Assembly (NCBI GenBank): GCA_030674455.1
Contig: JAUSGQ010000027.1
Location: forward strand, 18,786 to 82,785
DNA from: a bacterium
GTDB lineage: Bacteria > Patescibacteriota > Minisyncoccia > Phycocordibacterales > UBA2100
Reading direction: 5' to 3'
Length of the DNA: 64,000 nucleotides
Made by a program: the position numbers and the translations under genes. Of the stretch, positions 1 through 64,000 are shown piece after piece. Below the pieces are notes generated by a model. It was not told the DNA's origin and did not search any database. It was given only the letters and a program-made list of their open reading frames with translations. Positions within the stretch are counted from its first letter, which is position 1; each line of letters begins with the position of its first letter.

Positions 1-2
1 CC

Positions 3-1295
3 GTGAACGCTACGCAATTTTGGAACACAGACTTTTATTCCGGCGTCGGCCTCATACCCACGTCGCTTTTGTCAGTCGGCATTTTGGGTCTTTTGTCCTG
101 GGGCTTTCTCATATTATATATTCTTTGGTTAATAGTCCGATTTGCGCGTGACCGAAGTCTTCGCACGCCCATAAAGACTGTTACAGGAGTCGTTCTTGCT
201 GGCACTCTCTATCTCTTTGTTTTCAACATCGTGTACGTTCCGGGGGTTTCAATTACAGCATTGTCGTTCGCGCTTATCGGAATCCTGATAGCTCTTTTTG
301 CCGCGGAAAGAAAAGTGGGCATGTGGACATACGCTCTCAACTGGAAAGGAGTTAAATCCGGGTCTTTGGCTACGGCCGTTGTGGCGCTCGCTCTTGTCAT
401 CATATTCGGCTCGGCGGAATCTATTCGAGCGCTCGTGTCCGACACGCAAGTCAACCGCGCTATCGTCGCTTACAGCGCGACCGGCGACTTAGATGCCGCT
501 GCTAAGTATGACGAATACGCACTTTCCGTTTTTGCCGATAACGATCGGGCGCATCGCACGGGCGTGGAAATAGGGCTTCTGCAGCTCAAAGAAATGCTCG
601 CGCAGGGGGATACCTCCGATGAAATGCGCACGCGCCTGCAAAATACGCTCCAAGCCACCCTCAAACACGGAATTGCCGCAGTATCGGCGGACAGCGGCAA
701 CTACAGAAACTGGCTTTCTCTGGCGCAGCTTTACAGCGAGCTCTCGGCCGGAGGAATTCAAGGCGCCGATAAAAATGCGAAAGATGCTTACGAGCGCGCC
801 CGAATAGAGAATCCGACAAGTCCTCTGCCGCTCTTGGGTTTGGCGCAGATTGATTTGGCGGCCTCCGACAACAAAGCCGCGCTTGAACACCTCAACTCTG
901 CTCTAGCAATAAAGTCCGATTTGACGCAAGCGCGTTTGCTCCTTTCCCAGTTGAGCGCGAGAACGAATGACCTGGCTAAAGCCGAAGAAGAAGCTCTTAA
1001 TGTCGTGCGCTTGGCGCCTGAAGACCCGCTTGCCTGGTACAACCTCGGGCTCGTTCTCTATACGCGCAAAGAGTACGATAACGCCGCTCTGGCGCTTGAG
1101 CGCGCGGTCCAGATCCAGAAAGATTACGCGAACGCGCTTTTTACTTTGGGTCTAACATACTATCAGCTTAATCGCCCGAATGATGCCATCGCTATGTTCG
1201 AAAAAGTAGCGGAACTGAACCCGAATGACCCAACGCCGCAAACTGCCATTACAAACGTTAAAGCAGGTAAAAACCCGCTTCAGAAAGACAGTTAA
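3..1295 (+). CDS. Membrane-anchored TPR-repeat protein (5' partial)
   Basis: ORF runs off the window start. N-terminal hydrophobic helices, then C-terminal TPR-like repeats (AWYNLGLVLYTRKEYDNAALALERAVQIQKDYANALFTLGLTYYQLNRPNDAIAMFEKVAELNPND). Confidence 0.55.
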   Translation: MNATQFWNTDFYSGVGLIPTSLLSVGILGLLSWGFLILYILWLIVRFARDRSLRTPIKTVTGVVLAGTLYLFVFNIVYVPGVSITALSFALIGILIALFAAERKVGMWTYALNWKGVKSGSLATAVVALALVIIFGSAESIRALVSDTQVNRAIVAYSATGDLDAAAKYDEYALSVFADNDRAHRTGVEIGLLQLKEMLAQGDTSDEMRTRLQNTLQATLKHGIAAVSADSGNYRNWLSLAQLYSELSAGGIQGADKNAKDAYERARIENPTSPLPLLGLAQIDLAASDNKAALEHLNSALAIKSDLTQARLLLSQLSARTNDLAKAEEEALNVVRLAPEDPLAWYNLGLVLYTRKEYDNAALALERAVQIQKDYANALFTLGLTYYQLNRPNDAIAMFEKVAELNPNDPTPQTAITNVKAGKNPLQKDS

Positions 1296-1304
1296 AGAGC
1301 GATT

Positions 1305-3005
1305 ATGATGAGGCGGGCGCTTCAATTTTTTTCCGGCGAGGTGCACGGAATTCACTCGGCAGTATACGTGCTTGCGGTATTCGCACTTTTGTCCTCGCTT
1401 CTCGCGCTTTTGCGCGACAGACTCTTGGCACATTCCTTCGGCGCTGGAGTCGAACTCGACATCTACTATGCGGCTTTCAGAATCCCCGACTTCCTATTTG
1501 TGGCGCTGGGAGCCCTCGTTTCTGTTTATGTCATTATCCCCGAACTGGCACATCGCGACGACGAGAGCCAAAAGAACTACATCGATACGATTTTTTTGGG
1601 TTTTTCTATTCTTGCCGTTTTCGCCGGCGGCATTGCCGCCTTTTTTTCGCCCGCGATACTCACTGCTCTCTTTCCGCACTTTGTAGAAGCCGGGCACCTT
1701 CCCACGCTCACTTCGCTCACGCGCATTATGCTGCTCCAACCTGTTTTGCTGGGCCTCTCAAACATATTCGCAGCCATTACACAGACCAAAAATAGGTACA
1801 TACTCTATGCATCGTCGCCCTTATTTTATAACTTGGGTATCATTCTCGGTATCGTTGTCTTATACCCGATGTGGGGCCTTTCGGGATTGGCTTGGGGAGT
1901 GGTCGTTGGAGCATTGCTCCACGCCGGTATCCAAGTTCCCTCGATCCTGCGTGACGGTTTCTTTAGAAGACTGCCGCGTTTTAAAGAAGCAAGCGATTTG
2001 TTGAGGACAGCCGCCATTTCCATTCCGCGCGCATTAGCTCTTTCCATGAACCAAATTACGATTATCGGTCTTACGGCTATGGCCGGTATCTTAGCCGTCG
2101 GTTCGATTTCCGTGTTTATGTTCTCATTCAACTTATACAGCGTTCCGCTCGCTGTAATCGGTGCCTCATATTCGGTCGCGGCGTTTCCATCGCTCGCGCG
2201 CTCTCTATCGCAAGGGAGGCAGGGAGAATTCATAGAAAACATCGCCACTGCTGCGCGGCATGTTCTGTTTTGGTCGCTGCCTGCCACGGCGCTTATTATT
2301 GTTTTGCGGGCTCACATCGTCCGCGTGGTTCTGGGAAGCGGAGCATTCGACTGGACGGATACGAGGCTTACGGCCGCATCGTTTGCCCTCTTGTCTCTTT
2401 CGCTAGCTTGCCAGGGTTTGATTCTTCTTCTTGTGCGCGGATATTATGCCGCCGGCCGGACATTCATTCCTCTATTTGTGTCTTCAACAATTGCGTTCGT
2501 AACGATCGGATTAAGCGCGCTTCTCGTTCAGATCTTTAAGGGGGACTCCGCACTCTCCTTCCTGCAATCGCTTATGCGTCTTCAGGATGTTTCGGGAAGT
2601 GAGATGCTGGCTCTCGCAATAGCATATGCGTCATCAGTATTATTTGGAGCAATAATTCTTATTGCCTTTTTTGAGCGCAGATTTGCCGGTTTCTTTACAC
2701 TCATTAGTCGATCGCTTGCGCAAAGCATAGTGGCGTCGTTTGCCGGCGGTGTTGCCGCCTACGGAATGCTTTCTCTCACAAGCCCTCTCACACTCACCTC
2801 GACGCTCGCTTCGGTTTTTGTTAAGGGATTTGCGGGAGGCCTCACGGGAATCACAATATCAGCTCTCGTGTATGCGCTCCTCGGGAATCGAGAGTTTATC
2901 GAGACCGTCGCGGAGGTTCGGGGTCGTCTGTGGCGCGGCTCAATCAAAGTTGAGGGCGGAGCATCCATTGTCTCGTCTGCAGAAGAAACTGCGGAACTGA
3001 AGTAG
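1305..3005 (+). CDS. murJ: Lipid II flippase MurJ/MviN
   Basis: 566-aa polytopic membrane protein. The N-terminus (RDRLLAHSFGAGVELDIYYAAFRIPDFLF) matches the MurJ family signature region. Confidence 0.75.
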   Translation: MMRRALQFFSGEVHGIHSAVYVLAVFALLSSLLALLRDRLLAHSFGAGVELDIYYAAFRIPDFLFVALGALVSVYVIIPELAHRDDESQKNYIDTIFLGFSILAVFAGGIAAFFSPAILTALFPHFVEAGHLPTLTSLTRIMLLQPVLLGLSNIFAAITQTKNRYILYASSPLFYNLGIILGIVVLYPMWGLSGLAWGVVVGALLHAGIQVPSILRDGFFRRLPRFKEASDLLRTAAISIPRALALSMNQITIIGLTAMAGILAVGSISVFMFSFNLYSVPLAVIGASYSVAAFPSLARSLSQGRQGEFIENIATAARHVLFWSLPATALIIVLRAHIVRVVLGSGAFDWTDTRLTAASFALLSLSLACQGLILLLVRGYYAAGRTFIPLFVSSTIAFVTIGLSALLVQIFKGDSALSFLQSLMRLQDVSGSEMLALAIAYASSVLFGAIILIAFFERRFAGFFTLISRSLAQSIVASFAGGVAAYGMLSLTSPLTLTSTLASVFVKGFAGGLTGITISALVYALLGNREFIETVAEVRGRLWRGSIKVEGGASIVSSAEETAELK

Positions 3006-3162
3006 GAGAAAGCAGTCTACAGTCTACAGAAATGCGTTAGGAATTTCCGCTGTAAACTGTAATCGCCTCGCTCATGCAGCCGTCGCTTACTCGGAAAAGG
3101 AAGTGAAACTTCCTTTTCACTCGCTTCGCTAGGCTGTAAACTGTTCACTGTCGACTACCATT

Positions 3163-4947
3163 ATGTCTTCCAATATACGAAATTTCTCGATAATAGCTCA
3201 TATAGATCACGGGAAATCCACCCTGGCTGACCGCATGCTAGAGATGACCGGAACGATAGAAAAAAGGCACATGCAGGAGCAGGTTCTCGACAAAATGGAA
3301 CTGGAACGCGAACGCGGTATAACCATAAAAATGGCCCCTGTTCGGATGGACTATACGCTAAACGCTATTCGCTATACGCTAAACCTGATTGATACTCCAG
3401 GACATGTGGATTTTGCATACGAAGTCTCGCGCGCTCTTTCTGCAGTTGAAGGAGTCATCCTTCTTGTTGATTCGACGCAAGGCGTTGAGGCGCAGACACT
3501 TTCCGTACTCTCTGTTGCGAAGAGTCTCGGTCTCGTAATAATTCCGGTCGTTTCCAAAATTGACTCGCCTAATGCGCGGGTTGACGATATCACAAGCGAA
3601 CTTGCGTTATTGCTTGGATGTTCGGAGTCGGACGTACTGCCAGCGTCCGGAAAGACGGGAGAAGGAGTAGATGAAATACTTAAGGCGGTAGTTGAAAGAA
3701 TTCCACCACCGAAATCCTCGAGTGGTAGCTTACAGGCGCTAGTGTTTGATTTCGGCTATTCCGACCACCGCGGAGTTATCGTCTATGCGCGCATCTTTGG
3801 CGGTCATGTTGCAAAGGGGGACAATCTTCGCCTTGTGGCCGCCCATGCCGATTTTATTGCCCTAGAGGTGGGAGTAATGAAGCCAGGAGAAACTCCTGTA
3901 CAAACTCTTAATGAGGGCGAAATTGGCTATATCGTAACGGGAATTAAAAAGCCCGGCCTCGCCTCTGTCGGCGATACCGTAACAACTGTGCGCACTCCCG
4001 CACCAGCGCTTGCGGGATATCGCTCTCCAGCGCCTGTTATTTGGGCGAGCGTGTACCCGGAAAATCAAGACCACCTGGTGCTTCTTAGGCAATCGCTTGC
4101 GCGTCTGCACCTTTCGGACTCATCACTCTCCTACGAGGAAGAATCCTCCGGCGTGATGGGTAAGGGTTTTCGGTGCGGTTTCTTAGGCATGCTCCACCTT
4201 GAGATAATTATCGAGCGTCTGCGGCGCGAATTCGCACTGAACCTAGTTGTCACTATGCCGACGACCGTTTACGAGGTGACGTATCCCAACGGGAAAGTTG
4301 AGGAAATTTACGCGCCTGCCCGCCTGCCCGACGACGGCACGGCAAAGCGCCTGCGCGAGCAGTGGGCTGAAATTGCAGTCATATCGCCTCCAGAATATCT
4401 AGGACTTATTTCACAGTTGCTGTATGAACACGAAGCCGTGATAGGGGACACAGAAACGTTGCCCGACGGTAAGGCAAAACTTTCATCGCAGATGCCCCTG
4501 CGCGAACTCATGCGCGGTTTCTTCGACAAGCTCAAGAGCGTTTCTTCCGGCTTTGCATCGCTTTCATACGAAATAATCGGATTGAGGGATGCGGACGTTG
4601 TGCGCCTTGATGTACTTGTGGCAGAAGAGGCGGTGCCGGCATTTTCGCGAATTGTCAGCCGCAGGCGCGTGCGCACAGAGGGCGAAGCAATTGTTGAGAA
4701 GCTTGAGAAAATCCTGCCCCGACAGCAATTCGTACTAAAAATACAGGCCAAAGCGATGGGGAATATCATAGCAGCGAGGCGCGTCTCTGCACTCCGAAAA
4801 GATGTGACCGGATACCTCTACGGTGGCGACATTACGCGAAAAATGAAACTGTTGGAGAAACAAAAGAGAGGAAAGAAGAAAATGCTAGCGAGAGGAAAGG
4901 TGGACATCCCCCACGAGGTTTTTTTGAAGGTAATACGCGAATCGTAA
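3163..4947 (+). CDS. lepA: Translation elongation factor 4 (LepA)
   Basis: 594 aa with a GTPase G1 motif (AHIDHGKSTLADR) and DTPGHVDF. Length and C-terminal domain are typical of LepA. Confidence 0.9.
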   Translation: MSSNIRNFSIIAHIDHGKSTLADRMLEMTGTIEKRHMQEQVLDKMELERERGITIKMAPVRMDYTLNAIRYTLNLIDTPGHVDFAYEVSRALSAVEGVILLVDSTQGVEAQTLSVLSVAKSLGLVIIPVVSKIDSPNARVDDITSELALLLGCSESDVLPASGKTGEGVDEILKAVVERIPPPKSSSGSLQALVFDFGYSDHRGVIVYARIFGGHVAKGDNLRLVAAHADFIALEVGVMKPGETPVQTLNEGEIGYIVTGIKKPGLASVGDTVTTVRTPAPALAGYRSPAPVIWASVYPENQDHLVLLRQSLARLHLSDSSLSYEEESSGVMGKGFRCGFLGMLHLEIIIERLRREFALNLVVTMPTTVYEVTYPNGKVEEIYAPARLPDDGTAKRLREQWAEIAVISPPEYLGLISQLLYEHEAVIGDTETLPDGKAKLSSQMPLRELMRGFFDKLKSVSSGFASLSYEIIGLRDADVVRLDVLVAEEAVPAFSRIVSRRRVRTEGEAIVEKLEKILPRQQFVLKIQAKAMGNIIAARRVSALRKDVTGYLYGGDITRKMKLLEKQKRGKKKMLARGKVDIPHEVFLKVIRES

Positions 4948-4951
4948 GAGC

Positions 4952-4980
4952 TTGACAATAGCACTAACGTGTGCTATACT
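4952..4980 (+). promoter_or_regulatory. Consensus-like sigma70 promoter (TTGACA-17-TGcTATACT)
   Basis: TTGACA at 4952-4957, then a 17-nt spacer, then extended -10 TGCTATACT at 4972-4980, directly after the lepA stop. Confidence 0.6.
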
Positions 4981-5048
4981 TATAGAGTCACGAGGCAGGA
5001 AGTTTGCGTTCCTGTCGGGGTGGCGTTGCTCGTTTGAAGGAGACGATC

Positions 5049-5135
5049 ATGAGGCGATTGCTTCTAATTGTCTTTATCGCTGGATTGGTTGCGGTTTTCG
5101 CAAAGCAGCCAGCGAAGAAGATTTCGCGACAGTAA
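5049..5135 (+). CDS. 28-aa hydrophobic/basic small peptide (MRRLLLIVFIAGLVAVFAKQPAKKISRQ)
   Basis: AAGGAGA ribosome-binding site lies 7 nt upstream of the ATG, about 60 nt downstream of the strong promoter. The peptide has a single TM helix with a basic C-terminus. It is below the 60-aa ORF-track cutoff. Confidence 0.45.
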   Translation: MRRLLLIVFIAGLVAVFAKQPAKKISRQ

Positions 5136-5572
5136 TGTCGTGAGGGATAGTTAGGCAGGTTCGCTCCCAAACTTGAACCTCCACATCAGTTCACATCTAT
5201 AAGATTTCGATTTTATAAATGCGGATTGGCCGGTGACGATTTCGTTGCCGGCTTTCCTTTTTGATATTTTGGTTGACATTTATTCTAAGCAGATTATCGT
5301 GGAGTCTGAAGACGCGGTCTGGCTGACAGACCGCAGAAGTCGAATTCTTGATTCGAACGAGTATCCGGGTTGCGTCGGATACATTTCGAACTCGTGAATT
5401 CGAATGCTTGGGAGGAACCAGATTATGCGCATGCATGATCTTTTTGGCCCTCCCCGGCTTTTTATTCAGTTTGTCTGTTTTTGGGTTTTCCACCTCCTTC
5501 GAGTCAAGGGCTAGTGCTAGTCAGAGCATGACGAGCGCGCATGTTTTCATGCGTTATCGGCTGTTCTTAGAT

Positions 5573-5707
5573 TCAGTACTTGCCTGAAATCATCGCGACC
5601 AATCCCGGTGCAAAGAAAAGCACCATACTGATTATGACGAGAACGGCAACGACGCTCCAAAAATACTTCATTACTTTTTTAGTATTGCGGTTGAAAAGAA
5701 AGGACAT
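5573..5707 (-). CDS. 44-aa small membrane protein (MSFLFNRNTKKVMKYFWSVVAVLVIISMVLFFAPGLVAMISGKY)
   Basis: Short minus-strand ORF missing from the track (<60 aa), with a single predicted TM helix. Speculative. Confidence 0.25.
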   Translation of the reverse strand: MSFLFNRNTKKVMKYFWSVVAVLVIISMVLFFAPGLVAMISGKY

Positions 5708-5831
5708 GTTAGAGATTGTTAACGAGTAAAACGAGATTAGAAGCTCTTACACCCAGCATCTTTGTTTCGTTGAGAAACGAAGGTGCTGGGTCAATAAAAT
5801 ATAAATTCGCTGCGCTCATAACATTTTCTAG

Positions 5832-6224
5832 ATGGTAAGATTATACAGTATGACTACGTTTGGGCAACGTCGTGACCCTGTGCGTTTGTTTGGCAAACGC
5901 CTGTTGCTAATTGTACTGTTTTTGATTGTGACCGTCGCAATTTCGGGAGTTTGGAAAGCGTATCGGAAAGAGCAGGAATCGCTGGCATTGCGGAAGGAGG
6001 CGGAAGTTCAGCTGGCAGATTTAACACAGAGGAAGGCACAGTTAGAGGCGGATATCGCAAAACTCAATACGCCGCGAGGTATGGAAGATGCTCTGCGCGA
6101 ACAGTATCTTCTTGCGAAGACAGGAGAGAATCTTATCATTATCGTAGACCCGCCAACGCCCGCTCCGATAGAGGCCACATCTTCAGTGATGAACTGGTTC
6201 CGAACGAAGCTCAAATGGTGGTGA
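5832..6224 (+). CDS. Septum formation initiator (FtsB/DivIC-like)
   Basis: N-terminal TM, a coiled-coil region, and a C-terminal MEDALREQYLLAKTGENLIIIV resembling the DivIC/FtsB family. Confidence 0.55.
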   Translation: MVRLYSMTTFGQRRDPVRLFGKRLLLIVLFLIVTVAISGVWKAYRKEQESLALRKEAEVQLADLTQRKAQLEADIAKLNTPRGMEDALREQYLLAKTGENLIIIVDPPTPAPIEATSSVMNWFRTKLKWW

Positions 6225-6267
6225 CACTGCTCGCTTTGGGGTGCTAATTTTGTTAGATTTATTCAGC

Positions 6268-6340
6268 GCGGATATAGTTTAGTGGTAAAACGAGTGCTTC
6301 CCAAGCATTAGATCGGAGTTCGATTCTCCGTATCCGCACC
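6268..6340 (+). tRNA. tRNA-Gly(CCC)
   Basis: Cloverleaf read by hand: acceptor GCGGATA/TATCCGC, anticodon loop TTCCCAA, T-loop TTCGATT, discriminator A, then CC. Confidence 0.8.
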
Positions 6341-6342
6341 GA

Positions 6343-6672
6343 TTAAAGATATTTCTTTCCGTACTTTCGCATTGCGTCTAAAACACCGCGCAATGCAGCG
6401 CCCTTTTTTGTCAATGTATATTCAACACGGGGCGACTGCACAAAAAATTCTTTCTTTTGGATGAGCTTTTTGCTCTCTAGAAGCCTTAACTTATTGGAGA
6501 GTGTTCGCGTGCTTATGCCAGAAAGTGAGTCCTGCAAATCACGGAACCTCCTTGGCTTTTCAAGGAGGTCGCGCAGTATGAGAAGCGAACAAGAATCCCC
6601 TAAAAGGTCTGCAACGCGTGCAACGGGGCATGAGTGGCACAATGTTTTCCTTTGTTGGGCTGTCCGGAGCAT
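6343..6672 (-). CDS. HxlR-family transcriptional regulator
   Basis: CHSCPVARVADLLGDSCSLLILRDLLEKPRRFRDLQDSLSGISTRTLSNKLRLLESKKLI matches the HxlR wHTH. Start placed at an internal Met; the N-terminal extension of the tracked ORF looks spurious. Confidence 0.7.
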   Translation of the reverse strand: MLRTAQQRKTLCHSCPVARVADLLGDSCSLLILRDLLEKPRRFRDLQDSLSGISTRTLSNKLRLLESKKLIQKKEFFVQSPRVEYTLTKKGAALRGVLDAMRKYGKKYL

Positions 6673-6990
6673 TATCCCGTTAGAGGCCCGCCTGCCATCG
6701 CCTGAAAGCAACGGTAGCTGCGCCTTTATTAGTTGGTAAGTTTGCAACGTTAACTCCAAACACCGCGTCCGCCGCTCTGGCTTTGGCGGGCAGGCAGGAA
6801 GCAATGCTTCCCGCACATGATTTAGAATTGATAATCGACCTGATTGATTTATTTTCCGAATGTTCCATATATAAGTCCCGTCTTCCGCGGCCTCTAACGG
6901 GATTATCCACAGATTATCATCTCTTCTGGCACTTTACAATGTAAAGCGCCGGTATATACTGTAGTCATTAACAATTTAAATACTAGAAAA

Positions 6991-7620
6991 ATGATCTCTG
7001 AAAACGTCTTGAAGGTTAAAATTATTCTTGGAAGCACTCGCCCTAAGCGCTTCAGTGAACATGCAGGCCGATGGATATTCGAGCAGGCTATGAACATTGA
7101 GGGAATTGAATCCGAAATACTTGATTTGAGGGACTATGAAATGCCTTTTTTTAATGAACCGGTGTCCCCGAGTTCTAAAAACGAAGATTACACGAACGAA
7201 GCTGTAGCGCGATGGACAAAGAAAATCAAGGAGGCAGATGCATTCATAGTAGTTACGCCAGAATATAACTACGGATATTCGGCGGTCTTAAAAAATGCTC
7301 TCGATTACGTCTATCCCGAATGGAACAATAAACCGATTGGATTTGTCGCTTATGGCTCGGTGGGCGGTGCTCGCGCGCTTGAACAATTGCGCTCGGTCTC
7401 AGTGGAGCTTCAAATGGCGCCGATAAGAACCGCGGTACACATCACTGCGCCGTGGGGTCTTGTGGATGAAAAAGGTGGCCTTAAACCAGGCGCGCTTGAA
7501 CCTTATAAGAAAACCGCTGAAGGCATGCTTTCGCAGCTTATTTGGTGGGCGGAGGCGCTCAAAGCGGCGAGGACGCAGACCTTGCGCAAGTATGCGCGGA
7601 CAGAGACCTTAGCAGTGTGA
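6991..7620 (+). CDS. NAD(P)H-dependent FMN reductase family protein
   Basis: KIILGSTRPKRFSEHAGRWI and TPEYNYGYSAVLKNALDYVY match the FMN_red flavodoxin-like fold. Divergent from the hxlR-like regulator. Confidence 0.7.
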   Translation: MISENVLKVKIILGSTRPKRFSEHAGRWIFEQAMNIEGIESEILDLRDYEMPFFNEPVSPSSKNEDYTNEAVARWTKKIKEADAFIVVTPEYNYGYSAVLKNALDYVYPEWNNKPIGFVAYGSVGGARALEQLRSVSVELQMAPIRTAVHITAPWGLVDEKGGLKPGALEPYKKTAEGMLSQLIWWAEALKAARTQTLRKYARTETLAV

Positions 7621-7664
7621 TATGATTGTAAATAATTATTTAATGGGATAGTAAATATCAAATT

Positions 7665-7907
7665 ATGGCTACGCAATCGAAAGTAACAGTTTACTCGACT
7701 CCCACTTGCCACTTTTGCCACGCGGCAAAGGACTTTTTTACCGCAAACAATATTAAATTCACGGATTACAATGTCGCGACAGACTTGGCGAAAAGGAAAG
7801 AAATGATCGAGAAAAGCGGTCAAATGGGTGTCCCGGTCATCGATGTCGACGGCGAACTTATTGTCGGCTTTGACGAAAACCAGCTCCGCAGTTTGTTGAA
7901 GCTCTAG
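7665..7907 (+). CDS. Glutaredoxin-like protein (CxxC)
   Basis: 80 aa with a TPTCHFCHAAKDF CxxC motif in a thioredoxin-fold pattern, plus C-terminal GVPVIDVDGELIVGFD. Confidence 0.75.
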   Translation: MATQSKVTVYSTPTCHFCHAAKDFFTANNIKFTDYNVATDLAKRKEMIEKSGQMGVPVIDVDGELIVGFDENQLRSLLKL

Positions 7908-7919
7908 TTTTTTCGGCTT

Positions 7920-7953
7920 AGGGGCGCGTATGCTACAGTGCATACGCGCCCCT
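7920..7953 (+). terminator. GC-rich hairpin after the grx-like gene
   Basis: AGGGGCGCGTATGC-tacagt-GCATACGCGCCCCT: perfect 14-bp stem, 6-nt loop, T-run upstream. Confidence 0.45.
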
Positions 7954-8029
7954 GTAAGTCATATTTGCAGGGCTGTCGCTTGGACGAGGCATGAAAGAGT
8001 TGCCATCTCGCTTCTCTTTTCGCCCTGTT

Positions 8030-8063
8030 CTTATATGCTTATTCGCGCGAATAAGCATATAAG
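8030..8063. repeat. 34-bp perfect palindrome (CTTATATGCTTATTCGC|GCGAATAAGCATATAAG)
   Basis: Exact inverted repeat with no spacer, immediately upstream of the tRNA-Arg. Confidence 0.8.
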
Positions 8064-8083
8064 GAAAATAATGCATAAAATCA

Positions 8084-8159
8084 GCCCCTGTAGTTCAATG
8101 GATTAGAACGTACCCGTCCTAAGGGTTTGATGGAGGTCCGATTCCTCCCGGGGGCACCA
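8084..8159 (+). tRNA. tRNA-Arg(CCT) (anticodon assignment tentative)
   Basis: Acceptor GCCCCTG/CGGGGGC, T-loop TCCGATT, CCA encoded. Anticodon loop read as GTCCTAA. Confidence 0.65.
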
Positions 8160-8169
8160 GTGTTATAAT

Positions 8170-8490
8170 ATGTCTGTGGAATCTGATAAGGAAAAAGAGA
8201 TGCTTGCGGAAACATATCGCCTGTCCAGGGATAATAACAAAATGCTCCATAGCATGCGTCGTAGCGCGTTTTGGGGCGGGGTATTGAAAGTGATTTTCTG
8301 GCTTGCCATTATCATCGCGCCGATATGGTTTTATTCAGCATATCTGGCTCCCATCGTGCAAAGTTTTCAGAATACTGTGAATCAGGTTCAAGGCACTGGC
8401 GCACAAGCGCAAGTTCAGTTGAACGGCTTCCAGGACATGCTTAAAGAATGGGGGTCTAAGGTTCAATCGGCACTCCCGTTGGGTCAGTGA
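8170..8490 (+). CDS. Hypothetical small membrane protein
   Basis: 106 aa with a central TM segment (WGGVLKVIFWLAIIIAPIWFY). No recognisable family. Confidence 0.45.
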   Translation: MSVESDKEKEMLAETYRLSRDNNKMLHSMRRSAFWGGVLKVIFWLAIIIAPIWFYSAYLAPIVQSFQNTVNQVQGTGAQAQVQLNGFQDMLKEWGSKVQSALPLGQ

Positions 8491-8524
8491 AAGAATCAAT
8501 CTCTTGTGGTATTGTGATGTCCTT

Positions 8525-8598
8525 GCCCAGATAGCTCAGGTAGTTAGAGCATTCCCCTGAAGAGGGAAGGGTGGTCAGTGCAAGTCTGACTCTGGGCA
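8525..8598 (+). tRNA. tRNA-Phe(GAA)
   Basis: Acceptor GCCCAGA/TCTGGGC, D-arm TAGCTCAGGTAGTTAGAGC, anticodon loop CTGAAGA, discriminator A. The 3' strand is also part of a 12-bp downstream hairpin. Confidence 0.8.
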
Positions 8599-8799
8599 CA
8601 AATAGTATTTTTTGCATTTTGTGCCCAGAAGAGCTGTGCCTGCGCACAGCTCGCGTCGGACTTGCAAACCGGAGCTATGTCGCGGAGCGACGGCGAGGTG
8701 TGGCCGTCTACAGGTGCCTATCATTACTGCGATAGGCACAGGAGCCACTTAGCGCGCAGCGCTTAGTGAGCTGACACCAAGTCTGACTCTGGGCACAAA
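8581..8799 (+). repeat. 22-bp direct repeat of the tRNA-Phe 3' end (CAAGTCTGACTCTGGGCACAAA) flanking about 175 bp of structured sequence
   Basis: Copies at 8581-8602 and 8778-8799. The intervening region holds hairpins and one copy of the GCCGTCTACAGGTGCCTATC motif. Confidence 0.8.
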
Positions 8800-8800
8800 A

Positions 8801-9376
8801 TTAAAACCCAAGCGTGTATGTAAGGGCGCTCCCGCTTCCATTGAGCCATTTGGAGGTGTCCAATTTTATTTCGCGAATTTTACCAAGCTCGCGGTACTTC
8901 ACGTGACCGTTGGTTAAAGCGTAATCAAATATTCCCCGCGTTATTTCTACATCCCTCATGCAGTACTTTCGTACTTTATCTACTTCCCCGGCCCGCCACC
9001 ATTTGAGCGATTGAGCGCCGTCGCTGGACTTCTTTTTTCCAAGAGTTCCATCTGCTACCGCATCCAGCCGCAATCGCCGCCCCAATACATCATGGATTTC
9101 TTTCATAAGGTCTAAACTTCGGATACGGGTTAAATCTCCCGGATAGTATTTGTTGAGAAGCGGAATATCAAAATGGTCAGAGTTGTAGCCGACAAGCAAA
9201 TCGGTGCGCTCAAGTATCTTCCATAGTTGCGGCAATCCCGGTTCAAGAAAACTCTTGTATTCGCCAGTTTCTGAATCGTGAATGCATACAAGAGCGATGG
9301 TGAGATCAGAGGGGTCTGAAGTTCCCGTGTCCGACATCCAATTCGCGGTTTCTATATCAAAGGTAATAATTCTCAT
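8801..9376 (-). CDS. DEDD-family 3'-5' exonuclease (RNase H-like fold)
   Basis: Exo motifs FDIET (I), GYNSDHFDIPLL (II) and YCMRDVEITRGIFDY (III). Confidence 0.65.
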   Translation of the reverse strand: MRIITFDIETANWMSDTGTSDPSDLTIALVCIHDSETGEYKSFLEPGLPQLWKILERTDLLVGYNSDHFDIPLLNKYYPGDLTRIRSLDLMKEIHDVLGRRLRLDAVADGTLGKKKSSDGAQSLKWWRAGEVDKVRKYCMRDVEITRGIFDYALTNGHVKYRELGKIREIKLDTSKWLNGSGSALTYTLGF

Positions 9377-9462
9377 AGCGTCTAGCTTATAGCGTACAGC
9401 GATTAGGGAATCAATAGGAGGTATTCTATACGCTTAACGCTATACGCTAATCGCTACTCTGG

Positions 9463-10743
9463 CTACCCCAGCGATGAAAATAGGTGTTCCGCAATTCTGT
9501 CCGACGGCAGAGTAAGCTCGCTGCCGGTTGCAAGATTCTTTATCGTGTAGCGCCCAGACTCTCTCTCTTTTGCACCTATAGCTATGACGAACGGTACTTT
9601 CATTTTGTCGGCCTGGCGGATTTGGTCGCCCACGCGCTTTCCGGAAAGATTGACGGCAACATTCACATCCTCGCTCCGCAGCTCCTGCGCAAGGCGCATC
9701 GCGTGAGGTAGGGCATCCTTTTCCACGATACATAGCATGAGTTCAGTGGCTGGAGCATACGTTGGCAAGAGGTTGTGCGTCTCCAGGAAGTCGCGGGCGG
9801 TTACATCGCCCATTCCGAATCCGACGGCAGGTATTGCGTCTCCGCCAAATATTGAAATCAGGTTATCGTATCGCCCGCCCCCGAAAATCGACCTGCGGTT
9901 GTTTTCATCCGTATCGTAAACCTCAAAAACCATGCCGGTGTAGTAATCGAATCCGCGCGTTATTTTTGTGTCGACTACCATGTTGTGAACTCCCATTGTC
10001 TCCAGCTGGGTGCGCAATTCCTCAAGATATGCGGTACTCGTTGTTCGCTCCAACAGTTCCAGAAGCTGTTCAGCCTTTTTGTCGCCGATAAGAGACTCGA
10101 GCTTCTTGCTGAAATCCGGGTTTTTCGCGCGCGTATCCAGAAGCCGCGTAAGCTCTGCTCGCATGTCCGCCTCAATGCCCACTGAATCATAAATTGAGTC
10201 GATGATGCGCCGGTCGGAAACGCGTATCTCGAAATTTCTTTCATCGGCCCCCATCGAGCGCATCACGCTGTGTGCGATTGCTATAATTTCAGCGTCTGCT
10301 TCAATGCCGGAAGCTCCGACGATGTCGGCATTCAACTGCCAGTGTTCTCGCAAGCGTCCGCGTTGAGGTCTTTCGTATCTAAATATATTCGCGATGGAAT
10401 ACCAACGTGCGGGAAGCGATATTTCTCGCGCTTTGCTTGCCACCATGCGGGCGAATGTAGGCGTCATTTCAGGCCGCAGAGTGACCTCGCGCTCGCCGCG
10501 GTCTGTGAAGGTATACGTCTGATCGTTAACTATTTCCTCAGACGTTTTACCGCGGTAGAGCTCGCTCGGTTCCAAGACAGATGCCCCGTATTCTTCGTAG
10601 CCGAAAAGCTCGCATACGCGCTCCATATGCTCAAAAAGGTATCGTAGAACAAACTGGTCTTCGGGATAGAAATCGCGTACGCCCTTGTAGGGTTCTAGTG
10701 AAATCTTCTCGCCTCGTTTCGCCATTGGCATATTATGCACCAA
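9463..10743 (-). CDS. hisS: Histidyl-tRNA synthetase
   Basis: 426 aa with class II aaRS motifs, a HisS-like N-terminus (GVRDFYPEDQFVLRYLFEHMERV) and a C-terminal anticodon-binding domain. Confidence 0.9.
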   Translation of the reverse strand: MVHNMPMAKRGEKISLEPYKGVRDFYPEDQFVLRYLFEHMERVCELFGYEEYGASVLEPSELYRGKTSEEIVNDQTYTFTDRGEREVTLRPEMTPTFARMVASKAREISLPARWYSIANIFRYERPQRGRLREHWQLNADIVGASGIEADAEIIAIAHSVMRSMGADERNFEIRVSDRRIIDSIYDSVGIEADMRAELTRLLDTRAKNPDFSKKLESLIGDKKAEQLLELLERTTSTAYLEELRTQLETMGVHNMVVDTKITRGFDYYTGMVFEVYDTDENNRRSIFGGGRYDNLISIFGGDAIPAVGFGMGDVTARDFLETHNLLPTYAPATELMLCIVEKDALPHAMRLAQELRSEDVNVAVNLSGKRVGDQIRQADKMKVPFVIAIGAKERESGRYTIKNLATGSELTLPSDRIAEHLFSSLG

Positions 10744-10764
10744 AAGTCAGATTAAGAAATACCC

Positions 10765-10811
10765 AAGGTCTCTCCTCTGGGATTTTGCATTTTGAGGTGA
10801 GACCTTGGGAA
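10765..10811. repeat. Long hairpin element CCCAAGGTCTCTCCTC..ATTTTGCATTTTGAGGTGAGACCTTGGG (one of two copies)
   Basis: About 85% identical to 41198-41247. Both copies sit in divergent promoter regions upstream of minus-strand genes. Confidence 0.7.
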
Positions 10812-10995
10812 TTTGCAAGCTCCAAAAATCAATTTGCAAAGAAATTGCAAATTACAATTTCCAAAACGTACCGTTTAGGGACTGGATTTTTGGATATTGT
10901 TTGCGAATTGCAAATTGAGTTTTGCAAATTTGTGGCGTGGCACTGCTGTTGTGCGGATTTCGTTTTTGCGATATAGTCTTGGGCATAAACAGGAT

Positions 10996-11154
10996 ATGTC
11001 GCAAGATCAACTATTCAGACTGGCATGCGCCAAGTGCGGTCGCATAAATTATTGGTCGCGCAAGAATCGCAAGCTTGTCACACGCAAAATTGAATTGAAG
11101 AAGTTCTGCAAATGGTGCAGAGCGCATACTAAACATAAAGAGGCTAAGAAATAA
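10996..11154 (+). CDS. rpmG: 50S ribosomal protein L33
   Basis: LACAKCGRINYWSRKNRKLVTRKIELKKFCKWCRAHTKHKEAKK carries the L33 zinc-ribbon signature. Start taken at MSQDQLF (10996). Confidence 0.85.
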   Translation: MSQDQLFRLACAKCGRINYWSRKNRKLVTRKIELKKFCKWCRAHTKHKEAKK

Positions 11155-11384
11155 CGCTGGTAATGATAATCGTTAAGAGATACTGCAAAACCATTTGCAG
11201 AAGGAAGGGGTCGGGAAACCTTCTGGTTTCCCGTGGAGGAAGGAATGGGAAAACCGAGGGTTTCCCAGGATGCTTACATGGTGCAGAGCGCACACCAAGC
11301 ACAAGGAGGCACGGAGGGGACGTAAAGGCGAAGTTGTGCATAACTAGCATGACACCGATTCTGCATTGCGGTGTACTATAACTA

Positions 11385-12068
11385 TTGTCGATGGTTCGTA
11401 TGCTTGCCAAAACATCGGAGAAGAAAAAAGCAATGAAGTTGCGCTCACTGGGTTATTCTTTGAATGAGATTTCTGATTTGCTCAAAATCTCGAAGTCATC
11501 GGCCTCACTTTGGTTACGCGACGTACATTTGTCCGAACAAGCAAGAAAAATAATCTCCCAGAAGCGCGAACAAGCTCGACTCAAATCTGCACTAACGAAT
11601 CACGACCGATTGCTGAAACGACTTGATGAAGCAGAGAAGTTTGCGAACGAGACCGTGGAGATGATAAGAATAGATGCGAAAATATCTCGCATTACGTGTG
11701 CACTTTTGTACTGGTGCGAGGGTGAGAAAGCCAAGTCAGACAAAACTCTAACATTTGCCAATTCCGACCCCAAACTAATCGCCACCTTCCTGGCCATGTT
11801 AAGGATGGGATTTGAGATTAGTGAGAGTAAGTTTAGAGTGTGTCTGCATCTCCATGATTACCATAATGAAGGAAAACAAATCGCATTTTGGTCACGAGTC
11901 ACAGGTATACCGGCCACTCAATTCTCAAAAACATACAACAAACCGCACACAGGAAAACGTACAAGGGAAGGATATGCAGGATGCGCAAGTATACGGTATT
12001 ATGACACTCGAATCGCTCGGCAGGTGCAAGCCACGGCGCGAGCTTTTCTAAGGAAAACGGGCCTATAG
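11385..12068 (+). CDS. HTH-domain protein with possible LAGLIDADG-like C-terminal region
   Basis: N-terminal HTH (LRSLGYSLNEISDLLKISKSSASLWLRD). LLYWCEGEKAKSDKTLTFANSDPKLIATFLAMLRMGF loosely resembles a LAGLIDADG motif region. The 3' end overlaps tRNA-Trp. Confidence 0.35.
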   Translation: MSMVRMLAKTSEKKKAMKLRSLGYSLNEISDLLKISKSSASLWLRDVHLSEQARKIISQKREQARLKSALTNHDRLLKRLDEAEKFANETVEMIRIDAKISRITCALLYWCEGEKAKSDKTLTFANSDPKLIATFLAMLRMGFEISESKFRVCLHLHDYHNEGKQIAFWSRVTGIPATQFSKTYNKPHTGKRTREGYAGCASIRYYDTRIARQVQATARAFLRKTGL

Positions 12069-12133
12069 TTCAATGGCTAGAATTTCTCTCTCCAAAAGAG
12101 AAGATCAAGGTTCGAGTCCTTGTGGGCCCGCCA
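12059..12133 (+). tRNA. tRNA-Trp(CCA)
   Basis: Acceptor GGGCCTA/TGGGCCC, anticodon loop CTCCAAA, T-loop TTCGAGT, discriminator G, CCA encoded. Confidence 0.8.
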
Positions 12134-12164
12134 AAAACATCAAACTGCTATAATTGCGGTTCTG

Positions 12165-12707
12165 ATGGACTATATGACAAATTTCCTCCCAGCTCATCCG
12201 GAAGAAAAGAAAAGACTTGATGCACTTCATGCACTTGGTATTCTCGATACGGAACCAGATTCGGCGTTTGACGAGATTACCAAGGAGGTGACCAGGTTGC
12301 TGCACGTACCCATCTCAACGATTTCACTGATTGATAATGAGCGCGAATGGTACAAGTCGCGCCAGGGACTGCAAATGCGTGAAGGCCCTCGCGTTATTGC
12401 TTTTTGTAGTTGGGCATTGTTAGCGAAGCGCATATTTATCGTTGAAGATTTACTGAAGGACGAACGGTTCAAAGACAATCCGTATGTTACTGGCGATCCC
12501 CTCCTCCGTTTCTACGCGGGTGTACCCCTGTATGACTGGGGGAGCAGACTGCCAGTCGGGGTTCTATGTGCAAAAGACGTTAAACCGCGGACATTGAGCC
12601 TTAAAGAAATTGAAACCCTGCTTGTACTGGCTAAAGAAGCAGAAAATCTGATAAACAATTACCGATTGCATACCAAAAATAACTCTCCAGGAGGCAGATA
12701 TCCATAA
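12165..12707 (+). CDS. GAF-domain protein
   Basis: ALHALGILDTEPDSAFDEITKEVTRLLHVPISTISLIDNEREWYKSRQGL follows the GAF pattern. Start moved to MDYMTNF to avoid the tRNA overlap. Confidence 0.55.
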   Translation: MDYMTNFLPAHPEEKKRLDALHALGILDTEPDSAFDEITKEVTRLLHVPISTISLIDNEREWYKSRQGLQMREGPRVIAFCSWALLAKRIFIVEDLLKDERFKDNPYVTGDPLLRFYAGVPLYDWGSRLPVGVLCAKDVKPRTLSLKEIETLLVLAKEAENLINNYRLHTKNNSPGGRYP

Positions 12708-12768
12708 TCGAGATTTCTTGCGCACTCGTGACCGATTGGCAGCTATAGTTCAGGTGTATCATGCAATC

Positions 12769-14355
12769 ATGAACCAAAAAGCCATGCCTATTGGTAGGCA
12801 GGGATTTTCGCAGCTGATTTTGCTGGTCATTGCGGGACTCGTCATTTTGGGAGGAGGCGCTTGGTATTATCAGCAGCCGTCCGCGCAAAATAAACCTGCC
12901 ACAGATATGCAGACAATCTCGACTGCCACGCAATCGTCTTCAGTCTCTGTAGTGCCAGAACCTTCTGCCGACAATACATCTCCTGCTCTGGTTGAGCAGG
13001 AACAACAAGCAAATAAAAAGACATCGTCGATAACACCGACGCAAAACACTGTCCCAAAAACACCAGCACAGACTACTGGCTCGACTAAACAAGTCACTGC
13101 GCCGGCGGACGTAGCGCCCCCCGCACCATCCACGCCCGAAATCTCATGCACCAGTCCTACCGATACGAGGCATATGGATATTTTCGATTCCCATGCACAC
13201 AACATCATACCCAAATTCAGCTTGTCTCAGATGATTGCGGAGATGAATAAGGCAGGAGTGAGTGTGACAAACCTGTATTCGGGCACACTTGATATCGCAT
13301 CTCAATATCCCGGCAGATTTATTACATTCGTAGATACTCCCGATTCGCCACAACCCTCTACATGGCTCGCGCAAGGCCAGGCATTCGTTACTTCTGCCGA
13401 GGCGATGTTGAAGACAGGAAAATATTATGGCATAGGCGAAACGAACTTGAGATACTGGGGTGGCAAGGGTAGCGCTCCGACTTTACAGATCAATGTTTCG
13501 TCGGATAATCCCATCTGGCTTCAGTTAATGAACTTGTCCGCTCAATATCACGTCCCTATCTCATTTCACTTCGTGCCTGACGATACCGTCGCGAACGCCG
13601 CTTTTGAAAGAATGCTGAGTTCGAACAAGAATGCAACTTTCATCTGGGCTCATCTCGGATTTAACGGTCATCCGCTCAACCGCACAACGCTCAGCGATTA
13701 CCTTTTGCGATACCCCAATTTATACTTCGACACGGCTGGGATTCAGAATATGCAAAATCCTTTGCCGATGGACAATTCTAATTGGGCGCGGCTCATGCCT
13801 AACGGTCGATTGGACAAAGACTGGAAGCAATTCTTTGAAACATGGAACTCCCGCATCTTATTCGGTTCAGACGCCGGAGGGGGAGGAAATGGCCTGGAGA
13901 GATGGCTCAACTATTCGAGCAATGCAAGCGATGGCGCTCCCGCAGACGCCATCGGACACTGGAAATCTCTATTTTCCTACACGGACCAAAATACTGCCCG
14001 CAATATCCTAAGCGCCAACGCCCGAGAGCTTTTCTTGAAGGACCAGAAGAAACCCTACAATTATTCGGTTTCCTCAGGTGGTAAATGTTATACAATTTCC
14101 GTACGTTCCGAATCTTCCGTTTCGGCTCTGACGTTCAATCCGAGTACGCGCACAATCGCCTTCACGGTAGCCAACTCTAACGATACGACGGGCAACGCCG
14201 TGATAACCATACCGATAGCGTTCGGCACAAACTTCACAGCTTCTGTGGATGGAAAGCGCGTTAAATCTCAATCCACCTCAAATTCCACCGACACTACAAT
14301 AAGCTTGGAATATTCCGGCGGCATAAAATTGATTACTCTCAACGCGACAGAGTGA
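12769..14355 (+). CDS. Membrane-anchored amidohydrolase-family (TIM-barrel metal hydrolase) protein
   Basis: N-terminal TM, a Thr/Pro-rich linker, then the DIFDSHAHNII motif typical of amidohydrolase_2/TatD-like folds. Confidence 0.45.
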   Translation: MNQKAMPIGRQGFSQLILLVIAGLVILGGGAWYYQQPSAQNKPATDMQTISTATQSSSVSVVPEPSADNTSPALVEQEQQANKKTSSITPTQNTVPKTPAQTTGSTKQVTAPADVAPPAPSTPEISCTSPTDTRHMDIFDSHAHNIIPKFSLSQMIAEMNKAGVSVTNLYSGTLDIASQYPGRFITFVDTPDSPQPSTWLAQGQAFVTSAEAMLKTGKYYGIGETNLRYWGGKGSAPTLQINVSSDNPIWLQLMNLSAQYHVPISFHFVPDDTVANAAFERMLSSNKNATFIWAHLGFNGHPLNRTTLSDYLLRYPNLYFDTAGIQNMQNPLPMDNSNWARLMPNGRLDKDWKQFFETWNSRILFGSDAGGGGNGLERWLNYSSNASDGAPADAIGHWKSLFSYTDQNTARNILSANARELFLKDQKKPYNYSVSSGGKCYTISVRSESSVSALTFNPSTRTIAFTVANSNDTTGNAVITIPIAFGTNFTASVDGKRVKSQSTSNSTDTTISLEYSGGIKLITLNATE

Positions 14356-14450
14356 GAATAAAGTGTAGTGAACCTTTAAAGCTAAGAACTCGCCATGAAG
14401 GTTCTGACGTCGTACCACACGGCCCGCATCCGCCAAAAGAGAATTGACGC

Positions 14451-14897
14451 ATGAAATCGGAATTTACAATCGGCGTATTTGGAATCATTGTTGACTCAAA
14501 AGGCCGGGTTTTGCTTTGCCATAGGCGGGATTACGACCTGTGGAATCTGCCTGGCGGAGGTTTAGATACTGGAGAATCTGTTCTGGATGGAGTAAAAAGA
14601 GAGGTCAAAGAAGAAACTGGGCTGAATGTTGAGGTTATGAAATTGGTCGGAGTTTACACCAAAGAAAGCAAGAATGAGATGGTTTTTTCTTTTGTCTGCG
14701 CTGTTACCGGCGGTCAAATTACGTTAAACGATGAGGCAGACAAAATTGAATATTTCGAGATAAATAAATTGCCTGCAAATACTGTTCCAAAACAAGTTGA
14801 GAGAATCAATGATGCCGTTAACAATACCAAAGAAGTAATTTTTAAAGTCCAAACAGGTGAATCCTCGATTGAATTGATTAGAGAAGGAGTACTTTAG
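14451..14897 (+). CDS. NUDIX hydrolase
   Basis: Nudix box GGGLDTGESVLDGVKREVKEETGL. Confidence 0.85.
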   Translation: MKSEFTIGVFGIIVDSKGRVLLCHRRDYDLWNLPGGGLDTGESVLDGVKREVKEETGLNVEVMKLVGVYTKESKNEMVFSFVCAVTGGQITLNDEADKIEYFEINKLPANTVPKQVERINDAVNNTKEVIFKVQTGESSIELIREGVL

Positions 14898-14996
14898 AGA
14901 AAGTTCCTTTGCATTGTTGTGAGCTGGGCATTTTCATTAGAATTTCACTGCCGCTCAAGCACCATGAGTCATTAATAGTTTATTCAATAAAATTCT

Positions 14997-15212
14997 ATGA
15001 CTTCATACGTTGTTGAATGTACATGTGGGCATGATTTGAAAGTCAATGCATCCGGTCGCGATGACGCGGTGGAAAAGGCTAAGCGGATGATGGACAAGGA
15101 TGGAATCATGCAGCACTACAAGAAGCACCATCCGGGCGAAACGGTGCCTTCAGTCGCTGAGATTCACGCACACATAGAGCAAGACATAAGGGAAACAGTG
15201 GCTGCGAGATAG
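14997..15212 (+). CDS. Hypothetical small protein (CxCG motif)
   Basis: 71 aa beginning MTSYVVECTCGHDL. No family recognised. Confidence 0.4.
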   Translation: MTSYVVECTCGHDLKVNASGRDDAVEKAKRMMDKDGIMQHYKKHHPGETVPSVAEIHAHIEQDIRETVAAR

Positions 15213-15227
15213 ATGTGTAGCTCAAGC

Positions 15228-15271
15228 CAAAAACATTCCAACATTCTCAAGAATGTTGGAATGTTTTTGGA
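15228..15271. repeat. 44-nt perfect hairpin CCAAAAACATTCCAACATTC-tcaa-GAATGTTGGAATGTTTTTGG
   Basis: 20-bp perfect stem. A related 26-nt palindrome TTCCAACATTCTCAAGAATGTTGGAA occurs inside the dus CDS at 45956-45982. Confidence 0.8.
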
Positions 15272-15310
15272 TAAAAATGCGTTCTTCTGTCGAGGGCGTA
15301 TAATGCGTGA

Positions 15311-16030
15311 ATGAGGCGCGTACTTGTCGTCGGTGGCTCGGAAGAGTATTCGGGGGCAGTATTCCTCGCTGGAATAGCCGCCCTGCGTTCCGGCGCGGAG
15401 TCAGTCATCATCATGGCTCCTGAAAAAGTTGCGTGGGCCATAAATGCACTCTCCCCCGACATAATGACTAGAAAATTGCGAGGAAGATATTTGGGTATGT
15501 CGCACAAGGCGGAGATACTCCGTCAGCTAAAAACTGCCGATGTTTTCGTATTGGGGAATGGAGCGACAACTCGCCCGGGCACAGCCACACTCATGCGGGC
15601 GCTCTGCAAATGGCCGGGAAAAAAGATAATTGATGCGGACGCTCTCAAGGTATTGCACAGCAACAAAGTTTCAAACGCGATTCTTACTCCGAATGCCGGC
15701 GAATGGAAATTGTTAAAAAAAAACAATGACATACAAAAACTTCTTGCGAAGAATATAATTATCAAAAAAGGGATGCCAACGCAGATTCTTTTCCAATCAA
15801 AGGTCTTTCAACAAAAGGGCACCAACCGCGGATTAGAAAAAGCCGGCACAGGCGATGTGCTTGCGGGCCTCTGTGCAGGATACTTGGCGCAGGGATTTTC
15901 TTCATGGGATGCGGCGAAGAAGGCATGCGAAACCGGAAACAAAGTCGCCGAACTCCTCACAAAGAAAAAGAGGGGGTACTATTTTCTTGCAAGCGATATT
16001 GTTGAGGAGCTTAGAAAAATATCTAAATAA
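15311..16030 (+). CDS. YjeF C-terminal domain / NAD(P)H-hydrate dehydratase-like carbohydrate kinase
   Basis: VLVVGGSEEYSGAVFLAGIAALRSGAESVII and C-terminal GTGDVLAGLCAGYLAQG. Confidence 0.75.
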   Translation: MRRVLVVGGSEEYSGAVFLAGIAALRSGAESVIIMAPEKVAWAINALSPDIMTRKLRGRYLGMSHKAEILRQLKTADVFVLGNGATTRPGTATLMRALCKWPGKKIIDADALKVLHSNKVSNAILTPNAGEWKLLKKNNDIQKLLAKNIIIKKGMPTQILFQSKVFQQKGTNRGLEKAGTGDVLAGLCAGYLAQGFSSWDAAKKACETGNKVAELLTKKKRGYYFLASDIVEELRKISK

Positions 16031-16035
16031 CCGAC

Positions 16036-16623
16036 ATGGAATACAAAATTATTCTTGGCTATATAACGATAGTAATCGCTATCCTCGGATATATTCCGTA
16101 TTTTAGGGATATTTTTAGGGGGAAAACAAAGCCGCATGTTTTTTCCTGGTTCATTTGGGGATTAATAAATGTAATAGTTTTTCTCGCCCAAGTCGTTGGA
16201 CATGGCGGTGCGGGCAGTTGGGTTACGGCTGTTACGGCATTGGCGTGTCTTACCATTGCCGCGCTGTCTTTGAGGAATGGCAAAAGGGACTTTTCCGTCA
16301 TTGATTGGTTATCACTTGCGGGAGCGCTACTGGCAATTTTACTCTGGGTGGTTACGAGTGAGCCATTACTTACAGTTATCTTGCTGACAATAGCTGACAT
16401 CATTGGATTTGTGCCCACGTTCCGAAAAAGCTATTCCAAACCGCAAGAGGAAACAGTTGCCGCATTTGCTTTGGCTGGGTTGAAATACGCAATAGCACTT
16501 TTTGCACTTAACTCGTTTACCATGACAACGGCACTGTTTCCCACATCTCTTGTTTTAACAAATTTGGTCTTTGTTGCGATGCTAATGATACGGCGGAAAC
16601 AATTGCGGCTAAAAGCGCTGTAA
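16036..16623 (+). CDS. Hypothetical polytopic membrane protein
   Basis: 195 aa with about six predicted TM helices. Confidence 0.45.
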   Translation: MEYKIILGYITIVIAILGYIPYFRDIFRGKTKPHVFSWFIWGLINVIVFLAQVVGHGGAGSWVTAVTALACLTIAALSLRNGKRDFSVIDWLSLAGALLAILLWVVTSEPLLTVILLTIADIIGFVPTFRKSYSKPQEETVAAFALAGLKYAIALFALNSFTMTTALFPTSLVLTNLVFVAMLMIRRKQLRLKAL

Positions 16624-16639
16624 ATATACCTAATTTAGT

Positions 16640-16671
16640 CTATGCTAGTGTTTTGCAAAACACTAGCATAG
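16640..16671. repeat. Palindromic repeat (TTTTGCAAAA-core family) between convergent genes
   Basis: CTATGCTAGTGTTTTGCAAAACACTAGCATAG. Candidate bidirectional terminator. Confidence 0.7.
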
Positions 16672-16679
16672 GGTTTTCT

Positions 16680-17588
16680 CTACTTGGAAGTGCCAACGAA
16701 AGTGCGAACGCGTTTTTCAAGTTCTCTAATTTGAGAAGGTTTGAACCACTTGATGTCATGATTTCGATTCCAGTAGGTGATTTGCCGTTTCGCGTAGTGA
16801 ACGCTGTCGCGAACAATTTTCTCCTCCAATTCTTTGCGATTGAGTTTCTTTTGTAGGTACATGGCCAGTGAGCGATATTCAAGGCCGAAGGATTCCATTC
16901 TCTTATACGAGAGACCTTGCTTGTGCAGTTTGATTGCTTCCTTAATCATTCCCACTTTCATCCGCGCGCGCATGCGCGCGCGGATACGTTTCTTCAGTTC
17001 TTGTTTGGGGCGAGAAATTCCAATCCACAAAACATCGAAATAGTGGTTTCGTAAACCCTTAATATCCGGCACGCGCCCGAGAGTTGCGACGGTTTCAATG
17101 GCGCGAACCAGACGGCGTTTGTTATTTTTATCTATTGTTTTTGCCCGTCGAGCATCTTGTTTCTTGAGCATGAAGAATAATTGTTCCGCGCTCATTTTAT
17201 CCAACTTCTTTCGCAGCATGGCGTTTATAGGTACGCTGGACAAAGCAACGCGGCCAACCAATGCGTCAATGTAGAAACCGGTACCACCGACTATGATTGG
17301 CAATTTATCTCTGCCATTAATTTGTGCGATTGCGCGCTTTGAGCGAGTGACGAAATCATGCGCGGTAAAAGTGCGATGAGGTGACATCTCATCGAGCAAG
17401 TGGTGGGGAACACCCTTCATCTCACGCTTCGTTATCTTTCCCGAGCCGATATCGAGACCTTTGTACACCTGCCGCGAGTCTGCGGAAATTATCTCGCCAT
17501 TGAATTCGCGAGCGAGCTCGACGGCGAGAGAACTTTTTCCGGATGAAGTAGGACCCACAATAACTAGTAACTTCGGCATCTTTTGCAT
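16680..17588 (-). CDS. miaA: tRNA dimethylallyltransferase
   Basis: P-loop GPTSSGKSSLAVELA, then ISADSRQVYKGLDIGSGK. Confidence 0.9.
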   Translation of the reverse strand: MQKMPKLLVIVGPTSSGKSSLAVELAREFNGEIISADSRQVYKGLDIGSGKITKREMKGVPHHLLDEMSPHRTFTAHDFVTRSKRAIAQINGRDKLPIIVGGTGFYIDALVGRVALSSVPINAMLRKKLDKMSAEQLFFMLKKQDARRAKTIDKNNKRRLVRAIETVATLGRVPDIKGLRNHYFDVLWIGISRPKQELKKRIRARMRARMKVGMIKEAIKLHKQGLSYKRMESFGLEYRSLAMYLQKKLNRKELEEKIVRDSVHYAKRQITYWNRNHDIKWFKPSQIRELEKRVRTFVGTSK

Positions 17589-17668
17589 GGCACAAGAATA
17601 CAGTAGTTGGCAATAAGCGCCAATGCGAGACTGAGAATACGGTATAATTGATAAGCAAAACTTGACCT

Positions 17669-18262
17669 ATGGAATCACCGGAAGGAGGAAGACCAGCGAG
17701 CATGTCGAAGAGAAAGACGCTTAAAGAATTGGGTATCGCTGGTGCCGCAGTTAGACTTGGGCTTGCGGGAACAATTGGGAAGTTAATATTTGATGCCGCG
17801 AAAGAGAAAAAGGAGAAAGCTAAACCGAAATCAGATCCGGAAAAGGATTGGTTACCCACAATGCTGAATGAGTCACGGAAGGAGAGGGAAAACCCTAAAG
17901 TTCTTCAAGCTCAAGTAGATTTCCTGTGCAGGCTAGGAGAAAGCAAGGAGGACGTTGAGGCAGTGGTAAAAGGAAAAAAAGAAAAACTAGAGAACCTGGT
18001 AGATTCATGGATAGAGAGAGCAGATAAACAATCTGCTGGGTTCAGTGTAACTGAGAAAAATGACGTTAGGGTTAGAATTCGAGAGTGGTTTCAATTTAGA
18101 TTTGCTGATGAGAGAGGTCCTTTTAGTAAGAAAAATAAAGCTCCCAAGGAACCTCTAAATGAGGAAACTCTTAAAGCGGCGATTAGCGAGCAGATTCTTA
18201 TCCTTACAGATCTGCAGGACGAGATTGCTAGGGATAAATTGCGGGAAAACACTCCTAAATGA
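17669..18262 (+). CDS. Hypothetical Lys/Glu-rich protein
   Basis: 197 aa with charged, coiled-coil-like composition. TATAAT-like -10 at 17642. Confidence 0.4.
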   Translation: MESPEGGRPASMSKRKTLKELGIAGAAVRLGLAGTIGKLIFDAAKEKKEKAKPKSDPEKDWLPTMLNESRKERENPKVLQAQVDFLCRLGESKEDVEAVVKGKKEKLENLVDSWIERADKQSAGFSVTEKNDVRVRIREWFQFRFADERGPFSKKNKAPKEPLNEETLKAAISEQILILTDLQDEIARDKLRENTPK

Positions 18263-18365
18263 TAAATGCGAGAAGCACCGACCGGGTGCCTTTCGCATTG
18301 GATGTGCCGGGAGAGGGACTTGGTCACAAATAATTCCTGTGCCGTCGCACAAGAATTTTCGCTAA

Positions 18366-18399
18366 GCCTATCCATTTGTGATAGGCACCTGTAGACGGC
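18366..18399 (-). repeat. 35-nt motif GCCGTCTACAGGTGCCTATC-N7-GATAGGC (copy 2 of 3)
   Basis: Reverse-complement copy; the others are at 8703-8737 and 19872-19904. Confidence 0.75.
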
Positions 18400-18528
18400 C
18401 CGGCTCGGCATTTCGCGTACTCGCGAGAATATGCCTCCGCCTTTCAAGTCCCTCGCGCGATGTGCGCAGGCACACCGCTTCCCACCACAGTCTCACTGCG
18501 TTCGTCTGTGGGGTTGTACGATGATGTA

Positions 18529-18696
18529 CGAACCTATTTTAGCAGGAACTCGGACTGACTCGCGCGCTCCGCGCGCGTGGTGGCTTTGTATTCTGTCTTG
18601 CGATTGGATTTTGTACCCGCCCCCGCCCCGCCGCACTCTCCTCCATACGCATCTATTTCGCGGGGGTTTTTGAAAATTGAATGGGCGGCGGGGCGG
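18529..18696 (+). repeat. Long inverted repeat P (left copy), about 168 bp
   Basis: About 90% identical to the reverse complement of 27706-27889, with one roughly 14-nt indel. It has an internal GC hairpin. Confidence 0.85.
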
Positions 18697-18699
18697 GGG

Positions 18700-18733
18700 C
18701 AAACGGCTCAATTACCAGTAATTGAGCCGTTTG
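18700..18733. repeat. 34-bp perfect palindrome CAAACGGCTCAATTAC-ca-GTAATTGAGCCGTTTG
   Basis: 16-bp arms. Related AACGGCTCA / TGAGCCGTT half-sites recur at about 19600-19640 and 19826-19860, near the wHTH gene. Confidence 0.8.
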
Positions 18734-18817
18734 GGTTCAAATGCAATTCAGAATTGAGCCTCGTGCATTCTATTGTCGCTAGTGGCCCAGCCCACGGGGT
18801 GTCACCCTCGGCATCCG

Positions 18818-19185
18818 CCTCGGGCATTTCCGCTAGGGCTACGAGCGCCTAGATGCCTAGGTGCGCTGCTATTCCGCGCCATTTCCCGCGTGCTCGCGGG
18901 TGGCGCGGGCAGCGCCTCTATTTGGGGAGAGGAAGTTATCCTCTCCCCAGCGTCGGGCTCATCCTCGCATTGCTTTCGTTGCGTGCGTCGTTGTGTCCAC
19001 TGGTTTCGGTTTGCGTGTGTTAGTGCCTCGCATTAGCTGGCCTTCGGATTCCGCCACTCGCACAACCCCTCTCCTCGTTTGCATTCTTGCTTTTAGTTTG
19101 TCGCTTCCGCTTATGGATTTTGTAACTCCGATTAACGGAGGCGCTCGTCCGTAGGGCGTGGGCGCCCTAGCGGAAATGCCCGATG
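18818..19185. repeat. About 370-bp GC-rich non-coding segment bounded by 21-bp inverted repeats (CCTCGGGCATTTCCGCTAGGG / CCCTAGCGGAAATGCCCGATG)
   Basis: 20/21 inverted match, internal hairpins (GGGGAGAGG-aagttat-CCTCTCCCC), and no credible ORF on either strand. Confidence 0.6.
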
Positions 19186-19278
19186 CGCTGCCGATGCGCT
19201 TGCCCCACCCACCGTGCGCGCGCAAAATTTCCGCCGTGGAAGAATTAAACACGGCGGAACTCCCTTGCAAACAAAATT

Positions 19279-19824
19279 CTAAATCTTTTCGTAAACAACG
19301 CCGATACCAGTTTTCCCAACTTGTTTTATTTTTCCATCTTTCTCCAATGCAGAAAGATACCTCGTCGCCGTCGCGTCCGAGACATGCAAGAGTTTCTCCA
19401 CTTCGTCGTTTGTGACTTTGCCCTTCTTTTCCAATTCGGTCATTATCTTTTCGAGTTTGATTTTCTTTCTGCTTTGGATCGTCGCACGGGCTTTCGATAG
19501 TACATCACGACCGAGATTTACGATTGGCGCAACAACCGATACTGGCGCACTCGGCTGCGGCGCTGGTTGCTGCTCCGGTAACGGCTTGTCGTGAGCGGAG
19601 TCGAACGGCTCACTCGTAGCGGGTAACGGCTCATTTCTTCCCATTTGAGCCGTTTGCGTTGGCCCGCCGAAGCCTTGTGCGGAGGGGGCGGGTTCAAGTG
19701 GTGCTTCAACCACTGGTTCGTTTTGCGTTACCTCCGGTGTTGTGGGAGCCGGTGCCGCCTCCGGCGGCGGTATCACTGGTTCTTCCGCAGGTGGGAGAAC
19801 GGGCGATGTATCTTCGTCGGCCAT
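19279..19824 (-). CDS. Winged-HTH DNA-binding protein with Pro-rich N-terminal region
   Basis: C-terminal MTELEKKGKVTNDEVEKLLHVSDATATRYLSALEKDGKIKQVGKTGIGVVYEKI matches the wHTH fold found in Fic/DeoR-associated regulators. N-terminal 110 aa are low-complexity P/A/E-rich. Confidence 0.55.
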   Translation of the reverse strand: MADEDTSPVLPPAEEPVIPPPEAAPAPTTPEVTQNEPVVEAPLEPAPSAQGFGGPTQTAQMGRNEPLPATSEPFDSAHDKPLPEQQPAPQPSAPVSVVAPIVNLGRDVLSKARATIQSRKKIKLEKIMTELEKKGKVTNDEVEKLLHVSDATATRYLSALEKDGKIKQVGKTGIGVVYEKI

Positions 19825-19940
19825 GGCTCAATTCTAACTCATCAAACGGCTCATATAGTGGGGACATGAATGCCGTCTACAGGTGCCTATCTCAAACGAT
19901 AGGCCTTGCTTTTTCCGTAGAAAGTGGTATAATTAAATAG

Positions 19941-20069
19941 TTAAAGTTCCTCCGCGAGTTCAATCGCTTCGTCTTCGTCCAAACCTTCGTCAATCAATTC
20001 TTGCGCTTTCTCCGCGACATCCTCGTCCACCTCGTGTTCTTTCATCAATCGTTTCGTTTCTTCGTCCAT
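19941..20069 (-). CDS. 42-aa highly acidic peptide (MDEETKRLMKEHEVDEDVAEKAQELIDEGLDEDEAIELAEEL)
   Basis: Not in the ORF track (<60 aa). Its ATG lies 2 nt after the stop of the DUF4263-like gene (TGA-gc-ATG), implying translational coupling. The peptide is about 40% Asp/Glu. Confidence 0.5.
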   Translation of the reverse strand: MDEETKRLMKEHEVDEDVAEKAQELIDEGLDEDEAIELAEEL

Positions 20070-20071
20070 GC

Positions 20072-21220
20072 TCACTTGGATTTTTCAATATTATTGAGTG
20101 CATTTCTCGCCCTCTCCAACAGGTCATCGTAGGTTAGAATTTCTATTCCGTGATGGTACGAAAGTAATCTCCTCATATATTTCGGGTGATTGTCGGATTT
20201 TTGCTTAGTGCCTTCTATAGCATCCTTTGATCGTCTGCCAATCAAAAGAATACCTTTTGGTCGGTAATATTTCTGATGACGGTCTTCCAGGATTTCCTGC
20301 TCCGTTTCGTCATCCAGTTCCGAAGTATAAGCCGAGTAGTAAAATTCGAGATAACTTATGAGTTGACCCAACGCCTCAGCACACTTCGGCGCAAGAAACC
20401 TCCTGTCCATTTCGTCCACACGCAAGACTTCTTCCCCCGGCAACTTAACCTCCAGAACATCACTTAGGCCATCTACTCTCTTGAGTCGTCCGTCTGGAAT
20501 TTCTTCGCCAGCTTTCTTATAGTCATAGCTCGTGTATTCAGGACCGAATATCCATGGAATCTTCTTGAGTTCAGCTTGGATATCCGAAACTTCTCGCGAA
20601 GTTGGATTATCCAAAATCGCCTCAAAATCGTCGAGCTCTTTTCGCCGTTTTCCAATAATATCTTCGGTAAAGCCGATGGTCAACAACTTCTCCTCACCAC
20701 TACCCTTAACTATTTCTTCAACAATCTTGTCGATTGCTTTTGTTCCTCCGGGACTTTGAGCAATAACTGCTGTCTTACGCACAAGGTCATCGGTATCAAT
20801 TTCTTTATCGGAAAAAATAACAGTCGCGATTTTTGCATCAAAACTAACGCCCAACAGTTTATTTTGTTCCGTCAAGAAAGTATAGAGACCTGCCACCTCA
20901 TCTTCGCGCAGAGAAAAGTCTCTCTGTCTTTCCCAACTGTTTTGATCCGAGGTTTTATTTCTCTTAAATCTGTATAGGTCTATATCATAGTGGTGGACTT
21001 TCCCGGCTGAGTCTGGAATGTGTAGAGCAGTCACGACCGTCTTGATGCGGTCAGTGTTCTTGATAAATCTTGTTGCGCTTGCGAAGCCACCACTTTTGAG
21101 TTGGGCTGTACAATCATCAACTGTAATATCGCTTCCAGATTTTAGGCGGGACAACAGGTAACCGCCAAAATCGCCATAAGTTTCCTTAAATGAGGGTAAA
21201 ATTTCCTTCCAATTAATCAT
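20072..21220 (-). CDS. DUF4263 (Shedu SduA-like) PD-(D/E)xK nuclease-domain protein
   Basis: The C-terminal half carries IFGPEY...DGLSDVLEVKLPG (D..E-x-K), then KGILLIGRRS and a terminal IEILTYDDLLERA matching the DUF4263 pattern. The N-terminal half has no recognisable family. Confidence 0.5.
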   Translation of the reverse strand: MINWKEILPSFKETYGDFGGYLLSRLKSGSDITVDDCTAQLKSGGFASATRFIKNTDRIKTVVTALHIPDSAGKVHHYDIDLYRFKRNKTSDQNSWERQRDFSLREDEVAGLYTFLTEQNKLLGVSFDAKIATVIFSDKEIDTDDLVRKTAVIAQSPGGTKAIDKIVEEIVKGSGEEKLLTIGFTEDIIGKRRKELDDFEAILDNPTSREVSDIQAELKKIPWIFGPEYTSYDYKKAGEEIPDGRLKRVDGLSDVLEVKLPGEEVLRVDEMDRRFLAPKCAEALGQLISYLEFYYSAYTSELDDETEQEILEDRHQKYYRPKGILLIGRRSKDAIEGTKQKSDNHPKYMRRLLSYHHGIEILTYDDLLERARNALNNIEKSK

Positions 21221-21223
21221 AAG

Positions 21224-24200
21224 TCATTTAATCGGCCATGTGGGGATGGCTTTGTCTATTTCGCCCATGATACGGATTGTTTCGCGGAGGGAAACGACGA
21301 TTTTCATGTAGTGCTTTAGGTCGTCGGTAGAGAGCGTTCGCTCAGCTTTCTTACGGTCTTTGAGCCATTTCTCACATACTTGATAGCCGCCGATCATAAA
21401 CTCCCACACTTCTTTTTCGATACCCTCAAAGTATTGCCCTTGATTTACATAGACACGCAGTTCTTTTCCTTCGTATCGAGCCTCCGTTACTTTCCAATCG
21501 TCAAGATTAGCGGGAGCAGTACCGTCTATTTTGACATTCCATTTATTTGGCTCATCAAGAATAGTTTTTGATGCATCGAACGGATTTTCGCCAAGCAAAT
21601 GCAGGTTCACAAGCTCGTTTCCGAGCGCGACAAGTCGCTTGAAAATCTCCTTGTTGCTCGTGATAGGGAGACGGGGGAAATCAATCTTCAATTGTTCGGC
21701 GTAGCGCGTGCGATAGGTTGGCGAATGAAATACGGCGTAGGTGTAATAGAAAATGTCCTCGGGTCCAAAGGTTTTTACGATATCGCCTCGGCCCTCATGA
21801 ACGAATGTCAGCCCAAGATTCTCTTGTAAATCCCCAATCAATGTTTTGGAGAAATTCGACAATCGCTCCTCTCTCTTCAATAAAGATGGATTTGTAGACT
21901 CCGGGTAAAGATAGAGTGGAATGCTTACATTTCCTCCTCTATAGAACATATTTAGATCGCTGATTGCGTTTGAACAAAAGGCGAGATTCCAACCTGCTCC
22001 CCCTACAGCGTTTCCTGCTCTGCCTACACAGAGCGACAGGTTTGGAAACGTCATGTGTCGCATGACTTTTGTTCGAGGCCAGTCAACAGCATTTATATCC
22101 CAAAGAATGTAGCGTCTATCAAATGGGTTGTAGTCGTATGAATATATCAGTGACTGCCAGTTTATTGTCGATAGATTTCTTCTGGCTTTTGGCAATTTCC
22201 ATCCGCGGGTGTCTTTGAGTTGGAATTCATCTCTGACTTCTCTGTCGAGAGATTTTAAATCGGTAAAGCTACGGAATCTATTTATAAGCTCATTTTTTGA
22301 GAATGCAATTGCAAAATTATCTCGCGAGGTTTGAACACCGGTGGTTTTGAGTTTAGGATTTGAAACTGTCTCCTCAATCCCAAAGAGGCGGCCATATTCA
22401 TCCCCACCTTGAGAGTCCTCAAAGATGTACATCGGAGCAGATGGCTTCACTTCATCCCAATCGGTAGTTTGCAAGTCAGTAGTGGCAAGTCGTTCCCATT
22501 TATCAGCTCTCTTGCCCCGTAAATGCGCCTTAAAAATCTTTTTCTCAAGACCACGTTTCTTGATGAGGAAAATTATTGAAGTTCCAACACCAGCGACTTG
22601 CTCAAACACGTTTTGATCTTCCTCCTTTCTTTTTGCGCTTCCGTGTAAATCGTATATGTAAATCTGGTCGAAAGAGTTGATAAGGTGGTAGCGCATCCCT
22701 CGAAATGTTGGGTTGTCGACGAAGCCATTATTGGTAATGAGTCCGATGACCCCCTCTCCATGTTGCTCAATTTTCCATTGGGTAAATCGAATAAATTTTA
22801 CATAATCATCGCCAAGCCAATGCTTCCTCTCTTTGAAATGCCTGCCCGTGATCCTGTTGCCGTCTGTATATTTGTAATCTTCGATCAGGTCGCCGATCCA
22901 AGTCTTGATTTTCTTTTTCCGTGTTTTTCCATTCTTAAGAGTTTCTAAGATGGTTGTCTCGACGGCGTTTTGAGAAATTCCAGAATAAGGAGGATTACCC
23001 AATACCACCAAAATAGGCACATCCCGCTTTACTGTTTGTGCTTTCTCTGACTCGTGTGGGATTGAATCAAAACCGAAGAGTTTTTGGGGTGGTTTATTTG
23101 GGTCGTCGAGTGTGTTAGCAAGATACACCTTGAAGCGGTCGTTGTCTGAATCATCATCACTTGCAGTAAGTTTGAAATCAAAACCCAAGTGCTCAATTTC
23201 AAGAGTAAGTTTCAAATGGGCAATTGCATAAGGAGCTATTAGTAATTCGAAGCCGTAGAAATGTTTGAGAATGTGATTACCGACGATTTTGTTAAACTCG
23301 CGCGACACCATCTCATCTCCCAGCGCCTCATTCTCCTTTTTAGTATTCCAATAAATCTGTTGGATAGCGGACATGAGAAATGTTCCGGTGCCGGTGGCCG
23401 GATCGAGAAGGTTTACCGATTCATCAGCAAGCCCTTTTTCTTTCCCGAATTTATTACGGAGAATCCAATCAACGCTTCGCACGATGTAGTCCACGACTGG
23501 CTTCGGCGTGTAATACACTCCACGCGCCTCGCGCTCTTTTGGGTCATACTCGGCAAGAAACGGCTCGTAAAATTGGATAACAGGGTCTTCGCCCGGCTTG
23601 TGCTCAACAAGTTTTTGTCGGATGCGTTCGATTTCTGAAGCGTTTAACTGGTCTACAAGAAGCTGTGTAGATTGAGCAATGTTCGGAATCGCAGAGGCAA
23701 CTTTTTTAATCAAGCCGTATAAGTCGGCAAGAATGGGCACGTTAGTTGGAAGATAGTCAATTGCATTCGTGAGCGTAAGTTCTGTGTCGTTTCCTCTGTG
23801 TTCGTGCTCAAGAGCTGACAAGAACAAAGAATATGCCATGGTTTCTGCGACCATGTTCGCAAATTGGTGCGAGGAGATATCTTGAATAAGCGTTTTCTCA
23901 AATGTTTCTTTGAGTTTCCAAAGGTCTGTTTTTTCGTCAGTCATTTCTATCGCCTCTTCCACCTGCTTTGAAAGTAGACGTGTCTTTTTTGCGAGGGCGA
24001 GGGCAAGCTGTTTGGGCGTTCGTGCCTGATAAGCATGTCCCTCAAAAAACTTCACTAGAAATTGCTCAAATTGTTCCGAGGTTGTGCCATTTAAAGCGGT
24101 AAGATCAAAAACCACCTCGCTCGTTTTCTTTGGTTCGCCGTCTTCCCATTGCCAAAGTTGCCACTCACGCAGGTTAGTAAAGATTATATTCTCAAGAGAT

Positions 24201-24556
24201 TCTTTGTATTTAGAAAATTGGTCGTGGAATTTATCCGCGTTGAGATTTCTTTCGTCAGGCATTTTTACCTCAACCCATCCTATAAGGTCGTTTCTATTTC
24301 GTATAGTTATATCGGGGAAGCCGATTTTCTTTTCGTATTGAGTCGTTGTTTCTTCTGGTGTCGCATGAGTATCACGCAATTTGACGGCATCGCTTTTTGC
24401 GAACTCCTCAAAAAATCCACAAAGAATTGGGTAGTAAGATCGTTCCGTTGCTGTGTCTCGGATTCTCGCTATCTTTTGTTTTGTTTGTTCAATAAGTATA
24501 TTCATAGCGTTATGCAAGTATAGAAAAATGAACCGAGGCAATTCGCTCGCGTTCAA
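21224..24556 (-). CDS. MmeI-like Type IIL/IIG restriction-modification protein (PD-ExK nuclease + N6-adenine MTase + TRD)
   Basis: N-terminal D82..E96-V-K98 (FPDITIRNRNDLIGWVEVK). MTase motif I LLDPATGTGTFL and motif IV VLGNPPYSG. About 500 aa of C-terminal target-recognition region. An alternative start at M18 (24505) would remove the overlap with the SNF2 gene. Confidence 0.7.
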   Translation of the reverse strand: MNASELPRFIFLYLHNAMNILIEQTKQKIARIRDTATERSYYPILCGFFEEFAKSDAVKLRDTHATPEETTTQYEKKIGFPDITIRNRNDLIGWVEVKMPDERNLNADKFHDQFSKYKESLENIIFTNLREWQLWQWEDGEPKKTSEVVFDLTALNGTTSEQFEQFLVKFFEGHAYQARTPKQLALALAKKTRLLSKQVEEAIEMTDEKTDLWKLKETFEKTLIQDISSHQFANMVAETMAYSLFLSALEHEHRGNDTELTLTNAIDYLPTNVPILADLYGLIKKVASAIPNIAQSTQLLVDQLNASEIERIRQKLVEHKPGEDPVIQFYEPFLAEYDPKEREARGVYYTPKPVVDYIVRSVDWILRNKFGKEKGLADESVNLLDPATGTGTFLMSAIQQIYWNTKKENEALGDEMVSREFNKIVGNHILKHFYGFELLIAPYAIAHLKLTLEIEHLGFDFKLTASDDDSDNDRFKVYLANTLDDPNKPPQKLFGFDSIPHESEKAQTVKRDVPILVVLGNPPYSGISQNAVETTILETLKNGKTRKKKIKTWIGDLIEDYKYTDGNRITGRHFKERKHWLGDDYVKFIRFTQWKIEQHGEGVIGLITNNGFVDNPTFRGMRYHLINSFDQIYIYDLHGSAKRKEEDQNVFEQVAGVGTSIIFLIKKRGLEKKIFKAHLRGKRADKWERLATTDLQTTDWDEVKPSAPMYIFEDSQGGDEYGRLFGIEETVSNPKLKTTGVQTSRDNFAIAFSKNELINRFRSFTDLKSLDREVRDEFQLKDTRGWKLPKARRNLSTINWQSLIYSYDYNPFDRRYILWDINAVDWPRTKVMRHMTFPNLSLCVGRAGNAVGGAGWNLAFCSNAISDLNMFYRGGNVSIPLYLYPESTNPSLLKREERLSNFSKTLIGDLQENLGLTFVHEGRGDIVKTFGPEDIFYYTYAVFHSPTYRTRYAEQLKIDFPRLPITSNKEIFKRLVALGNELVNLHLLGENPFDASKTILDEPNKWNVKIDGTAPANLDDWKVTEARYEGKELRVYVNQGQYFEGIEKEVWEFMIGGYQVCEKWLKDRKKAERTLSTDDLKHYMKIVVSLRETIRIMGEIDKAIPTWPIK

Positions 24557-27500
24557 ATTCCATTTGTAGTTTACCCCGAAGATCCTTTTCTTTGATGTTC
24601 GCTCCGCGCATCTGGTCTTCTTGAGCTTTAATATATTTCTTCTGTGCGCGAAAGAGTTCCTGCTGTTTCTTACTTATTTGGTCTTGAATCTGAAGTCTTT
24701 CGTGATGTCCCAAAGTACGAGAAGCACGCACTGTCTTTTTTAGGTCGTTAATTTCTTTCCGCCGGACATCCATTTCTTGCTGAAACTTTAAGAGTGACTC
24801 TTCCACGAATTGGTTCAGGCGGTCCATTTCCTCAAAAATGTATTGCTCATTATCAGAGGTAATGCTCCCTTTTTCTTTAGTTACTCGTTTTGTGGCGACA
24901 TCCTCAAGGTCGTCGCGTAGACGGCTATCTATTCTCTCTTCATGGACAACATCGAGCGCAAACAACTTTTCAAGTCGAGAATGCTCTATTGGTTTCCACT
25001 CCGCTCCGTCTTTGTAAAGTCCTGAAAGGATTATTTTTTCGAATCTTTCTTGGGCATTATTTACTGTAAGGCGTTTGCAATTCAACAAATCAAAGGCAAT
25101 CTGACACTCTTTACCAACAAGATCTTCAAAAGGATGTCGTTTTTTGTCCGAACTGTGCCGAACAGATATTTTCCAAGTGCCACGCATCTTTTTGTCTCCC
25201 TCCAGTTTTTCTTTGATAAAGGGCTCTTTGTTTGTGGCTGGTTTATAGCCACTCAACTTTTCTTCCTCTTTTAGGCTACCGAGATAGTATGTCCGACCGT
25301 CATAATCAAAAATATTTTCTGCACGATAAGAAATTCCATTTCCAAATGAAATATCTATATATCGGCGAAGCAATGAGTCATACCGGTCAAGCGAGTCTGT
25401 AAGCTGTTGTTTTCTTAAGCGCAATTTCCGTCTAACTTCTTCATCAAAATGCTGCACAACTTTGCGTTGAGCATCTTCTACTTTTTCTTGGATAACATCA
25501 AAAAGCTCGAGCTGTAACTGTTGAAATCCGTTTTCAATCTCTTTTTCTGTGCGGCACTTTCTATATATATCAAGAATTTTTCTCTCAAAATCGAGTCCGG
25601 CTCCAAGCCCCGCAAGGGCCACCTCGCGAACTTCATAGCCATCGTCTGTAAGTTGTTCTGTTCCAAGCATTTGATCGCTGAAATCAAACAGGTTACCGAA
25701 TAGCTTAATTTTTTCACTTAAAAGTTCGTAGACTCTCTGGTCGGCGTAGTTGCGTTTGTTTAGGAAGTTAATAACCATCACATCTAATTTTTGGCCATAT
25801 CGATGACAACGGCCAATGCGCTGTTCAACGCGTTGAGGATTCCACGGTAAATCGTAGTTAATGACAATATTCGCAAACTGCAAGTTTAATCCCTCTGCCC
25901 CCGCCTCGGTTGTAATGAGAATCCCTTTTTTTAACGATTGAAACTTCCAAATAAGTGCTTTCCGCAAGTTGATTGATTTTGACCCTTCCTCGGCTTCTTT
26001 GGGAAATTCGCGTTGCCATTCCTCAAAAATCTCACGGGCGCGTTTTCCTGCGTTTGTTCCATTGAACAAAACAAGCTCGTACCCAATTCCTCCAAGAAGC
26101 TTTTCTAGGTGATCTTGTGTACGACGCGATTCGGTAAATATGACCGCCTTTTGTGGCCATTCTTGTTTCTCAGCATGTTTGAAAACTTTTCCGAGCACAC
26201 GAACGAGGGCTTGGCTTTTTTGGTTCTTATCAATCGTTGAGGCAAGGAAATGATAGTTTAGAACATCGCGAAGCTCACGTAAGACTTCTTCCTTTGTAAA
26301 TATGTGATCAATCTCTCTTTCAACAAACTTTTTTGAATCGTCGTCCAGCAATTCGTCCTCTCCAAGGTCGTCGGCATCTTCCGATTCCTCCTCAATTTTT
26401 GATAGATCTTCCTCTGTATCATCTAACCCGGGGAGAGTTTCTTGCTCGTTTTCTTTTTCAGCAGGGTCATATTTAGGAAAAGTAACTTTTGAAAGCTTTT
26501 TGTTCCACCTGTTCTCTGCTTCAGTCTGCTCCTGATCGGCAAGAGCGTTGAGTTCATCCTGAGTTACTTCAAATTCTTGCTGTAAACGCTTTGCAAGGAA
26601 ATGAGAAACTTTGTAAAGCGTTCCAGCGATAGCGAAACTCGAACTCGCGAGTATTTTTCGGTATACAAGCTCCATCATGTTTCGCTGAGTTGCCCTTGTA
26701 GACGCGAGATACGGCCGTCGCAAGTACTCGCTCACGTTATTGTAAAGATCCACCTCGTCGTCGTTTGGTGCAAAGTCTTCGGTAATGCTGTAGCGATTGG
26801 TAAACGCAACAAGTCCCTTGACCTGCTTGCGTAATGTTCTAGTCAAGATTCCACCGCTCGGTTCACCGGACTCTGGGTCAATAGTTCCCATTAGTCGTTC
26901 TTTTAATTGAAGCAATCTTTCTGTTTTGTTCTGTTTTTTCACAGGATTTGCGAAAAGTGTCTTGAACGAGTATTCCGTACCAAGATAATTTTCGTCAAGG
27001 AAACTTGTCAGCCCAAACAACTCCATGAGGTTATTCTGTAGAGGCGTTGCTGTTAAGAGTATTTTTGGCCTTCCTTTTAGGACCTCACGAATTTTCTTTG
27101 CGGTTTTATTGGTCTTTCTCCAAACATTTCGCAAGCGGTGTGCCTCGTCAATGACAACAAGATCCCATGTGATGGTTGCACAGATAAAATCGTATCGATA
27201 AGCAAAGTTGTGTGAAGCAATGAAGATACCCCCGTCTTCCAACGGGTTAGCTTTCATTTGTTCTTTTTGCATTTTTTTCAAAATTGGACCGTCAAGAATT
27301 TTGCTTTCAAGATAAAAACGGTTTCGCAGTTCGTCTTGCCATTGCGTACGAAGTGAGGCGGGCACGAGAATCAATATCTTCTGACGCCCCTCTGTCATAA
27401 GTTGATCTATGACTAGTCCTGCCTCAATTGTCTTTCCTAGCCCAACCTCATCGGCCAAAATTGCCCCTCTTGAAAGAGGGCTCTTAAATGCGAAAATTGC

Positions 27501-27629
27501 GGCATCAACCTGATGCGGGTTTAGGTCAATATTTGCCGCTCGAATGGAATTGTTGAGCTTCTCTCTGTCAGAAATTGATTTCTTCTCCGTGAGAGCATGA
27601 GCTAAATATGTTTTAAAAAGTTCCGACAT
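24510..27629 (-). CDS. SNF2-family helicase/translocase with about 450-aa C-terminal coiled-coil extension
   Basis: Motif I ADEVGLGKT, motif II VVIDEAHRLRN, LLTATPLQNNLMELF, and helicase-C motif VI QRIGRCHRYGQ. The C-terminal 450 aa are charged and coiled-coil with no known domain. Confidence 0.8.
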   Translation of the reverse strand: MSELFKTYLAHALTEKKSISDREKLNNSIRAANIDLNPHQVDAAIFAFKSPLSRGAILADEVGLGKTIEAGLVIDQLMTEGRQKILILVPASLRTQWQDELRNRFYLESKILDGPILKKMQKEQMKANPLEDGGIFIASHNFAYRYDFICATITWDLVVIDEAHRLRNVWRKTNKTAKKIREVLKGRPKILLTATPLQNNLMELFGLTSFLDENYLGTEYSFKTLFANPVKKQNKTERLLQLKERLMGTIDPESGEPSGGILTRTLRKQVKGLVAFTNRYSITEDFAPNDDEVDLYNNVSEYLRRPYLASTRATQRNMMELVYRKILASSSFAIAGTLYKVSHFLAKRLQQEFEVTQDELNALADQEQTEAENRWNKKLSKVTFPKYDPAEKENEQETLPGLDDTEEDLSKIEEESEDADDLGEDELLDDDSKKFVEREIDHIFTKEEVLRELRDVLNYHFLASTIDKNQKSQALVRVLGKVFKHAEKQEWPQKAVIFTESRRTQDHLEKLLGGIGYELVLFNGTNAGKRAREIFEEWQREFPKEAEEGSKSINLRKALIWKFQSLKKGILITTEAGAEGLNLQFANIVINYDLPWNPQRVEQRIGRCHRYGQKLDVMVINFLNKRNYADQRVYELLSEKIKLFGNLFDFSDQMLGTEQLTDDGYEVREVALAGLGAGLDFERKILDIYRKCRTEKEIENGFQQLQLELFDVIQEKVEDAQRKVVQHFDEEVRRKLRLRKQQLTDSLDRYDSLLRRYIDISFGNGISYRAENIFDYDGRTYYLGSLKEEEKLSGYKPATNKEPFIKEKLEGDKKMRGTWKISVRHSSDKKRHPFEDLVGKECQIAFDLLNCKRLTVNNAQERFEKIILSGLYKDGAEWKPIEHSRLEKLFALDVVHEERIDSRLRDDLEDVATKRVTKEKGSITSDNEQYIFEEMDRLNQFVEESLLKFQQEMDVRRKEINDLKKTVRASRTLGHHERLQIQDQISKKQQELFRAQKKYIKAQEDQMRGANIKEKDLRGKLQMEFERERIASVHFSILA

Positions 27630-27705
27630 ATATATTCAAAACATTATCTCCAATTGTACTCCTTTGCTCCTTTTAGCACACGCCCAAAGAGAAGTCCTTA
27701 AAAAT

Positions 27706-27889
27706 CCGCCCCGCCACCCATTCAATTTTCAAAAACCCCCGCGAAATAGATGCGTATGGAAGAGAGTGCGGCGGGGCGGGCGGGCGCGTACTCGCGCCCG
27801 TGTACAGAATCCAATCGTGCCACAGAGTACAAAGCCACAGCGCGCGCGGAGCGCGCGAGTCAGTCGGAGTTCCTGCTAAAATAGGTTCG
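27706..27889 (-). repeat. Long inverted repeat P' (right copy)
   Basis: Reverse complement of 18529-18696, with an extra hairpin CGGGCGCGTACTCGCGCCCG. Confidence 0.85.
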
Positions 27890-27907
27890 AGCATCGTTGT
27901 AGATACT

Positions 27908-28069
27908 CACAACACAAGAGACAAGGTCGGATTTCGGCTGGTTTTCTTTGGCGCGGGACAAAGAAAACCAGTGTGGTTGGGGCATTCCGCGCGCTTCGCG
28001 CGCGTGGAGGGTGAGGTTCGCAAAATTCAAAAGCCGAAGATTTTTGGAGGGAGGATTTTTTGGAGGGGA
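27908..28069 (+). repeat. Long inverted repeat Q (left copy), about 160 bp
   Basis: Near-identical to the reverse complement of 31332-31483 apart from an 11-nt indel. Contiguous with P'. Confidence 0.85.
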
Positions 28070-28072
28070 AAG

Positions 28073-29719
28073 TTAATTAAGTCTTTTGATAACATCTTTA
28101 TCAACTCGAATCCCACTTAGTCGGTTCTTATCTATCCATCTTAGGAATTCAGATGGTCGCATTGGTTTTCCCGCAAAGCGATTGGCCCAAAGGAAGTAGC
28201 ATTGCTTTCGAGTGCGCGTTAGAGCTACAAGGAACCTAAAAATTTCCAGTTCTTTTATGTTGTTTGGATCTCTAGGGAGGTCGCCATTATGCAACCCAAC
28301 AATAAATACAAATTGAGCAGAAAGGCCTTTGGCACCCTCGTAAGAGGTTAATTTTATAGTTGGCTGCTCCGATTCGTGTTGAGTTGCGACAATTTCCACT
28401 GGCTTTTCCCACTTTTCAGCCTCTGAAAGCAAAGCGTCTCTATAACTTGCTTCTATCTCGTCGAACAGTGGTTTTTGATGCTTTACTGCTTTTTCGAGCG
28501 CGCTTCGAGAAAAATTAGGGTTATCTGCTTCAAGGGCAATACGCCATCCGATATTAGAATTCGGGTTTTCTTTAAGGTAAGGCAATGCCATTGAATGAGT
28601 TATCTTGGTGGTTTCTTCCCCACCTGCACGATAATCAATTATAAATCCCTCATCTTGCAGATGTTTGGCAATCTGGGATAGATACTGTTTTGGTCCTATT
28701 ACCAAAGCAGTGGGGAATTTATCTTTGATGGATTCGGTTATATATTCTTTAGGAATCTTTTTGATTATATGCGCCACGGTTCGTCCGAGGTAATTTGTTT
28801 TGAGTTGTTGGGCTGAAATTTCCAGCACCTTGATTTTAGGGTGAGCCGTACTGTCTTTCCGTCTGTAAGGTTCAAAATATTTGTATGGCTTATCTATACG
28901 TCCGGGCAGAAGCTTTTTCTGCTTAGCAACCTCAATTACATCCGCGAATGAATTTACAATAACTTCGGGGCAACGGAGGCAAAAAGGTAATTCACAATTC
29001 TCAAACTCATCAGCTCGCCATAAATGTCGGATGAATTCGTAGCTGGCACCTTTAAGTTGACTATAAAGGGCTTGGTCATCATCTCCAGCAACAGCAATGG
29101 AATTATCTAAACTCAAAAGATCTATCAAACTTACTTCAAGCCGGTTGAAATCTTGATATTCATCAACCAACACAAGTTTGTATCGTGGAACTTTAACTTT
29201 ACCAGTGGAATAAACGGAATGAACTCTGAAAATAGAGTCATCAAAACTGACCGTATCATAGTAATTTGAGCGAGATAGATAAAAATCCGATTCTGCGTTT
29301 TCTAATGTATTGCGCATATTTCCCACAAATTTCGGGGCTTCTTTTGTATGTAGAATTTCCCAATCTCTTTTTATCAAGGTTGGTAAGTTGGGAAAAATCT
29401 TGAATTTTTCTGACAACCCCTCCCGAAGGTTAGGATTTTCGTGTAGAAGCTTTACGCAATAACCATGAAATGTGAAAACTTGGGCAAGATGACCCAGTTT
29501 TTCATCTAGCTCGTCCTTTAAGTTATTTATAAAAGTTAAGACAAGCTGACTCCTTGCCCCGTCGTTATTTTTCTCAAGCAATTCTTTAAATAATGTTGTC
29601 TTTCCGGCTCCAGGACCTGCTAGTATTACTTTTTTGGGGTGGTCCGAAATAACAATTTTTTTGATTGCCGCCTTAAGCTCTTCTTCCATATTTGCGGACG
29701 TATGCTTCAGTTCAGCCAT
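28073..29719 (-). CDS. UvrD/Rep-like SF1 DNA helicase
   Basis: Walker A ILAGPGAGKTTLF, motif II VLVDEYQDF, and a UvrD_C-like GAKGLSAQFVFIVGL...LVALTRTRKQCYF. Confidence 0.7.
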   Translation of the reverse strand: MAELKHTSANMEEELKAAIKKIVISDHPKKVILAGPGAGKTTLFKELLEKNNDGARSQLVLTFINNLKDELDEKLGHLAQVFTFHGYCVKLLHENPNLREGLSEKFKIFPNLPTLIKRDWEILHTKEAPKFVGNMRNTLENAESDFYLSRSNYYDTVSFDDSIFRVHSVYSTGKVKVPRYKLVLVDEYQDFNRLEVSLIDLLSLDNSIAVAGDDDQALYSQLKGASYEFIRHLWRADEFENCELPFCLRCPEVIVNSFADVIEVAKQKKLLPGRIDKPYKYFEPYRRKDSTAHPKIKVLEISAQQLKTNYLGRTVAHIIKKIPKEYITESIKDKFPTALVIGPKQYLSQIAKHLQDEGFIIDYRAGGEETTKITHSMALPYLKENPNSNIGWRIALEADNPNFSRSALEKAVKHQKPLFDEIEASYRDALLSEAEKWEKPVEIVATQHESEQPTIKLTSYEGAKGLSAQFVFIVGLHNGDLPRDPNNIKELEIFRFLVALTRTRKQCYFLWANRFAGKPMRPSEFLRWIDKNRLSGIRVDKDVIKRLN

Positions 29720-29721
29720 AC

Positions 29722-29928
29722 CTATTTGACCAGATCCTTAATGGGCACACCGAGCGTTCTTGCTATTTTCACGATTGTTGCAAGTGTCGGATTTGTCTTT
29801 CCGTTTTCTATGTTGCTGATAAAACTTCGTGCCAATTTGAGTGAACGGGAAATGTCCCCCTGCGTAATACCTTTCTCCATTCGGAGTCGCTTCATGTTTC
29901 GTCCGAACGCCTGCGACTCTTTGCTCAT
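29722..29928 (-). CDS. XRE-family HTH transcriptional regulator
   Basis: 68 aa carrying KRLRMEKGITQGDISRSLKLARSFISNIENGKTNPTLATIVKIARTLGV. Confidence 0.8.
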   Translation of the reverse strand: MSKESQAFGRNMKRLRMEKGITQGDISRSLKLARSFISNIENGKTNPTLATIVKIARTLGVPIKDLVK

Positions 29929-29950
29929 GCATTTTAGTATATAGACAGAT

Positions 29951-31510
29951 ATGTTGAAAGGTAATAGTATGTTATATGATACTACTATGACCCATTTCCT
30001 CTACGCACGCAAAAGCACCGATGTTGAGGACAAGCAAGTCCTTTCTATTGAAGCGCAACTTTTTGAGTTGCGCGCGCTCGCGCGAGAAAATAATTTGGAA
30101 ATTGCCGCGGAGTTTGTTGAAAAGCAATCGGCGAAAATGCCTGGCCGTCCTATTTTCAATGACATGACGGCACGAATACAAAAAGGTGAAGCACAAGGAA
30201 TCATTTGTTGGAAACTTGATCGTCTCGCGCGCAATCCAGTGGACGGCGGGCAGATTAGTTGGTTTTTGCAAAACGGCATCATCGCACACATTCAGACGCA
30301 CGACCGCGCGTATTATTCCGCCGACAATGTTTTGATGATGTCGGTGGAATTCGGTATGGCGAATCAATATGTGCGCGACCTTGCGACGAACACCGCGCGT
30401 GGCTTACGACAGAAAGCGCGACAAGGTGTATATCCGGGCCAAGCGCCACTCGGATATTTGAATGACCCGCGTACAAAAACTATTGCGGTAGACCGCAAAA
30501 AATCCAAAATCGTGCGCGCCGCTTTTGAGCTGTACGCTCAAAACGGCTCGCGTTTAGAAGATGTCTCGCACTTTCTTTTCGATAATGGTATTACTACAAA
30601 AGCGACGAACCGATGGAAAAGTAGCGGAGAGAGGCCGCTGAAAAAAGACCAAGCAAAATTGATACTCACGAATTCTTTTTATTACGGCCACTTTCGCTAT
30701 GCCGGAGAAATGTACGAGGGAAAGCATACGCCGATTGTTTCCAAAGAGCTTTTTGACAAAGTGCAAAAAGTTTTAGCTCTGCGCGGCAAAGTACAACGGC
30801 ACACAAAAGAGCCGCAGGCTCTTTGTGGCCTTTTGAAATGCGGAGAGTGCGGATGTTCTATCACAGCCGAGGTGCAGACGAAGAAAAGCGGGAGACAATA
30901 TATTTACTACCACTGCACCAAAAAGCGCGGAGTATGTGATGGGGCATACATACGCGAAGAAACACTCGATACGCAACTCTCCGAGCTGCTGTCGCGTTTT
31001 CACTTGCCGCCCGCGTGGGCGAGTGAATTACAGAAAATGACGGAGCGCGACGAGGCAGAAGCCACTCAAACTACGGCGGCGTCTGTTCAAGAAATGCGAG
31101 CAAAGATTGCCGAGTTGGACGGCAAAATTGCTCGCATCACCGACCTCTTTGTGGAGCAGGATATTGAGCGCGGCGAGTATCTTGAAAGGAAACGCGCGCT
31201 GATGTCCGAAAAGAAGTCGCTACAAGAGCGTTCGCTCTTGCTTGAACGGAACGCCACCGTGTGGCTCGAACCCATGCGCAAGTGGATAAACGACGCTTCA
31301 ATGCTTGAAGAAATAGCAAAATCCCAAGACCTCCCCTCCAAAAAATCCTCCCTCCAAAAAATCTTCGGCTCGAACCTCACCCTCCACGCGCGCGAAGCGC
31401 GCGGAATGCCCCAACCACACTGGTTTTCTTTGTCCCGCGCCAAAGAAAACCAGCCGAAATCCGACCTTGTCTCTTGTGTTGTGCCGGGAGAGGGACTTGA
31501 ACCCTCATGA
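29951..31510 (+). CDS. Large serine recombinase (resolvase/invertase N-domain + recombinase domain + zinc ribbon)
   Basis: Catalytic YARKSTDVEDKQ...SIEAQ, a Cys cluster CGECGCS...YYHC, and a coiled-coil C-region. The last ~60 codons run through repeat Q' and 29 nt into tRNA-Leu, so the true stop is uncertain. Confidence 0.8.
   Translation: MLKGNSMLYDTTMTHFLYARKSTDVEDKQVLSIEAQLFELRALARENNLEIAAEFVEKQSAKMPGRPIFNDMTARIQKGEAQGIICWKLDRLARNPVDGGQISWFLQNGIIAHIQTHDRAYYSADNVLMMSVEFGMANQYVRDLATNTARGLRQKARQGVYPGQAPLGYLNDPRTKTIAVDRKKSKIVRAAFELYAQNGSRLEDVSHFLFDNGITTKATNRWKSSGERPLKKDQAKLILTNSFYYGHFRYAGEMYEGKHTPIVSKELFDKVQKVLALRGKVQRHTKEPQALCGLLKCGECGCSITAEVQTKKSGRQYIYYHCTKKRGVCDGAYIREETLDTQLSELLSRFHLPPAWASELQKMTERDEAEATQTTAASVQEMRAKIAELDGKIARITDLFVEQDIERGEYLERKRALMSEKKSLQERSLLLERNATVWLEPMRKWINDASMLEEIAKSQDLPSKKSSLQKIFGSNLTLHAREARGMPQPHWFSLSRAKENQPKSDLVSCVVPGEGLEPS
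31332..31483 (-). repeat. Long inverted repeat Q' (right copy) abutting the tRNA-Leu 3' end
   Basis: Reverse complement of Q. Homology ends exactly at the tRNA discriminator base. Confidence 0.85.
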
Positions 31511-31565
31511 GCTTGCGCTCGAACGATCTTGAGTCGTTTGCGTCTGCCAATTCCGCCATCCCGGC
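31482..31565 (-). tRNA. tRNA-Leu(CAA)
   Basis: Minus-strand cloverleaf with acceptor GCCGGGA/TCCCGGC, anticodon loop CTCAAGA, a long variable arm (GAGCGCAAGCTC) and T-loop TTCAAGT. Confidence 0.8.
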
Positions 31566-31693
31566 CTCGCCCCTCATAGCTTTAGCGACGTGGGGCAATA
31601 CCGAACATAATACCTATTAAAGCTCATTTTGTAAGTCCTACCGCACAGCAATCCATACTGTATACAGCATACAGAATACTGTATACTTTACTC

Positions 31694-32656
31694 ATGTCGG
31701 GTTACTACAGCGATTCAATATTTTGGGTTGAGGTGGACCGAATCAAGCCGAATCCATTCCAGCCGCGCAAGGCGTTTGATGAAGCGGCTCTTGCCTCGCT
31801 CGCCGAATCAATCCGTCAATATGGCGTGCTTCAACCGCTCACGGTAACGCGAAAAGAAATCGAACGGCCCGGAGAGGGGATATTTGTCGAGTACGAACTT
31901 ATCGCCGGAGAGCGGCGCCTCCGCGCATCAAAGCTCGCGGGGCTCACGCAGCTACCCGTTGTCATACGCACGTCGGAGTATAGCGACCGCATGAAGCTTG
32001 AGCTCGCAATCATAGAAAACTTACAGCGAGAAGACTTGAATGCGATTGACCGCGCGGTTGCGTTTAACCGCCTTGTAACTGAATTCGGATTAAAGCATGT
32101 GGACATCGGCAAGCGTGTCGGCAAGAGCCGTGAGTATGTCTCGAATACATTGCGCATTCTCGCGTTGCCGAAGGATATGCAGGATGCACTCGGGGCAGGC
32201 GATATAACAGAGGGCCACACACGGCCGCTGCTCATGCTTGTGGACCGCGTCGAGATGCAAAAAACATTGTTTCAGGAAATCATGACGCGCAAACTCACCG
32301 TGCGCGATGCCGAACAAGTGGCGCGCCGCATTGCGACGGAGCGGACTCGTAAAGCCGACCTTACGCCTGAATTAATGCTTCTTGAACGCGAGCTGACGGA
32401 AAAGTTGGGGACGCGAGTTCGCATAGAAAAGAAAGACCAGGGCGGAAAAGTGCTGATAGATTTCTTTTCGGTAGACGATTTAGTTCACATACGCGAAATC
32501 TTTACGCGCCAACAGGTGAAAGAAATCATAGCCGAAGAGAAGGCGGCGCAAACGGAAGCTCCGGCAATTATCGCAGAAGTAGAACAGGTGGCTGTCGCAC
32601 CACAGCCGGAGCGGGAAGAAGATGACCTGTACTCAATCAAGAATTTCACCGTCTAG
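31694..32656 (+). CDS. parB: ParB/Spo0J-family partition protein
   Basis: ParB N-domain LIAGERRLRASKLAGL, an HTH, and a C-terminal dimerisation region. No parA in the window. Confidence 0.8.
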   Translation: MSGYYSDSIFWVEVDRIKPNPFQPRKAFDEAALASLAESIRQYGVLQPLTVTRKEIERPGEGIFVEYELIAGERRLRASKLAGLTQLPVVIRTSEYSDRMKLELAIIENLQREDLNAIDRAVAFNRLVTEFGLKHVDIGKRVGKSREYVSNTLRILALPKDMQDALGAGDITEGHTRPLLMLVDRVEMQKTLFQEIMTRKLTVRDAEQVARRIATERTRKADLTPELMLLERELTEKLGTRVRIEKKDQGGKVLIDFFSVDDLVHIREIFTRQQVKEIIAEEKAAQTEAPAIIAEVEQVAVAPQPEREEDDLYSIKNFTV

Positions 32657-32674
32657 TCATTCGAAACCCGACCT

Positions 32675-32710
32675 CCTCATTCTAACGTTTTGCAAAACGT
32701 TAGAATGAGG
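32675..32710. repeat. Palindromic repeat CCTCATTCTAACGTTTTGCAAAACGTTAGAATGAGG (family A)
   Basis: Lies between convergent parB and rel genes. Identical cores sit at 51263-51294 and 56517-56548. Confidence 0.8.
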
Positions 32711-32729
32711 AAGATTGTCTTGCAGTTTT

Positions 32730-34277
32730 TTACGTTTTTTTCATCGCCGCGAGCGCCGCGCGGATGTGTTTTTTTGCCATGCTGGTCTTTGCTATGTCGT
32801 GCCATTTGCGCGTGGGGTGAGCGGAAGGTTTTGTGATTACTTCAACCATGTCGCCGTTGCGAAGAGCGGTATCAAGCGAGACCATTTTCCCGTTAACGAG
32901 TGCGCCCGACATTTTATTCCCGAGGTCGGAATGTATCGCATAGGCGAAATCGATGGGAGTCGCGGCCAAAGGCAAGTCAATAACGTCGCCCTTCGGAGTA
33001 AAGACGAAAACCCGGTGGCTGAAGAAGTCGCTTTTGAGCGTATCCATATACTCGTCCGATTTTTCGGGTTCGTGTTGCGCGTGTGCAAGCTCTTTCACCC
33101 ACGAAGGAACGGCGACGGAGCGCTTGCCGCTCTGCACTGTAGCCGGCGCGGGAACATCTTTTGCTTTTCCGATGCGGGGTAGAAATTGGCGCATCCATTC
33201 TAGGCCTCCACTTTTTGTCTGCGTTGGATTATTTTGAGATTCTTTGTATGCCAAGTGCGAGGCGATGCCGTAGAGCGCCTCTTTGTGCATATCTTCTGTG
33301 CGCAATTGGATTTCCAATGCGCCCCCATCGCCGGTGTAAATCGTCGTGTGAATACTTTGGTAGCCGTTGGGTTTTGGAAACGCAATGTAATCTTTGATTT
33401 TTCCGGGAACCGGCCGCCAGTGTCCGTGGATTATTCCAAGCGCGGTGTAACATTCCGCAACCGTAGGGAAAATGACGCGTAAAGCGCGCATGTCGTAAAT
33501 CGTGCCGAAATCCCACTTCTTTCGCTCCAATTTTTTGTAAAGACTGTAGAAACCTTTTAGGCGCGCTTCCGTGCGGAAATTTCGAAGGTTTGCTTCGGCA
33601 AATTCACGCTTCAAGTCGTGCTCCGTTTTTTCCAGTCGTTTTTCATTCTCGCTTTTCCTTTCTGTAAACGCTTCACGCGTCTTCTCGTATTCTTTCGGGT
33701 ATGCATGCGGAAAGGCGGCATCTTCAAGCTCTTGTTTGGCGACGCTCATACCGAGCCGGTCGGCAATTGGAGCGTAAATCTCAAGAGTTTCGAGAGCGAT
33801 TCGTTTTCGCTTGTCATCGCGCGGCACATGCTCAAGGGTTCTCGCATTGTGCAGGCGGTCCATCAGCTTGATGATAAGCACGCGTATGTCCTGCGCGGTC
33901 GCGGCAAAAAGTTTTCGTAAAGATTCTGTGTGGCGTTCCATTCCGCGATAGCGCAAAGCGCCGAGTTTTGTAACGCCCTGCACGAGTTTTAATACTTCTT
34001 TCCCGCACAACTCTTCGATTGCCTTTGGGGTAACGCCCGCATCCTCGATGGTGTCGTGCAAAAGCCCTGCCGCGACTGCCTGCGCATCCACTCCCGCAGT
34101 GGCAAGCAAGAAGCCGACTTCAGCCGTGTGAACGAAGTAGGGGTCGCCGGAATAGCGCTTCTGGTCTTTGTGAGCCGTTTCTGTGAATTCGTATGCTTTT
34201 GTAACCATCGCGATATCTCCCGCATCTTTGCTGGACATTGCGCCGAGGATATCTGAAAGTGGCCGAGCTTTTAGCAT
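32730..34277 (-). CDS. Bifunctional (p)ppGpp synthetase/hydrolase (RelA/SpoT family, short form)
   Basis: HD domain (HDTIEDAG), synthetase region (YQSIHTTIY), and C-terminal TGS (GDVIDLPLAATPIDFAYAIHSDLG). Confidence 0.85.
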   Translation of the reverse strand: MLKARPLSDILGAMSSKDAGDIAMVTKAYEFTETAHKDQKRYSGDPYFVHTAEVGFLLATAGVDAQAVAAGLLHDTIEDAGVTPKAIEELCGKEVLKLVQGVTKLGALRYRGMERHTESLRKLFAATAQDIRVLIIKLMDRLHNARTLEHVPRDDKRKRIALETLEIYAPIADRLGMSVAKQELEDAAFPHAYPKEYEKTREAFTERKSENEKRLEKTEHDLKREFAEANLRNFRTEARLKGFYSLYKKLERKKWDFGTIYDMRALRVIFPTVAECYTALGIIHGHWRPVPGKIKDYIAFPKPNGYQSIHTTIYTGDGGALEIQLRTEDMHKEALYGIASHLAYKESQNNPTQTKSGGLEWMRQFLPRIGKAKDVPAPATVQSGKRSVAVPSWVKELAHAQHEPEKSDEYMDTLKSDFFSHRVFVFTPKGDVIDLPLAATPIDFAYAIHSDLGNKMSGALVNGKMVSLDTALRNGDMVEVITKPSAHPTRKWHDIAKTSMAKKHIRAALAAMKKT

Positions 34278-34280
34278 CTA

Positions 34281-35510
34281 ATGATGATACGCCGGTCCCC
34301 ATTACAGGTCAAAGAATTAGGCATAGAAGATGAAAAATACTTTAACTTTATTCACATAGCGCGGATGGCAAAAAGGCGTAGAACACCATATAATACTAAG
34401 AGTATTTCAGAGAATATGCCGCCCAATAAATATCTCATAAATGCTCTAGTTGTGTTATTTGGATTCGGTTTGCTTTTTTTGCTGAACAGGATTGATCCGG
34501 CTCTTTCTATTGCGGTAAATTCAACTTCTCAACTTGCGCAAGCAGGGATGGTTGACGAATATGGCTACACCTACCCATGGGTAGATAATTTCAGCAGCGA
34601 TAATTTCTACCCTGCCACCGTTGATTACGGGTATTCACAGAACAATGTCGATCTCGGATCTGACGGCTCGTATCCTTTTACGAATTCGCCCGAAAATTTG
34701 CAAACGCAGATACCTTGGGAAAATGGCTTTGCCCCGGATTCTTATTCTTATTTACAGTCGCCGGATCTGAACAATCAGAGTTGGACTGACAAAGCCGGCA
34801 CTGATCTTTCAGCCAATGTCGAAAGCGCGTCGAATCAAAATGTAAACTACCAAGATGCGTATAGCTTATACGGATCGCCATCAAACGACATTACGCAGCG
34901 GGATTTAGGGACATACGGTCTTGGTTATTCGAGCTACGTTCCTCCTGCTAAATCAACGTGGGATAACAGTTTCTTTCAAAGTTGGTTCTCTCCAGGTACA
35001 GAGATTGCTCCTTCGGGTACATTTACAAACATAACAGACAATTCGGATGTAATAGGGGGAGGAGCTAAAGATGATAGAAATCTACTATTATATCTGTCTG
35101 ATCGATACTCGCTCATTCCACCCGGTTACTCGGATACTGATAAACAACCTACAGCCGACTTTTCTGGAGAAACCAATTGGATAACTTTGTCTGGAGAAAC
35201 CAGTTCGATTACTCCAGTTGAGAATCGACTGAATCTTCCTGATTTACCGACGGCTAGCGATTCCATTGTGGATAAAATTCGCGGTGGACTCGAGAGATTT
35301 GGAAGTCTCTATAAAAGCCGTACTGAAAGCGAACAACCGGCGACATTCTTTAATTCGCCAGCTTCTTCTCCGACATCTGTTGGCAGGAACAACTTATATG
35401 AAGTGACAAATGGCGCTTACACCACGGGTATAAGAAAGGTGGAGGGTGGCGCAATGCTTCAATTTGGATGGCAGACGGATGCATTCTTTAGTCCGGTAAA
35501 AAAGAAGTGA
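34281..35510 (+). CDS. Hypothetical secreted/membrane protein, Ser/Asn/Tyr-rich
   Basis: TM near the N-terminus (LINALVVLFGFGLLFLL). Start may be a downstream Met (about 34416). Confidence 0.4.
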   Translation: MMIRRSPLQVKELGIEDEKYFNFIHIARMAKRRRTPYNTKSISENMPPNKYLINALVVLFGFGLLFLLNRIDPALSIAVNSTSQLAQAGMVDEYGYTYPWVDNFSSDNFYPATVDYGYSQNNVDLGSDGSYPFTNSPENLQTQIPWENGFAPDSYSYLQSPDLNNQSWTDKAGTDLSANVESASNQNVNYQDAYSLYGSPSNDITQRDLGTYGLGYSSYVPPAKSTWDNSFFQSWFSPGTEIAPSGTFTNITDNSDVIGGGAKDDRNLLLYLSDRYSLIPPGYSDTDKQPTADFSGETNWITLSGETSSITPVENRLNLPDLPTASDSIVDKIRGGLERFGSLYKSRTESEQPATFFNSPASSPTSVGRNNLYEVTNGAYTTGIRKVEGGAMLQFGWQTDAFFSPVKKK

Positions 35511-35749
35511 GGGGGAAGGAAGGCTTCCCGGGTTCGCGGCTCGCCCTGCTGGGCGAGCATCGCACCGCCTCAAAAAAACTATTGGAGCACGCAACGCAGG
35601 TTGCGCGCTCCTGTCTACTTTTTAGCGAGTTTGTCGGGACGGTGGTTGGGACACTGCTTATTACTGCATCTTTCAGGTATCGTTTTTGTGCCTTCCCCAG
35701 CACTAAACTTTGGCATTGCGTTTGTGACAGTTAATCCTTTCGCGAGAAT

Positions 35750-35771
35750 ATAGGTCGATATATCGACCTAT
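35750..35771. repeat. 22-bp palindrome ATAGGTCGATATATCGACCTAT
   Basis: Downstream of topA. Near-identical palindromes sit at 61784-61805 and 62553-62574. Confidence 0.8.
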
Positions 35772-35811
35772 CGGCGTTTGATGCGTTTGTCTTCCGCACA
35801 TGATGCCAAAG

Positions 35812-38040
35812 TTAGTTCTTGGACTGCGGAACCTGCTGTTTTCCAATTTTGTCCGGACGGTGGTTTACGCACGATTTGTTACTACACCGTTCTGGTATTG
35901 TTTTGGTTCCTTGCATCATTAAACTTCCGCACAGCTCGCAGAGTTTGCCTGTTGGCTTTGCTTTAATCGCTGTTTTGCAGTCGGGATAATTCGAGCAGGA
36001 GAAGAAGATGCCGAAGCGGCCGCGCCGCTCTACCATTTCACCTTTCTTGCAGACAGGGCAGGCTACGCCAGTTTTTGTCCGGGCGAGTTCGGCAGGGTCC
36101 TGTTTTACAAATTTGCATTTCGGATAATTGCTGCAGGCGATAAATCTTCCAAACCGCCCCTCGCGCTCTATTAGTTGTCCGTCTTTGCAGTCCGGGCATT
36201 TTTCGCCGATTTCTCTTGGAGGCGCGATTTCGCTGCCGTCCTCTTTTCGCGCGCCGAGGCATTTAGGAAAATTGGCACAGCTCATGAATCGTCCCGTGCG
36301 CGAAAGTTTGTAGACCATTCCGCCTTTGCAGATAGGGCAGGGGAATTCTTTGGGCGCATCGCCCATGTTGGTTATCTTAGCGATTTTATCTTTCCCCTTT
36401 ACCGCCTTGTGGAAAGGCGTGTAAAAACTCTTAAGAGTCTTCGCATACTCGCGCTTGCCGTCCGCTATCTCGTCCAGCTCGTCCTCCATTTCAGCCGTGA
36501 ATGTGTCGCTGATGTACTCCGCAAAATTCTGTTCGATAAAGGAAGAGACGACATCGCCCGTAGGAGTTGGGAGCAGTGTGCGTCCCTGTTTTTCTACGTA
36601 TCCGCGGTCTTCAAGCGTCTTTATAATTGAAGCGTATGTTGATGGTCGTCCGATGCCGCGCTTCTCCAATTCTTTTACGAGTCCTGCTTCGGAATAACGC
36701 CCTGGCGGTTGGGTTTCTTTGCCTTCAGACCGCGCGTCTATTAGTGCAAGCGCATCGTCTTTTGCGACTTTTGGCAGTTCAACATCCTCGCCGCGCGCAT
36801 CCGGGTCTGCGGCAAGCCATCCGTCAAAAATCACGCGTGACCCGTTCGAGGCAAAATCCGGCATTGTCCCGCCGGAGCCTTTGGCGGAGGAGGAGATTTT
36901 AGCATCGGTAATATTTGAAAGTATTCTCGTCCGCAATGTTCGCGCATTTGTCATTTGGCTCGAAAGCGCCCGCGCTCGTATGAGCGCGTACAATTTCTTC
37001 TGGTCATCGTTTGCGCCCGCAGAGAGCTTATGCGCATCGGTCGGGCGGATTGCTTCATGAGCTTCCTGCGCGCTCTTGGATTTAGTTTTGTATTCGCGCG
37101 GAGCAACATATTCCTTTCCGAATTCGCTTTCTGCGACGGAAACAAGATTTGCTTGCGCTTCCTTGGCGAGGTTCGTACTGTCGGTTCGCATGTAAGAAAT
37201 ATGTCCTGCCTCATACAATTTTTGGGCGACTCCCATGGTTCGCGAGGGTGAGAATCCAAGCCTAGTTGATGCCACTTGCTGGAGAGTGGATGTGGTGAAC
37301 GGCGCGCGAGGGCCGCGGGTTTGTTCGGATTCCTCAACGCTTACGACATGCCACTTTCCGCTTTTGGCGGCGCTCAATATATCGTCGGCCTCTTTCTCGG
37401 TTTTAGGTTCTTCGACGCAGGTGGCCGGGAATTGGACGCTCTTTCCTTGAGCGGGCGATAGGTCGGCGGTTATCACCCAGAATTTCTCCGGAACGAATGC
37501 TTTTATCTCACGCTCGCGTTCCATGAGAATTCGAAGCGCGGGAGACTGCACGCGGCCAGCCGAGAGTCCGTAACGTACCTTTTTCCAGATAAGTCCGGAG
37601 AGGTCGTAGCCGAAAAGTCTGTCGAGGACGCGCCGCGCCTCCTGGGCGCGGCGCAGGTTATCGTCTATGAGTCGTGGGTTAGCAAGCGCTTCTTGGACCG
37701 CGTGCTCGGTAATTTCATGAAATACGATTCGTTTAGGTTTCTTCAGCTTTATTGCCTCGGCTAAATGCCACGCTATTGCTTCGCCTTCGCGGTCGGGGTC
37801 TGTTGCCAGAATAACTTCATCGGAGTCTTTAGCGATATCGCGCAGCTCATCAATTATTTTCTGCTTTTCTTTTACGACGACGTAGTTCGGAATAAAGCCG
37901 CCTTCTATATCAATGGCGTCTTTACTGCTTTTCGGCAGGTCGCGGATGTGCCCCACAGATGCGCGCACAACAAAACCTTTACCGAGATATTTCTCGATGG
38001 TTTTTGCTTTCGCCGGTGATTCAACAATAACAAGCTTCAT
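35812..38040 (-). CDS. topA: DNA topoisomerase I
   Basis: 742 aa with a Toprim N-terminus (MKLVIVESPAKAKTIEKYLG), a catalytic Tyr region, and C-terminal zinc-ribbon repeats (CPxC). Confidence 0.9.
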   Translation of the reverse strand: MKLVIVESPAKAKTIEKYLGKGFVVRASVGHIRDLPKSSKDAIDIEGGFIPNYVVVKEKQKIIDELRDIAKDSDEVILATDPDREGEAIAWHLAEAIKLKKPKRIVFHEITEHAVQEALANPRLIDDNLRRAQEARRVLDRLFGYDLSGLIWKKVRYGLSAGRVQSPALRILMEREREIKAFVPEKFWVITADLSPAQGKSVQFPATCVEEPKTEKEADDILSAAKSGKWHVVSVEESEQTRGPRAPFTTSTLQQVASTRLGFSPSRTMGVAQKLYEAGHISYMRTDSTNLAKEAQANLVSVAESEFGKEYVAPREYKTKSKSAQEAHEAIRPTDAHKLSAGANDDQKKLYALIRARALSSQMTNARTLRTRILSNITDAKISSSAKGSGGTMPDFASNGSRVIFDGWLAADPDARGEDVELPKVAKDDALALIDARSEGKETQPPGRYSEAGLVKELEKRGIGRPSTYASIIKTLEDRGYVEKQGRTLLPTPTGDVVSSFIEQNFAEYISDTFTAEMEDELDEIADGKREYAKTLKSFYTPFHKAVKGKDKIAKITNMGDAPKEFPCPICKGGMVYKLSRTGRFMSCANFPKCLGARKEDGSEIAPPREIGEKCPDCKDGQLIEREGRFGRFIACSNYPKCKFVKQDPAELARTKTGVACPVCKKGEMVERRGRFGIFFSCSNYPDCKTAIKAKPTGKLCELCGSLMMQGTKTIPERCSNKSCVNHRPDKIGKQQVPQSKN

Positions 38041-38261
38041 ACCCGGTTAATACAATTTCGAATAATTCCTGCCGTAGGGCAAGCGACAAACGATTTGCAC
38101 GCCATCTGAAGGAATCTTCTTATCGTAGTTTGGTGAATGTTCATACAAGGCAATTCGAAATTGTCCTACCGGGCGTATAAGTACGCATTGATATCCCAAT
38201 AGACTACCACGTGTCAAGCCGGTTCAATCGCGGCCATGAGGTCAATAGCGAAAAGTACACT

Positions 38262-38301
38262 AATTGTACATATGTACAGTTAGTGTACTTTCATTTGAAG
38301 G
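38262..38301. repeat. 40-nt palindrome AAAGTACACTAATTGTACATATGTACAGTTAGTGTACTTT
   Basis: Lies between dprA and topA on the minus strand. 12-bp outer arms plus an inner TGTACATATGTACA palindrome. Confidence 0.75.
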
Positions 38302-38308
38302 AAACTGT

Positions 38309-39181
38309 TTAGAGAGCTCTCACTACGCCAAGTTCTTCAACGATTAACCCCTTGATTTCCATCGTCGAAAGGAGAATGTTCGCATCTGATATCGGCAGTT
38401 CGAGCGCTTCCATGAGTTCGTCGCGCGGGCAAGGATTCGCAATGATTTGAAGCACGCGCGCCTCATTTTCAGAAATATCCGTGCGTACCTTCTTTGCGCC
38501 CTCATCGTACACAATTCCAAGCGCACGCAGGATATCTTCCGAACTCGTGACGGGAGTCGCGCCGAGCTTTAAGAATTGGTGGGTTCCTCGGCTTTCCGGG
38601 CTGAAAATCGAGCCTGGGACAACTAGCAACTCTCTGTTGTATTCAGCAGTCAGGCGCGCGGTGATGAGCGAGCCGGAGCGCTCTTTGGCCTCAATCATAA
38701 GCGTGGCTTGGCAGAGGCCTGTCATTATTCTGTTGCGCTGGGGAAAGGTGTAATCAGCCGCTTTTAAGTCGGGCTCGAATTCAGAAAGAAGCGCTCCGCC
38801 AGATTTTACGATTTCGCGGGCGAGCGACACATTTGCCCGCGGGTACACGACGTCCCAATCAAGTCCGGAACCGGGGACCGCTACCGTGAGGAGGCCGGCT
38901 TCGAGAGCCGCTTTATGCGCGGCGGCATCGACGCCAAAAGCGAGACCGGAGACGATGACGATAGGATATCCGCGCAGTCCGCCGATCAAATGTTCGCACG
39001 CTTGCCGCCCGTAGCTCGTCATCGCGCGCGAGCCGACGACCGCGAGCCAGTGTAAATCGGTACTCGGCAATTGTCCGCGCACATAGAGCTTCTTCGGCGG
39101 GTCGGGAATTTCTTTAAGCAGAGGTGGGAAGTCCTCCGGTTTTAGAATCGAAATATCTGACATTAAGTCTAATTCTAACAT
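38309..39181 (-). CDS. dprA: DNA processing protein DprA (Smf)
   Basis: LAVVGSRAMTSYGRQACEHL...VIVSGLAFGVDAAAHKAAL Rossmann region typical of DprA. Confidence 0.8.
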   Translation of the reverse strand: MLELDLMSDISILKPEDFPPLLKEIPDPPKKLYVRGQLPSTDLHWLAVVGSRAMTSYGRQACEHLIGGLRGYPIVIVSGLAFGVDAAAHKAALEAGLLTVAVPGSGLDWDVVYPRANVSLAREIVKSGGALLSEFEPDLKAADYTFPQRNRIMTGLCQATLMIEAKERSGSLITARLTAEYNRELLVVPGSIFSPESRGTHQFLKLGATPVTSSEDILRALGIVYDEGAKKVRTDISENEARVLQIIANPCPRDELMEALELPISDANILLSTMEIKGLIVEELGVVRAL

Positions 39182-39668
39182 TTAAAAAAGTAACCTGGCC
39201 CTCGACGTAGAGAGACAGGTTACTTCGCATGACGGTACAGCGGGCAGGGCGTTCCGTTCAGCCGAGCGAGCGCGGGTAACCGCGCTCCTCCCTCCAATTG
39301 CGTAAGGAGTGAATCGCCTGGCAAGCAAGGCCAAGTGATACAGGGATCGCGGACACCTCCAGTAGGAGGCGACCTGTCGGAAGACGTGACGTTGCGGCAA
39401 AATAAATCCCAGCGTATATCAACGTCACGAAAATAAGCGCCCCGACTACGAAACAGCGAGAAAATGATTTCATGCTAATCTCCCAGTGAAAGAGCAAAAG
39501 CTATCCGGCCGGTAAGCCAGACAATGGCTTTCCGCTCCGTGCCGGTATGAGAGCACAGAGAGATAGTTGTCAAAAAGAAATTTCCGAGGAGACACCTTGC
39601 ACATGCCAAGGAGTCACCTCGAAAATCTGCGTCAATCTGCGTGAGTTTCGCGTCAATCTGCGAGCTTG

Positions 39669-41090
39669 CTACGAAACCAAGAAATTATTGAATTGCCAGG
39701 GGTCTTTCAGGTCGAGTTTCTCCGGGAAAAGTTCGCCCCGATGCGCGAGTGGAGTCCAATCGGTGTATTCCGCGAGCATCGTTCCAAGATACGGGCGCGC
39801 GGCTTCCATTACTACGTGGTGGTCAAGCTCTTCCGAGTCTACGATGCCCGCGTTTGGATTTCGTATGGTCCAAATCATTGCGCCCAAAATACCGGCTGCA
39901 ACCTGCAGACCGGTCGCGTTGTTGTAGGGAACAAGCGCGCGCGCCTCATCTATTGAGAGGCGAGAACCGTACCACATCGCATTCTTTTTGTGTCCCATGA
40001 GAAGCACTCCGAGTTCATCTACACCGCCCGGAAGAATTTCATTACTTATGAGCCGTGAAATATTCTGCAGTGTGCCGCCGCGTTCGGCAGTCTCAATAAG
40101 AGAGAGCACCGCGCCATCGCACGGGTGATAGGCATAGTGGACAGTCGGTCGATAGACTACGCGCCCACCATCTTTGATGGTTAGGTAATCGGCAATTGAT
40201 ATGGATTCATTGTGTGTGATGACCCAACCATATTGAGGGCCGGAAATAGGCGTCCAACTGCGCACTTGCGTCGCGAGACCCGGCTGTTCCAGATAGATTG
40301 CCGCCTTGCATCCGAAATCGTGTTTCCGTCCTTTCTCCGGCAAGTGCTTTTCGTGCGTGCCCCAGCCCATTTCCGACGGCTGACATCCTTCGGAATAAAA
40401 GCCGTCGACGGACCAGGTATTAACGAACTCGTCCATTTTCTTCGGCTTCTTGGGTGCTTGCGTGTCGCGTTCTGCAATGTGGATGACTTTGATGCCAAGT
40501 TGTTGCGCAAGCTTTGCCCACTCATCGCGCGTTTTAGGTTCGGTAATTTTCTCTCCGGTATCTTTTGCAATCATCAATAGCGCCTCTTTGACGAAGTGGG
40601 AAACGAGTCCGGGGTTGGCACCATGTGCGACGACGGCGGTCGGGCGCGGGCCAGAAATTGGCAAGTTGCGCAGTGCAAGGGCTTGTTCGCGGAGCGCGTA
40701 GTTTGAACGTTCCGACATGGAAAGCGATGCGTCGGTGTAATAGCCCGCCCACGGCTCGACGACAGTGTCCAAGTACATGATTCCTTCTTTCTGACAGAGC
40801 GTAATGATGTCGGTGGAGGAAACATTGACAGAGACATTGCAAAGGAAATCTCCGCGTCCGATGTGCGAGAGGATTATCCGCTCATAGTTGTCGGGAGTGA
40901 GGGGCTCCAGAATGAATCGAACGCCGAACTCTTTTGCGACAGAGCGGCCGCGCTTGTCGGCGGTGACAATAGTAATTTTTTCAGGCGGCACCGTGAGATG
41001 CCTTAAGAGAAGCGGAAGGACTCCTTGCCCGATACTTCCAAAACCGACAATCAGAATTTTTCCGTTAAATTTTTGCTGTTTCAGGTTCAA
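39669..41090 (-). CDS. Saccharopine dehydrogenase-family / homospermidine synthase-like protein
   Basis: N-terminal NAD(P) fold KILIVGFGSIGQGVLPLL. About 470 aa, typical of bacterial homospermidine synthase. Confidence 0.55.
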   Translation of the reverse strand: MNLKQQKFNGKILIVGFGSIGQGVLPLLLRHLTVPPEKITIVTADKRGRSVAKEFGVRFILEPLTPDNYERIILSHIGRGDFLCNVSVNVSSTDIITLCQKEGIMYLDTVVEPWAGYYTDASLSMSERSNYALREQALALRNLPISGPRPTAVVAHGANPGLVSHFVKEALLMIAKDTGEKITEPKTRDEWAKLAQQLGIKVIHIAERDTQAPKKPKKMDEFVNTWSVDGFYSEGCQPSEMGWGTHEKHLPEKGRKHDFGCKAAIYLEQPGLATQVRSWTPISGPQYGWVITHNESISIADYLTIKDGGRVVYRPTVHYAYHPCDGAVLSLIETAERGGTLQNISRLISNEILPGGVDELGVLLMGHKKNAMWYGSRLSIDEARALVPYNNATGLQVAAGILGAMIWTIRNPNAGIVDSEELDHHVVMEAARPYLGTMLAEYTDWTPLAHRGELFPEKLDLKDPWQFNNFLVS

Positions 41091-41197
41091 TTTGGTTTCT
41101 TCCGGTTATTTATTTTTTCTTGTAGATACTATTGGTATACAGGAAATAATTTTGAAGTCAATACAATTTTACGAAAATATTGTGTGGATATCTGAAA

Positions 41198-41247
41198 ATG
41201 CCCGAGGTCTCTCCTCGAGAATTTTGCATTTGAGGTGAGACCTCGGG
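41198..41247. repeat. Second copy of the long hairpin element (GCCCGAGGTCTCTCCTCGAGAATTTTGCATTTGAGGTGAGACCTCGGGC)
   Basis: About 85% identical to 10765-10811, in a divergent promoter region. Confidence 0.7.
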
Positions 41248-41384
41248 CATTTCACATTGTGTATATGTGAGTTTGACTTCGGCCTCTGGTTTTGTATTGT
41301 TCGAAAGGGTTAGGTTTGGGCGACGTGCCCATGCAGTACAGGACTGGAGGCGCAAGTCTCTATTCCCTTTGACAGGAGTAAATC

Positions 41385-41855
41385 ATGAATTGGGGCTTGG
41401 GATTAATTTCATTGTTGTTGGCGGCATTCGTCTCTTGGCATGTGTCGGAATTAGTAACACTGGCCGTTGAGGAGCTGAGCAGTGGGGCTGGACGTCGCGA
41501 TTTCGCGAAAGTGTTTAAAACGACGCCCGGACTGCAAGTCAGCATTCCGGTAATTATCATCGCCGCACTGGCAACTTGGGGAGCCAGTGCATTTGTAAAC
41601 TGGGCGACGGGCTATTGGTACGCATTCCTCTTGGTTTTTAGCGCAACGTTTGCAGTTTATATTTACAAGATGTTGCGGAACCATGGCTGGTCAATAGGCA
41701 GTCTCTTATCTGGAATTGGTGCAGGAATTCTTGGCTACTACACTCCGTCAGCCTATGCCTGGCTGGGAATTGAACAGCCGACAATCTGGGCAGTAGGCAC
41801 AGCAATTGTTCTAATTTGTATTGTACTGGTTTGGGATGATCTGCGGCATCCCTAA
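41385..41855 (+). CDS. Hypothetical membrane protein
   Basis: 156 aa with about 4 TM helices and an AGGAG ribosome-binding site. Confidence 0.45.
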   Translation: MNWGLGLISLLLAAFVSWHVSELVTLAVEELSSGAGRRDFAKVFKTTPGLQVSIPVIIIAALATWGASAFVNWATGYWYAFLLVFSATFAVYIYKMLRNHGWSIGSLLSGIGAGILGYYTPSAYAWLGIEQPTIWAVGTAIVLICIVLVWDDLRHP

Positions 41856-42087
41856 AGCCGCAGAGATGGAGGTCGCCACAAACTGGCCACCGTGTTCATC
41901 TCGGCGGCTTTCATCTTTATATGCCTATTCCGCACCTCGGATTTCGTGTGATATTATTGGCACAGTCAGTAGAAAGTAGAAGCGGCTCCCGAGGAGACAC
42001 CTCCCCCTTTGGGTGAGGAGTCACCTCTTGTCTTGTGATCAATGATTTCACTACTGACTACTAACTACGGACTACTAACTATTTTGT

Positions 42088-43362
42088 ATGCTAGACATTA
42101 AGTTTATCCGAGAAAACAAAGATATCGTCATCGCGGGTGCAAAAAAGAAGCGCATTACTGTTGATATCGACGCGCTGCTCGCTTTGGACGACAAGCGCCG
42201 CGTTCTGCAGGCCTCAATAGACGAGAAGCGCGCCGAGCAAAATATTGCTTCAAAGGCGATTGCTTCGGCCAAAGAAGAGGAAGAGCGGCAGGAAGTAATC
42301 AGTAAGATGCAGACGCTGAAAGAGATTCTCCGCAAAGATGAGGAATCTCTGCAGGAAGTAATGAAGGAATGGCGCGCGCTCATGGTCACGGTTCCCAATG
42401 TTCCGGATATGTCGGTGCCGGATGGAGAATCGGACAAAGACAATAAAGAGGTAAAGAAGTGGGGAGAGATACCGGCGTTCGGATTCGAGCCCAAGTCTCA
42501 CGTCGAACTGTTGCTTTCAAACGGCATGGCGGATTACGAGCGCGGTTCCAAAGTCGCTGGCTTCCGCGGATATTTTTTGAAGAATGACGGCGCGCGGCTT
42601 GTGTGGGCGCTCAATCGTTTTGTGGAAGAGCGATTCATGAATAAATCCGGCTTCACTCCTCTCATCGTCCCGTCGCTTGTTCGCCGCGAACCGTTCATGG
42701 GTACAGGATATCTGCCGCAAAGCGAGGAAGATTTGTATAAAACGCAGGACGGCGATTATCTTGCCGGAACTGCAGAAGTCGGCTCGATGGCGTACTACAT
42801 GGACGAGATTTTGGAAAAGAAAGATTTGCCGATTAAATTCTTCGCTTTTTCTCCGTGTTTCCGCAGGGAAGCCGGAAGCTACGGCAAAGACACCAAGGGA
42901 ATCTTTCGCATACACGAATTTGTGAAATACGAACAGGTCGTTTTATGCGAGGCGAGCCACGAGGAGTCGGTGAAATACCATGAGGAACTGACGGCGAACT
43001 CGGAAGCTCTATTGCAGGAATTAAAATTGCCGTACCGCGTCGTCATCAATTGCGGCGCCGACTTGGGGCTGGGCCAGGTCAAGAAATATGACATCGAGGC
43101 ATGGTTGCCCTCGGAAAAACAGTATCGCGAAACGCATTCATCTTCTTACTTTCATGATTTTCAGACACGGCGGCTTAATATCCGCTATCGCGATGAGAAT
43201 GGCGTCGTGCGTTACGTCCATTCCCTCAACAACACAGCGCTTGCCATGCCTCGAATATTGACGCAGATTGCAGAAAACTATCAGCGGGCGGATGGCACGA
43301 TTTCCGTTCCCGAAGCGCTACAGGGGTATATGGGCAAGGATGTGATGGGACGGGTACAATAG
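42088..43362 (+). CDS. serS: Seryl-tRNA synthetase
   Basis: N-terminal coiled coil and a class II core (FRREAGS, GLGQV...). Confidence 0.9.
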   Translation: MLDIKFIRENKDIVIAGAKKKRITVDIDALLALDDKRRVLQASIDEKRAEQNIASKAIASAKEEEERQEVISKMQTLKEILRKDEESLQEVMKEWRALMVTVPNVPDMSVPDGESDKDNKEVKKWGEIPAFGFEPKSHVELLLSNGMADYERGSKVAGFRGYFLKNDGARLVWALNRFVEERFMNKSGFTPLIVPSLVRREPFMGTGYLPQSEEDLYKTQDGDYLAGTAEVGSMAYYMDEILEKKDLPIKFFAFSPCFRREAGSYGKDTKGIFRIHEFVKYEQVVLCEASHEESVKYHEELTANSEALLQELKLPYRVVINCGADLGLGQVKKYDIEAWLPSEKQYRETHSSSYFHDFQTRRLNIRYRDENGVVRYVHSLNNTALAMPRILTQIAENYQRADGTISVPEALQGYMGKDVMGRVQ

Positions 43363-43366
43363 ATAG

Positions 43367-44260
43367 ATGTCAAATGGAGAGCGAAAGCATGGGCACGGAT
43401 TGATTGACCTGCGAAAACGTAGGGCTGGCGAGCAGGCTCGCGCGGCGCGCGCGCGCGCGCAGGCATCACTCCCGCTCAACCGCAGAACATCATTGCGAGT
43501 TCGCCGGCGAAAATTGCAGGCGCTCTTGGTACTCGCTTTTGTTGTCGCGGCTGTGGGCGCCTCGTATGGGATAAGCGAACTTTCTTATCTTTCTCGATAT
43601 TCCATCAGAGAAGTGAAGGTGAAAGGGACAGAAAATGTCTCGCCGCGGCTTGTGCAGGCATACGTGGAGACAAAGCTCAATAACGGAACCCGCCCGATAA
43701 TTTCGCGCGATAATATCTTCCTCTACCCCAAGGCAGACATAGCACAAAGCATACAGAATTATTTCCCGCGCATTCTTTCAGCCGATATTTCGCGCGAATC
43801 GCTTCTGGCGCAGGCAATTACTGTTTCAGTGACGGAGCGAAAACTATTTGCTCTGTGGTGTTCCGAAAAAGAATTGTGTTTTGAGATGGATGACACAGGG
43901 TTTATTTTTGCAGAATCTTCGACCACGACTTCTGGCATTGTATTTAAAGGCGGGCTCGCAACCAGCTCTGCTCCAATCGGACAAACATTTTTTCCCGGTC
44001 ATTTTTCGAATATTCTCGCTTTTCTATCACGGCTCAAGGATTCCGGGTTTTCGGTAGTCGGTGTGGCAATAGAGAACGAGCAGGATTTCATGCTGACTCT
44101 CTCGAAGGGATTCGATGTGCGAAGCACTATTGAACAAGACGCGAACACGATTGTGCGCAATCTCCAGACGGTGTTGATGTCGCAGTCTCTATCGAGGGAA
44201 GACAAAATTGAATACATCGACCTTCGGTTCGGTAATAGGGTGTACTATAAAAATAGGTGA
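43367..44260 (+). CDS. Cell division protein FtsQ/DivIB-like (TM + POTRA)
   Basis: TM (LLVLAFVVAAVGASYGI), then IREVKVKGTENVSPRLV...ITVSVTERKLFALW resembling the POTRA/FtsQ pattern. Confidence 0.5.
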   Translation: MSNGERKHGHGLIDLRKRRAGEQARAARARAQASLPLNRRTSLRVRRRKLQALLVLAFVVAAVGASYGISELSYLSRYSIREVKVKGTENVSPRLVQAYVETKLNNGTRPIISRDNIFLYPKADIAQSIQNYFPRILSADISRESLLAQAITVSVTERKLFALWCSEKELCFEMDDTGFIFAESSTTTSGIVFKGGLATSSAPIGQTFFPGHFSNILAFLSRLKDSGFSVVGVAIENEQDFMLTLSKGFDVRSTIEQDANTIVRNLQTVLMSQSLSREDKIEYIDLRFGNRVYYKNR

Positions 44261-45041
44261 TAGGCGATTTTTTCGTTGGTAATCCAACGAGCAAAAATCG
44301 TGTCGAAAACCAGGAGGTTTTCGACCAGAAACTCGGTGTATTGCCAAGGGGCACCCTTGCCACAAATCGCAGTCCAGCGTAGCGATAGCGTAGTCGGGTA
44401 ATAGGAAAAAGGCCGAAACAAATTTGACGCTCATCTCATATTCCTTTACTGCATTCCACAAACTCTCACGGTCGTGAGGGTTTGTGGAATGCGTATCTTT
44501 TAGCAGTCTGACTGCTAGGAGTGAGTCTATAAAAAGACGGACCCCAGCAAGGCGGTTCGCCTTGCTGGGTTAATCAATGCCGCGCCAAATGTCGCCCTGG
44601 ACGAATCTGGCTTCTAGCCAGCGTCTGAGTGATTGTTGGCGCCACCGAAGCGATGAGTATGCCCATCCTCGAGAATCTGTATCGCCCCTCAAGAAACCTA
44701 TGCTCATGTCGAGCAAGAATTCGATTTCCATCAAAGCTGGAACAGGATGGTGCCTTGCCCCATTTTCTGCGGCCCCAAGATAAGCCTCCGAGGCCTGCAA
44801 GGCGCTCATGTTCGCGACACAGATGCTTTTCGGCACCCTTATCGCGATAGACCAACTAATAAGACCAAAAATGAACCCAAATACAATCAGGGTTTGCATA
44901 GAAGCATCCTCCATAAAATTACCGTCGAGTACCGTCTCAACGGGTAAATCAATGTTCAATAGCAACCAAAAGGCAATATCGCAAATCAGAGAGAGAGAGA
45001 GTCAATTGTCAGTCTGTTCCGTGTAGGCGATTGGAACTAGG

Positions 45042-45087
45042 ATTCTGGCAGTCAGACTGCTAAATTTAGCAGTCTGACTGCCAGAAT
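45042..45087. repeat. 46-bp palindrome ATTCTGGCAGTCAGACTGCTA-aatt-TAGCAGTCTGACTGCCAGAAT
   Basis: 21-bp perfect arms. Related GCAGTCTGACTGC palindromes at 44501-44517 and 46163-46185. Confidence 0.8.
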
Positions 45088-45125
45088 GTCTGCCTAGAAG
45101 CTGTGTTTGATGGTATTGTGCTCCG

Positions 45126-46202
45126 ATGAAGAATTTTTGGACGAAATTGCCTAAACCTTTTTTTGCACTCGCTCCCATGGAGGATGTTACCGACGCGGCA
45201 TTTCGGCGGCTCATTGCACGTTATGGCAAGCCGGATGTGATGTTCACGGAATTTACATCAGCGGATGGGTTATTTTTTGCGAACCCCGTTAGAAGTCGCG
45301 CCCGCGCTAGCGCGCCCGAAGGGCCTTTGGGGCGGGCACATCGAGTAGGGATGTGCACCTGTAGACGGGCTATTTCTAACGGGGCAGGCAGGTCTGGGTG
45401 GGAGAAGTTACAAAAGAAGTTACTGTTCTCGGACGAGGAGAGGCCGATTGTCGCTCAATTATTTACGGCCTCGCCGGAGCGGATGAAAAAAGCTGCCGAG
45501 ATGGTTGCAAAGCTGGGATTCGACGGGATAGACATCAACATGGGATGCCCCGACAGGGCAGTCGAAAAATCTGGATGCGGCGCGGCGCTGATGAAGAATC
45601 CGAAACTCGCGTGCGAGCTTATTCGCGCGGCAGGTGAGACTGGCTTGCCAGTGTCGGTAAAAACCAGAACAGGTTATTTAATCGATGAACTGGAGACGTG
45701 GCTTCCGGAATTGCTTGCGGAAAATCTCTCTGCCGTAACAATTCACGCGCGCACGAGAAAAGAAATGTCGGATGTACCGGCGCGCTGGGAGACGATAGCG
45801 CAGGCCGTAGAAATTCGCGACTCCCTGAAATCAAAAACGCTCATAATCGGCAATGGCGATGTGCGCGACCTCGCGGAAGCGCGCGAGAAAGCAGAAATGT
45901 CCGGCTGTGATGGTGTAATGCTAGGCCGCGCAATTTTTGGGAACCCTTTTTTATTCCAACATTCTCAAGAATGTTGGAATGTCAGGGAAGCGAAACTGAA
46001 GGCACTTGCGGAACATTTGAAGTTGTTTCAGGAGTTGCTTGCGGAAACGTCGAGCTACGCCACTATGAAAAAGCACTTTGCTACGTATGTAAAAGGATGG
46101 TCAGGAGCTAAAGAACTTCGCATGAAGCTGATGGAGACTAATAATGTTACGGAAGCACTTTCTGTCTTTGGCAGTCTGACTGCCAAAGAACTAAGACAGT
46201 AA
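45126..46202 (+). CDS. tRNA-dihydrouridine synthase (Dus family) carrying an in-frame ~34-aa insertion
   Basis: Dus motifs LAPMEDVTDAAFRRL and DINMGCP. An extra Arg/Gly/Ala-rich low-complexity 34-aa segment is encoded by the TIR-bounded insertion. Confidence 0.75.
   Translation: MKNFWTKLPKPFFALAPMEDVTDAAFRRLIARYGKPDVMFTEFTSADGLFFANPVRSRARASAPEGPLGRAHRVGMCTCRRAISNGAGRSGWEKLQKKLLFSDEERPIVAQLFTASPERMKKAAEMVAKLGFDGIDINMGCPDRAVEKSGCGAALMKNPKLACELIRAAGETGLPVSVKTRTGYLIDELETWLPELLAENLSAVTIHARTRKEMSDVPARWETIAQAVEIRDSLKSKTLIIGNGDVRDLAEAREKAEMSGCDGVMLGRAIFGNPFLFQHSQECWNVREAKLKALAEHLKLFQELLAETSSYATMKKHFATYVKGWSGAKELRMKLMETNNVTEALSVFGSLTAKELRQ
45283..45384. mobile_element. About 102-bp element with 11-bp terminal inverted repeats (CCCCGTTAGAA...TTCTAACGGGG) inserted in frame in dus
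   Basis: TIRs at 45284-45294 and 45374-45384. The interior is GC-rich, has hairpins and a CACCTGTAGACGG fragment of the dispersed motif. The inserted block has no stop codon. Confidence 0.55.
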
Positions 46203-46215
46203 TGATGTTTCTCTC

Positions 46216-47280
46216 TTGAGGTATAATCACCATATGAATAAGGTTACGGATAGGCGGCATGCCACTTTATACCGAGCATACAGGCCGCAGGGATGGGGCG
46301 AGGTGCGCGGGCAGGAGCATGTCGTCCGCGTGCTGGAGGCATCCATAAAAAATAAGAAAATCGCGCATGCATATCTTTTTTCAGGCGGCCGCGGAACTGG
46401 GAAGACCAGTGTGGCGCGGATTCTCGCGCGTGAACTCGGCGTGACGCCAAACGACATTTACGAAATAGACGCGGCATCCAATACAGGCGTCGAGGACATC
46501 CGCGAGCTTCGCGAGGGCGCGCACGTCCTTCCGCTCGAATCTCCATTTAAAGTGTATATCGTGGACGAGGCGCACATGCTTTCGCGGAGTGCATGGAACG
46601 CGTTTTTAAAAACTCTGGAAGAGCCGCCGGCGCACGTGATTTTTATTATGGCGACTACCGAGCGTGACAAAGTGCCGGAAACTGTTCAATCTCGCTGCGA
46701 GATTTACTCGTTCAAAAAACCGACGCGCGAAATTCTTTCGCAGGCCATTACCGATGTGGCAAAAAAAGAAGGATATTCGCTCGAGCGCTCGGCGGCGGAA
46801 CTCATTGCGCTTCTTGCCGAGGGCTCTTTTCGCGATGCACTCGGCATTTTGCAGAAAGTGCTTGCGGTATCAAAGGACAAGAAGATAGACGCAGAAGAAG
46901 TCGAACTGGTTTCCGGCGCGCCCCGCGCGGAGCTTGTGCGCGACATACTCTCTGCGCTCGCAAAAAAAGACAGCTCTGCCGCGCTTGGAGCGATACAGAA
47001 AACCGTATCGGAAAACATGGACTCGCGTGTTCTTGTAAAACTCCTAATTCATCGAATGCGCGTCGTCCTGCTTCTACGTCTCGCTCCTGATGTCGCGGAG
47101 TCGCTCGCGCAGGAATTCGGGGAAGCCGATGTTGAACTTGCGAGGAAGTTATCGAAAGAGCCGGGAGTGAACTCAAATACAATGCGCGCGCTTCTGGAGG
47201 CGTACGCGCAAATGGCATATGCTGCCGTTCCGCATTTGCCGCTGGAACTTGCAGTAATCGACATTTGTCAGACCGCCTGA
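46216..47280 (+). CDS. dnaX: DNA polymerase III subunit gamma/tau (short form)
   Basis: AAA+ Walker A GGRGTGKTS, box VII SRC, and the GSFRDALGILQK sensor region. Confidence 0.85.
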   Translation: MRYNHHMNKVTDRRHATLYRAYRPQGWGEVRGQEHVVRVLEASIKNKKIAHAYLFSGGRGTGKTSVARILARELGVTPNDIYEIDAASNTGVEDIRELREGAHVLPLESPFKVYIVDEAHMLSRSAWNAFLKTLEEPPAHVIFIMATTERDKVPETVQSRCEIYSFKKPTREILSQAITDVAKKEGYSLERSAAELIALLAEGSFRDALGILQKVLAVSKDKKIDAEEVELVSGAPRAELVRDILSALAKKDSSAALGAIQKTVSENMDSRVLVKLLIHRMRVVLLLRLAPDVAESLAQEFGEADVELARKLSKEPGVNSNTMRALLEAYAQMAYAAVPHLPLELAVIDICQTA

Positions 47281-47285
47281 TACTC

Positions 47286-48086
47286 ATGCGGAAATTCTCA
47301 AAAAAACAGCCCAGGCATAGCAGACCGGCAAAAACCGCGAAGAAAGACACCTCGTGGGGACATGTGGCTGATTGGTATCACAGCCATGTTGAATCCGAGG
47401 ACACGTATCACGATAAGGTAATCAAGCCGAATCTTTTGCGCGTACTCGGAGACATACGAGGTAAGCGCGTTCTTGATCTGGCCTGCGGAGAAGGTTTCTT
47501 TTCTCGCGCGTTTCGTGAGGCGGGCGCTCAAGTAACAGGTGTTGATATAGCACCGGAACTCATAAATATTGCAAAAAAGATTGGTCCGCCAGACATAGTC
47601 TATTTGACTGCGCCTGCAGAGCGCTTGCCGCTTCCGGAGGAATCTTTCGATGTAGCGATATGTGTGCTCGCACTTCAAAACATCAAGAATCTTTCCGGCG
47701 CGTTGGCACAAGTTTCGCAGCTCTTGAAAAAGGATGGCATTTTTGCGATTGTCCTCAACCACCCGTGCTTTCGCATTTTGCGCCATTCGCAGTGGGGATT
47801 CGATAATGCCGCTAACATCCAATTTCGCCGGCTCGACAAGTATCTTTCTGAAAGCTCGCACGAAATACAGATGCATCCCGGCCTAGCACCTGGGGTTACC
47901 ACTATGTCGTATCACCGCCCGCTTCAGCTTTATGTAAAAGAACTTGCAAAGCAGGGATTTGCTGTTGTGGGCCTCGAGGAGTGGATTTCAAACCGCATGA
48001 GCGAACGTGGACCCAGAGCGGAAGCGGAAGACACTGCGCGGAAAGAATTCCCGCTGTTTCTAATGCTCCGCGCGCGGAAGATTTAA
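47286..48086 (+). CDS. Class I SAM-dependent methyltransferase
   Basis: Motif I VLDLACGEGFF. Start moved to an internal Met to avoid the dnaX overlap. Confidence 0.7.
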   Translation: MRKFSKKQPRHSRPAKTAKKDTSWGHVADWYHSHVESEDTYHDKVIKPNLLRVLGDIRGKRVLDLACGEGFFSRAFREAGAQVTGVDIAPELINIAKKIGPPDIVYLTAPAERLPLPEESFDVAICVLALQNIKNLSGALAQVSQLLKKDGIFAIVLNHPCFRILRHSQWGFDNAANIQFRRLDKYLSESSHEIQMHPGLAPGVTTMSYHRPLQLYVKELAKQGFAVVGLEEWISNRMSERGPRAEAEDTARKEFPLFLMLRARKI

Positions 48087-48096
48087 TGCAAATGCT

Positions 48097-48633
48097 ATGA
48101 GAAATCTTCTGATATTAATTGTTGCAGTGCTCATCATTGCAGGCTCAATGTATTTTTTCGCGAGAGAAACGCCCGCTCCCGCACCTTTTGAGGGAGAGAA
48201 AAGCACGACGCAGTATACGAACGGGCAGTACGGATTGAGCTTTGAATATCCATCTACGTACGTTCTCCAAGAAAAAGAAGTGGGGAATGGTGAACGAATG
48301 CATTACTCGATTGTGCTTCTCGATAGAGAGTGGCTCGCGAATATTCCCGAAGGAGGCGAGGGACCGCCGGCTATTTCCGTTGATATTTTTCAGAACGACA
48401 TTGAACAGATGAAGGTTGAAGATTGGATACGCGGGACGAATTTCTCGAATTTCAAACTTTCGCCCGACGGCAATCTTTCGACGACAACGGTAGCAGGAAG
48501 GGAGGCATACACATACCGGTGGGACGGTCTCTACCAGGCAGAAAGCTACGTCTTCTCGCACAAGGACAACATAGTGATGTTCTCGGTGACTTTCAATGCG
48601 CCGGAAGATCAAATCCGCAGCGAATTTTCGTAG
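48097..48633 (+). CDS. Hypothetical secreted protein (N-terminal TM)
   Basis: MRNLLILIVAVLIIAGSMYFFA is a signal anchor. No family recognised. Confidence 0.4.
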   Translation: MRNLLILIVAVLIIAGSMYFFARETPAPAPFEGEKSTTQYTNGQYGLSFEYPSTYVLQEKEVGNGERMHYSIVLLDREWLANIPEGGEGPPAISVDIFQNDIEQMKVEDWIRGTNFSNFKLSPDGNLSTTTVAGREAYTYRWDGLYQAESYVFSHKDNIVMFSVTFNAPEDQIRSEFS

Positions 48634-48663
48634 GTCTTGAATTCACTTGTGTTGAAGTAATGC

Positions 48664-48963
48664 TTGACTGTTTTTGATGCTCAAAGCGCGGAAACAATGA
48701 GTTGTGGTATAATGTATTATATGTTGCGGGAATATATAGATAAAAAGCTTAGAGTCGCGCGCTACAAACTGCTCAAAGACGGCACTTATTTTGCTGAAAT
48801 TCCTGGAGTGCGCGGTGTGTGGGCAAATGCTAAGAATCTCGAACAATGCAGGCGCAATCTGCGGGACGTGTTGGAAGAATGGCTACTGCTTAAGGTCAGC
48901 AATCATGAATCTGTGCCTGGTTTTAATTTGAAAGTCGACCGTCGAAATCTTGTTCTGAACTAA
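48664..48963 (+). CDS. hicB: HicB-family antitoxin
   Basis: YFAEIPGVRGVWANAKNLEQCRRNLRDVLEEWLL matches the HicB/UPF0150 pattern. Confidence 0.7.
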   Translation: MTVFDAQSAETMSCGIMYYMLREYIDKKLRVARYKLLKDGTYFAEIPGVRGVWANAKNLEQCRRNLRDVLEEWLLLKVSNHESVPGFNLKVDRRNLVLN

Positions 48964-48978
48964 CCAATCTTTCACGGC

Positions 48979-49191
48979 ATGGTTAAAAGCATTTCGTGGA
49001 GAAAACTTGTTCAAAAACTGCGCCTCCTTGGTTTCGAAGGGCCATATTCTGGTGGTAAACATTTATTCATGGTAAAGGGTGGCTTGAAGTTGCATATACC
49101 GAATCCGCATCGCGGAGACATTTCGCGACATCTTCTTGCAGAAATGTTGCGGCAAGCGGGGATAAAGTCGGATGAGTGGAACAATGCATAG
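48979..49191 (+). CDS. hicA: HicA-family mRNA-interferase toxin
   Basis: ISWRKLVQKLRLLGFEGPYSGGKHLFMVKGGLKLHIPNPHRGDISRHLLAEMLRQAGI is the YcfA/HicA fold pattern. Confidence 0.75.
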   Translation: MVKSISWRKLVQKLRLLGFEGPYSGGKHLFMVKGGLKLHIPNPHRGDISRHLLAEMLRQAGIKSDEWNNA

Positions 49192-49273
49192 CAGATAGAT
49201 AAAGTGGGAAGATTGGGTTAAAGTAGATAGCATTGGAAACCGGCTTTTGCCCGAGTTCCATTATTTTGGGAAT

Positions 49274-49347
49274 TGGGGGATCGTCTAACGGTAGGACGGC
49301 TGCCTTTGAAGCAGTTAATCTTGGTCCGATTCCAAGTCCCCCAGCCA
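49274..49347 (+). tRNA. tRNA-Gln(TTG)
   Basis: U1:A72 pair, discriminator G, anticodon loop CTTTGAA, T-loop TCCGATT, CCA encoded. Confidence 0.8.
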
Positions 49348-49420
49348 CGAAAAGTGACTGCGCCACCTCGCGGCGGCATCTTGAGTGAGCCATGATTGCG
49401 AGATTTGGTAAAATAGACTT

Positions 49421-49672
49421 ATGAACAAAAATAAGCTAGCAGGTGGTGTAGCACATAAAATGCCCGAGGATTTACGAAGGGCGCTTACTTCAACGCCTGC
49501 GGCGCGAACAGTATGGGAAGATATTACGCCGCTAGCGCGCAACGAATGGATTTGCTGGGTTACGTCGGGCAAAAAAGCTGAAACGCGGGGCATCCGTATC
49601 AAGGAAACCCTCTCGAAGCTTAGGGGCGGAATGCGCAGACCATGTTGTTGGGCAGGATGCATTCATCGTTGA
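49421..49672 (+). CDS. YdeI/OmpD-associated family protein
   Basis: PEDLRRALTSTPAARTVWEDITPLARNEWICWVTSGKKAETRGIRIKETL matches the YdeI pattern. Confidence 0.55.
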   Translation: MNKNKLAGGVAHKMPEDLRRALTSTPAARTVWEDITPLARNEWICWVTSGKKAETRGIRIKETLSKLRGGMRRPCCWAGCIHR

Positions 49673-49693
49673 GTGTTTATTTAAGTAGATAAC

Positions 49694-50506
49694 ATGAAAT
49701 TCCAAATTATTGGAAATGTGCGACGGCTCATGAAAACCATTTTATTGTTTGCCATTTTTTATGCTGTTATCGGATTGTTTCTTTCATACAAGCAGGAATC
49801 ACTGGTCTACCAGCCTGGCGTCCAAGATTTTGAGAGTTGTCCCGATTTGAAAGAGGCCGAGAGACTCACATACGAAGGCACTCGGATGTACTTTAAGAAA
49901 AATGGGCCGCGAGTAGCCGTTATCTATCATGGAAACGCCGGTTCTGCTTGCGACAGAGCTTTTATAGCCTCAATCTTTGGTAACATCGGCTACTCGTATC
50001 TGTTGCCGGAGTATGCAGGTTATTCTAACGACAGCGCAAAACCGAGTCACGCCGGAATAAAAAAAGATGTCGAGCATGTAATTGATTTTCTGGACAGCCG
50101 AGATTTCAAGAACATCGTGGTTCTAGGAGAAAGCGTCGGCACGGGCGTTGCCTCATATCACGCATCCTTGAAACCCGTATCGCAACTTATACTTATTTCA
50201 CCTTTCACGGATCTCGTCGATGTGGCTCAGGAAGCTTTTTGGTTCTATCCGGCTTCTTTGTTGGTAGAGAACGCTTTTGATAACGAACAACTGCTCGCGG
50301 CGTACAGGGGAAAGGTACTCGTTTTGCATGGAGACGCGGATACCGTGATACCTTCGAAGTTGGGAGAAGAACTTTTTGAGTCGCTCCGAAGTCCTGATAA
50401 ACAATTGGCGATAATACGAGGGGCAGGACACAACACAATGTTTTGGTATCCGGAAACGTACGAAAGCATTACATCGTTTGTTGGCGACGCAGGAGGAGCA
50501 AAGTGA
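49694..50506 (+). CDS. Alpha/beta-fold hydrolase
   Basis: Nucleophile elbow GESVGTG, plus downstream Asp and His (GHNTMFW). Confidence 0.7.
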   Translation: MKFQIIGNVRRLMKTILLFAIFYAVIGLFLSYKQESLVYQPGVQDFESCPDLKEAERLTYEGTRMYFKKNGPRVAVIYHGNAGSACDRAFIASIFGNIGYSYLLPEYAGYSNDSAKPSHAGIKKDVEHVIDFLDSRDFKNIVVLGESVGTGVASYHASLKPVSQLILISPFTDLVDVAQEAFWFYPASLLVENAFDNEQLLAAYRGKVLVLHGDADTVIPSKLGEELFESLRSPDKQLAIIRGAGHNTMFWYPETYESITSFVGDAGGAK

Positions 50507-50550
50507 GAATTATCCCTTGGTTTCAAGCCACTAGGGTATAATATTCTGGT

Positions 50551-51225
50551 ATGTTCACGCGTCAATTTTTGATCGGGGTCGGCGGCTTGCTCGTTCTATT
50601 GTTTGCCGCAAGCGCGCTCTATATGTATACGCGCCAGTATGTCCCGCAGAAGACCGTATTAGTAACAACGTTTGAAGAATGCGTGGCGGCAGGGAATTCG
50701 GTGATGGAAAGTTATCCGCGCCAGTGCAGGCATGGCGACCAATCATTTACCGAATCGCTCGGCAACACTATTGAGAAGACGAACCTTATCCGCCTCTACG
50801 CGCCGCTTCCGAACGGAGTCATCGAGAGCCCGCTCGCCATAACGGGCGAAGCGAGAGGGAACTGGTTTTTTGAAGCGAGCTTTCCGATTGTTCTCACCGA
50901 CTGGGACGGAAGAATAATTGCGCAAACTATTGCGACCGCGCAAGGCGAGTGGATGACCACCGATTTTGTGCCGTTTGAAGCGACGCTCACGTTCACGCCG
51001 ATAGTGAACGCATACAGCAATCGCGGCTCGCTCATACTACAAAAAGATAATCCATCGGGATTGCCGGAGAATGACGATGCGCTTGAAATTCCCGTAATTA
51101 TCGGAAGAGTTGCGGCCTCGAGCGCGGAAACGGGATGCACACTTGAAGCGCGGCTCTGCCCAGACGGCTCGGCAGTCGGGCGCACCGGCCCCAACTGCGA
51201 ATTTGCCCCGTGTTCTTCCGAATAA
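50551..51225 (+). CDS. Gmad2 Ig-like domain secreted protein (paralog 1)
   Basis: ARGNWFFEASFPIVLTDWDGRIIAQ...DFVPFEATL...LQKDNPSGLPENDDALEIPV. Shares a domain with 59658-60533. Confidence 0.5.
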   Translation: MFTRQFLIGVGGLLVLLFAASALYMYTRQYVPQKTVLVTTFEECVAAGNSVMESYPRQCRHGDQSFTESLGNTIEKTNLIRLYAPLPNGVIESPLAITGEARGNWFFEASFPIVLTDWDGRIIAQTIATAQGEWMTTDFVPFEATLTFTPIVNAYSNRGSLILQKDNPSGLPENDDALEIPVIIGRVAASSAETGCTLEARLCPDGSAVGRTGPNCEFAPCSSE

Positions 51226-51262
51226 TTTCTCAGCCTAAGGGCGTAACTCTAACTACGAAATC

Positions 51263-51294
51263 TCATTCTAACGTTTTGCAAAACGTTAGAATGA
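51263..51294. repeat. Palindromic repeat TCATTCTAACGTTTTGCAAAACGTTAGAATGA (family A)
   Basis: Between convergent genes. Confidence 0.8.
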
Positions 51295-51339
51295 AAGAAA
51301 TCGCGCTGAGCAGTCTTTTTTTAAAGGAAAAAAATATCG

Positions 51340-52485
51340 CTACGTGCCTAGTTGCGCGAGGGCATCTTTGGCCGATTGCAGATTCTTGTTGTAGTAAATA
51401 GCTATTTCGTATTCTGCCCGCGCTTCAGCCGTCTGGCCTCGGCTCTCGTAAACCTTGCCCTTCAGCACGTAAAGTTCAGAGACGGATTTATTGTTGTCGT
51501 TGATGACGCTATCGGCGAGTTCTATCACGCGGTCAAATTTTCCAAGCTTGAAGTACGCTTCTATCGGCTCCATCTGGTACCAGAGCTTGCGCCTCGTGAG
51601 CGAACTTTCAATTTTCTCAAATTCGCGTGCTGTTCCCTCGTAGTCGCCTAAATAGAAGAGCGCTGTCACAATATTATATTTCGCGCGCATGTCGGATGAA
51701 TTTCGCGCCACTTCATCTTCGGCGCGCGCTTTGGCATTCCTCCACGCCCACTGTTCGTTGGCCTCTTCGCCCAAAATGCTTTCGACTATCTGCTTTTTCT
51801 CCTTCGGTACGACAATAAGGTATGAGTAATTAAAATCTTTCCAGAAGTGCATCCAATCCTTATAAGAGTACAGCTGGTTCTGCCCCTCGATGCCGTCGCT
51901 CTCAATGACGACCTGTTGCGATTCATTGTATCCGCGAATGACGCGGTAGTGCACGATGTCGTCGTCGCGGTAGGTGAGTGCACGCGTGAGCACCGGAATA
52001 TCGGCGGCTATGAATTTCTTCAAGAGTTCAATGTTGCCAGCGGGGCGGACATAGGCGAGCAGACCGTGCCGCGTTCTCGCGTAGTCGGCGAGCTCATAGA
52101 GAGTTACCGATTTGTCGTCGTTGTCGCCGCGCGGGTTGTTCCAGGGACGCGTCGCTTCTGCGATTTTCTCCTGCGTGTCCTTGATGTCCCAGCGGGAGAG
52201 AACTATGAAAAGAGCCACCGAAGAGCAGTTGTTAAATGTCTGTCCGACCCACGCCAAACCGGGAATTGTTTTTGCCGTCGGCAGTTCGCTACCCACCGAA
52301 TTATTAATAGCTTTTGAAGAAACCGAGCTTGCTCCTGTCGTTGAAGCGTCAACCGGATTGCGATACGCAACATCCGCGTCGAGGAAGATATACACCGAAC
52401 CCGCGGCGAATGTCGTTACGAGCACAGCAAGAGCGATTATCCACTTCATAGCGGGCATTGTACTCCAACGCCGATTTCTTAGCAC
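51340..52485 (-). CDS. Secreted papain-like (C39-like) peptidase-domain protein with C-terminal TPR
   Basis: Cys-containing NNCSSVALFIVL, a His region (IVHYRVIRGY), and C-terminal TPR-like repeats. Confidence 0.45.
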   Translation of the reverse strand: MLRNRRWSTMPAMKWIIALAVLVTTFAAGSVYIFLDADVAYRNPVDASTTGASSVSSKAINNSVGSELPTAKTIPGLAWVGQTFNNCSSVALFIVLSRWDIKDTQEKIAEATRPWNNPRGDNDDKSVTLYELADYARTRHGLLAYVRPAGNIELLKKFIAADIPVLTRALTYRDDDIVHYRVIRGYNESQQVVIESDGIEGQNQLYSYKDWMHFWKDFNYSYLIVVPKEKKQIVESILGEEANEQWAWRNAKARAEDEVARNSSDMRAKYNIVTALFYLGDYEGTAREFEKIESSLTRRKLWYQMEPIEAYFKLGKFDRVIELADSVINDNNKSVSELYVLKGKVYESRGQTAEARAEYEIAIYYNKNLQSAKDALAQLGT

Positions 52486-52491
52486 TGGCGC

Positions 52492-53205
52492 TCACTTGGC
52501 CTGGAGCAGTTTTCCCATCCAGATGATGTCCTCGTATCCCTTTGGAGTCTTTATGGCCTCGCGGCGGCGGCCTTCCATTACGAATCCCAATTTTTCGTAC
52601 AGGTGTACGGCATCTTCATTCTTCTCAAATACCTCGAGTTCCATCCGATGCATACCGTGCTCCCGCGCAAGCCCTTCTGCCTGCTTCAGGAGCGCTGTGC
52701 CTATCCCGCGGCCTCGATACGAAGCGAGAACTCCCATGACGACGTATGAAGTCCCCCGCACTTTGAGGAACTTGCCGGAAATGGCTGTAATGTAGCCCAC
52801 TATCTTTGCTCCATCAAGCGCAATAAAGGTATGCACGCGCTTTCTGTGTACGAGAGTTTTTGCGAACGCATAGAGCAGTGAATCCCTGCGGTCTTTCCCC
52901 GTGACCGCGAGGTGCTCGGCCTCGTTCGCTATTTGTTTTTGCAGTTGCATCAGCGCGCCGAAGTCTTTGAGTCCGGCGAGCTTAATTTGATATTGCATGA
53001 AGTATCTATAATTACACATCTGCCCATCATTCGGATAGGAGAGCAGATATATAGAGTGTACCGCGCCTTGGTCAGAGTTCAATGTATGAAATCCACAGTG
53101 CTCGTGCATTTGATACAATAGACGCATGAAATCGCTTGTGTGGTTCGGGGCTTTTGCCGGTTCCACTATCGGGAGTCTCATTCCGGGCTTGTGGGGTTCA
53201 AGCAT
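52492..53205 (-). CDS. GNAT-family N-acetyltransferase
   Basis: Acetyl-CoA site RGRGIGTALLKQAEGLAREHGMHRMELEVFEKNEDAVHLYEKLGF. Confidence 0.7.
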   Translation of the reverse strand: MLEPHKPGMRLPIVEPAKAPNHTSDFMRLLYQMHEHCGFHTLNSDQGAVHSIYLLSYPNDGQMCNYRYFMQYQIKLAGLKDFGALMQLQKQIANEAEHLAVTGKDRRDSLLYAFAKTLVHRKRVHTFIALDGAKIVGYITAISGKFLKVRGTSYVVMGVLASYRGRGIGTALLKQAEGLAREHGMHRMELEVFEKNEDAVHLYEKLGFVMEGRRREAIKTPKGYEDIIWMGKLLQAK

Positions 53206-53283
53206 GTTTTCATTCTCATCAATACTCTTAGGCGGAGTCGGCGCGTTTTTGGGGATTTGGATTGCATATCAATATAGTCAGGA

Positions 53284-53886
53284 TTGATTATGATTAAGGC
53301 GATTATTTTTGACCTAGGCGGCGTGTTGTTTACAAATGGCGCAAAGAAATTCATTGATGATATCAGCGCGCGATATGCAATTGATAAGGAAATCGTCAGG
53401 AATGTGATAGATGGCGAAATAGGCACTAAATATCGCGAAGGCAAGATAACGCGAGACGAGTTTTGGAAACAAGTTCTCACAAACCTAAACCTAAAGGAAG
53501 ATTCCAATACATTAGAAAGCGAATGGATTGATGATTATAAACTTATTGAAGGGACAAGAGATATCATTTTCGAACTTCGGAGGAAATATAAAGTATATTA
53601 TTTATCGGATAACGTTCGAGAAAGAGTAATGAGGCTGGATGAGAGGTACGGCTTTATTAAATGGTTTGAAGGCGGCATCTTTTCGCATGAAGCAGGAGTA
53701 AGAAAGCCAAATCCACAAATTTACAAATTAGCGATGGAGAAAGCCAATGTTAAGCCGGAAGAGGCGGTATATATAGATGACAAGGCGTCGTGCATTGAGC
53801 CGGCCGAGTACATGGGCATGACAGCATTTCTGTTTGAAAATCCTGATAAACTAAGGCGGGAACTTATGGATAAAGGGATTTTATAG
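53284..53886 (+). CDS. HAD-superfamily hydrolase
   Basis: Motif I IIFDLGGVLF and a C-terminal DD motif. Confidence 0.8.
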   Translation: MIMIKAIIFDLGGVLFTNGAKKFIDDISARYAIDKEIVRNVIDGEIGTKYREGKITRDEFWKQVLTNLNLKEDSNTLESEWIDDYKLIEGTRDIIFELRRKYKVYYLSDNVRERVMRLDERYGFIKWFEGGIFSHEAGVRKPNPQIYKLAMEKANVKPEEAVYIDDKASCIEPAEYMGMTAFLFENPDKLRRELMDKGIL

Positions 53887-53891
53887 ATTTT

Positions 53892-54845
53892 ATGAAAATC
53901 GTAGTCTTGGACGGTCACACCCTAAACCCAGGCGACAATCCGTGGGATGCGGTTGCATCGCTTGGTGAACTGCAGATTTATGATTACACGGGCCAAGCCA
54001 CGAATTCTGCTGATTCGCCTGCCGATAAAGTTGTCGAGCGTTCTCTTGATGCCGACATTATTGTTACCAACAAGGCCGTTTTATCGGCCGACGTGATTGC
54101 AAAATTGCCGAATCTGAAATTCATCGCGGTCACCGCCACCGGTTACAACGTCGTGGATATTGCGGCGGCTCGCTCGCGCGGGATTCCCGTTTCCAACGTG
54201 CCGGAGTATGGCACGGACTCAGTTGCCCAATTTACATTCGCACTTATTCTCGAATTAGTTCATCATGTCGCACTGCACAGCGATGCGGTTCATGCGGGCG
54301 AGTGGGGCAGGCAGCAGGATTTCTGTTTTTGGAAGACGCCTCTGACAGAATTGGCAGGAAAAACGCTCGCCATTATCGGCTATGGAAAGATCGGCCACCG
54401 AGTGGGAGAAATTGCGGAGGCGCTAGGTATGAAAATCCTGACCGCGGGGCGCGACATGGCAAAAATCCGCGAAATTATTGCGAAAGCCGACATTGTTACG
54501 CTTCACTGCCCGCTCACCGATGAGAATAAAGGAATGGTTAACCGCGAGTTTCTCGCGCAGATGAAGCCTACGGCATTTCTTATCAACGCCGCGCGCGGCG
54601 GCCTCGTCGTTGAGCAGGATTTGGCCGACGCGCTCAATTCGGGAAAACTAGCGGGCGCGGCAGTAGACGTCGTTTCCGCGGAGCCGATAAAATTGGACAA
54701 CCCGCTTATTAAAGCAAAGAACTGCATCATTACTCCCCACATCGCATGGGCGACGCTTGAGGCACGGCAAAGATTGATGCAAACAACAGCCGACAACATC
54801 CGCGCATTTCAGGAAGGCAAGCCGGTGAATGTAATCAATTCCTAG
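53892..54845 (+). CDS. D-isomer-specific 2-hydroxyacid dehydrogenase
   Basis: NAD fold GIIGYGKIGHRVGEIAEALGMKIL and catalytic R/E/H (ARGGLV...HIAW). Confidence 0.8.
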   Translation: MKIVVLDGHTLNPGDNPWDAVASLGELQIYDYTGQATNSADSPADKVVERSLDADIIVTNKAVLSADVIAKLPNLKFIAVTATGYNVVDIAAARSRGIPVSNVPEYGTDSVAQFTFALILELVHHVALHSDAVHAGEWGRQQDFCFWKTPLTELAGKTLAIIGYGKIGHRVGEIAEALGMKILTAGRDMAKIREIIAKADIVTLHCPLTDENKGMVNREFLAQMKPTAFLINAARGGLVVEQDLADALNSGKLAGAAVDVVSAEPIKLDNPLIKAKNCIITPHIAWATLEARQRLMQTTADNIRAFQEGKPVNVINS

Positions 54846-54865
54846 GCATGCATGAACGTTATTTT

Positions 54866-55022
54866 CTCATTCTAATGTTTTGCAAAACATCAGAATGAGA
54901 AGAGCCGTAGAAAATGGATGATGGAATCTATTCTAGTATTTTGCAAAAGACTGCAATAGAAGAAAGTGCTGGGTGCAGGCGCAAATTTCCGCATCCTAAC
55001 ATTTTGCGAAATGTTAGGATGT
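54866..55022. repeat. Two variant family-A palindromes (54866-54899 and 54993-55022)
   Basis: CTCATTCTAATGTTTTGCAAAACATCAGAATGAG and CATCCTAACATTTTGCGAAATGTTAGGATG. Confidence 0.7.
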
Positions 55023-55843
55023 TGAGAAGGTGGCTATCTCAGTACGCTATACTTCTTTCCATGGAGGTGGATATGGTCAAAAAAGCGCGAGCGGATTTCG
55101 ATTTATTCCATACAAATCTAGCCGCGTATAAGAAGCAGGTTGATGGAATCTCCAATTTGCTCGGCTTAAAAGGAGTGGCGCGGTTGCGTGGCGATTATCT
55201 GCCGACATATTTTGTTGGTGATATAGGCAATGGACTCCACAAATATGCGCTGTTCAGTCTCAACCCCGGGTTTTCTGAAAAACAAAATCCGACAGAGGAG
55301 ACGTGGAAAAATAGTAGCTGGAAGGACTACGAAAATTTCACGAAGCGCTTCTTTACCTTATATCATCGCGCCGGCATGAAGTCGCGCTATTACGAAAAGA
55401 TATCCATGATATTCGCGGCACTCGAAGGCCTGACTTTTCACAATCGAGAAGATATTTACAATTTCTTTCAAGAGCATCTTATTAACATTGATTTGCTCCC
55501 GTATCATTCATCGGGCATTGGTCTCCCCAGCACGCTCTCTAGCGAGCAACGGGAATACATGCGCGATAACTTAATGAGAGGAATTGCTCTTGTGAAAAAC
55601 CAAGGGGTGCGTCTCGCACTATTCAATGGGCAGGCACTTTGCCAATTATTGGTAGGGAACAAACTCGTGGAAGCAGGTGTTCCGGTTCCTGTGAATGAAA
55701 AGATAAGCATATACCTGTTTCGCTTGGAGGGAATACCGTGTGTCGCGTTTAGCAAATTCATAACTCAACCATTTTTTAAACTCAAAGATGTGGATTTCAG
55801 GAAAACCATTCCAAAATTAATACAGTCCATACTCAATCAGTAG
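55019..55843 (+). CDS. Hypothetical protein
   Basis: ORF trimmed past the upstream palindromes. No family recognised. Confidence 0.3.
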   Translation: MLRRWLSQYAILLSMEVDMVKKARADFDLFHTNLAAYKKQVDGISNLLGLKGVARLRGDYLPTYFVGDIGNGLHKYALFSLNPGFSEKQNPTEETWKNSSWKDYENFTKRFFTLYHRAGMKSRYYEKISMIFAALEGLTFHNREDIYNFFQEHLINIDLLPYHSSGIGLPSTLSSEQREYMRDNLMRGIALVKNQGVRLALFNGQALCQLLVGNKLVEAGVPVPVNEKISIYLFRLEGIPCVAFSKFITQPFFKLKDVDFRKTIPKLIQSILNQ

Positions 55844-55877
55844 TCCACCGACTAGCTCGTTAAATAGCAATCAAGTT

Positions 55878-56402
55878 ATGGACATCCCGAAAAAATTACA
55901 GCCGACTGAGACGATGAACGTTACCTTGCCAAAGGGCGCAACGGTTTCGCTGCCCGTGTGTCATCCAATTTTCTCACTTTGGGAGGGAAATCCTGTGAAG
56001 TTTGATTATGGAAGGAAACCCGTGCTGAACTACAAGGGCGAGGCATGCTTTGCCGAATTAGTGATTTTACGCATGTTGGTTGAGGACGGATGGAATGGAG
56101 TATGGGTTGAGACGTATGGAGGTGCGCACTATCTGCGCACCATGCCTAACGAGTGGAAATTGAGTTCAGAACACGTGTCAATTCCAAAGGATAAAGAAGA
56201 ATTATTGCAGAACATCTGGAAGACAGCCAAAACCACCGCGTGCCTTGATGTTTTCGCGTGGCATAACGGCCAGATACTATTTTGCGAAGCAAAACGCATA
56301 GGCAAAGATAAGCTCACCGGCGCTCAAACACGCTTCGTGGAAGGAGCTTTGGCATGCGGCGTTGCTCCAGAATTACTGCTCATCGTGGAGTGGACGAGCT
56401 GA
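55878..56402 (+). CDS. VRR-NUC-like PD-(D/E)xK nuclease-domain protein
   Basis: DVFAWHNGQILFCEAKRIGKDKLTGAQTRFVEGALACG gives a D..E-A-K plus Q pattern. Confidence 0.45.
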   Translation: MDIPKKLQPTETMNVTLPKGATVSLPVCHPIFSLWEGNPVKFDYGRKPVLNYKGEACFAELVILRMLVEDGWNGVWVETYGGAHYLRTMPNEWKLSSEHVSIPKDKEELLQNIWKTAKTTACLDVFAWHNGQILFCEAKRIGKDKLTGAQTRFVEGALACGVAPELLLIVEWTS

Positions 56403-56516
56403 TTGTCTCGCGGGGTGTACCGTGGAAAGAGGCGGATATATGCAATGACGCGGCGAACGCTCCGAATACGGGAGTATACGGAAGCGGAGTATACGGAAGC
56501 GAGGCTTCCGCAACGC

Positions 56517-64000: not shown

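Follow-up and report, generated by a model that had tools for sequence, protein, structure and literature searches.

Large serine integrases such as those of phiC31, Bxb1, A118/LI, SPbeta (SprA) and TP901-1 are three-domain recombinases that act at a short non-palindromic core and leave hybrid attL and attR sites; a coiled-coil insertion in their zinc-ribbon domain governs directionality. They are prized because only two short sites are needed; canonical members require sites of only ~50 bp and no accessory site. They do not recombine attP with attP, attL or attR, and their DNA-binding domain 2 shows a shift of 4–5 bp between attP and attB, the outer motif being nearer the centre in attB-type half-sites (PMC11722253). 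In phages and integrative elements, a divergent XRE repressor gene lies beside the integrase gene. Islands and tycheposons that target tRNA genes mostly use tyrosine integrases, duplicate 15–50 nt of the tRNA 3′ end as direct repeats, carry variable cargo (e.g. defence genes) and accrete in tandem at the same tRNA. The yeast 2-micron plasmid, which does not integrate, encodes the tyrosine recombinase Flp, has its FRT sites in 599-bp inverted repeats that separate two unique segments, and is found as two equimolar isomers.

The window analysed here is a stretch of 64 000 nt from a patescibacterial contig (JAUSGQ010000027.1). At the 3′ end of tRNA-Leu(CAA) it holds an island of ~13 kb (18507–31483) that shares with the known large serine integrase systems the three-domain recombinase, the short non-palindromic core, the hybrid attL and attR and the divergent XRE gene. 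It differs from them in its target, which is the discriminator/CCA end of many tRNA genes, in an integrase reading frame that traverses an attP arm and the core, in conserved att arms of ~150–400 nt rather than ~25 nt, and in an inverted internal duplicate of the whole attP region; moreover, no phage or conjugation genes and no candidate recombination directionality factor (RDF) were identified in the element. Judging from the sequence, we interpret the island as an integrative element of a patescibacterial family that targets tRNA 3′ ends by means of a large serine recombinase (LSR) and in which an attP region of ~350 bp is present twice, in inverted orientation (probability ~0.72). The initial annotation had proposed an island at this tRNA with an LSR and two modules, each bounded by inverted repeats, and both the features and the comparative junctions bear this out. 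Module N consists of a structured region (S), a winged-helix gene and a defence operon, and module M of a helicase gene, an XRE gene and the LSR gene (Table 1).

Table 1. Features of the island and its flanks (window coordinates).
Feature	Position (nt)	Strand	Remarks
Partial copy (20 nt) of tRNA-Leu 3′ end	18303–18322		Far copy of the direct repeat bounding an earlier mini-insertion; no att site of the LSR element
Miniature tRNA-3′-end insertion (184 nt)	18323–18506	−	Contains TTCAAGTCCCTC; native downstream flank of tRNA-Leu before arrival of the island
Predicted attL core TGTG (host flank/P junction)	18507–18510	+	Three-way junction comparison
P arm (right-hand arm of attP)	18507–18696	+	Outer 24 nt form a P-type half-site; CGAAC 18 nt from core; chimeric relative to P′
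S, conserved ~400-nt highly structured backbone region beside P	18789–19187	+	Candidate ncRNA or origin
Winged-helix DNA-binding protein, 181 aa (module N backbone)	19279–19824	−	Pfam HTH_24/DUF977; PHROG DNA-binding protein
Cargo: SduA/Shedu-like nuclease (DUF4263)	20072–21220	−	Pfam SduA_C PF14082 (4.8e-11); PADLOC SduA models down to 1e-15
Cargo: Type IIG/Type ISP-like methyltransferase with specificity domain, 1110 aa	21224–24556	−	Pfam Type_ISP_C (2e-86), N6_Mtase; PADLOC REase_MTase_IIG (7e-211)
Cargo: SNF2 helicase, DrmD-like, 1039 aa	24510–27629	−	Pfam SNF2-rel_dom, Helicase_C; PADLOC DrmD (3e-159)
P′ arm (inverted copy of P)	27706–27911	−	Repeat alignment, junction comparison
Core CACA of intact internal attP	27908–27911	−	Minus strand reads Q′-TGTG-P
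Q arm (inverted copy of Q′)	27908–28073	−	Family-conserved 11-nt T-rich insertion at 28021–28031
Module M cargo: UvrD/GajB-like helicase	28073–29719	−	Pfam UvrD-helicase; PADLOC GajB; PHROG DNA helicase
XRE-type repressor	29722–29928	−	Divergent from LSR; Pfam HTH_3 (2e-16)
LSR	29951–31510	+	Likely true start 29987; Pfam Resolvase, Recombinase and Zn_ribbon_recom
Q′ arm (left-hand arm of attP)	31329–31483	+	Encodes recombinase tail; hairpins and terminator-like element for tRNA
Predicted attR core TGTG	31480–31483	+	Overlaps discriminator/CCA-end position of tRNA-Leu
tRNA-Leu(CAA)	31481–31565	−	Predicted integration target, B′-type half-site, intact; ARAGORN and Rfam tRNA (54.5 bits)

The inner parts of Q and Q′ (27908–28020 and 31371–31483) are 100% complementary over 113 nt, a match far beyond chance, and past the 11-nt insertion in Q the match continues for another 29–42 nt (28032–28073 and 31329–31370). 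P and P′ agree at 84% over 113 nt in their outer part (18507–18619 and 27799–27911) and at 97% over 75 nt in a second block (18622–18696 and 27706–27780), and their outermost 24 nt are strongly different. The nested inverted repeats described in the initial annotation are therefore present, at slightly larger sizes, and the P/P′ identity of ~90% or more that it gave is too high for the outer part. P and P′ reach ~22 nt further out than was described; P′ and Q, which had been placed 18 nt apart, therefore abut and overlap by the 4-nt core, which also marks the outer end of P and the Q′/tRNA junction. On comparison of the junctions, P′Q read on the opposite strand is exactly Q′ + core + P, i.e. 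an intact attP; a second attP has been parted at the discriminator/CCA end of tRNA-Leu(CAA), with P and Q′ as its halves. One split and one intact attP thus account for the nested inverted repeats.

The initial annotation had overlooked 20 nt of the tRNA 3′ end that recur as an exact direct repeat (TGTGCCGGGAGAGGGACTTG; 18303–18322 and 31480–31499). The copy at 18303 was considered as the true attL, with a crossover in the T-loop, and was rejected: the 184-nt spacer that separates it from P is 77% identical to a segment downstream of tRNA-Phe (8603–8778), which is bounded by its own 20–23-nt direct repeat of the tRNA-Phe 3′ end. The absence of a tRNA repeat of this 20-nt type in seven of nine complete relatives also counts against it. 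Because the left flank of P has its homologue downstream of tRNA-Phe, it is regarded as native tRNA-downstream DNA and the edge of P as the true left junction. The 12-nt T-arm fragment TTCAAGTCCCTC is present at 18443–18454 as annotated, but it lies inside this separate mini-insertion and is not part of the island. Unlike the tRNA islands and tycheposons, the element contains no tyrosine integrase, the 20-nt repeat bounds the mini-insertion, and only 3–7 nt are common to the attachment sites.

The LSR has a length of 507–519 aa, has integrase-type C-terminal domains and matches Pfam PF00239 (8e-21), PF07508 (7e-15) and PF13408 (8e-10) as well as a PHROG integrase (2e-79). In an alignment of 13 sequences the catalytic motif Y18-R20-K21-S22-T23-D24 (Y-x-R-K-S-T-D) and the zinc-ribbon cysteines C292, C297, C300, C322 and C329 are invariant, and residues 350–430 are conserved and helical-looking. 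As annotated, the reading frame (29951–31510) crosses Q′ and then 29 nt of the tRNA; codon-position analysis suggests that the functional protein probably ends near residue 485, beyond which the frame consists of att arm and then tRNA. The XRE–LSR gene pair is kept in three relatives (L001, L002 and L004). A scan of IMG/VR with the LSR gave no relatives, so that a phage nature is without support.

Homologues of the LSR number in the thousands at 60–85% identity in Parcubacteria/Patescibacteria. The layout with two attP regions recurs in ~40 related Patescibacteria loci at many different tRNAs, is maintained among LSRs that are only 45–85% identical, and is present in a complete long-read chromosome (OY970354.1), which shows that it is not an assembly artefact. 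LSR clades track the type of target tRNA. In 53 of 66 loci the LSR gene is followed by a tRNA within 300 nt, and in 46 the LSR frame stops inside the tRNA 3′ end; the targets include Leu, Ile, Glu, Tyr, Arg, Val, Asn, Gln and Ala. The three junctions (host/core + P, internal inverted Q′ + core + P and Q′ + core/tRNA) were found in all nine complete loci, giving hybrid attL and attR sites with a short core as in LSR elements; the nucleotides common to the sites number only 3–7 in eight of these, the other being L001 with its 29–32-nt X sequence. The internal site was found in ~40 further loci and was absent in three loci with 7–10 kb of left flank. A T-loop-like CGAAC motif is present in both half-sites, and in 36/36 loci its distance from the core is greater by exactly 4 bp on the P side than on the tRNA side, which matches the attP/attB geometry known for large serine integrases; SPbeta Int shows the same 4-bp shift of an outer motif between P- and B-type half-sites (PMC11722253). 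The nested repeats are thus a conserved hallmark of a family, with P′Q as an intact inverted attP, rather than the one-off product of successive integration and inversion that had been offered as an explanation. Full-text literature searches found no published description of such elements; the family is possibly undescribed and is apparently abundant in Patescibacteria.

The LSR would recombine attP (Q′-core-P) with an attB formed by the discriminator/CCA end of the tRNA gene, the crossover falling within the core TGTG, probably at GT. The products would be attL (host flank–TGTG–P) at 18507 and attR (Q′–TGTG–tRNA-Leu) at 31480; the tRNA would be kept whole, its new downstream sequence coming from the Q′ end. 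The internal copy P′-CACA-Q (27706–28073) is intact and splits the element into modules N and M. Integration would be catalysed by the LSR and excision would depend on an RDF, for which the winged-helix protein (19279–19824) is only a guess. The predicted excised circle would hold two inverted attP-bearing repeats and two unique segments; one of the repeats would be flanked by the recombinase gene on one side and by a structured, origin-like region on the other, as in the 2-micron plasmid. The circle differs from that plasmid in having a serine recombinase, in an essentially fixed orientation and in being predicted from anatomy. Neither an empty tRNA-Leu site in a close relative nor a circular junction for this genome was recovered, so that the att sites are assigned by comparative anatomy; a search of metagenome sequence with the 3′ half of tRNA-Leu turned up a single contig (L085), unrelated and of low GC content, in which tRNA-Leu is unoccupied, and exact-protein look-ups returned no record of the winged-helix protein or of either LSR start variant. 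The copy in the window has an old, mosaic appearance and is possibly no longer able to excise as one piece. Its outer P half-site agrees with the internal one at ~14 of 24 nt (manual count), which makes excision doubtful, and the LSR has diverged from that of a syntenic relative (81% identity) about as far as a host gene (78%), which suggests that it has long been inherited vertically and has not moved recently.

A function of the internal copy would be without precedent, since canonical LSRs need no accessory site. Tentatively, and with low confidence, we propose that the LSR binds P′Q as a partner site in cis, with an accessory or synaptic role, and that P′Q is also a conserved handle flanking the cargo. 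It is also conceivable, although rather unlikely, that the duplicate is without a function today: an inversion in an ancestral tandem pair of elements would have been frozen, with gene conversion alone keeping the arms uniform. Tandem arrays that contain Q′/P junctions are seen in L031, L072, L075 and L047, an inversion across such a junction would yield exactly P N P′Q M Q′, and the similar divergence of LSR and host suggests old, mostly vertical elements. However, the layout persists across strongly diverged LSRs and many target tRNAs, the paired arms stay 98–100% identical while an insertion of 7–13 nt persists at one fixed position in Q, a derivative without an LSR (L031) retains all four arms, and it would be unusual for gene conversion to proceed with no matching inversions.

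The initial annotation offered invertible cassettes as one reading; in its wider form, the recombinase or RecA would flip N and/or M, with phase variation of the defence operon or of the recombinase. Serine-invertase switches (Gin and the Mu G segment, Cin and the P1 C segment, Hin, PinQ) likewise place a recombinase next to DNA bounded by inverted repeats with crossover sites at the repeat ends. The non-palindromic cores of the island are inverted and thus have the right geometry, and the near-identical arms imply ongoing recombination or gene conversion. The invertases are, however, proteins of ~190 aa with a C-terminal helix–turn–helix that depend on an enhancer and Fis, in contrast to the ~500-aa integrase found here, and their orientations coexist and change expression, whereas here the orientation is fixed and no reading frame or promoter link was identified that flipping would alter. 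Among the 64 non-redundant related loci with sequence past the recombinase stop, the tRNA lies just past this stop in 51 (with the frame ending inside it in ~44) and module M is never flipped with its XRE side adjoining the tRNA. In 11 of 13 loci the N backbone has one and the same orientation, next to the outer copy of P; in the two exceptions (L046 and L053) S lies inverted beside the other P copy, but there the path touches or crosses perfect repeats in contigs built from short reads, and a mis-join is possible. Canonical LSRs, moreover, would not recombine one attP with another (PMC11722253). Inversion is therefore an improbable account of the locus. Contigs with Q′/P junctions (L031, L047, L053, L072 and L075) were also considered as flipped isomers and rejected: in none does a tRNA lie upstream of Q, and tandem arrays or circles, which explain the junctions equally well, fit better.

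There is little to recommend a reading of the island as two side-by-side elements, a non-autonomous cargo element (P to P′) and an autonomous recombinase element (Q to Q′) with P′Q as a mere junction. Each module does have its own inverted repeats, arrays of several P-bounded modules exist (L031), and the modules recombine independently, S of the window being 92% identical to that of L030 although the two LSRs share only 59% identity. Inverted non-palindromic cores, however, cannot let a serine recombinase excise a single module, the host/P and Q′/tRNA junctions mark P and Q′ as the ends of one unit, the internal junction is the exact P/Q′ fusion in 9/9 complete loci, and Q was not seen directly against host DNA in any locus.

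A long shot is that the paired arms let a single-stranded form of the element fold as a dumbbell, with P:P′ and Q:Q′ forming a stem of ~330 bp that would be a complete double-stranded attP and with N and M as loops. The 98–100% complementarity makes the sequence compatible with such folding, which would explain the arm complementarity, the fixed module orientation and the four arms kept in the derivative without an LSR, with no inversion needed. Patescibacteria are thought to depend on natural transformation, and a serine integrase could then act on single-stranded incoming DNA, for example during transformation. The element would then do for a serine recombinase what CTXphi attP and integron attC do for tyrosine recombinases. 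There, too, inverted copies on one strand can pair into a double-stranded site, but as short hairpins, and the enzymes exchange one pair of strands; here the loops would be of kilobase size and the recombinase would cut all four strands. Finally, there is a negligible probability that the arms belong to a generic class of structured repeats or terminators (REP- or MITE-like) scattered over the genome and flanking these genes by chance: they do contain GC-rich hairpins and terminator-like elements, with a CGCGCGCTYCGCGCGCG hairpin common to P and Q, but no further copies were found in the 64-kb window, and in relatives the arms keep constant positions with respect to the LSR and the tRNA and co-vary with LSR lineage.

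The target of the family is universal, namely the T-arm and CCA end of tRNA genes, and the particular tRNA in use switches. A functional internal copy would represent a new layer of control over serine integrases or a new form of substrate for them; it might act as an accessory synapsis site, as a flip site like those of the 2-micron plasmid, or as the second strand of a site folded from single-stranded DNA. With the three-junction rule and the 4-bp half-site rule, cargo and defence islands can be delimited precisely in genomes whose mobile elements are poorly annotated, and the repeats of the element explain why contigs frequently break at these loci in these organisms.

Among the module genes, that at 20072–21220 carries the SduA DUF4263 nuclease domain that defines Shedu, the winged-helix gene has homologues at the same position and on the same strand in L004, L040 and L062, and the UvrD/GajB-like helicase is not conserved in relatives. 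S folds with a z score of −8.3, contains 17 covarying pairs and is present in 13 loci; an Rfam search over 17500–32500 returned tRNA only, with no match for S. A role of S as a guide RNA complementary to the target tRNA was rejected by inspection, the conserved GGGGAGAGG hairpin being identical whatever the target. Promoter and terminator scans of the arms gave nothing above shuffled controls. In a test for pairing of the arms on a single strand, counts of G·T bias in arm mismatches were 63 to 32 for Q and 7 to 13 for P, a weak signal from loci that are not independent. RNAalifold gave no consensus structure for 33 Q′ arms because the hairpins fail to align. By eye, a GC hairpin recurs in the Q′ arms 35–65 nt from the core, with differing sequences.

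Both inverted pairs of the initial annotation, P/P' and Q/Q', were recovered by the repeat finder (see the table). The large serine recombinase (LSR) reading frame traverses Q' and enters the tRNA by 29 nt, as annotated. The P and Q repeats have no further copy anywhere in the 64 kb window. The limits had to be revised: the P/P' pair extends about 22 nt further out, and the proposed 18 nt gap between P' and Q disappears, as in the raw sequence the two arms meet and share a 4 nt core. The layout is P, module N (a structured region S, a winged-helix gene and the cargo operon), P'Q, module M (helicase, XRE and LSR genes), Q' and tRNA, with the host genes for MiaA and ParB flanking it to the left and right, respectively. 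The window P is a chimera in which the outer 24 nt form a different but valid-looking P-type half-site and the inner 75 nt match P'. It could plausibly have arisen in a former tandem array, by homologous deletion between P copies in direct orientation.

Features of the island and of small repeats (window coordinates unless a locus is named)
Feature	Position	Strand	Remarks
P/P', part 1	18507-18619 / 27799-27911		113 nt, 84%
P/P', part 2	18622-18696 / 27706-27780		75 nt, 97%
Q/Q'	27908-28020 / 31371-31483		113 nt, 100% complementary
Q/Q', continuation	28032-28073 / 31329-31370		a further 29-42 nt
Core, P'Q junction	27908-27911		CACA
Core, outer end of P	18507-18510		read as TGTG
Core, Q'/tRNA junction	31480-31483		read as TGTG
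tRNA-Leu(CAA)	31481-31565	minus	ARAGORN
Direct repeat of tRNA-Leu 3' end	18303-18322		20 nt, exact
Region S	18789-19187		about 400 nt, adjoins P
Region S, L030	96-489
Region S, L029	331-724
Region S, L005, L025, L033, L040, L059, L062, L068, L072, L053, L046
Winged-helix protein	19279-19824	minus
Cargo operon	20072-27629	minus	SduA/Shedu-like nuclease, Type IIG/ISP-like methyltransferase with specificity domain, DrmD-like SNF2 helicase
UvrD/GajB-like helicase	28073-29719	minus	between Q and XRE gene
XRE repressor	29722-29928	minus
LSR	29951-31510		519 codons; likely start 29987; divergent from XRE; Resolvase, Recombinase, Zn_ribbon_recom; PHROG integrase, 2e-79
Mini-insertion, tRNA-Leu	18323-18506		184 nt, from 20 nt repeat to P
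Mini-insertion, tRNA-Phe	8603-8778		just downstream of tRNA-Phe
Motif GCCGTCTACAGGTGCCTATC	8704-8727, 18375-18399, 19872-19904		first two in mini-insertions, third just upstream of winged-helix gene
Palindrome CATTCTAACGTTTTGCAAAACGTTAGAATG, about 36 nt	16641, 32678, 51264, 54868, 54929, 54992, 56518		seven copies, intergenic
Diverged direct repeats	57781-58117, 35615-35912		80-85 nt, 60-73% identity

Homologues of the LSR number in the thousands (about 515-520 aa, 60-85% identity), with Kaiser-, Adler-, Yonath- and Nomurabacteria and other Parcubacteria/Patescibacteria as named hosts. In total, 86 loci (L001-L086) were examined. Of the 66 whose sequence continues past the LSR stop, 53 have an opposite-strand tRNA gene no more than 300 nt downstream of the recombinase, and in 46 of these 53 the reading frame stops inside the tRNA 3' end, 23-29 nt in (41 or 67 nt in three loci). 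The targets include tRNA-Leu (five anticodons), Ile, Glu, Tyr, Arg, Val, Asn, Gln and Ala, and the tRNA type tracks the LSR clade. The Q/Q' pair is present in essentially all loci with sufficient left flank, whereas L023, L052 and L063 show no internal copy within the flank available. Contigs often begin within P', 100-140 nt to the left of Q, which is what a perfect P/P' repeat would produce by breaking assemblies. The complete set P...P'Q...Q'-tRNA was found in nine loci. Among them is L038, a complete 829 kb chromosome that a long-read project sequenced, and an assembly artefact therefore does not explain the layout.

All nine complete loci have the same three junctions: host flank|core+P at the outer end, Q'+core|tRNA at the tRNA and, on the other strand, an uninterrupted Q'+core+P at the internal site. 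In eight of them the sequence common to the three sites is only 3-7 nt (TGTG in the window; GCTC, TGCTC, GCT, GTG and TTTGGTG elsewhere), and in L004 the overlap narrows to GT. The outlier, L001, shares 29-32 nt (X), with a degenerate tRNA-like stretch between X and the tRNA. The core spans the last acceptor base of the tRNA, the discriminator and the CCA position. Judged from sequence, this pattern is the signature of conservative site-specific recombination, in which attP would be Q'-core-P, attB would be downstream flank-core-tRNA, and attL and attR their hybrids. By this junction rule P'Q is a second, intact attP in inverted orientation, and the nested repeats amount to two attP regions, of which one is intact and the other split by integration.

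The half-site geometry supports this assignment further. In 36/36 loci the distance from the core to the T-loop-like motif (C/T/A)GAAC of the P half-site exceeds that to TCGAAC in the tRNA half-site by exactly 4 bp. Large serine integrases tell attP from attB by such an outer-motif shift, mostly of 5 bp, but of 4 bp for SPbeta Int (PMC11722253). Among the complete loci, the left half-site of attB, on the host side, is not conserved. We infer that the LSR would catalyse attP x attB recombination at the tRNA 3' end, with crossover inside TGTG, predictedly at GT; the predicted empty site is ...GCGTTCGTC-TGTG-CCGGGAGAGGG.... Excision would yield a circle closed at Q'-TGTG-P(18511...) and carrying two inverted attP-bearing repeats, in which XRE-LSR-Q'-core-P-S-wHTH would form one contiguous backbone, with the internal attP copy in mid-cargo.

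The left junction is supported by a neighbouring insertion. The segment between the 20 nt repeat and P is 77% identical, in inverted orientation, to a segment behind tRNA-Phe, which in turn has a 20-23 nt direct repeat of the tRNA-Phe 3' end at its borders. The segment at tRNA-Leu is a miniature insertion in its own right, present there before the LSR element arrived and separated the two; this supports 18506|18507 as the true junction. The inverted 12 nt T-arm fragment previously counted with the island sits inside this mini-insertion and does not belong to the element.

Third-codon-position conservation in 54 LSR genes is about 0.5 in the gene body and climbs to 0.66-0.73 at residues 436-480; the codon pattern is gone after about residue 481 (0.6/0.6/0.6). 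The inner part of Q' thus encodes a conserved LSR tail (PSKKSSLQKIFGSNLTLHAREARG) under extra DNA-level constraint, and the outer 80 nt or so are att and hairpin DNA, merely read through to the stop inside the tRNA.

The nested repeats had suggested an inversion or phase-variation switch of the defence operon. Flipping of M would place the XRE side and Q against the tRNA, an arrangement found in none of the related loci. Q' is followed by a P-type half-site in L031, L047, L053, L072 and L075, with no tRNA upstream of Q; tandem arrays or circles account better for these loci. In module N the conserved backbone adjoining the outer P consists of S and the winged-helix gene. Homology searches detected S in 13 loci, and in 11 it adjoins the outer P in the same orientation (in L072, the P after Q'). 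It is inverted in L046, at the contig start, and in L053, against a repeat copy at the contig end; a mis-join is possible in both, as both paths run through a perfect repeat in short-read contigs. Inversion may occasionally have occurred in the past, but nothing points to a switch.

The arms evolve in concert. In about 45 loci, identity between Q and Q' is 98-100% once a T-rich insertion of 7-13 nt is set aside. This insertion occurs in Q alone, always in the same place, 113-117 nt from the core and inside the F-G^S-N codons, and is conserved across lineages. P and P' are usually 98-100% identical, though the arms differ greatly between lineages. The copies are therefore homogenized yet kept distinct. 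L031 contains an LSR-less unit that retains P, P' and a palindromic Q~Q' remnant (160 nt); this unit adjoins tRNA-Leu(GAG). The same locus holds a multi-module array (2248-15689) whose four P-type repeats are almost identical and alternate in orientation, with a 42 nt perfect palindrome at two junctions.

For the internal attP copy, the reading we favour, at a probability of about 30%, is a cis-acting site, either partner or accessory, that doubles as a handle flanking the cargo; SPbeta Int assembles stable, non-recombining attP-attP tetramers (PMC11722253). That the copy has lost any function and is a relic held uniform through gene conversion is somewhat less likely. A role in 2-micron-like amplification within the circle is improbable, and one in a folded single-strand attP more so. 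The orientation data argue against a phase switch, frequent 2-micron-like flipping and an alternative integration site, use of which was never seen.

By its recombinase and sites the island belongs with the large serine integrase elements. It differs from known systems of this kind in its tRNA CCA-end target, a reading frame that traverses attP, arms of 150-400 nt and an obligatory inverted attP duplicate. Serine invertase systems, tyrosine-integrase tRNA islands, the 2-micron plasmid and folded single-strand sites each have at least one defining feature that the island lacks. A full-text literature search of incomplete coverage found no description of the family or layout, which may be described elsewhere.

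Region S is highly structured (fold z = -8.3), with a 14 bp long-range closing stem and several hairpins, and has no Rfam match. Compensatory changes occur at 17 of 64 pairs (8.4 +/- 1.7 in shuffles), and conservation of a G.U pair is indicative of a plus-strand RNA. S could be a new ncRNA or an origin of replication for these elements. It is better conserved than the recombinase: between the window and L030, identity is 92% for S against 59% for the LSRs, and the two have different P half-sites, so modules have been exchanged. In the syntenic relative L086 (LSR-tRNA-Leu(CAA)-ParB-RelA), the LSR is 81% and the host RelA/SpoT 78% identical to those of the window; the backbone seems to have resided there long-term, with turnover of the cargo.

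The combination of genes in the cargo operon matched no named defence system. The GajB-like helicase has no GajA partner and is missing from the most closely related elements. In L053 (322-1575) a reverse-transcriptase-like ORF with a YLDD motif replaces XRE directly upstream of the LSR. Two different LSR elements occupy different tRNAs in single MAGs (L066 and L071; L018 and L044; L047 and L082); in one of these, a Paceibacterota genome, the sites are tRNA-Arg(TCT) and tRNA-Leu(TAA). In L025 (5670-5720) and L042 (6417-6470) the LSR adjoins an exact copy of the tRNA-Asn 3' half up to the anticodon loop, followed by divergence; ARAGORN called no tRNA there, and the gene may be interrupted (perhaps by an intron) or truncated. 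L002 has an exact 33 nt direct repeat (14845-14877 / 14979-15011) overlapping the tRNA-Tyr 3' end and more repeats near tRNA-Trp (14912-15992), which look like further small insertions at tRNA 3' ends.

Both window mini-insertions (about 180 nt) are bordered by a 20-23 nt direct repeat of their own tRNA 3' end and contain an inverted T-arm-like motif matching that tRNA, with no associated recombinase. The GCCGTCTACAGGTGCCTATC motif could be an operator. The diverged direct repeats listed in the table probably lie within coding sequence.

What the first reader, a model, noticed from the sequence alone, without database searches (positions are those of the whole stretch)
19941..27629. Candidate novel defence operon: SNF2 translocase + MmeI-like nuclease-methyltransferase + Shedu-like (DUF4263) nuclease + acidic 42-aa peptide
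Four minus-strand genes are packed with 2-6 nt gaps or a 47-nt overlap, indicating an operon with translational coupling. The first is a 1039-aa SNF2 ATPase with an unexplained 450-aa coiled-coil tail. The second is a 1110-aa protein with a D82/E96/K98 PD-ExK nuclease motif, N6-adenine MTase motifs (DPATGTGTFL, NPPY) and a long TRD, which is MmeI/Type IIL architecture. The third is a 382-aa protein whose C-terminal half matches the DUF4263/Shedu nuclease pattern (D..EVK, KGILLIGRR, EILTYDDLL). The fourth is a 42-aa peptide of roughly 40% Asp/Glu. Known Type ISP enzymes fuse nuclease, SF2 translocase, MTase and TRD in one chain. DISARM pairs SNF2 with an adenine MTase, and Shedu is normally stand-alone. 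This particular split combination is not one I recognise as a described system. It could be a translocase-assisted Type IIL/ISP-like RM with an accessory nuclease and a small acidic regulator or DNA mimic.
Basis: partly seen in the sequence, partly recalled or inferred. Interest (0 to 1): 0.85.

Follow-up and report, generated by a model that had tools for sequence, protein, structure and literature searches.

The report
Restriction island carrying a Shedu nuclease
A mobile DNA island in an uncultured bacterium carries a restriction-modification enzyme paired with a motor protein, plus an add-on Shedu nuclease and a tiny acidic protein; every part is of a known kind, and only the motor-enzyme pair recurs elsewhere as a unit.

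Summary
They are a RapA/DrmD-like SNF2 ATPase, a single-chain PD-ExK + N6A-methyltransferase + Type_ISP_C enzyme (Type IIG/IIL build), a type-I Shedu (DUF4263) nuclease and a 42-aa acidic protein, spaced 4, 3 and 2 nt apart. The "47-nt overlap" is an artefact of a TTG start.

The four do not form a conserved system:
- SNF2→IIG is a conserved pair, found in 37 of 42 informative metagenome loci.
- The gene after it is a variable slot. Sister loci carry an LmuB-like ATPase, a Ppl-like protein, Cas4-like nucleases or nothing there.
- No other locus has this Shedu gene in the operon.
- Its closest relatives sit inside Type I RM operons, between hsdS and hsdR, in 6 of 8 contexts.
- Shedu genes inside RM loci have been described (602 of 5,499 in Gu et al.).
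- The peptide is under purifying selection and recurs after a different third gene.

The locus lies in a ~13-kb, low-GC island integrated at tRNA-Leu, with a large serine recombinase. I read it as layered defence on a mobile island. It is a new variant of known kinds, of moderate interest. The open question is what the SNF2 partner does.

The parts
24510..27629 (-). RapA/DrmD-like SNF2 ATPase, 1039 aa. ATPase core about 25-650 with an acidic insert about 390-441. Tail: helices 679-765, beta domain 767-899 plus strand 1023-1038, coiled-coil hairpin 906-1019.
   Evidence: Pfam SNF2-rel_dom and Helicase_C. PADLOC DrmD PDLC02619, E 3e-159. NCBIfam DrmD_b 530 bits, below the 950 cutoff. AF2 model. 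The five best Foldseek hits are E. coli RapA over about 1130 columns.
21224..24505 (-). Single-chain RM enzyme, 1093 aa. N-terminal PD-ExK nuclease (D65, E79, K81) plus helical region (1-320), gamma-class N6-adenine MTase (about 320-735), Type ISP-type TRD (about 736-1093). NCBI names it 'type ISP restriction/modification enzyme'.
   Evidence: A full-length 31% relative, BafPKo_Q0015, is a stand-alone Borrelia RM gene.
20072..21220 (-). Type-I Shedu nuclease (SduA-like), 382 aa. Variable N-terminal domain plus helical linker; C-terminal DUF4263 PD-(D/E)xK domain with E228, D254, E257, K259 and Q286.
   Evidence: Pfam SduA_C 43.5 bits. PADLOC SduA 1e-15. Profile against PDB 8ps4, E 1.5e-10. AF2 plus Foldseek 8ps4/8ps5/8ti8/8ti9. 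Conserved motif columns.
19941..20069 (-). 42-aa acidic protein MDEETKRLMKEHEVDEDVAEKAQELIDEGLDEDEAIELAEEL, the last gene of the operon. No known family.
   Evidence: Called as a gene in L006. 90-93% identical in L092-L094 after a different gene. 18 synonymous against 3 non-synonymous codon differences; flanks unalignable. No Pfam hit; best is UPF0181 at E 0.11.
19279..19824 (-). 181-aa protein with a Pro/Ala/Glu-rich N-terminal half and a C-terminal winged HTH. Possible island regulator, 116 nt downstream of the peptide gene.
   Evidence: Pfam HTH_24/DeoR-like. A 51% relative lies two genes after the RM gene in L116.
28073..29719 (-). UvrD/GajB-like SF1 helicase, 548 aa. No GajA partner. Absent from all sister loci.
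   Evidence: Pfam UvrD-helicase. PADLOC GajB 1.8e-26. No tblastn hit in the fetched loci.
29951..31510 (+). Large serine recombinase, 519 aa. Its last codons run into the tRNA-Leu gene.
   Evidence: Pfam Resolvase, Recombinase and Zn_ribbon_recom. Relatives lie divergently upstream of SNF2 in sister loci.
31481..31565 (-). tRNA-Leu(CAA), the integration target at the right end of the island.
   Evidence: ARAGORN. Rfam tRNA 54.5 bits.
18303..18322 (.). Perfect 20-nt direct repeat of the tRNA-Leu 3' end (equal to 31480-31499). Outer candidate for the left boundary of the island.
   Evidence: the repeat finder D11. Sequence view. GC 0.40-0.45 inside against about 0.50 outside.
18507..18696 (.). 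TGTG core plus a P'-like arm. Inverted repeat of 27706-27911 (84-97% identity). Inner candidate attL.
   Evidence: the repeat finder I2 and I3.. Related arms occur in L093 and L094.
27706..28073 (.). attP-like junction in inverted orientation. It comprises a copy of the recombinase 3' end (27908-28020, 113 nt, 100% identical to 31371-31483), the TGTG core and a P'-like arm.
   Evidence: the repeat finder I1-I5.. A related arm occurs in L101.

Best explanation
This is a composite, layered defence locus on a ~13-kb integrative island. The island has a large serine recombinase and sits at tRNA-Leu in a genome whose homologues are mostly from CPR/Patescibacteria.

Layer 1 is a conserved two-gene RM module. 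A single-chain Type IIG/IIL-type enzyme presumably methylates one adenine in an asymmetric site and cuts unmodified DNA with its N-terminal PD-ExK domain. It is always preceded by a RapA/DrmD-like SNF2 ATPase. I infer that the ATPase supplies ATP-driven DNA translocation or remodelling to the RM enzyme.

Layer 2 is a type-I Shedu nuclease that landed in the variable accessory slot after the RM gene. It comes from a lineage that normally sits between hsdS and hsdR of Type I systems. I infer that it acts autonomously as an end- or structure-sensing nuclease. It would finish off DNA that restriction has linearised, or back up the RM when the RM fails.

The 42-aa acidic protein is a conserved operon-terminal gene of unknown role. 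It is not specific to Shedu.

Shown: gene structure, family membership, catalytic motifs, the conserved SNF2-RM pairing, the variable third slot, and the island context. Inferred: every activity, the SNF2-RM coupling mechanism, and the RM-Shedu synergy.
For: Domains and motifs.

SNF2→RM pairing:
- L007, L008 and L009 and 37 of 42 informative loci, with gaps of 2-20 nt.
- At least 40 shared contig lengths between the two top-120 homologue lists.
- SNF2 divergence tracks the RM N-terminal nuclease region (Spearman 0.94, n=22). It does not track the MTase (0.38) or the TRD (0.36).

Variable slot: LmuB/AriA-like ATPase, Ppl-like protein, PDC-M30A, Cas4-like PD-(D/E)xK nucleases, DUF2130, unknowns or nothing.

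Shedu gene: absent from the operon in 48 sister loci. This lineage lies inside Type I RM in 6 of 8 contexts and stands alone in one.

Literature: Shedu within RM and BREX loci; E. coli SduA senses free DNA ends and nicks; auxiliary and backup nucleases around RM-like systems.

Autonomy of the RM family: relatives are stand-alone on plasmids, and purified Borrelia proteins including BafPKo_Q0015 cut unmethylated plasmid but not methylated plasmid.

Island.
Against: No activity was measured. The 3-nt and 2-nt gaps mean Shedu and the peptide are co-translated with the RM gene, so a closer functional tie cannot be excluded.

Five loci of the same RM subfamily lack the SNF2 (L105/L106, L122, L132, L134). 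More distant full-length relatives are stand-alone. No SNF2-RM fusion was seen. The SNF2 may therefore be dispensable rather than a motor subunit.

The SNF2 / N-terminal co-divergence could simply reflect physical adjacency, combined with swapping of the 3' part of the operon.

The N-terminal domain of this Shedu differs from E. coli SduA in sequence, so end sensing is an extrapolation.
Confidence: 0.6

Rival explanations
1. Split Type ISP-like enzyme. The SNF2 ATPase is the obligatory motor of the RM protein. The RM protein recognises an unmethylated site and loads or activates SNF2. Translocation brings two head-to-head complexes into collision, and the PD-ExK domains then cut at non-specific distant positions, as in LlaGI/LlaBIII but with two polypeptides and a RapA-type motor.
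For: Strict adjacency at 4 nt and pairing in 37 of 42 loci. The MTase-TRD is homologous to LlaBIII (E 5e-42) and Type_ISP_C scores 290 bits. SNF2 and the nuclease-bearing N-terminus co-diverge while the MTase-TRD does not; this matches the nuclease+motor / MTase+TRD split of Type ISP and Type I. Enzymes that methylate a single strand need long-range site communication.
Against: The protein has MmeI/DrdV domain order with its own nuclease. Stand-alone relatives include a Borrelia enzyme active as purified protein. Five loci of the subfamily lack SNF2. No fusion appears among the top 120 homologues or the top 150 representative clusters. The same SNF2 family also sits next to Type III-like systems that already have a Res ATPase.
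Confidence: 0.3
2. PrrC-like guard. The Shedu nuclease is held inactive by the RM complex. It is released when a phage anti-restriction protein disables the RM, giving an abortive or backup response.
For: In 6 of 8 contexts the gene lies between hsdS and hsdR with overlapping stop and start codons, the same position as prrC in EcoprrI (PMC1484252). Both partner types contain a PF02384 N6_Mtase module.
Against: The same lineage occurs with two unrelated RM architectures and also stands alone in L140. This argues against a specific protein-protein latch. Characterised Shedu enzymes are autonomous and self-inhibited through their own N-terminal domains.
Confidence: 0.15
3. Mere neighbours. All four genes are independent defence genes that accreted in a mobile island, with no functional coupling even between SNF2 and the RM enzyme.
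For: The slot is variable and sister islands are mosaic. RM relatives are autonomous and Shedu is autonomous.
Against: The SNF2→RM order, strand and 2-20-nt spacing are kept from 91% down to about 50% identity. Relatives of this SNF2 family are consistently linked to an RM of one type or another.
Confidence: 0.15
4. Reduced class 1 DISARM: a DrmD + DrmMI module that has lost DrmABC.
For: The best PADLOC and NCBIfam hits of the SNF2 are DrmD models. Class 1 DISARM places drmD next to an N6A methylase that targets an asymmetric site.
Against: DrmD_b scores 530 bits against a cutoff of 950, and DrmD 195 against 610. All sampled relatives are also below cutoff. The RM protein hits no DrmMI model. 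No DrmA/B/C is present in the island. The MTase protein carries a nuclease domain.
Confidence: 0.05

Closest known systems
Shedu (SduA, DUF4263) nucleases encoded inside RM loci (Gu et al., bioRxiv 10.1101/2023.08.10.552793; E. coli SduA, Loeff et al.)
   Same: A type-I layout of about 380 aa with a C-terminal DUF4263 PD-(D/E)xK domain. All catalytic motifs are present. Predicted fold matches solved Shedu structures. The gene is embedded in an RM operon, as in 602 of 5,499 Shedu genes.
   Different: The N-terminal domain belongs to a CPR-centred lineage with no Pfam hit. Here the host operon is an SNF2 + Type IIG pair rather than the Type I operon usual for this lineage. No activity data exist.
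Type IIL / IIG single-chain RM enzymes (MmeI, DrdV PDB 7lo5; Borrelia plasmid enzymes such as BafPKo_Q0015)
   Same: The order is N-terminal PD-ExK nuclease, helical region, gamma-class N6A MTase, C-terminal TRD, in about 1,050-1,100 aa. DrdV aligns over residues 298-1054 (E 7e-39). BafPKo_Q0015 is 31% identical over 99% of the length.
   Different: Pfam MmeI_Mtase scores below its cutoff and no other MmeI-specific Pfam family appeared among the hits. The TRD is the Type ISP kind. In this subfamily the gene is nearly always preceded by an SNF2 ATPase gene, which the characterised enzymes lack.
Type ISP RM enzymes LlaGI / LlaBIII (PDB 5ffj, 4xqk)
   Same: The MTase-TRD is homologous (E 5e-42; Type_ISP_C 290 bits). 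A nuclease, an SF2 ATPase, an MTase and a TRD are all encoded together.
   Different: In Type ISP all four domains lie in one chain, in the order nuclease-ATPase-MTase-TRD, with an HsdR-like motor. Here the ATPase is a separate RapA/DrmD-type SNF2 protein and the nuclease is fused directly to the MTase.
Class 1 DISARM DrmD + DrmMI, and BREX type 3 BrxHII
   Same: A RapA-like SNF2 ATPase is encoded next to an N6A methyltransferase acting on asymmetric sites. The best family hits of the SNF2 are DrmD, then BrxHI/BrxHII.
   Different: There are no DrmA/B/C and no PglZ/BrxC. All scores fall below the curated cutoffs. The methyltransferase protein carries its own nuclease.
EcoprrI-PrrC (an effector gene embedded between hsdS and hsdR)
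   Same: The Shedu lineage occupies the same position in Type I operons, with overlapping codons. An effector sits inside an RM operon.
   Different: PrrC is an ABC-ATPase-regulated tRNase, not a DNase. No evidence shows that this Shedu is silenced by the RM. This is an analogy only.

Membership tests
Shedu (SduA) | C-terminal DUF4263 / SduA_C domain above the family threshold | tested here: met
   PF14082 scores 43.5 bits against a cutoff of 27, residues 210-368. 16 PADLOC SduA models hit, down to 1e-15. Family profile against PDB 8ps4, E 1.5e-10.
Shedu (SduA) | PD-(D/E)xK catalytic motifs I-IV | tested here: met
   E257, K259 and Q286 are invariant. E228 and D254 are at least 90% conserved in 17 homologues. 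The motif scheme follows Gu et al..
Shedu (SduA) | Shedu fold | tested here: met
   AF2 model with mean pLDDT 74. Foldseek PDB ranks 1-9 are E. coli SduA and B. cereus Shedu, followed by EndoMS/NucS.
Shedu (SduA) | Single-gene, autonomous anti-phage activity; tetramer; DNA-end sensing | not testable with these tools
   Only context is available: one stand-alone member (L140), six in Type I RM operons, one here.
Type IIL/IIG (MmeI family) | One chain with N-terminal PD-ExK, gamma N6A MTase (motif I DPATGTGTF, motif IV NPPY) and C-terminal TRD | tested here: met
   Sequence. D65/E79/K81 are invariant. PADLOC REase_MTase_IIG 701 bits, model positions 46-1073 of 1096. DrdV 7lo5, E 7e-39.
Type IIL/IIG (MmeI family) | Match to MmeI-specific Pfam models | tested here: not met
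   MmeI_Mtase PF20473 scores 25.0 bits against a cutoff of 27. No other MmeI-named family appeared among the Pfam hits.
Type IIL/IIG (MmeI family) | ATP-independent cleavage at a fixed distance; one-strand methylation | not testable with these tools
   Needs enzyme assays and a methylome.
Type ISP (LlaGI/LlaBIII) | A single polypeptide containing nuclease, SF2 ATPase, MTase and TRD | tested here: not met
   The 1093-aa protein has no ATPase domain. The ATPase is a separate gene. No fused form appears among the top 120 homologues or the top 150 representative clusters.
Type ISP (LlaGI/LlaBIII) | Type ISP MTase-TRD module (PF18135) | tested here: met
   Type_ISP_C 290.5 bits, model positions 5-341 of 342. 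LlaBIII 4xqk, E 4.7e-42 over residues 293-974.
DISARM class 1 | Core DrmA (helicase), DrmB (DUF1998) and DrmC (PLD) | tested here: not met
   No island ORF is a DrmA, DrmB or DrmC. The only DrmA hit is the SNF2 helicase core itself, at 1e-30.
DISARM class 1 | DrmD equivalog score | tested here: not met
   NF038318 scores 530 against a cutoff of 950; NF038317 scores 195 against 610. Six relatives score 541-701, also below cutoff.
DISARM class 1 | DrmMI methyltransferase | tested here: not met
   The 18 PADLOC families hit by the RM protein include no DrmMI model.
BREX-related (BR) systems of Rakesh & Krishnan 2026 | DUF499/BrxC-like ATPase core next to the SNF2 helicase and MTase | tested here: not met
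   No such protein is present in the island. System definition taken.
Integrative island of the large-serine-recombinase type | Recombinase gene, tRNA target, flanking repeat, compositional shift, housekeeping flanks | tested here: met
   Excision was not observed.

The most novel reading that the evidence does not exclude
The conserved SNF2 + single-chain nuclease-MTase-TRD pair is a distinct, so far unnamed class of ATP-dependent RM. It would be a two-polypeptide analogue of Type ISP driven by a RapA/DrmD-type motor, part of a wider rule that RapA-like SNF2 ATPases partner with methyltransferases marking only one strand of asymmetric sites (this pair, Type III-like loci, DISARM class 1, BREX type 3). 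In this island the Shedu nuclease would be wired downstream of the pair, activated by the DNA ends it produces. The 42-aa acidic protein would act as an inhibitor or DNA mimic that restrains the operon's nucleases.
Probability: 0.2. Interest if true: 0.7.

Novelty: new variant of a known kind. Interest (0 to 1): 0.42.

Why it matters
1. The analysis separates a real conserved unit (SNF2 + Type IIG/IIL enzyme) from an accidental passenger (Shedu). Annotation pipelines would otherwise report a 'type ISP enzyme' plus an orphan DrmD-like helicase.
2. The pair offers a simple two-gene system for asking what RapA-like SNF2 ATPases do for methylation-based defence. That question is still open for DISARM class 1 and BREX type 3.
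3. A Shedu lineage habitually lies between hsdS and hsdR, and here sits behind a different RM. This is a convenient test case for whether RM and Shedu act in series, with restriction making the ends and Shedu sensing them.
4. The small serine-recombinase islands with a swappable effector slot show how CPR bacteria with tiny genomes exchange defence cargo.

Tried and rejected
- **BREX-related 'BR' systems**: these are DUF499-centred, and no such gene is present.
- **DISARM**: rejected on thresholds and missing core genes.
- **Borrelia BBE02**: I expected it to be the characterised relative. It shares only the MTase motifs. The true relatives are other Borrelia plasmid genes such as BafPKo_Q0015.
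- **Genome-contig scan with the SNF2 alignment**: None has a detectable homologue of this RM protein. On inspection these sit next to Type III-like systems.
- **Rosetta-stone search for SNF2-RM fusions**: none found.
- **A shared contig length of 9705** between the Shedu and RM hit lists was a coincidence; L141 is another Type I context.
- **Peptide**: no Pfam, PADLOC or NCBIfam family even at E≤10. No diverged acidic small ORFs in other sister loci.
- **Rfam**: only the tRNA in 16-33 kb.
- **Promoter and terminator scans**: not above the shuffled expectation.
- **Inverted attP-like junction**: I could not derive a recombination history that explains it.

Full report
**1. What is in the sequence.**

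Four minus-strand ORFs lie at the stated coordinates. The second ORF is listed from a TTG at 24556. However, homologues from three other loci all begin at the Met encoded by ATG 24505. NCBI's own protein for this contig is 1093 aa, identical over its whole length (P0241). With that start, the SNF2 stop and the next ATG are 4 nt apart. The second and third genes are 3 nt apart, and the third gene and the peptide ATG (20069) are 2 nt apart. Tight packing that implies co-transcription is confirmed.

**2. The SNF2 protein.**

- It has SNF2-rel_dom and Helicase_C.
- The Walker A motif (GLGKT), DEAH and motif VI (QRIGRCHRYGQ) are invariant across 12 homologues spanning 40-85% identity.
- Its best family matches are DISARM DrmD models (PADLOC PDLC02619, E 3e-159; NCBIfam DrmD_b, 530 bits). 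The curated cutoff is 950, and six relatives I sampled also score only 541-701. It is a sister clade of DrmD, not DrmD.
- The C-terminal ~390 residues are conserved at full length in more than 80 homologues of 50-91% identity.
- AlphaFold models the tail with pLDDT 75-92. It consists of helices, a beta-rich domain and a long antiparallel coiled coil.
- The five best Foldseek matches in the PDB are all E. coli RapA, aligned over about 1130 columns. Eukaryotic remodellers align only over the ATPase.

The "unexplained tail" is thus the RapA/DrmD-type C-terminal module. This architecture has already been noted for BREX BrxHII and related helicases.

**3. The second protein.**

- It has an N-terminal PD-ExK motif, GFPD65...E79-V-K81. 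The motif is invariant in the family.
- It has a gamma-class N6-adenine MTase (DPATGTGTF, NPPY) and a C-terminal Type_ISP_C domain at 290 bits.
- PADLOC's Type IIG model covers it end to end at 701 bits.
- Among solved structures its MTase-TRD is closest to LlaBIII (E 5e-42), DrdV (7lo5, E 7e-39 over residues 298-1054) and LlaGI.
- The MmeI-specific Pfam model falls just below its cutoff.

Full-length relatives of 31-32% identity are stand-alone genes on plasmids of Pseudomonas, Agrobacterium and Borrelia, with no SNF2 gene nearby. One of them, BafPKo_Q0015, belongs to a set of Borrelia genes whose purified products cut unmethylated plasmid but not methylated plasmid (PMC11546952). The N-terminal 320 residues define a large family: 1,077 clusters at E≤1e-3. 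In every top hit this region sits at the N-terminus of a protein of about 1,000-1,300 aa and is never fused behind an ATPase.

**4. Which genes belong together.**

SNF2 and the RM gene form a conserved pair.
- Three looked-up homologues at 85, 71 and 55% identity have the same RM gene immediately downstream.
- A metagenome scan seeded with the RM N-terminal region returned 47 loci, of which 42 are informative about the upstream side. Of those, 37 carry the SNF2 gene directly upstream on the same strand. Several of these loci are near-duplicates.
- Five informative loci lack the SNF2.
- Across 22 complete loci, SNF2 identity to the window tracks identity of the RM N-terminal region (Spearman 0.94). 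It does not track the MTase (0.38) or the TRD (0.36).

This last pattern fits a motor+nuclease / MTase+TRD modularity. It is equally explained by adjacency combined with swapping of the 3' half of the operon.

The third position is variable. Sister loci carry there an 813-aa LmuB/AriA-like ABC ATPase, a 905-aa Ppl-like protein, a PDC-M30A-like protein, Cas4-like PD-(D/E)xK nucleases, DUF2130, small unknown proteins, or nothing. A profile of the Shedu family searched against all ORFs of 48 sister loci found one hit. It is a distant Shedu gene on the opposite strand in L125, and all positive controls scored above 430 bits. 29 of the metagenome loci have at least 1.2 kb of sequence after the RM gene.

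**5. The Shedu protein.**

Membership is solid.
- SduA_C scores above the Pfam threshold and 16 PADLOC SduA models hit.
- The family profile matches PDB 8ps4.
- The AlphaFold model (pLDDT 74) has its nine best PDB matches in E. coli SduA and B. cereus Shedu.
- Motifs I-IV are present: E228, D254, E257-x-K259, Q286.
- At 382 aa with a C-terminal DUF4263 domain, it is a "type I" Shedu in the sense of Loeff et al..

Its relatives (126 hits) come largely from CPR lineages. In the eight distinct contexts I could read:
- six lie inside Type I RM operons, immediately upstream of hsdR and after hsdS, often with 4-nt overlaps (L001/L002, L003, L004/L005, L138, L139, L141);
- one is stand-alone in a small recombinase-bearing island (L140);
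- one is this window.

Gu et al. already reported 602 of 5,499 Shedu genes within Type I-IV RM loci and 87 within BREX, and suggested that Shedu complements these systems. Shedu in an RM operon is thus a described pattern. The window is an instance with an unusual RM partner.

**6. The peptide.**

The 42-aa ORF (19/42 Asp+Glu) is a real gene.
- It was called independently on another assembly (L006).
- It recurs at 90-93% amino-acid identity in L092-L094. Against L092 it has 18 synonymous and 3 non-synonymous codon differences, and 19 of 23 changes fall at third positions. Sequence on both sides is unalignable.
- In those loci it follows the LmuB-like ATPase, not a Shedu gene.
- No Shedu gene in a Type I context is followed by it.

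It therefore belongs to the frame of this operon clade (SNF2-RM-X-peptide), not to Shedu. It shows an internal repeat, (V/L)DED(V/E)A, and matches no known family. Its function is unknown. An inhibitor or DNA-mimic role is speculation.

**7. Context.**

The operon lies in a low-GC segment (0.40-0.45 against about 0.50), between housekeeping genes: MiaA on the left; ParB, RelA/SpoT and TopA on the right.

A 519-aa large serine recombinase reads into tRNA-Leu(CAA) at the right end. A perfect 20-nt copy of the tRNA 3' end lies at 18303-18322. Sister loci have a related recombinase divergently upstream of SNF2. In this window, a UvrD/GajB-like helicase gene and an inverted attP-like junction (27706-28073) are interposed at that position.

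The junction joins a 113-nt perfect copy of the recombinase 3' end to a copy of the island's left-end arm. Related arms occur at the borders of sister cassettes. I could not reconstruct the history of this arrangement.

**8. The wider SNF2 family.**

More distant relatives (33-44% identity) sit next to Type III-like systems: AIPR + N6_N4 MTase + ResIII, or MTase + AAA_21 + ResIII. A 41% relative sits near an Eco57I-type IIG enzyme. This SNF2 family is therefore a recurrent companion of several RM types, including ones that already have their own ATPase. That weakens the idea that it is simply the missing motor of this enzyme. It suggests a more general helper role.

**9. How it most likely works.**

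Shown: the architecture, the motifs, which genes are linked, and the mobility context.

Inferred:
- The RM protein methylates one strand of an asymmetric site and cleaves unmodified DNA.
- The SNF2 ATPase is functionally coupled to it. I put this at about 0.75 on synteny. The mode of coupling is unresolved among translocation for long-range site communication, protein clearing, and control of methylation.
- Shedu is an independent second layer. E. coli SduA recognises free DNA ends and nicks, so restriction products are plausible triggers. This is an extrapolation, because the N-terminal domain here differs from that of E. coli SduA.

The rivals are an obligate split Type ISP-like enzyme, a PrrC-like guard, unrelated neighbours, and reduced DISARM. 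They are listed with their evidence in the Rival explanations section.

**10. Verdict.**

The locus is a new variant of known kinds: a Type IIG/IIL RM enzyme with a conserved DrmD-like SNF2 partner, carrying a Shedu passenger and a conserved small acidic protein, on a serine-recombinase island. Interest is moderate. The SNF2-RM pair and the peptide are the parts worth an experiment. The four-gene "system" as such is not conserved.

Noticed in passing
window 18303-18322, 18507-18696, 27706-28073, 31329-31499: Four sites share a TGTG core. 31480 looks like attR (recombinase 3' end | tRNA) and 18507 like attL. 27911 (minus strand) looks like an intact attP in inverted orientation. The defence operon is therefore bracketed by inverted 84-97% arms, and UvrD + recombinase by perfect 113-nt inverted arms. 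Possible readings are an invertible segment, nested insertion of two related elements, or an assembly artefact.
   Followed up: partly
window 29951-31510 / 31481-31565: The serine recombinase ORF crosses the att core. In the integrated form its last 10 residues (PGEGLEPS* region) are read from the tRNA-Leu gene. On an attP-type junction, as at 27908, it would instead end ...VVSIYNDARTYFSRNSD*.
   Followed up: partly
window 28073-29719: A UvrD/GajB-like SF1 helicase (PADLOC GajB 1.8e-26) has no GajA/OLD partner and no homologue in any of the sister islands. Together with the inverted att-like junction, it looks like an insertion between SNF2 and the recombinase.
   Followed up: partly
L001 6467-14635; L003 7120-14660; L004 375-7792; L138; L139; L141: A CPR-centred Shedu lineage sits between hsdS and hsdR of Type I RM operons, often with 4-nt overlaps. 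A YgjP-like hydrolase gene frequently follows hsdR. This is the same position as prrC in EcoprrI.
   Followed up: yes
L012, L014, L015, L017, L030, L036 (SNF2 at about 10001-12800 in most): DrmD-like SNF2 ATPases of 33-44% identity, all below the NCBIfam DrmD_b cutoff, lie next to Type III-like modules (AIPR + N6_N4_Mtase + ResIII, or MTase + AAA_21 + ResIII). This suggests an RM-associated SNF2 clade distinct from DISARM.
   Followed up: partly
L092 6887-7069: A second small acidic ORF (60 aa) lies directly after the RM gene and before the LmuB-like ATPase in the sister island. It is unrelated in sequence to the 42-aa peptide.
   Followed up: no
window 18375-18399 and 19872-19896: A 25-nt inverted repeat (96% identity) brackets the wHTH gene and the GC-rich non-coding stretch. 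The right copy forms the hairpin just downstream of the peptide gene.
   Followed up: no
window 19279-19824; L116 5560-6102: A 181-aa protein with a Pro/Ala/Glu-rich N-terminal half and a C-terminal winged HTH recurs (51% identity) two genes after the RM gene in another island. It may be an island or operon regulator.
   Followed up: partly
L125 7818-8891 (-): A distant Shedu gene (profile E 4.5e-24) lies convergent to the SNF2-RM pair, next to a serine recombinase, in one sister island. Shedu genes seem to land repeatedly in these islands, but not in the operon.
   Followed up: partly
window 21224-23545 compared with L091-L131: Within the RM protein, the MTase (46-65% identity) and the TRD (34-63%) diverge independently of the N-terminal region (46-86%) and of SNF2. 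This is consistent with swapping or diversification of specificity modules.
   Followed up: yes
window 18561-18583, 27841-27863, 27988-28010, 31387-31409: GC-rich palindromic motifs (CGCGCGCTCCGCGCGCG and variants) recur inside the att-like arms. They may be recombinase or accessory-factor binding sites.
   Followed up: no

Follow-up and report, generated by a model that had tools for sequence, protein, structure and literature searches.

In-frame insertion of palindromic mobile DNA into housekeeping genes has so far been seen chiefly as a trait peculiar to Rickettsia. In the part of the account of Ogata et al. (2000) relayed by PMC10969869, the Rickettsia palindromic elements (RPEs) are about 100-150 bp long, confined to Rickettsia and grouped in ten families with a whole-element consensus, and they are translated as extra peptides thought to occupy tolerant surface regions. 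The classical bacterial MITEs (Correia/NEMIS, ERIC, RUP, Nezha and others) are non-coding and multi-copy and carry inverted repeats, duplications and stable hairpins; most copies lie between genes, and in-frame copies within genes are occasional. Each of these families is found in a single genus or family only and usually keeps a conserved interior that comes from a known parent IS (PMC10969869).

The locus analysed here is the dus gene (tRNA-dihydrouridine synthase) of a Kaiserbacteria-like bacterium, located in a stretch of DNA of 64,000 nucleotides that is referred to below as the window. The gene contains a short segment bounded by inverted repeats. With a probability of about 0.85, this segment is a non-autonomous cut-and-paste DNA transposon (MITE) lying within the dus coding sequence and translated as part of Dus.

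The insertion in dus

The dus product matches the Pfam family Dus (PF01207, E = 2.8e-61) and, in an alignment, keeps every residue that is invariant across 30 orthologs. The gene order FtsQ-like gene, dus, dnaX is kept in the related genomes L001, L004 and L005. The initial annotation had placed an element of ~102 bp at 45283-45384; the element is there, but its start had to be moved by one position and its length corrected (Table 1). Its terminal inverted repeats were found at 45284 and 45374 as had been proposed, with the 11-mer CCCCGTTAGAA at 45284-45294 and TTCTAACGGGG at 45374-45384. Allowing at most one mismatch, the 11-mer occurs in the window at these two dus sites only. This count alone is not significant (2 found against 0.8 expected, 2 being reached in 19 of 100 shuffles), and the element is considered real because its termini pair as a 13-bp closing stem and because of the family evidence described below.

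The element has a GC content of 65%, compared to 50% for the rest of dus, and folds better than shuffled sequences (z = -3.9 with its flanks and -4.5 alone), in agreement with the GC-rich, hairpin-containing interior that had been described. Residues P54-G86 are encoded by the element, and the bases of both flanking codons are partly derived from it. The termini of this copy are read in the stop-free frame PVR...SNG, and the encoded peptide had been quoted correctly in the initial annotation.

Table 1. Positions in the window of the dus gene, the probable MITE copies and the putative nested module
Feature	Coordinates	Strand	Remarks
dus (tRNA-dihydrouridine synthase)	45126..46202	+	intact ORF hosting the insertion, 358 aa
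Probable MITE in dus, CCCCGTTAGAAGT...ATTTCTAACGGGG	45284..45384	.	101 nt; without an ORF of its own; site empty in orthologs
Left terminal inverted repeat	45284..45296	+	11 nt perfect; 13 nt allowing one G:T
Right terminal inverted repeat	45372..45384	+	
Left target-site duplication position	45280..45283	+	CGAA
Right target-site duplication position	45385..45388	+	CAGG; decayed, 1/4 match to CGAA
Putative nested module, GCACATC-GAGTAGG-GATGTGC-ACCTGTAGACGG	45336..45368	+	7-bp hairpin, conserved tail
Second copy of the probable MITE	6676..6901	.	226 nt; intergenic; perfect 13-nt termini CCCGTTAGAGGCC/GGCCTCTAACGGG
Module copy	18366..18398	+	within a ~190-nt element (about 18300-18490)
Module copy	8704..8737	-	within a ~190-nt element adjoining tRNA-Phe
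Module copy	19873..19904	-	intergenic

In an alignment with orthologous Dus proteins, the segment is absent from the closest orthologs (P0002-P0004) and from most of the remaining ones. They read FFAN followed directly by ESGQEKL, and in the DNA the empty site joins TTT GCG AAC to GAG TCC. An empty ftsQ site is also present in orthologs. Compared to an empty-site ortholog, dus is longer by 105 bases, or 35 codons, which are accounted for by the 101-nt element and the 4-bp duplication position. The conserved blocks FTSADGL and EERPIVAQLF are separated by 54 residues in the window Dus and by 19 in the closest orthologs, so that the lengthening reported initially is genuine, although the values of ~57 and ~20 residues given for it were too high. 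The target-site duplication of the dus copy itself is no longer recognisable.

At precisely the position of the insertion, another Dus protein, P0005 (loci L001-L003), also contains additional residues, which begin with ..VR and finish with SNG, and the alignment revealed several further indels in the Dus proteins of Kaiserbacteria. Both observations would also be expected if this Dus clade had inherited a lineage-specific loop from its ancestor, palindromic by chance and not derived from mobile DNA. Such an origin is extremely unlikely, as an NJ tree, itself poorly resolved, does not group the window protein (P0001) and P0005 as sisters, and the closest orthologs lack the segment altogether. 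The transposon termini are all that the two inserts at this site have in common, their interiors being unrelated, and the L001 copy is flanked by CGAA/CGGA. The GC content of the element sets it apart from the gene, and the same DNA backbone recurs, together with target-site duplications, in genes and genomes that are unrelated. The pattern that the initial annotation had named as contrary to its reading, the same segment in relatives with unrelated DNA, was not observed. The site-B element in Dus is common to the sister alleles P0014 and P0018, and such inserts therefore persist through speciation.

The window allele comes from one assembly and a single contig, and the exact window Dus protein was absent from the contig index searched. 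Misassembly is often caused by repeats, and these facts would also be expected if repeats had given rise to a chimera in a metagenome-assembled genome. The probability of such an artefact is nevertheless negligible: the frame is preserved, the junction with the empty site is precise and clean, and a different species shows equivalent in-frame copies in each of three independent assemblies (L001-L003), with more of them in dozens of further genomes.

The initial annotation had suggested that the in-frame insert is tolerated as a loop. In agreement with this, the dus ORF is intact, the conserved residues are kept, and AlphaFold models the insert as a low-confidence loop (pLDDT below 50, against 80-96 for much of the barrel core). 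Solved Dus structures have a very short connector at the insert site (5 residues in 1vhn where the window Dus has 45), and in the model the insertion site is probably the short connector that follows strand beta-2 of the TIM barrel. The insert, with its 35 residues, 7 Arg and a net charge of about +6, would form a disordered surface excursion. As it would follow strand beta-2, it would constitute a beta-alpha loop and lie on the side used for substrate binding in TIM-barrel enzymes.

This location and the positive charge raise the question of an exapted MITE, whose Arg-rich loop on the catalytic face would aid tRNA binding or specificity and be kept by selection; the occupation of the same site in a second lineage and the retention of the site-B insert in two sister alleles point in the same direction. 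However, most close orthologs do without the insert, its Arg richness is explained by the translation of GC-rich palindromic DNA, and neutrality is favoured both by the low pLDDT and by the fact that the two same-site inserts are not conserved relative to each other. Exaptation is therefore improbable.

The family of termini and the nested module

The same termini were detected in six copies over the window and three related genomes (two in the window, two in L001, two in L004 and none in L005), the genes, sites and frames being different. The second window copy lies upstream of a minus-strand gene for an HxlR-like regulator, at 5 nt from its likely ATG, and is flanked by the direct repeat ATTAT at 6671-6675 and 6902-6906 (5 bp). 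A scan of species-representative genomes for the family termini, CCCCGTTAGAR...YTCTAACGGGG, yielded at least 120 loci, against roughly 8 expected according to our own estimate. The hosts belong to at least five phyla, Patescibacteria, Planctomycetota, Omnitrophota, Desulfobacterota and Nitrospirota. The search for other copies proposed in the initial annotation was thus productive in the window, in other genes of related genomes and in at least 120 further loci. The family is wider than this genome or its lineage and spans several phyla, which refines that annotation.

Family members are 57 to more than 226 nt long and have diverse interiors, the family-wide part being limited to the termini of ~11-13 nt. 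Some hosts carry several identical copies, isolate DX4.bin27 for instance having four of 94 nt. Most of the copies are intergenic. An exact 4-bp target-site duplication was found in 68 of 125 copies, with about 0.5 expected (5, 0 and 0 in the offset controls; binomial p about 1e-128), and in every major host phylum. The duplications are biased to TNNA, TTAA being seen in none of the 68. Exact duplications of this kind are what the staggered cutting of a DDE-type transposase leaves behind.

The elements are short and devoid of a transposase ORF, have terminal inverted repeats, occur in multiple copies and are present or absent at a given site, as is typical of MITEs. The fixed-length duplication of such elements is 4 bp at the level of the family, that of the dus copy having decayed. 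The MITE-like character proposed initially for the dus segment is borne out by the empty sites of the orthologs and by the termini and duplications of the family elsewhere. MITEs do not usually keep an exact 11-nt terminus from one phylum to another, which counts against this model. Literature searches on the terminus sequence and on MITEs in these phyla returned nothing relevant, and the family is apparently undescribed so far.

Fold z-scores below -2 were obtained for 25% of the interiors and 7% of the controls, and some GC-rich subfamilies retain two internal hairpins through compensatory changes. A conserved RNA or single-stranded DNA fold common to the whole family is not supported by these proportions.

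Several searches were directed at the mobilising enzyme. Neither an ORF for a transposase between long terminus pairs nor an autonomous element (sought as a duplication next to termini with at most 2 mismatches) was found in the window and about 1.4 Mb of loci. A search around ORFs of 250 aa or more for any inverted repeat with a duplication gave one match, in L033, which is unrelated. No transposase was present among the best 25 Pfam families for the window ORFs, and the ORF clusters recurring near copies were all of housekeeping type, none being a transposase family. A search for carriage by phages matched only 3 viral contigs. The enzyme would act in trans.

The dus copy is made of a 68-nt backbone and of a nested 33-nt module composed of a hairpin and ACCTGTAGACGG. 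The backbone has a mean column identity of 86% with copies in other CPR classes. The module, which encodes AHRVGMCTCRR (residues 71-81), is missing from the otherwise near-identical copies L092 and L045 of 68-69 nt. Its ACCTGTAGACGG tail is invariant, and its hairpin stem varies with compensation, the dus stem being two compensatory pairs apart from the common CCTATC/GATAGG form. Besides those of the window, module copies were found in L004 and in 66 metagenome loci, and other Dus alleles carry the module as an 11-codon insert at a different site. The 13-mer GCACCTGTAGACGG occurs 4 times in the window, with 0.16 expected. The sharing of a 13-mer with dispersed motifs had been noticed initially and holds, but the 13-mer belongs to the separate nested 33-nt element, which explains why other window motifs contain it.

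Two pairs of filled and empty module sites differ by exactly 33 nt, with an ambiguous repeat of at most 1-5 nt. The module appears to be a second small dispersed element, inserted inside the MITE. It shows no clear duplication and may use a different, hairpin-recognising (HUH/Y1-like) route of mobility. The window regions around the other module copies gave only sub-threshold hairpin matches in Rfam.

Reading frame of the intragenic copies

Among 127 sampled copies, 26 (about a fifth) lie inside ORFs that are open for at least 40 codons on each side. The length of the element plus 4 is divisible by 3 in all 26 of these, and of the 63 copies in the other length classes 0 are intragenic (Fisher p = 1.2e-9). 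The intragenic copies use only two stop-free frames, PVR...SNG or PLE...LTG. The host proteins include SecA, the alpha subunit of DNA pol III (DnaE), FolD, Sua5, PrmC, Dus and an FtsQ-like protein. The copies located elsewhere show no length bias across the three classes (38:38:25), and the frame preservation is therefore attributed to selection. For the same reason, the possibility that the length of the element is intrinsically designed for coding was rejected. It is from these frame statistics that we infer translation of the insert.

Alternatively, the segment could be an intervening sequence, similar to a small ribozyme or intron, that is removed from the RNA so that the protein never contains the insert. 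The strong predicted structure, with its long closing stem and hairpins, the compensatory changes that preserve two internal hairpins in some subfamilies, and the stem position G:T, which pairs only in RNA, would suit such an element. With removal from the RNA, however, neither the length class nor the presence of stops would matter, in conflict with the preserved frame of every intragenic copy and with the avoidance of the frame that contains stops. The mostly intergenic copies with target-site duplications indicate mobility at the DNA level, and interior structure is not a property of the whole family. Moreover, positions 45200-45470 had no match in Rfam at E <= 10. Removal from the RNA is thus very unlikely. 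At the gathering threshold, Rfam detected only tRNAs in the whole window, and ARAGORN found only six ordinary tRNAs. A known RNA class, a ribozyme or a tRNA-like element was rejected on these results.

The insertion of a MITE in dus probably occurred in two steps. The 68-nt backbone would first have inserted in the gene, adding 68 + 4 = 72 bases in frame, and the separate 33-nt hairpin module, whose length is a multiple of three, would then have entered the backbone. More generally, insertions of any length would hit genes, and selection would retain those that preserve the frame, while removing those whose termini are read in a frame with TAG or TAA and those located outside loops that tolerate extra residues.

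This process appears to operate in CPR bacteria, Planctomycetota, Omnitrophota and Desulfobacterota, with one family with identical termini being responsible. Many unexplained insertions in CPR proteins may be translated transposons and not lineage adaptations, which is of consequence for annotation, and the family would readily supply essential enzymes with disordered, Arg-rich loops. The termini CCCCGTTAGAR...YTCTAACGGGG together with a 4-bp duplication provide a search key for cataloguing it. A terminus that crosses phyla with no visible transposase raises the question of what moves it, and of gene flow between ultra-small episymbionts and their neighbours.

A broader reading can be sketched, which we regard as speculative and, taken as a whole, doubtful. 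It would see a family of tiny transposons, with ~11-nt termini open in two frames, as a general source of loops in essential proteins across at least five phyla, which share anoxic groundwater and sediment habitats and include reduced CPR genomes. The enzyme would be encoded away from the copies, possibly on a phage, a plasmid or the host of an episymbiont, and the 33-nt hairpin element, nesting in other hairpins, including in coding sequence, would represent an undescribed minimal class of mobile DNA.

Comparison with known mobile elements

Some known systems were discarded. The hexamers TCTAAC and GTTAGA, which flank a variable centre of 50-100 nt as inverted cores, are common to the family and to integron attC sites. 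In attC, the order is RYYYAAC...GTTRRRY; it is GTTAGA...TCTAAC in all copies of the family, which reading of the other strand cannot convert, and attC is also ruled out by the target duplications and by the lack of a cassette or integrase context, the copies lying within or between housekeeping genes. An intein was set aside in view of the 35 residues of the insert, the inverted repeats at the DNA level and the copies in non-coding DNA.

The 33-nt module resembles REP and IS200-IS605 elements in its size (~30-35 nt), its combination of a hairpin with a strictly conserved single-stranded motif containing GTAG, its many dispersed copies, often within other hairpins, and the absence of an evident duplication. 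REPs have the conserved GTAG 5' of the hairpin, whereas the conserved 12-13-mer of the module lies 3' of it. No RAYT, TnpA or other Y1 transposase gene was noticed for the module. In addition, and unlike the module, REPs are not known to insert in frame into coding sequences.

For the termini of the family, an assignment to the IS1380/piggyBac type is a tentative lead only. The likeness concerns short motifs, i.e. termini starting with CC(C), the 4-bp duplication and the A/T-rich T...A bias. The target duplication of IS1380 is 4-5 bp. Variants of piggyBac include TAAA and TCAA duplications and terminal motifs of the CCC type (PMC10813416). In contrast to these systems, the family termini were not found with such a transposase near any of the copies searched. 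From the classical MITEs, the family differs by its identical termini across phyla, its unrelated interiors and the absence of a parent IS in the loci searched.

The family behaves like the RPEs. Both are short palindromic repeats that recur in unrelated housekeeping genes with preservation of the frame, and both have intergenic copies as well. Going by the descriptions of RPEs, the family is set apart by the conservation of its termini only, by its clear 4-bp duplication and by its occurrence in several phyla. As its hosts are Patescibacteria, Planctomycetota and others, and not Rickettsia, it is best viewed, by comparison, as an analogue of the RPEs and not as a member of them.

The dus element and its empty site

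The intact dus gene of the window encodes a product that matches Pfam PF01207 (E = 2.8e-61), is identical to an NCBI entry also named tRNA-dihydrouridine synthase and, in a search over 5.8 billion proteins, was placed with Kaiserbacteria-type CPR bacteria. Among 30 aligned orthologs, those nearest to the window protein (74% BLASTP identity) lack the segment described by the initial annotation and read FFAN|ESGQEKL uninterrupted; the window protein has 35 added residues at this junction. The site was compared at the DNA level in three orthologs with conserved synteny. The empty site of one of them (L005) reads TTT GCG AAC|GAG TCC GGC, and the window gene has 105 additional bases. The TIR-bounded, in-frame insertion in dus that had been annotated is thus borne out by the 11-nt repeats and the empty site, and the peptide quoted for it was correct. 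However, the element starts at 45284, one base after the annotated 45283, and the segment between the repeats is 101 nt, not 102 nt, long. The terminal repeat extends to 13 positions when one G:T position is tolerated. The GC-rich interior with hairpins was also recovered, as the GC content is 65% compared to 50% in the remainder of the gene, and the predicted fold of the element with short flanks consists of three hairpins enclosed by a long stem (dG -59.8 kcal/mol, z = -3.9; z = -4.5 without flanks).

Every residue invariant across the orthologs is kept, and the window gene therefore looks functional. The blocks flanking the insert are separated by 5 residues in 1vhn, the closest solved Dus structure, compared to 45 in the window protein, and the HMMER alignment to 1vhn breaks exactly at the insert position. 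An AlphaFold2 model built with the ortholog alignment (mean pLDDT 72, pTM 0.71, many core segments at 80-96) gave a pLDDT below 50 for the insert (residues 54-87), which follows a strand (38-45) and a helix (46-52) and precedes another helix (89-99). The insert, which the annotation had taken to be an in-frame loop, is thus predicted to be disordered. Judging from TIM-barrel topology only, it might lie on that face of the barrel where substrate binds, with seven arginines possibly touching tRNA.

Features in the window and in loci from other genomes (L numbers)
Feature	Position	Strand	Remarks
dus ORF, 358 codons, intact	45126-46202	+	tRNA-dihydrouridine synthase
Left terminal repeat, CCCCGTTAGAA	45284-45294		inside dus
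Right terminal repeat, TTCTAACGGGG	45374-45384		inside dus; reverse complement of CCCCGTTAGAA
Module, 33 nt, GCACATCGAGTAGGGATGTGCACCTGTAGACGG	45336-45368		in window element, missing from L092/L045 copies
MITE copy, 226 nt	6676-6901		intergenic; perfect 13-nt repeats, ATTAT direct repeat each side
MITE copy, 57 nt	L001-L003		same dus site as window; another species, three independent assemblies
MITE copy, 115 nt	species of L001-L003		directly upstream of topA
MITE copy, 57 nt	L004, dus		different site; GCGCGC duplicated on flanks, single in empty alleles
MITE copy, 57 nt	L004, FtsQ-like gene		other open frame (PLE...LTG); window ortholog empty there
DX4.bin27 copies, 94 nt	L017 2166-2259, 4941-5034; L014 1-94; L078 1389-1482
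WY2.bin9 relative, 78 nt	L040 1230-1307
Tandem copies	L020 2942-3021, 3026-3105		4-nt spacer only
Nested or abutting copies	L011 2687-2757; L089 2334-2438
Saccharibacteria copy, 90 nt	L058 4971-5060
Perfect palindrome, ATTCCAACATTCT-CA-AGAATGTTGGAAT	45953-45980		13-bp arms; dus coding sequence (FQHSQECWN)
Terminator-like hairpin	15235-15262		intergenic
GCAGTCTGACTGC-based palindromes	46167-46186, 45042-45087, 44499-44518
CATTCTAACGTTTTGCAAAACGTTAGAATG palindromes, perfect, 30-33 nt	32676-32708, 51262-51294, 54866-54898, 54990-55022, 56516-56548, 16639-16671		intergenic
tRNA-Phe	8525-8599		final 18 nt: AAGTCTGACTCTGGGCAC
Duplicate of tRNA-Phe end	8779-8796
Region of the ~190-nt structured element	8576-8800		homolog at ~18300-18490
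Long-repeat cluster	18300-19900; 27706-28020 / 31371-31483
Inverted repeats in cluster	18507-18619 / 27799-27911; 18622-18696 / 27706-27780		84% and 97%
Perfect inverted repeat, 113 nt	27908-28020 / 31371-31483		latter abuts tRNA-Leu (31481-31565)

A dispersed family and its copies within genes

Other copies of the terminal-repeat element were found in the window, in related genomes and in a scan of species-representative genomes, where at least 120 loci match CCCCGTTAGAR-(35-95 nt)-YTCTAACGGGG against a rough chance expectation of ~8. The matches listed include 48 loci in Patescibacteria (many classes), 27 in Planctomycetota, 11 in Omnitrophota, 16 in Desulfobacterota or 'delta', 4 in Nitrospirota and a few in other groups. 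In 68 of the 125 copies with both flanks, the ends are immediately bordered by an exact 4-bp direct repeat (~0.5 expected by chance; p about 1e-128), and controls shifted by 1-3 bases gave 5, 0 and 0 matches. Such repeats occur in all major host groups, namely Omnitrophota (10/12), Planctomycetota (15/27), CPR (29/53) and Desulfobacterota (9/16), and are mostly TNNA (TTTA 18, TAAA 12, TCAA 6, TGAA 6, TTGA 5). These target-site duplications (TSDs) are the footprint of transposition by a 4-bp staggered cut. Family interiors vary in both sequence and length, two internal hairpins being kept only in some GC-rich subfamilies.

The unclassified genome DX4.bin27 holds four identical copies, which indicates recent activity, each with its own TSD wherever the sequence extends past both ends; two of them, inverted to each other, surround a gene for a 663-aa lipoprotein, and isolate WY2.bin9 has a shorter relative. 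Tandem, nested and abutting copies indicate that these MITEs insert into or beside each other. The L058 copy has a tRNA-like interior (GCCGCTTTAGTTAAGTGGTAGAACAACGC...GGTTCGATTC-like T-arm...AAGCGGC), and this pattern match may enclose a tRNA gene rather than a MITE interior.

Five more copies with the dus-element termini are present in the window and related genomes; the 226-nt copy sits just upstream of an HxlR-like gene. With ends taken as CCCC/GGGG, the local copies have 4-bp flank repeats TTCG/TTCG, CGCG/CGCG, TTCA/TTCA and CGAA/CGGA, and the flanks of the window dus copy, CGAA/CAGG, are a decayed direct repeat. At the window dus site, the two filled alleles (window and P0005, the Dus of L001-L003) are not sisters and their interiors are unrelated, so that the site was either occupied twice independently or holds an old insertion lost several times. 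The insert at the other dus site, that of the L004 MITE copy, is common to the sister alleles P0014 and P0018.

Of the 127 MITE copies, 26 lie within an ORF that extends 40 codons or more beyond each end. The element length plus 4 is divisible by three in all 26, and none of the 63 copies of other length classes is within such an ORF (Fisher p = 1.2e-9), whereas the 101 copies outside long ORFs have no length bias (38:38:25). The in-ORF copies are read as PVR...SNG (18) or PLE...LTG (8), and none uses the third frame, which has TAG within the terminus. Their host ORFs include SecA, DNA polymerase III alpha, FolD, Sua5/TsaC, PrmC, an NDP-sugar epimerase or dehydratase, an amino-acid kinase, a dihydroorotate-dehydrogenase-family enzyme and others. 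The length-class and frame statistics indicate that frame preservation results from purifying selection on random insertions, aided by termini that leave two frames open whichever strand is read. The frame statistics also argue that the inserts are translated, not removed from RNA. We consider the dus element a translated, frame-preserving MITE insertion, with a probability of about 85%. The annotated observation is confirmed, and its interpretation as a MITE-like insertion tolerated in a housekeeping enzyme is supported by the terminal repeats, the family TSDs, the dispersed copies and the invariant Dus residues kept.

A nested 33-nt module and other palindromes

Elements of 68-69 nt in L092 (an unclassified bacterium) and L045 (Saccharibacteria) match the window element nearly base for base, except for the module; the L092 copy is in frame within a ~1,100-codon ORF. 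Six members of this backbone subfamily, found in different CPR classes, have a mean column identity of 86%. The module is a 7-bp hairpin followed by ACCTGTAGACGG; its usual stem is GCCTATC/GATAGGC, from which the dus copy differs by two compensatory pairs. It recurs at three more places in the window, two in L004 and 66 groundwater metagenome loci, typically within a longer hairpin's loop, and as an inverted pair in L162 and L164. One L004 copy lies in reverse orientation at yet another dus site and encodes the 11 residues VYRCRSQSDRP, also found in P0006, P0007, P0012 and P0018 and missing from the other orthologs. The two filled/empty pairs differ by exactly 33 nt each, with at most a short ambiguous junction repeat. 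These differences and the other copies indicate a second, smaller mobile element, which probably moves by a mechanism different from that of the MITE. In dus, the backbone inserted first (68 + 4 = 72 nt) and the module second (33 nt), each step keeping the reading frame. The nested module also explains the 13-mer that the initial annotation had rightly noted as shared with dispersed motifs.

A perfect palindrome in dus has a near-exact counterpart between genes, in a terminator-like hairpin. L001, L004 and L005 have a palindrome at the same codon position with different arms, and several alleles carry the module or other short inserts there (LNEFPPKADPP and GRWDLDRHLS in the ortholog alignment). 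The site appears to hold a third kind of palindromic element, or a hairpin maintained in coding sequence. Of the GCAGTCTGACTGC family, one copy forms the final dus codons (FGSLTAK...), where the orthologs' C-terminus is unrelated, so that the window C-terminus may derive from a repeat; about 40 nt ahead of the start codon there is a perfect inverted repeat of 23+23 nt, and a further copy is found 0.6 kb upstream. Further short, lineage-patchy inserts occur in P0009, P0016, P0017, P0008, P0012 (with an additional RISRFRGLA within the module-derived insert), P0021 (PALPAQAGCAGR) and P0010/P0020/P0068, and in some alleles residue 35 is followed by a 23-residue YGG...FRVGG loop. Such a pattern suggests that Dus of this clade was colonised again and again by small elements.

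The CATTCTAACGTTTTGCAAAACGTTAGAATG palindromes share an octamer with the MITE termini (TTCTAACG/CGTTAGAA) in opposite, attC-like order, which would be either coincidence or a common protein-binding site. The end of tRNA-Phe is duplicated ~200 nt downstream, and the two 18-nt repeats enclose a structured element bearing the hairpin-plus-ACCTGTAGACGG module, an arrangement that resembles an att-type scar left when a small element integrated. Between the long repeats of the cluster lie genes for an HTH protein and a Type ISP restriction enzyme, and this region may be an integrated island with repeats as its borders.

The putative mobilising enzyme and known systems

The MITE would be moved in trans by a DDE-type transposase. 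In the window and about 1.4 Mb of other loci, no transposase was encoded between long terminus pairs, recovered by relaxed-terminus or generic repeat searches, or present among the 25 best-scoring Pfam families of the window ORFs, and no recurrent gene of this kind lies near the MITE copies. Only three viral contigs carry the element. The family resembles the IS1380/piggyBac group in its CC(C)-starting termini and 4-5-bp T...A-biased duplication. PiggyBac, whose prokaryotic relative is IS1380, is reported to have CCC-type terminal motifs and to duplicate the 4-bp TTAA or variants including TAAA and TCAA (PMC10813416). However, TTAA is absent from the 68 duplications of the family, and by this analogy an IS1380/piggyBac-like enzyme is a tentative and rather unlikely candidate.

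An integron attC site, in which the core order is reversed, and known RNA families were ruled out. In the part of the literature covered, no description was found of MITEs in CPR, Planctomycetota or Omnitrophota, or of the terminus sequence. The family has the defining features of MITEs, an identified parent element excepted. Rickettsia palindromic elements show the same behaviour, and ERIC and other MITEs have occasional intragenic copies (PMC10969869), although neither host nor any sequence feature tested assigns the element to the Rickettsia palindromic elements. The single dus event is ordinary in kind, and the family is broad and apparently undescribed; beyond the usual MITE picture are the one exact 11-nt terminus across phyla and the nested 33-nt hairpin element.
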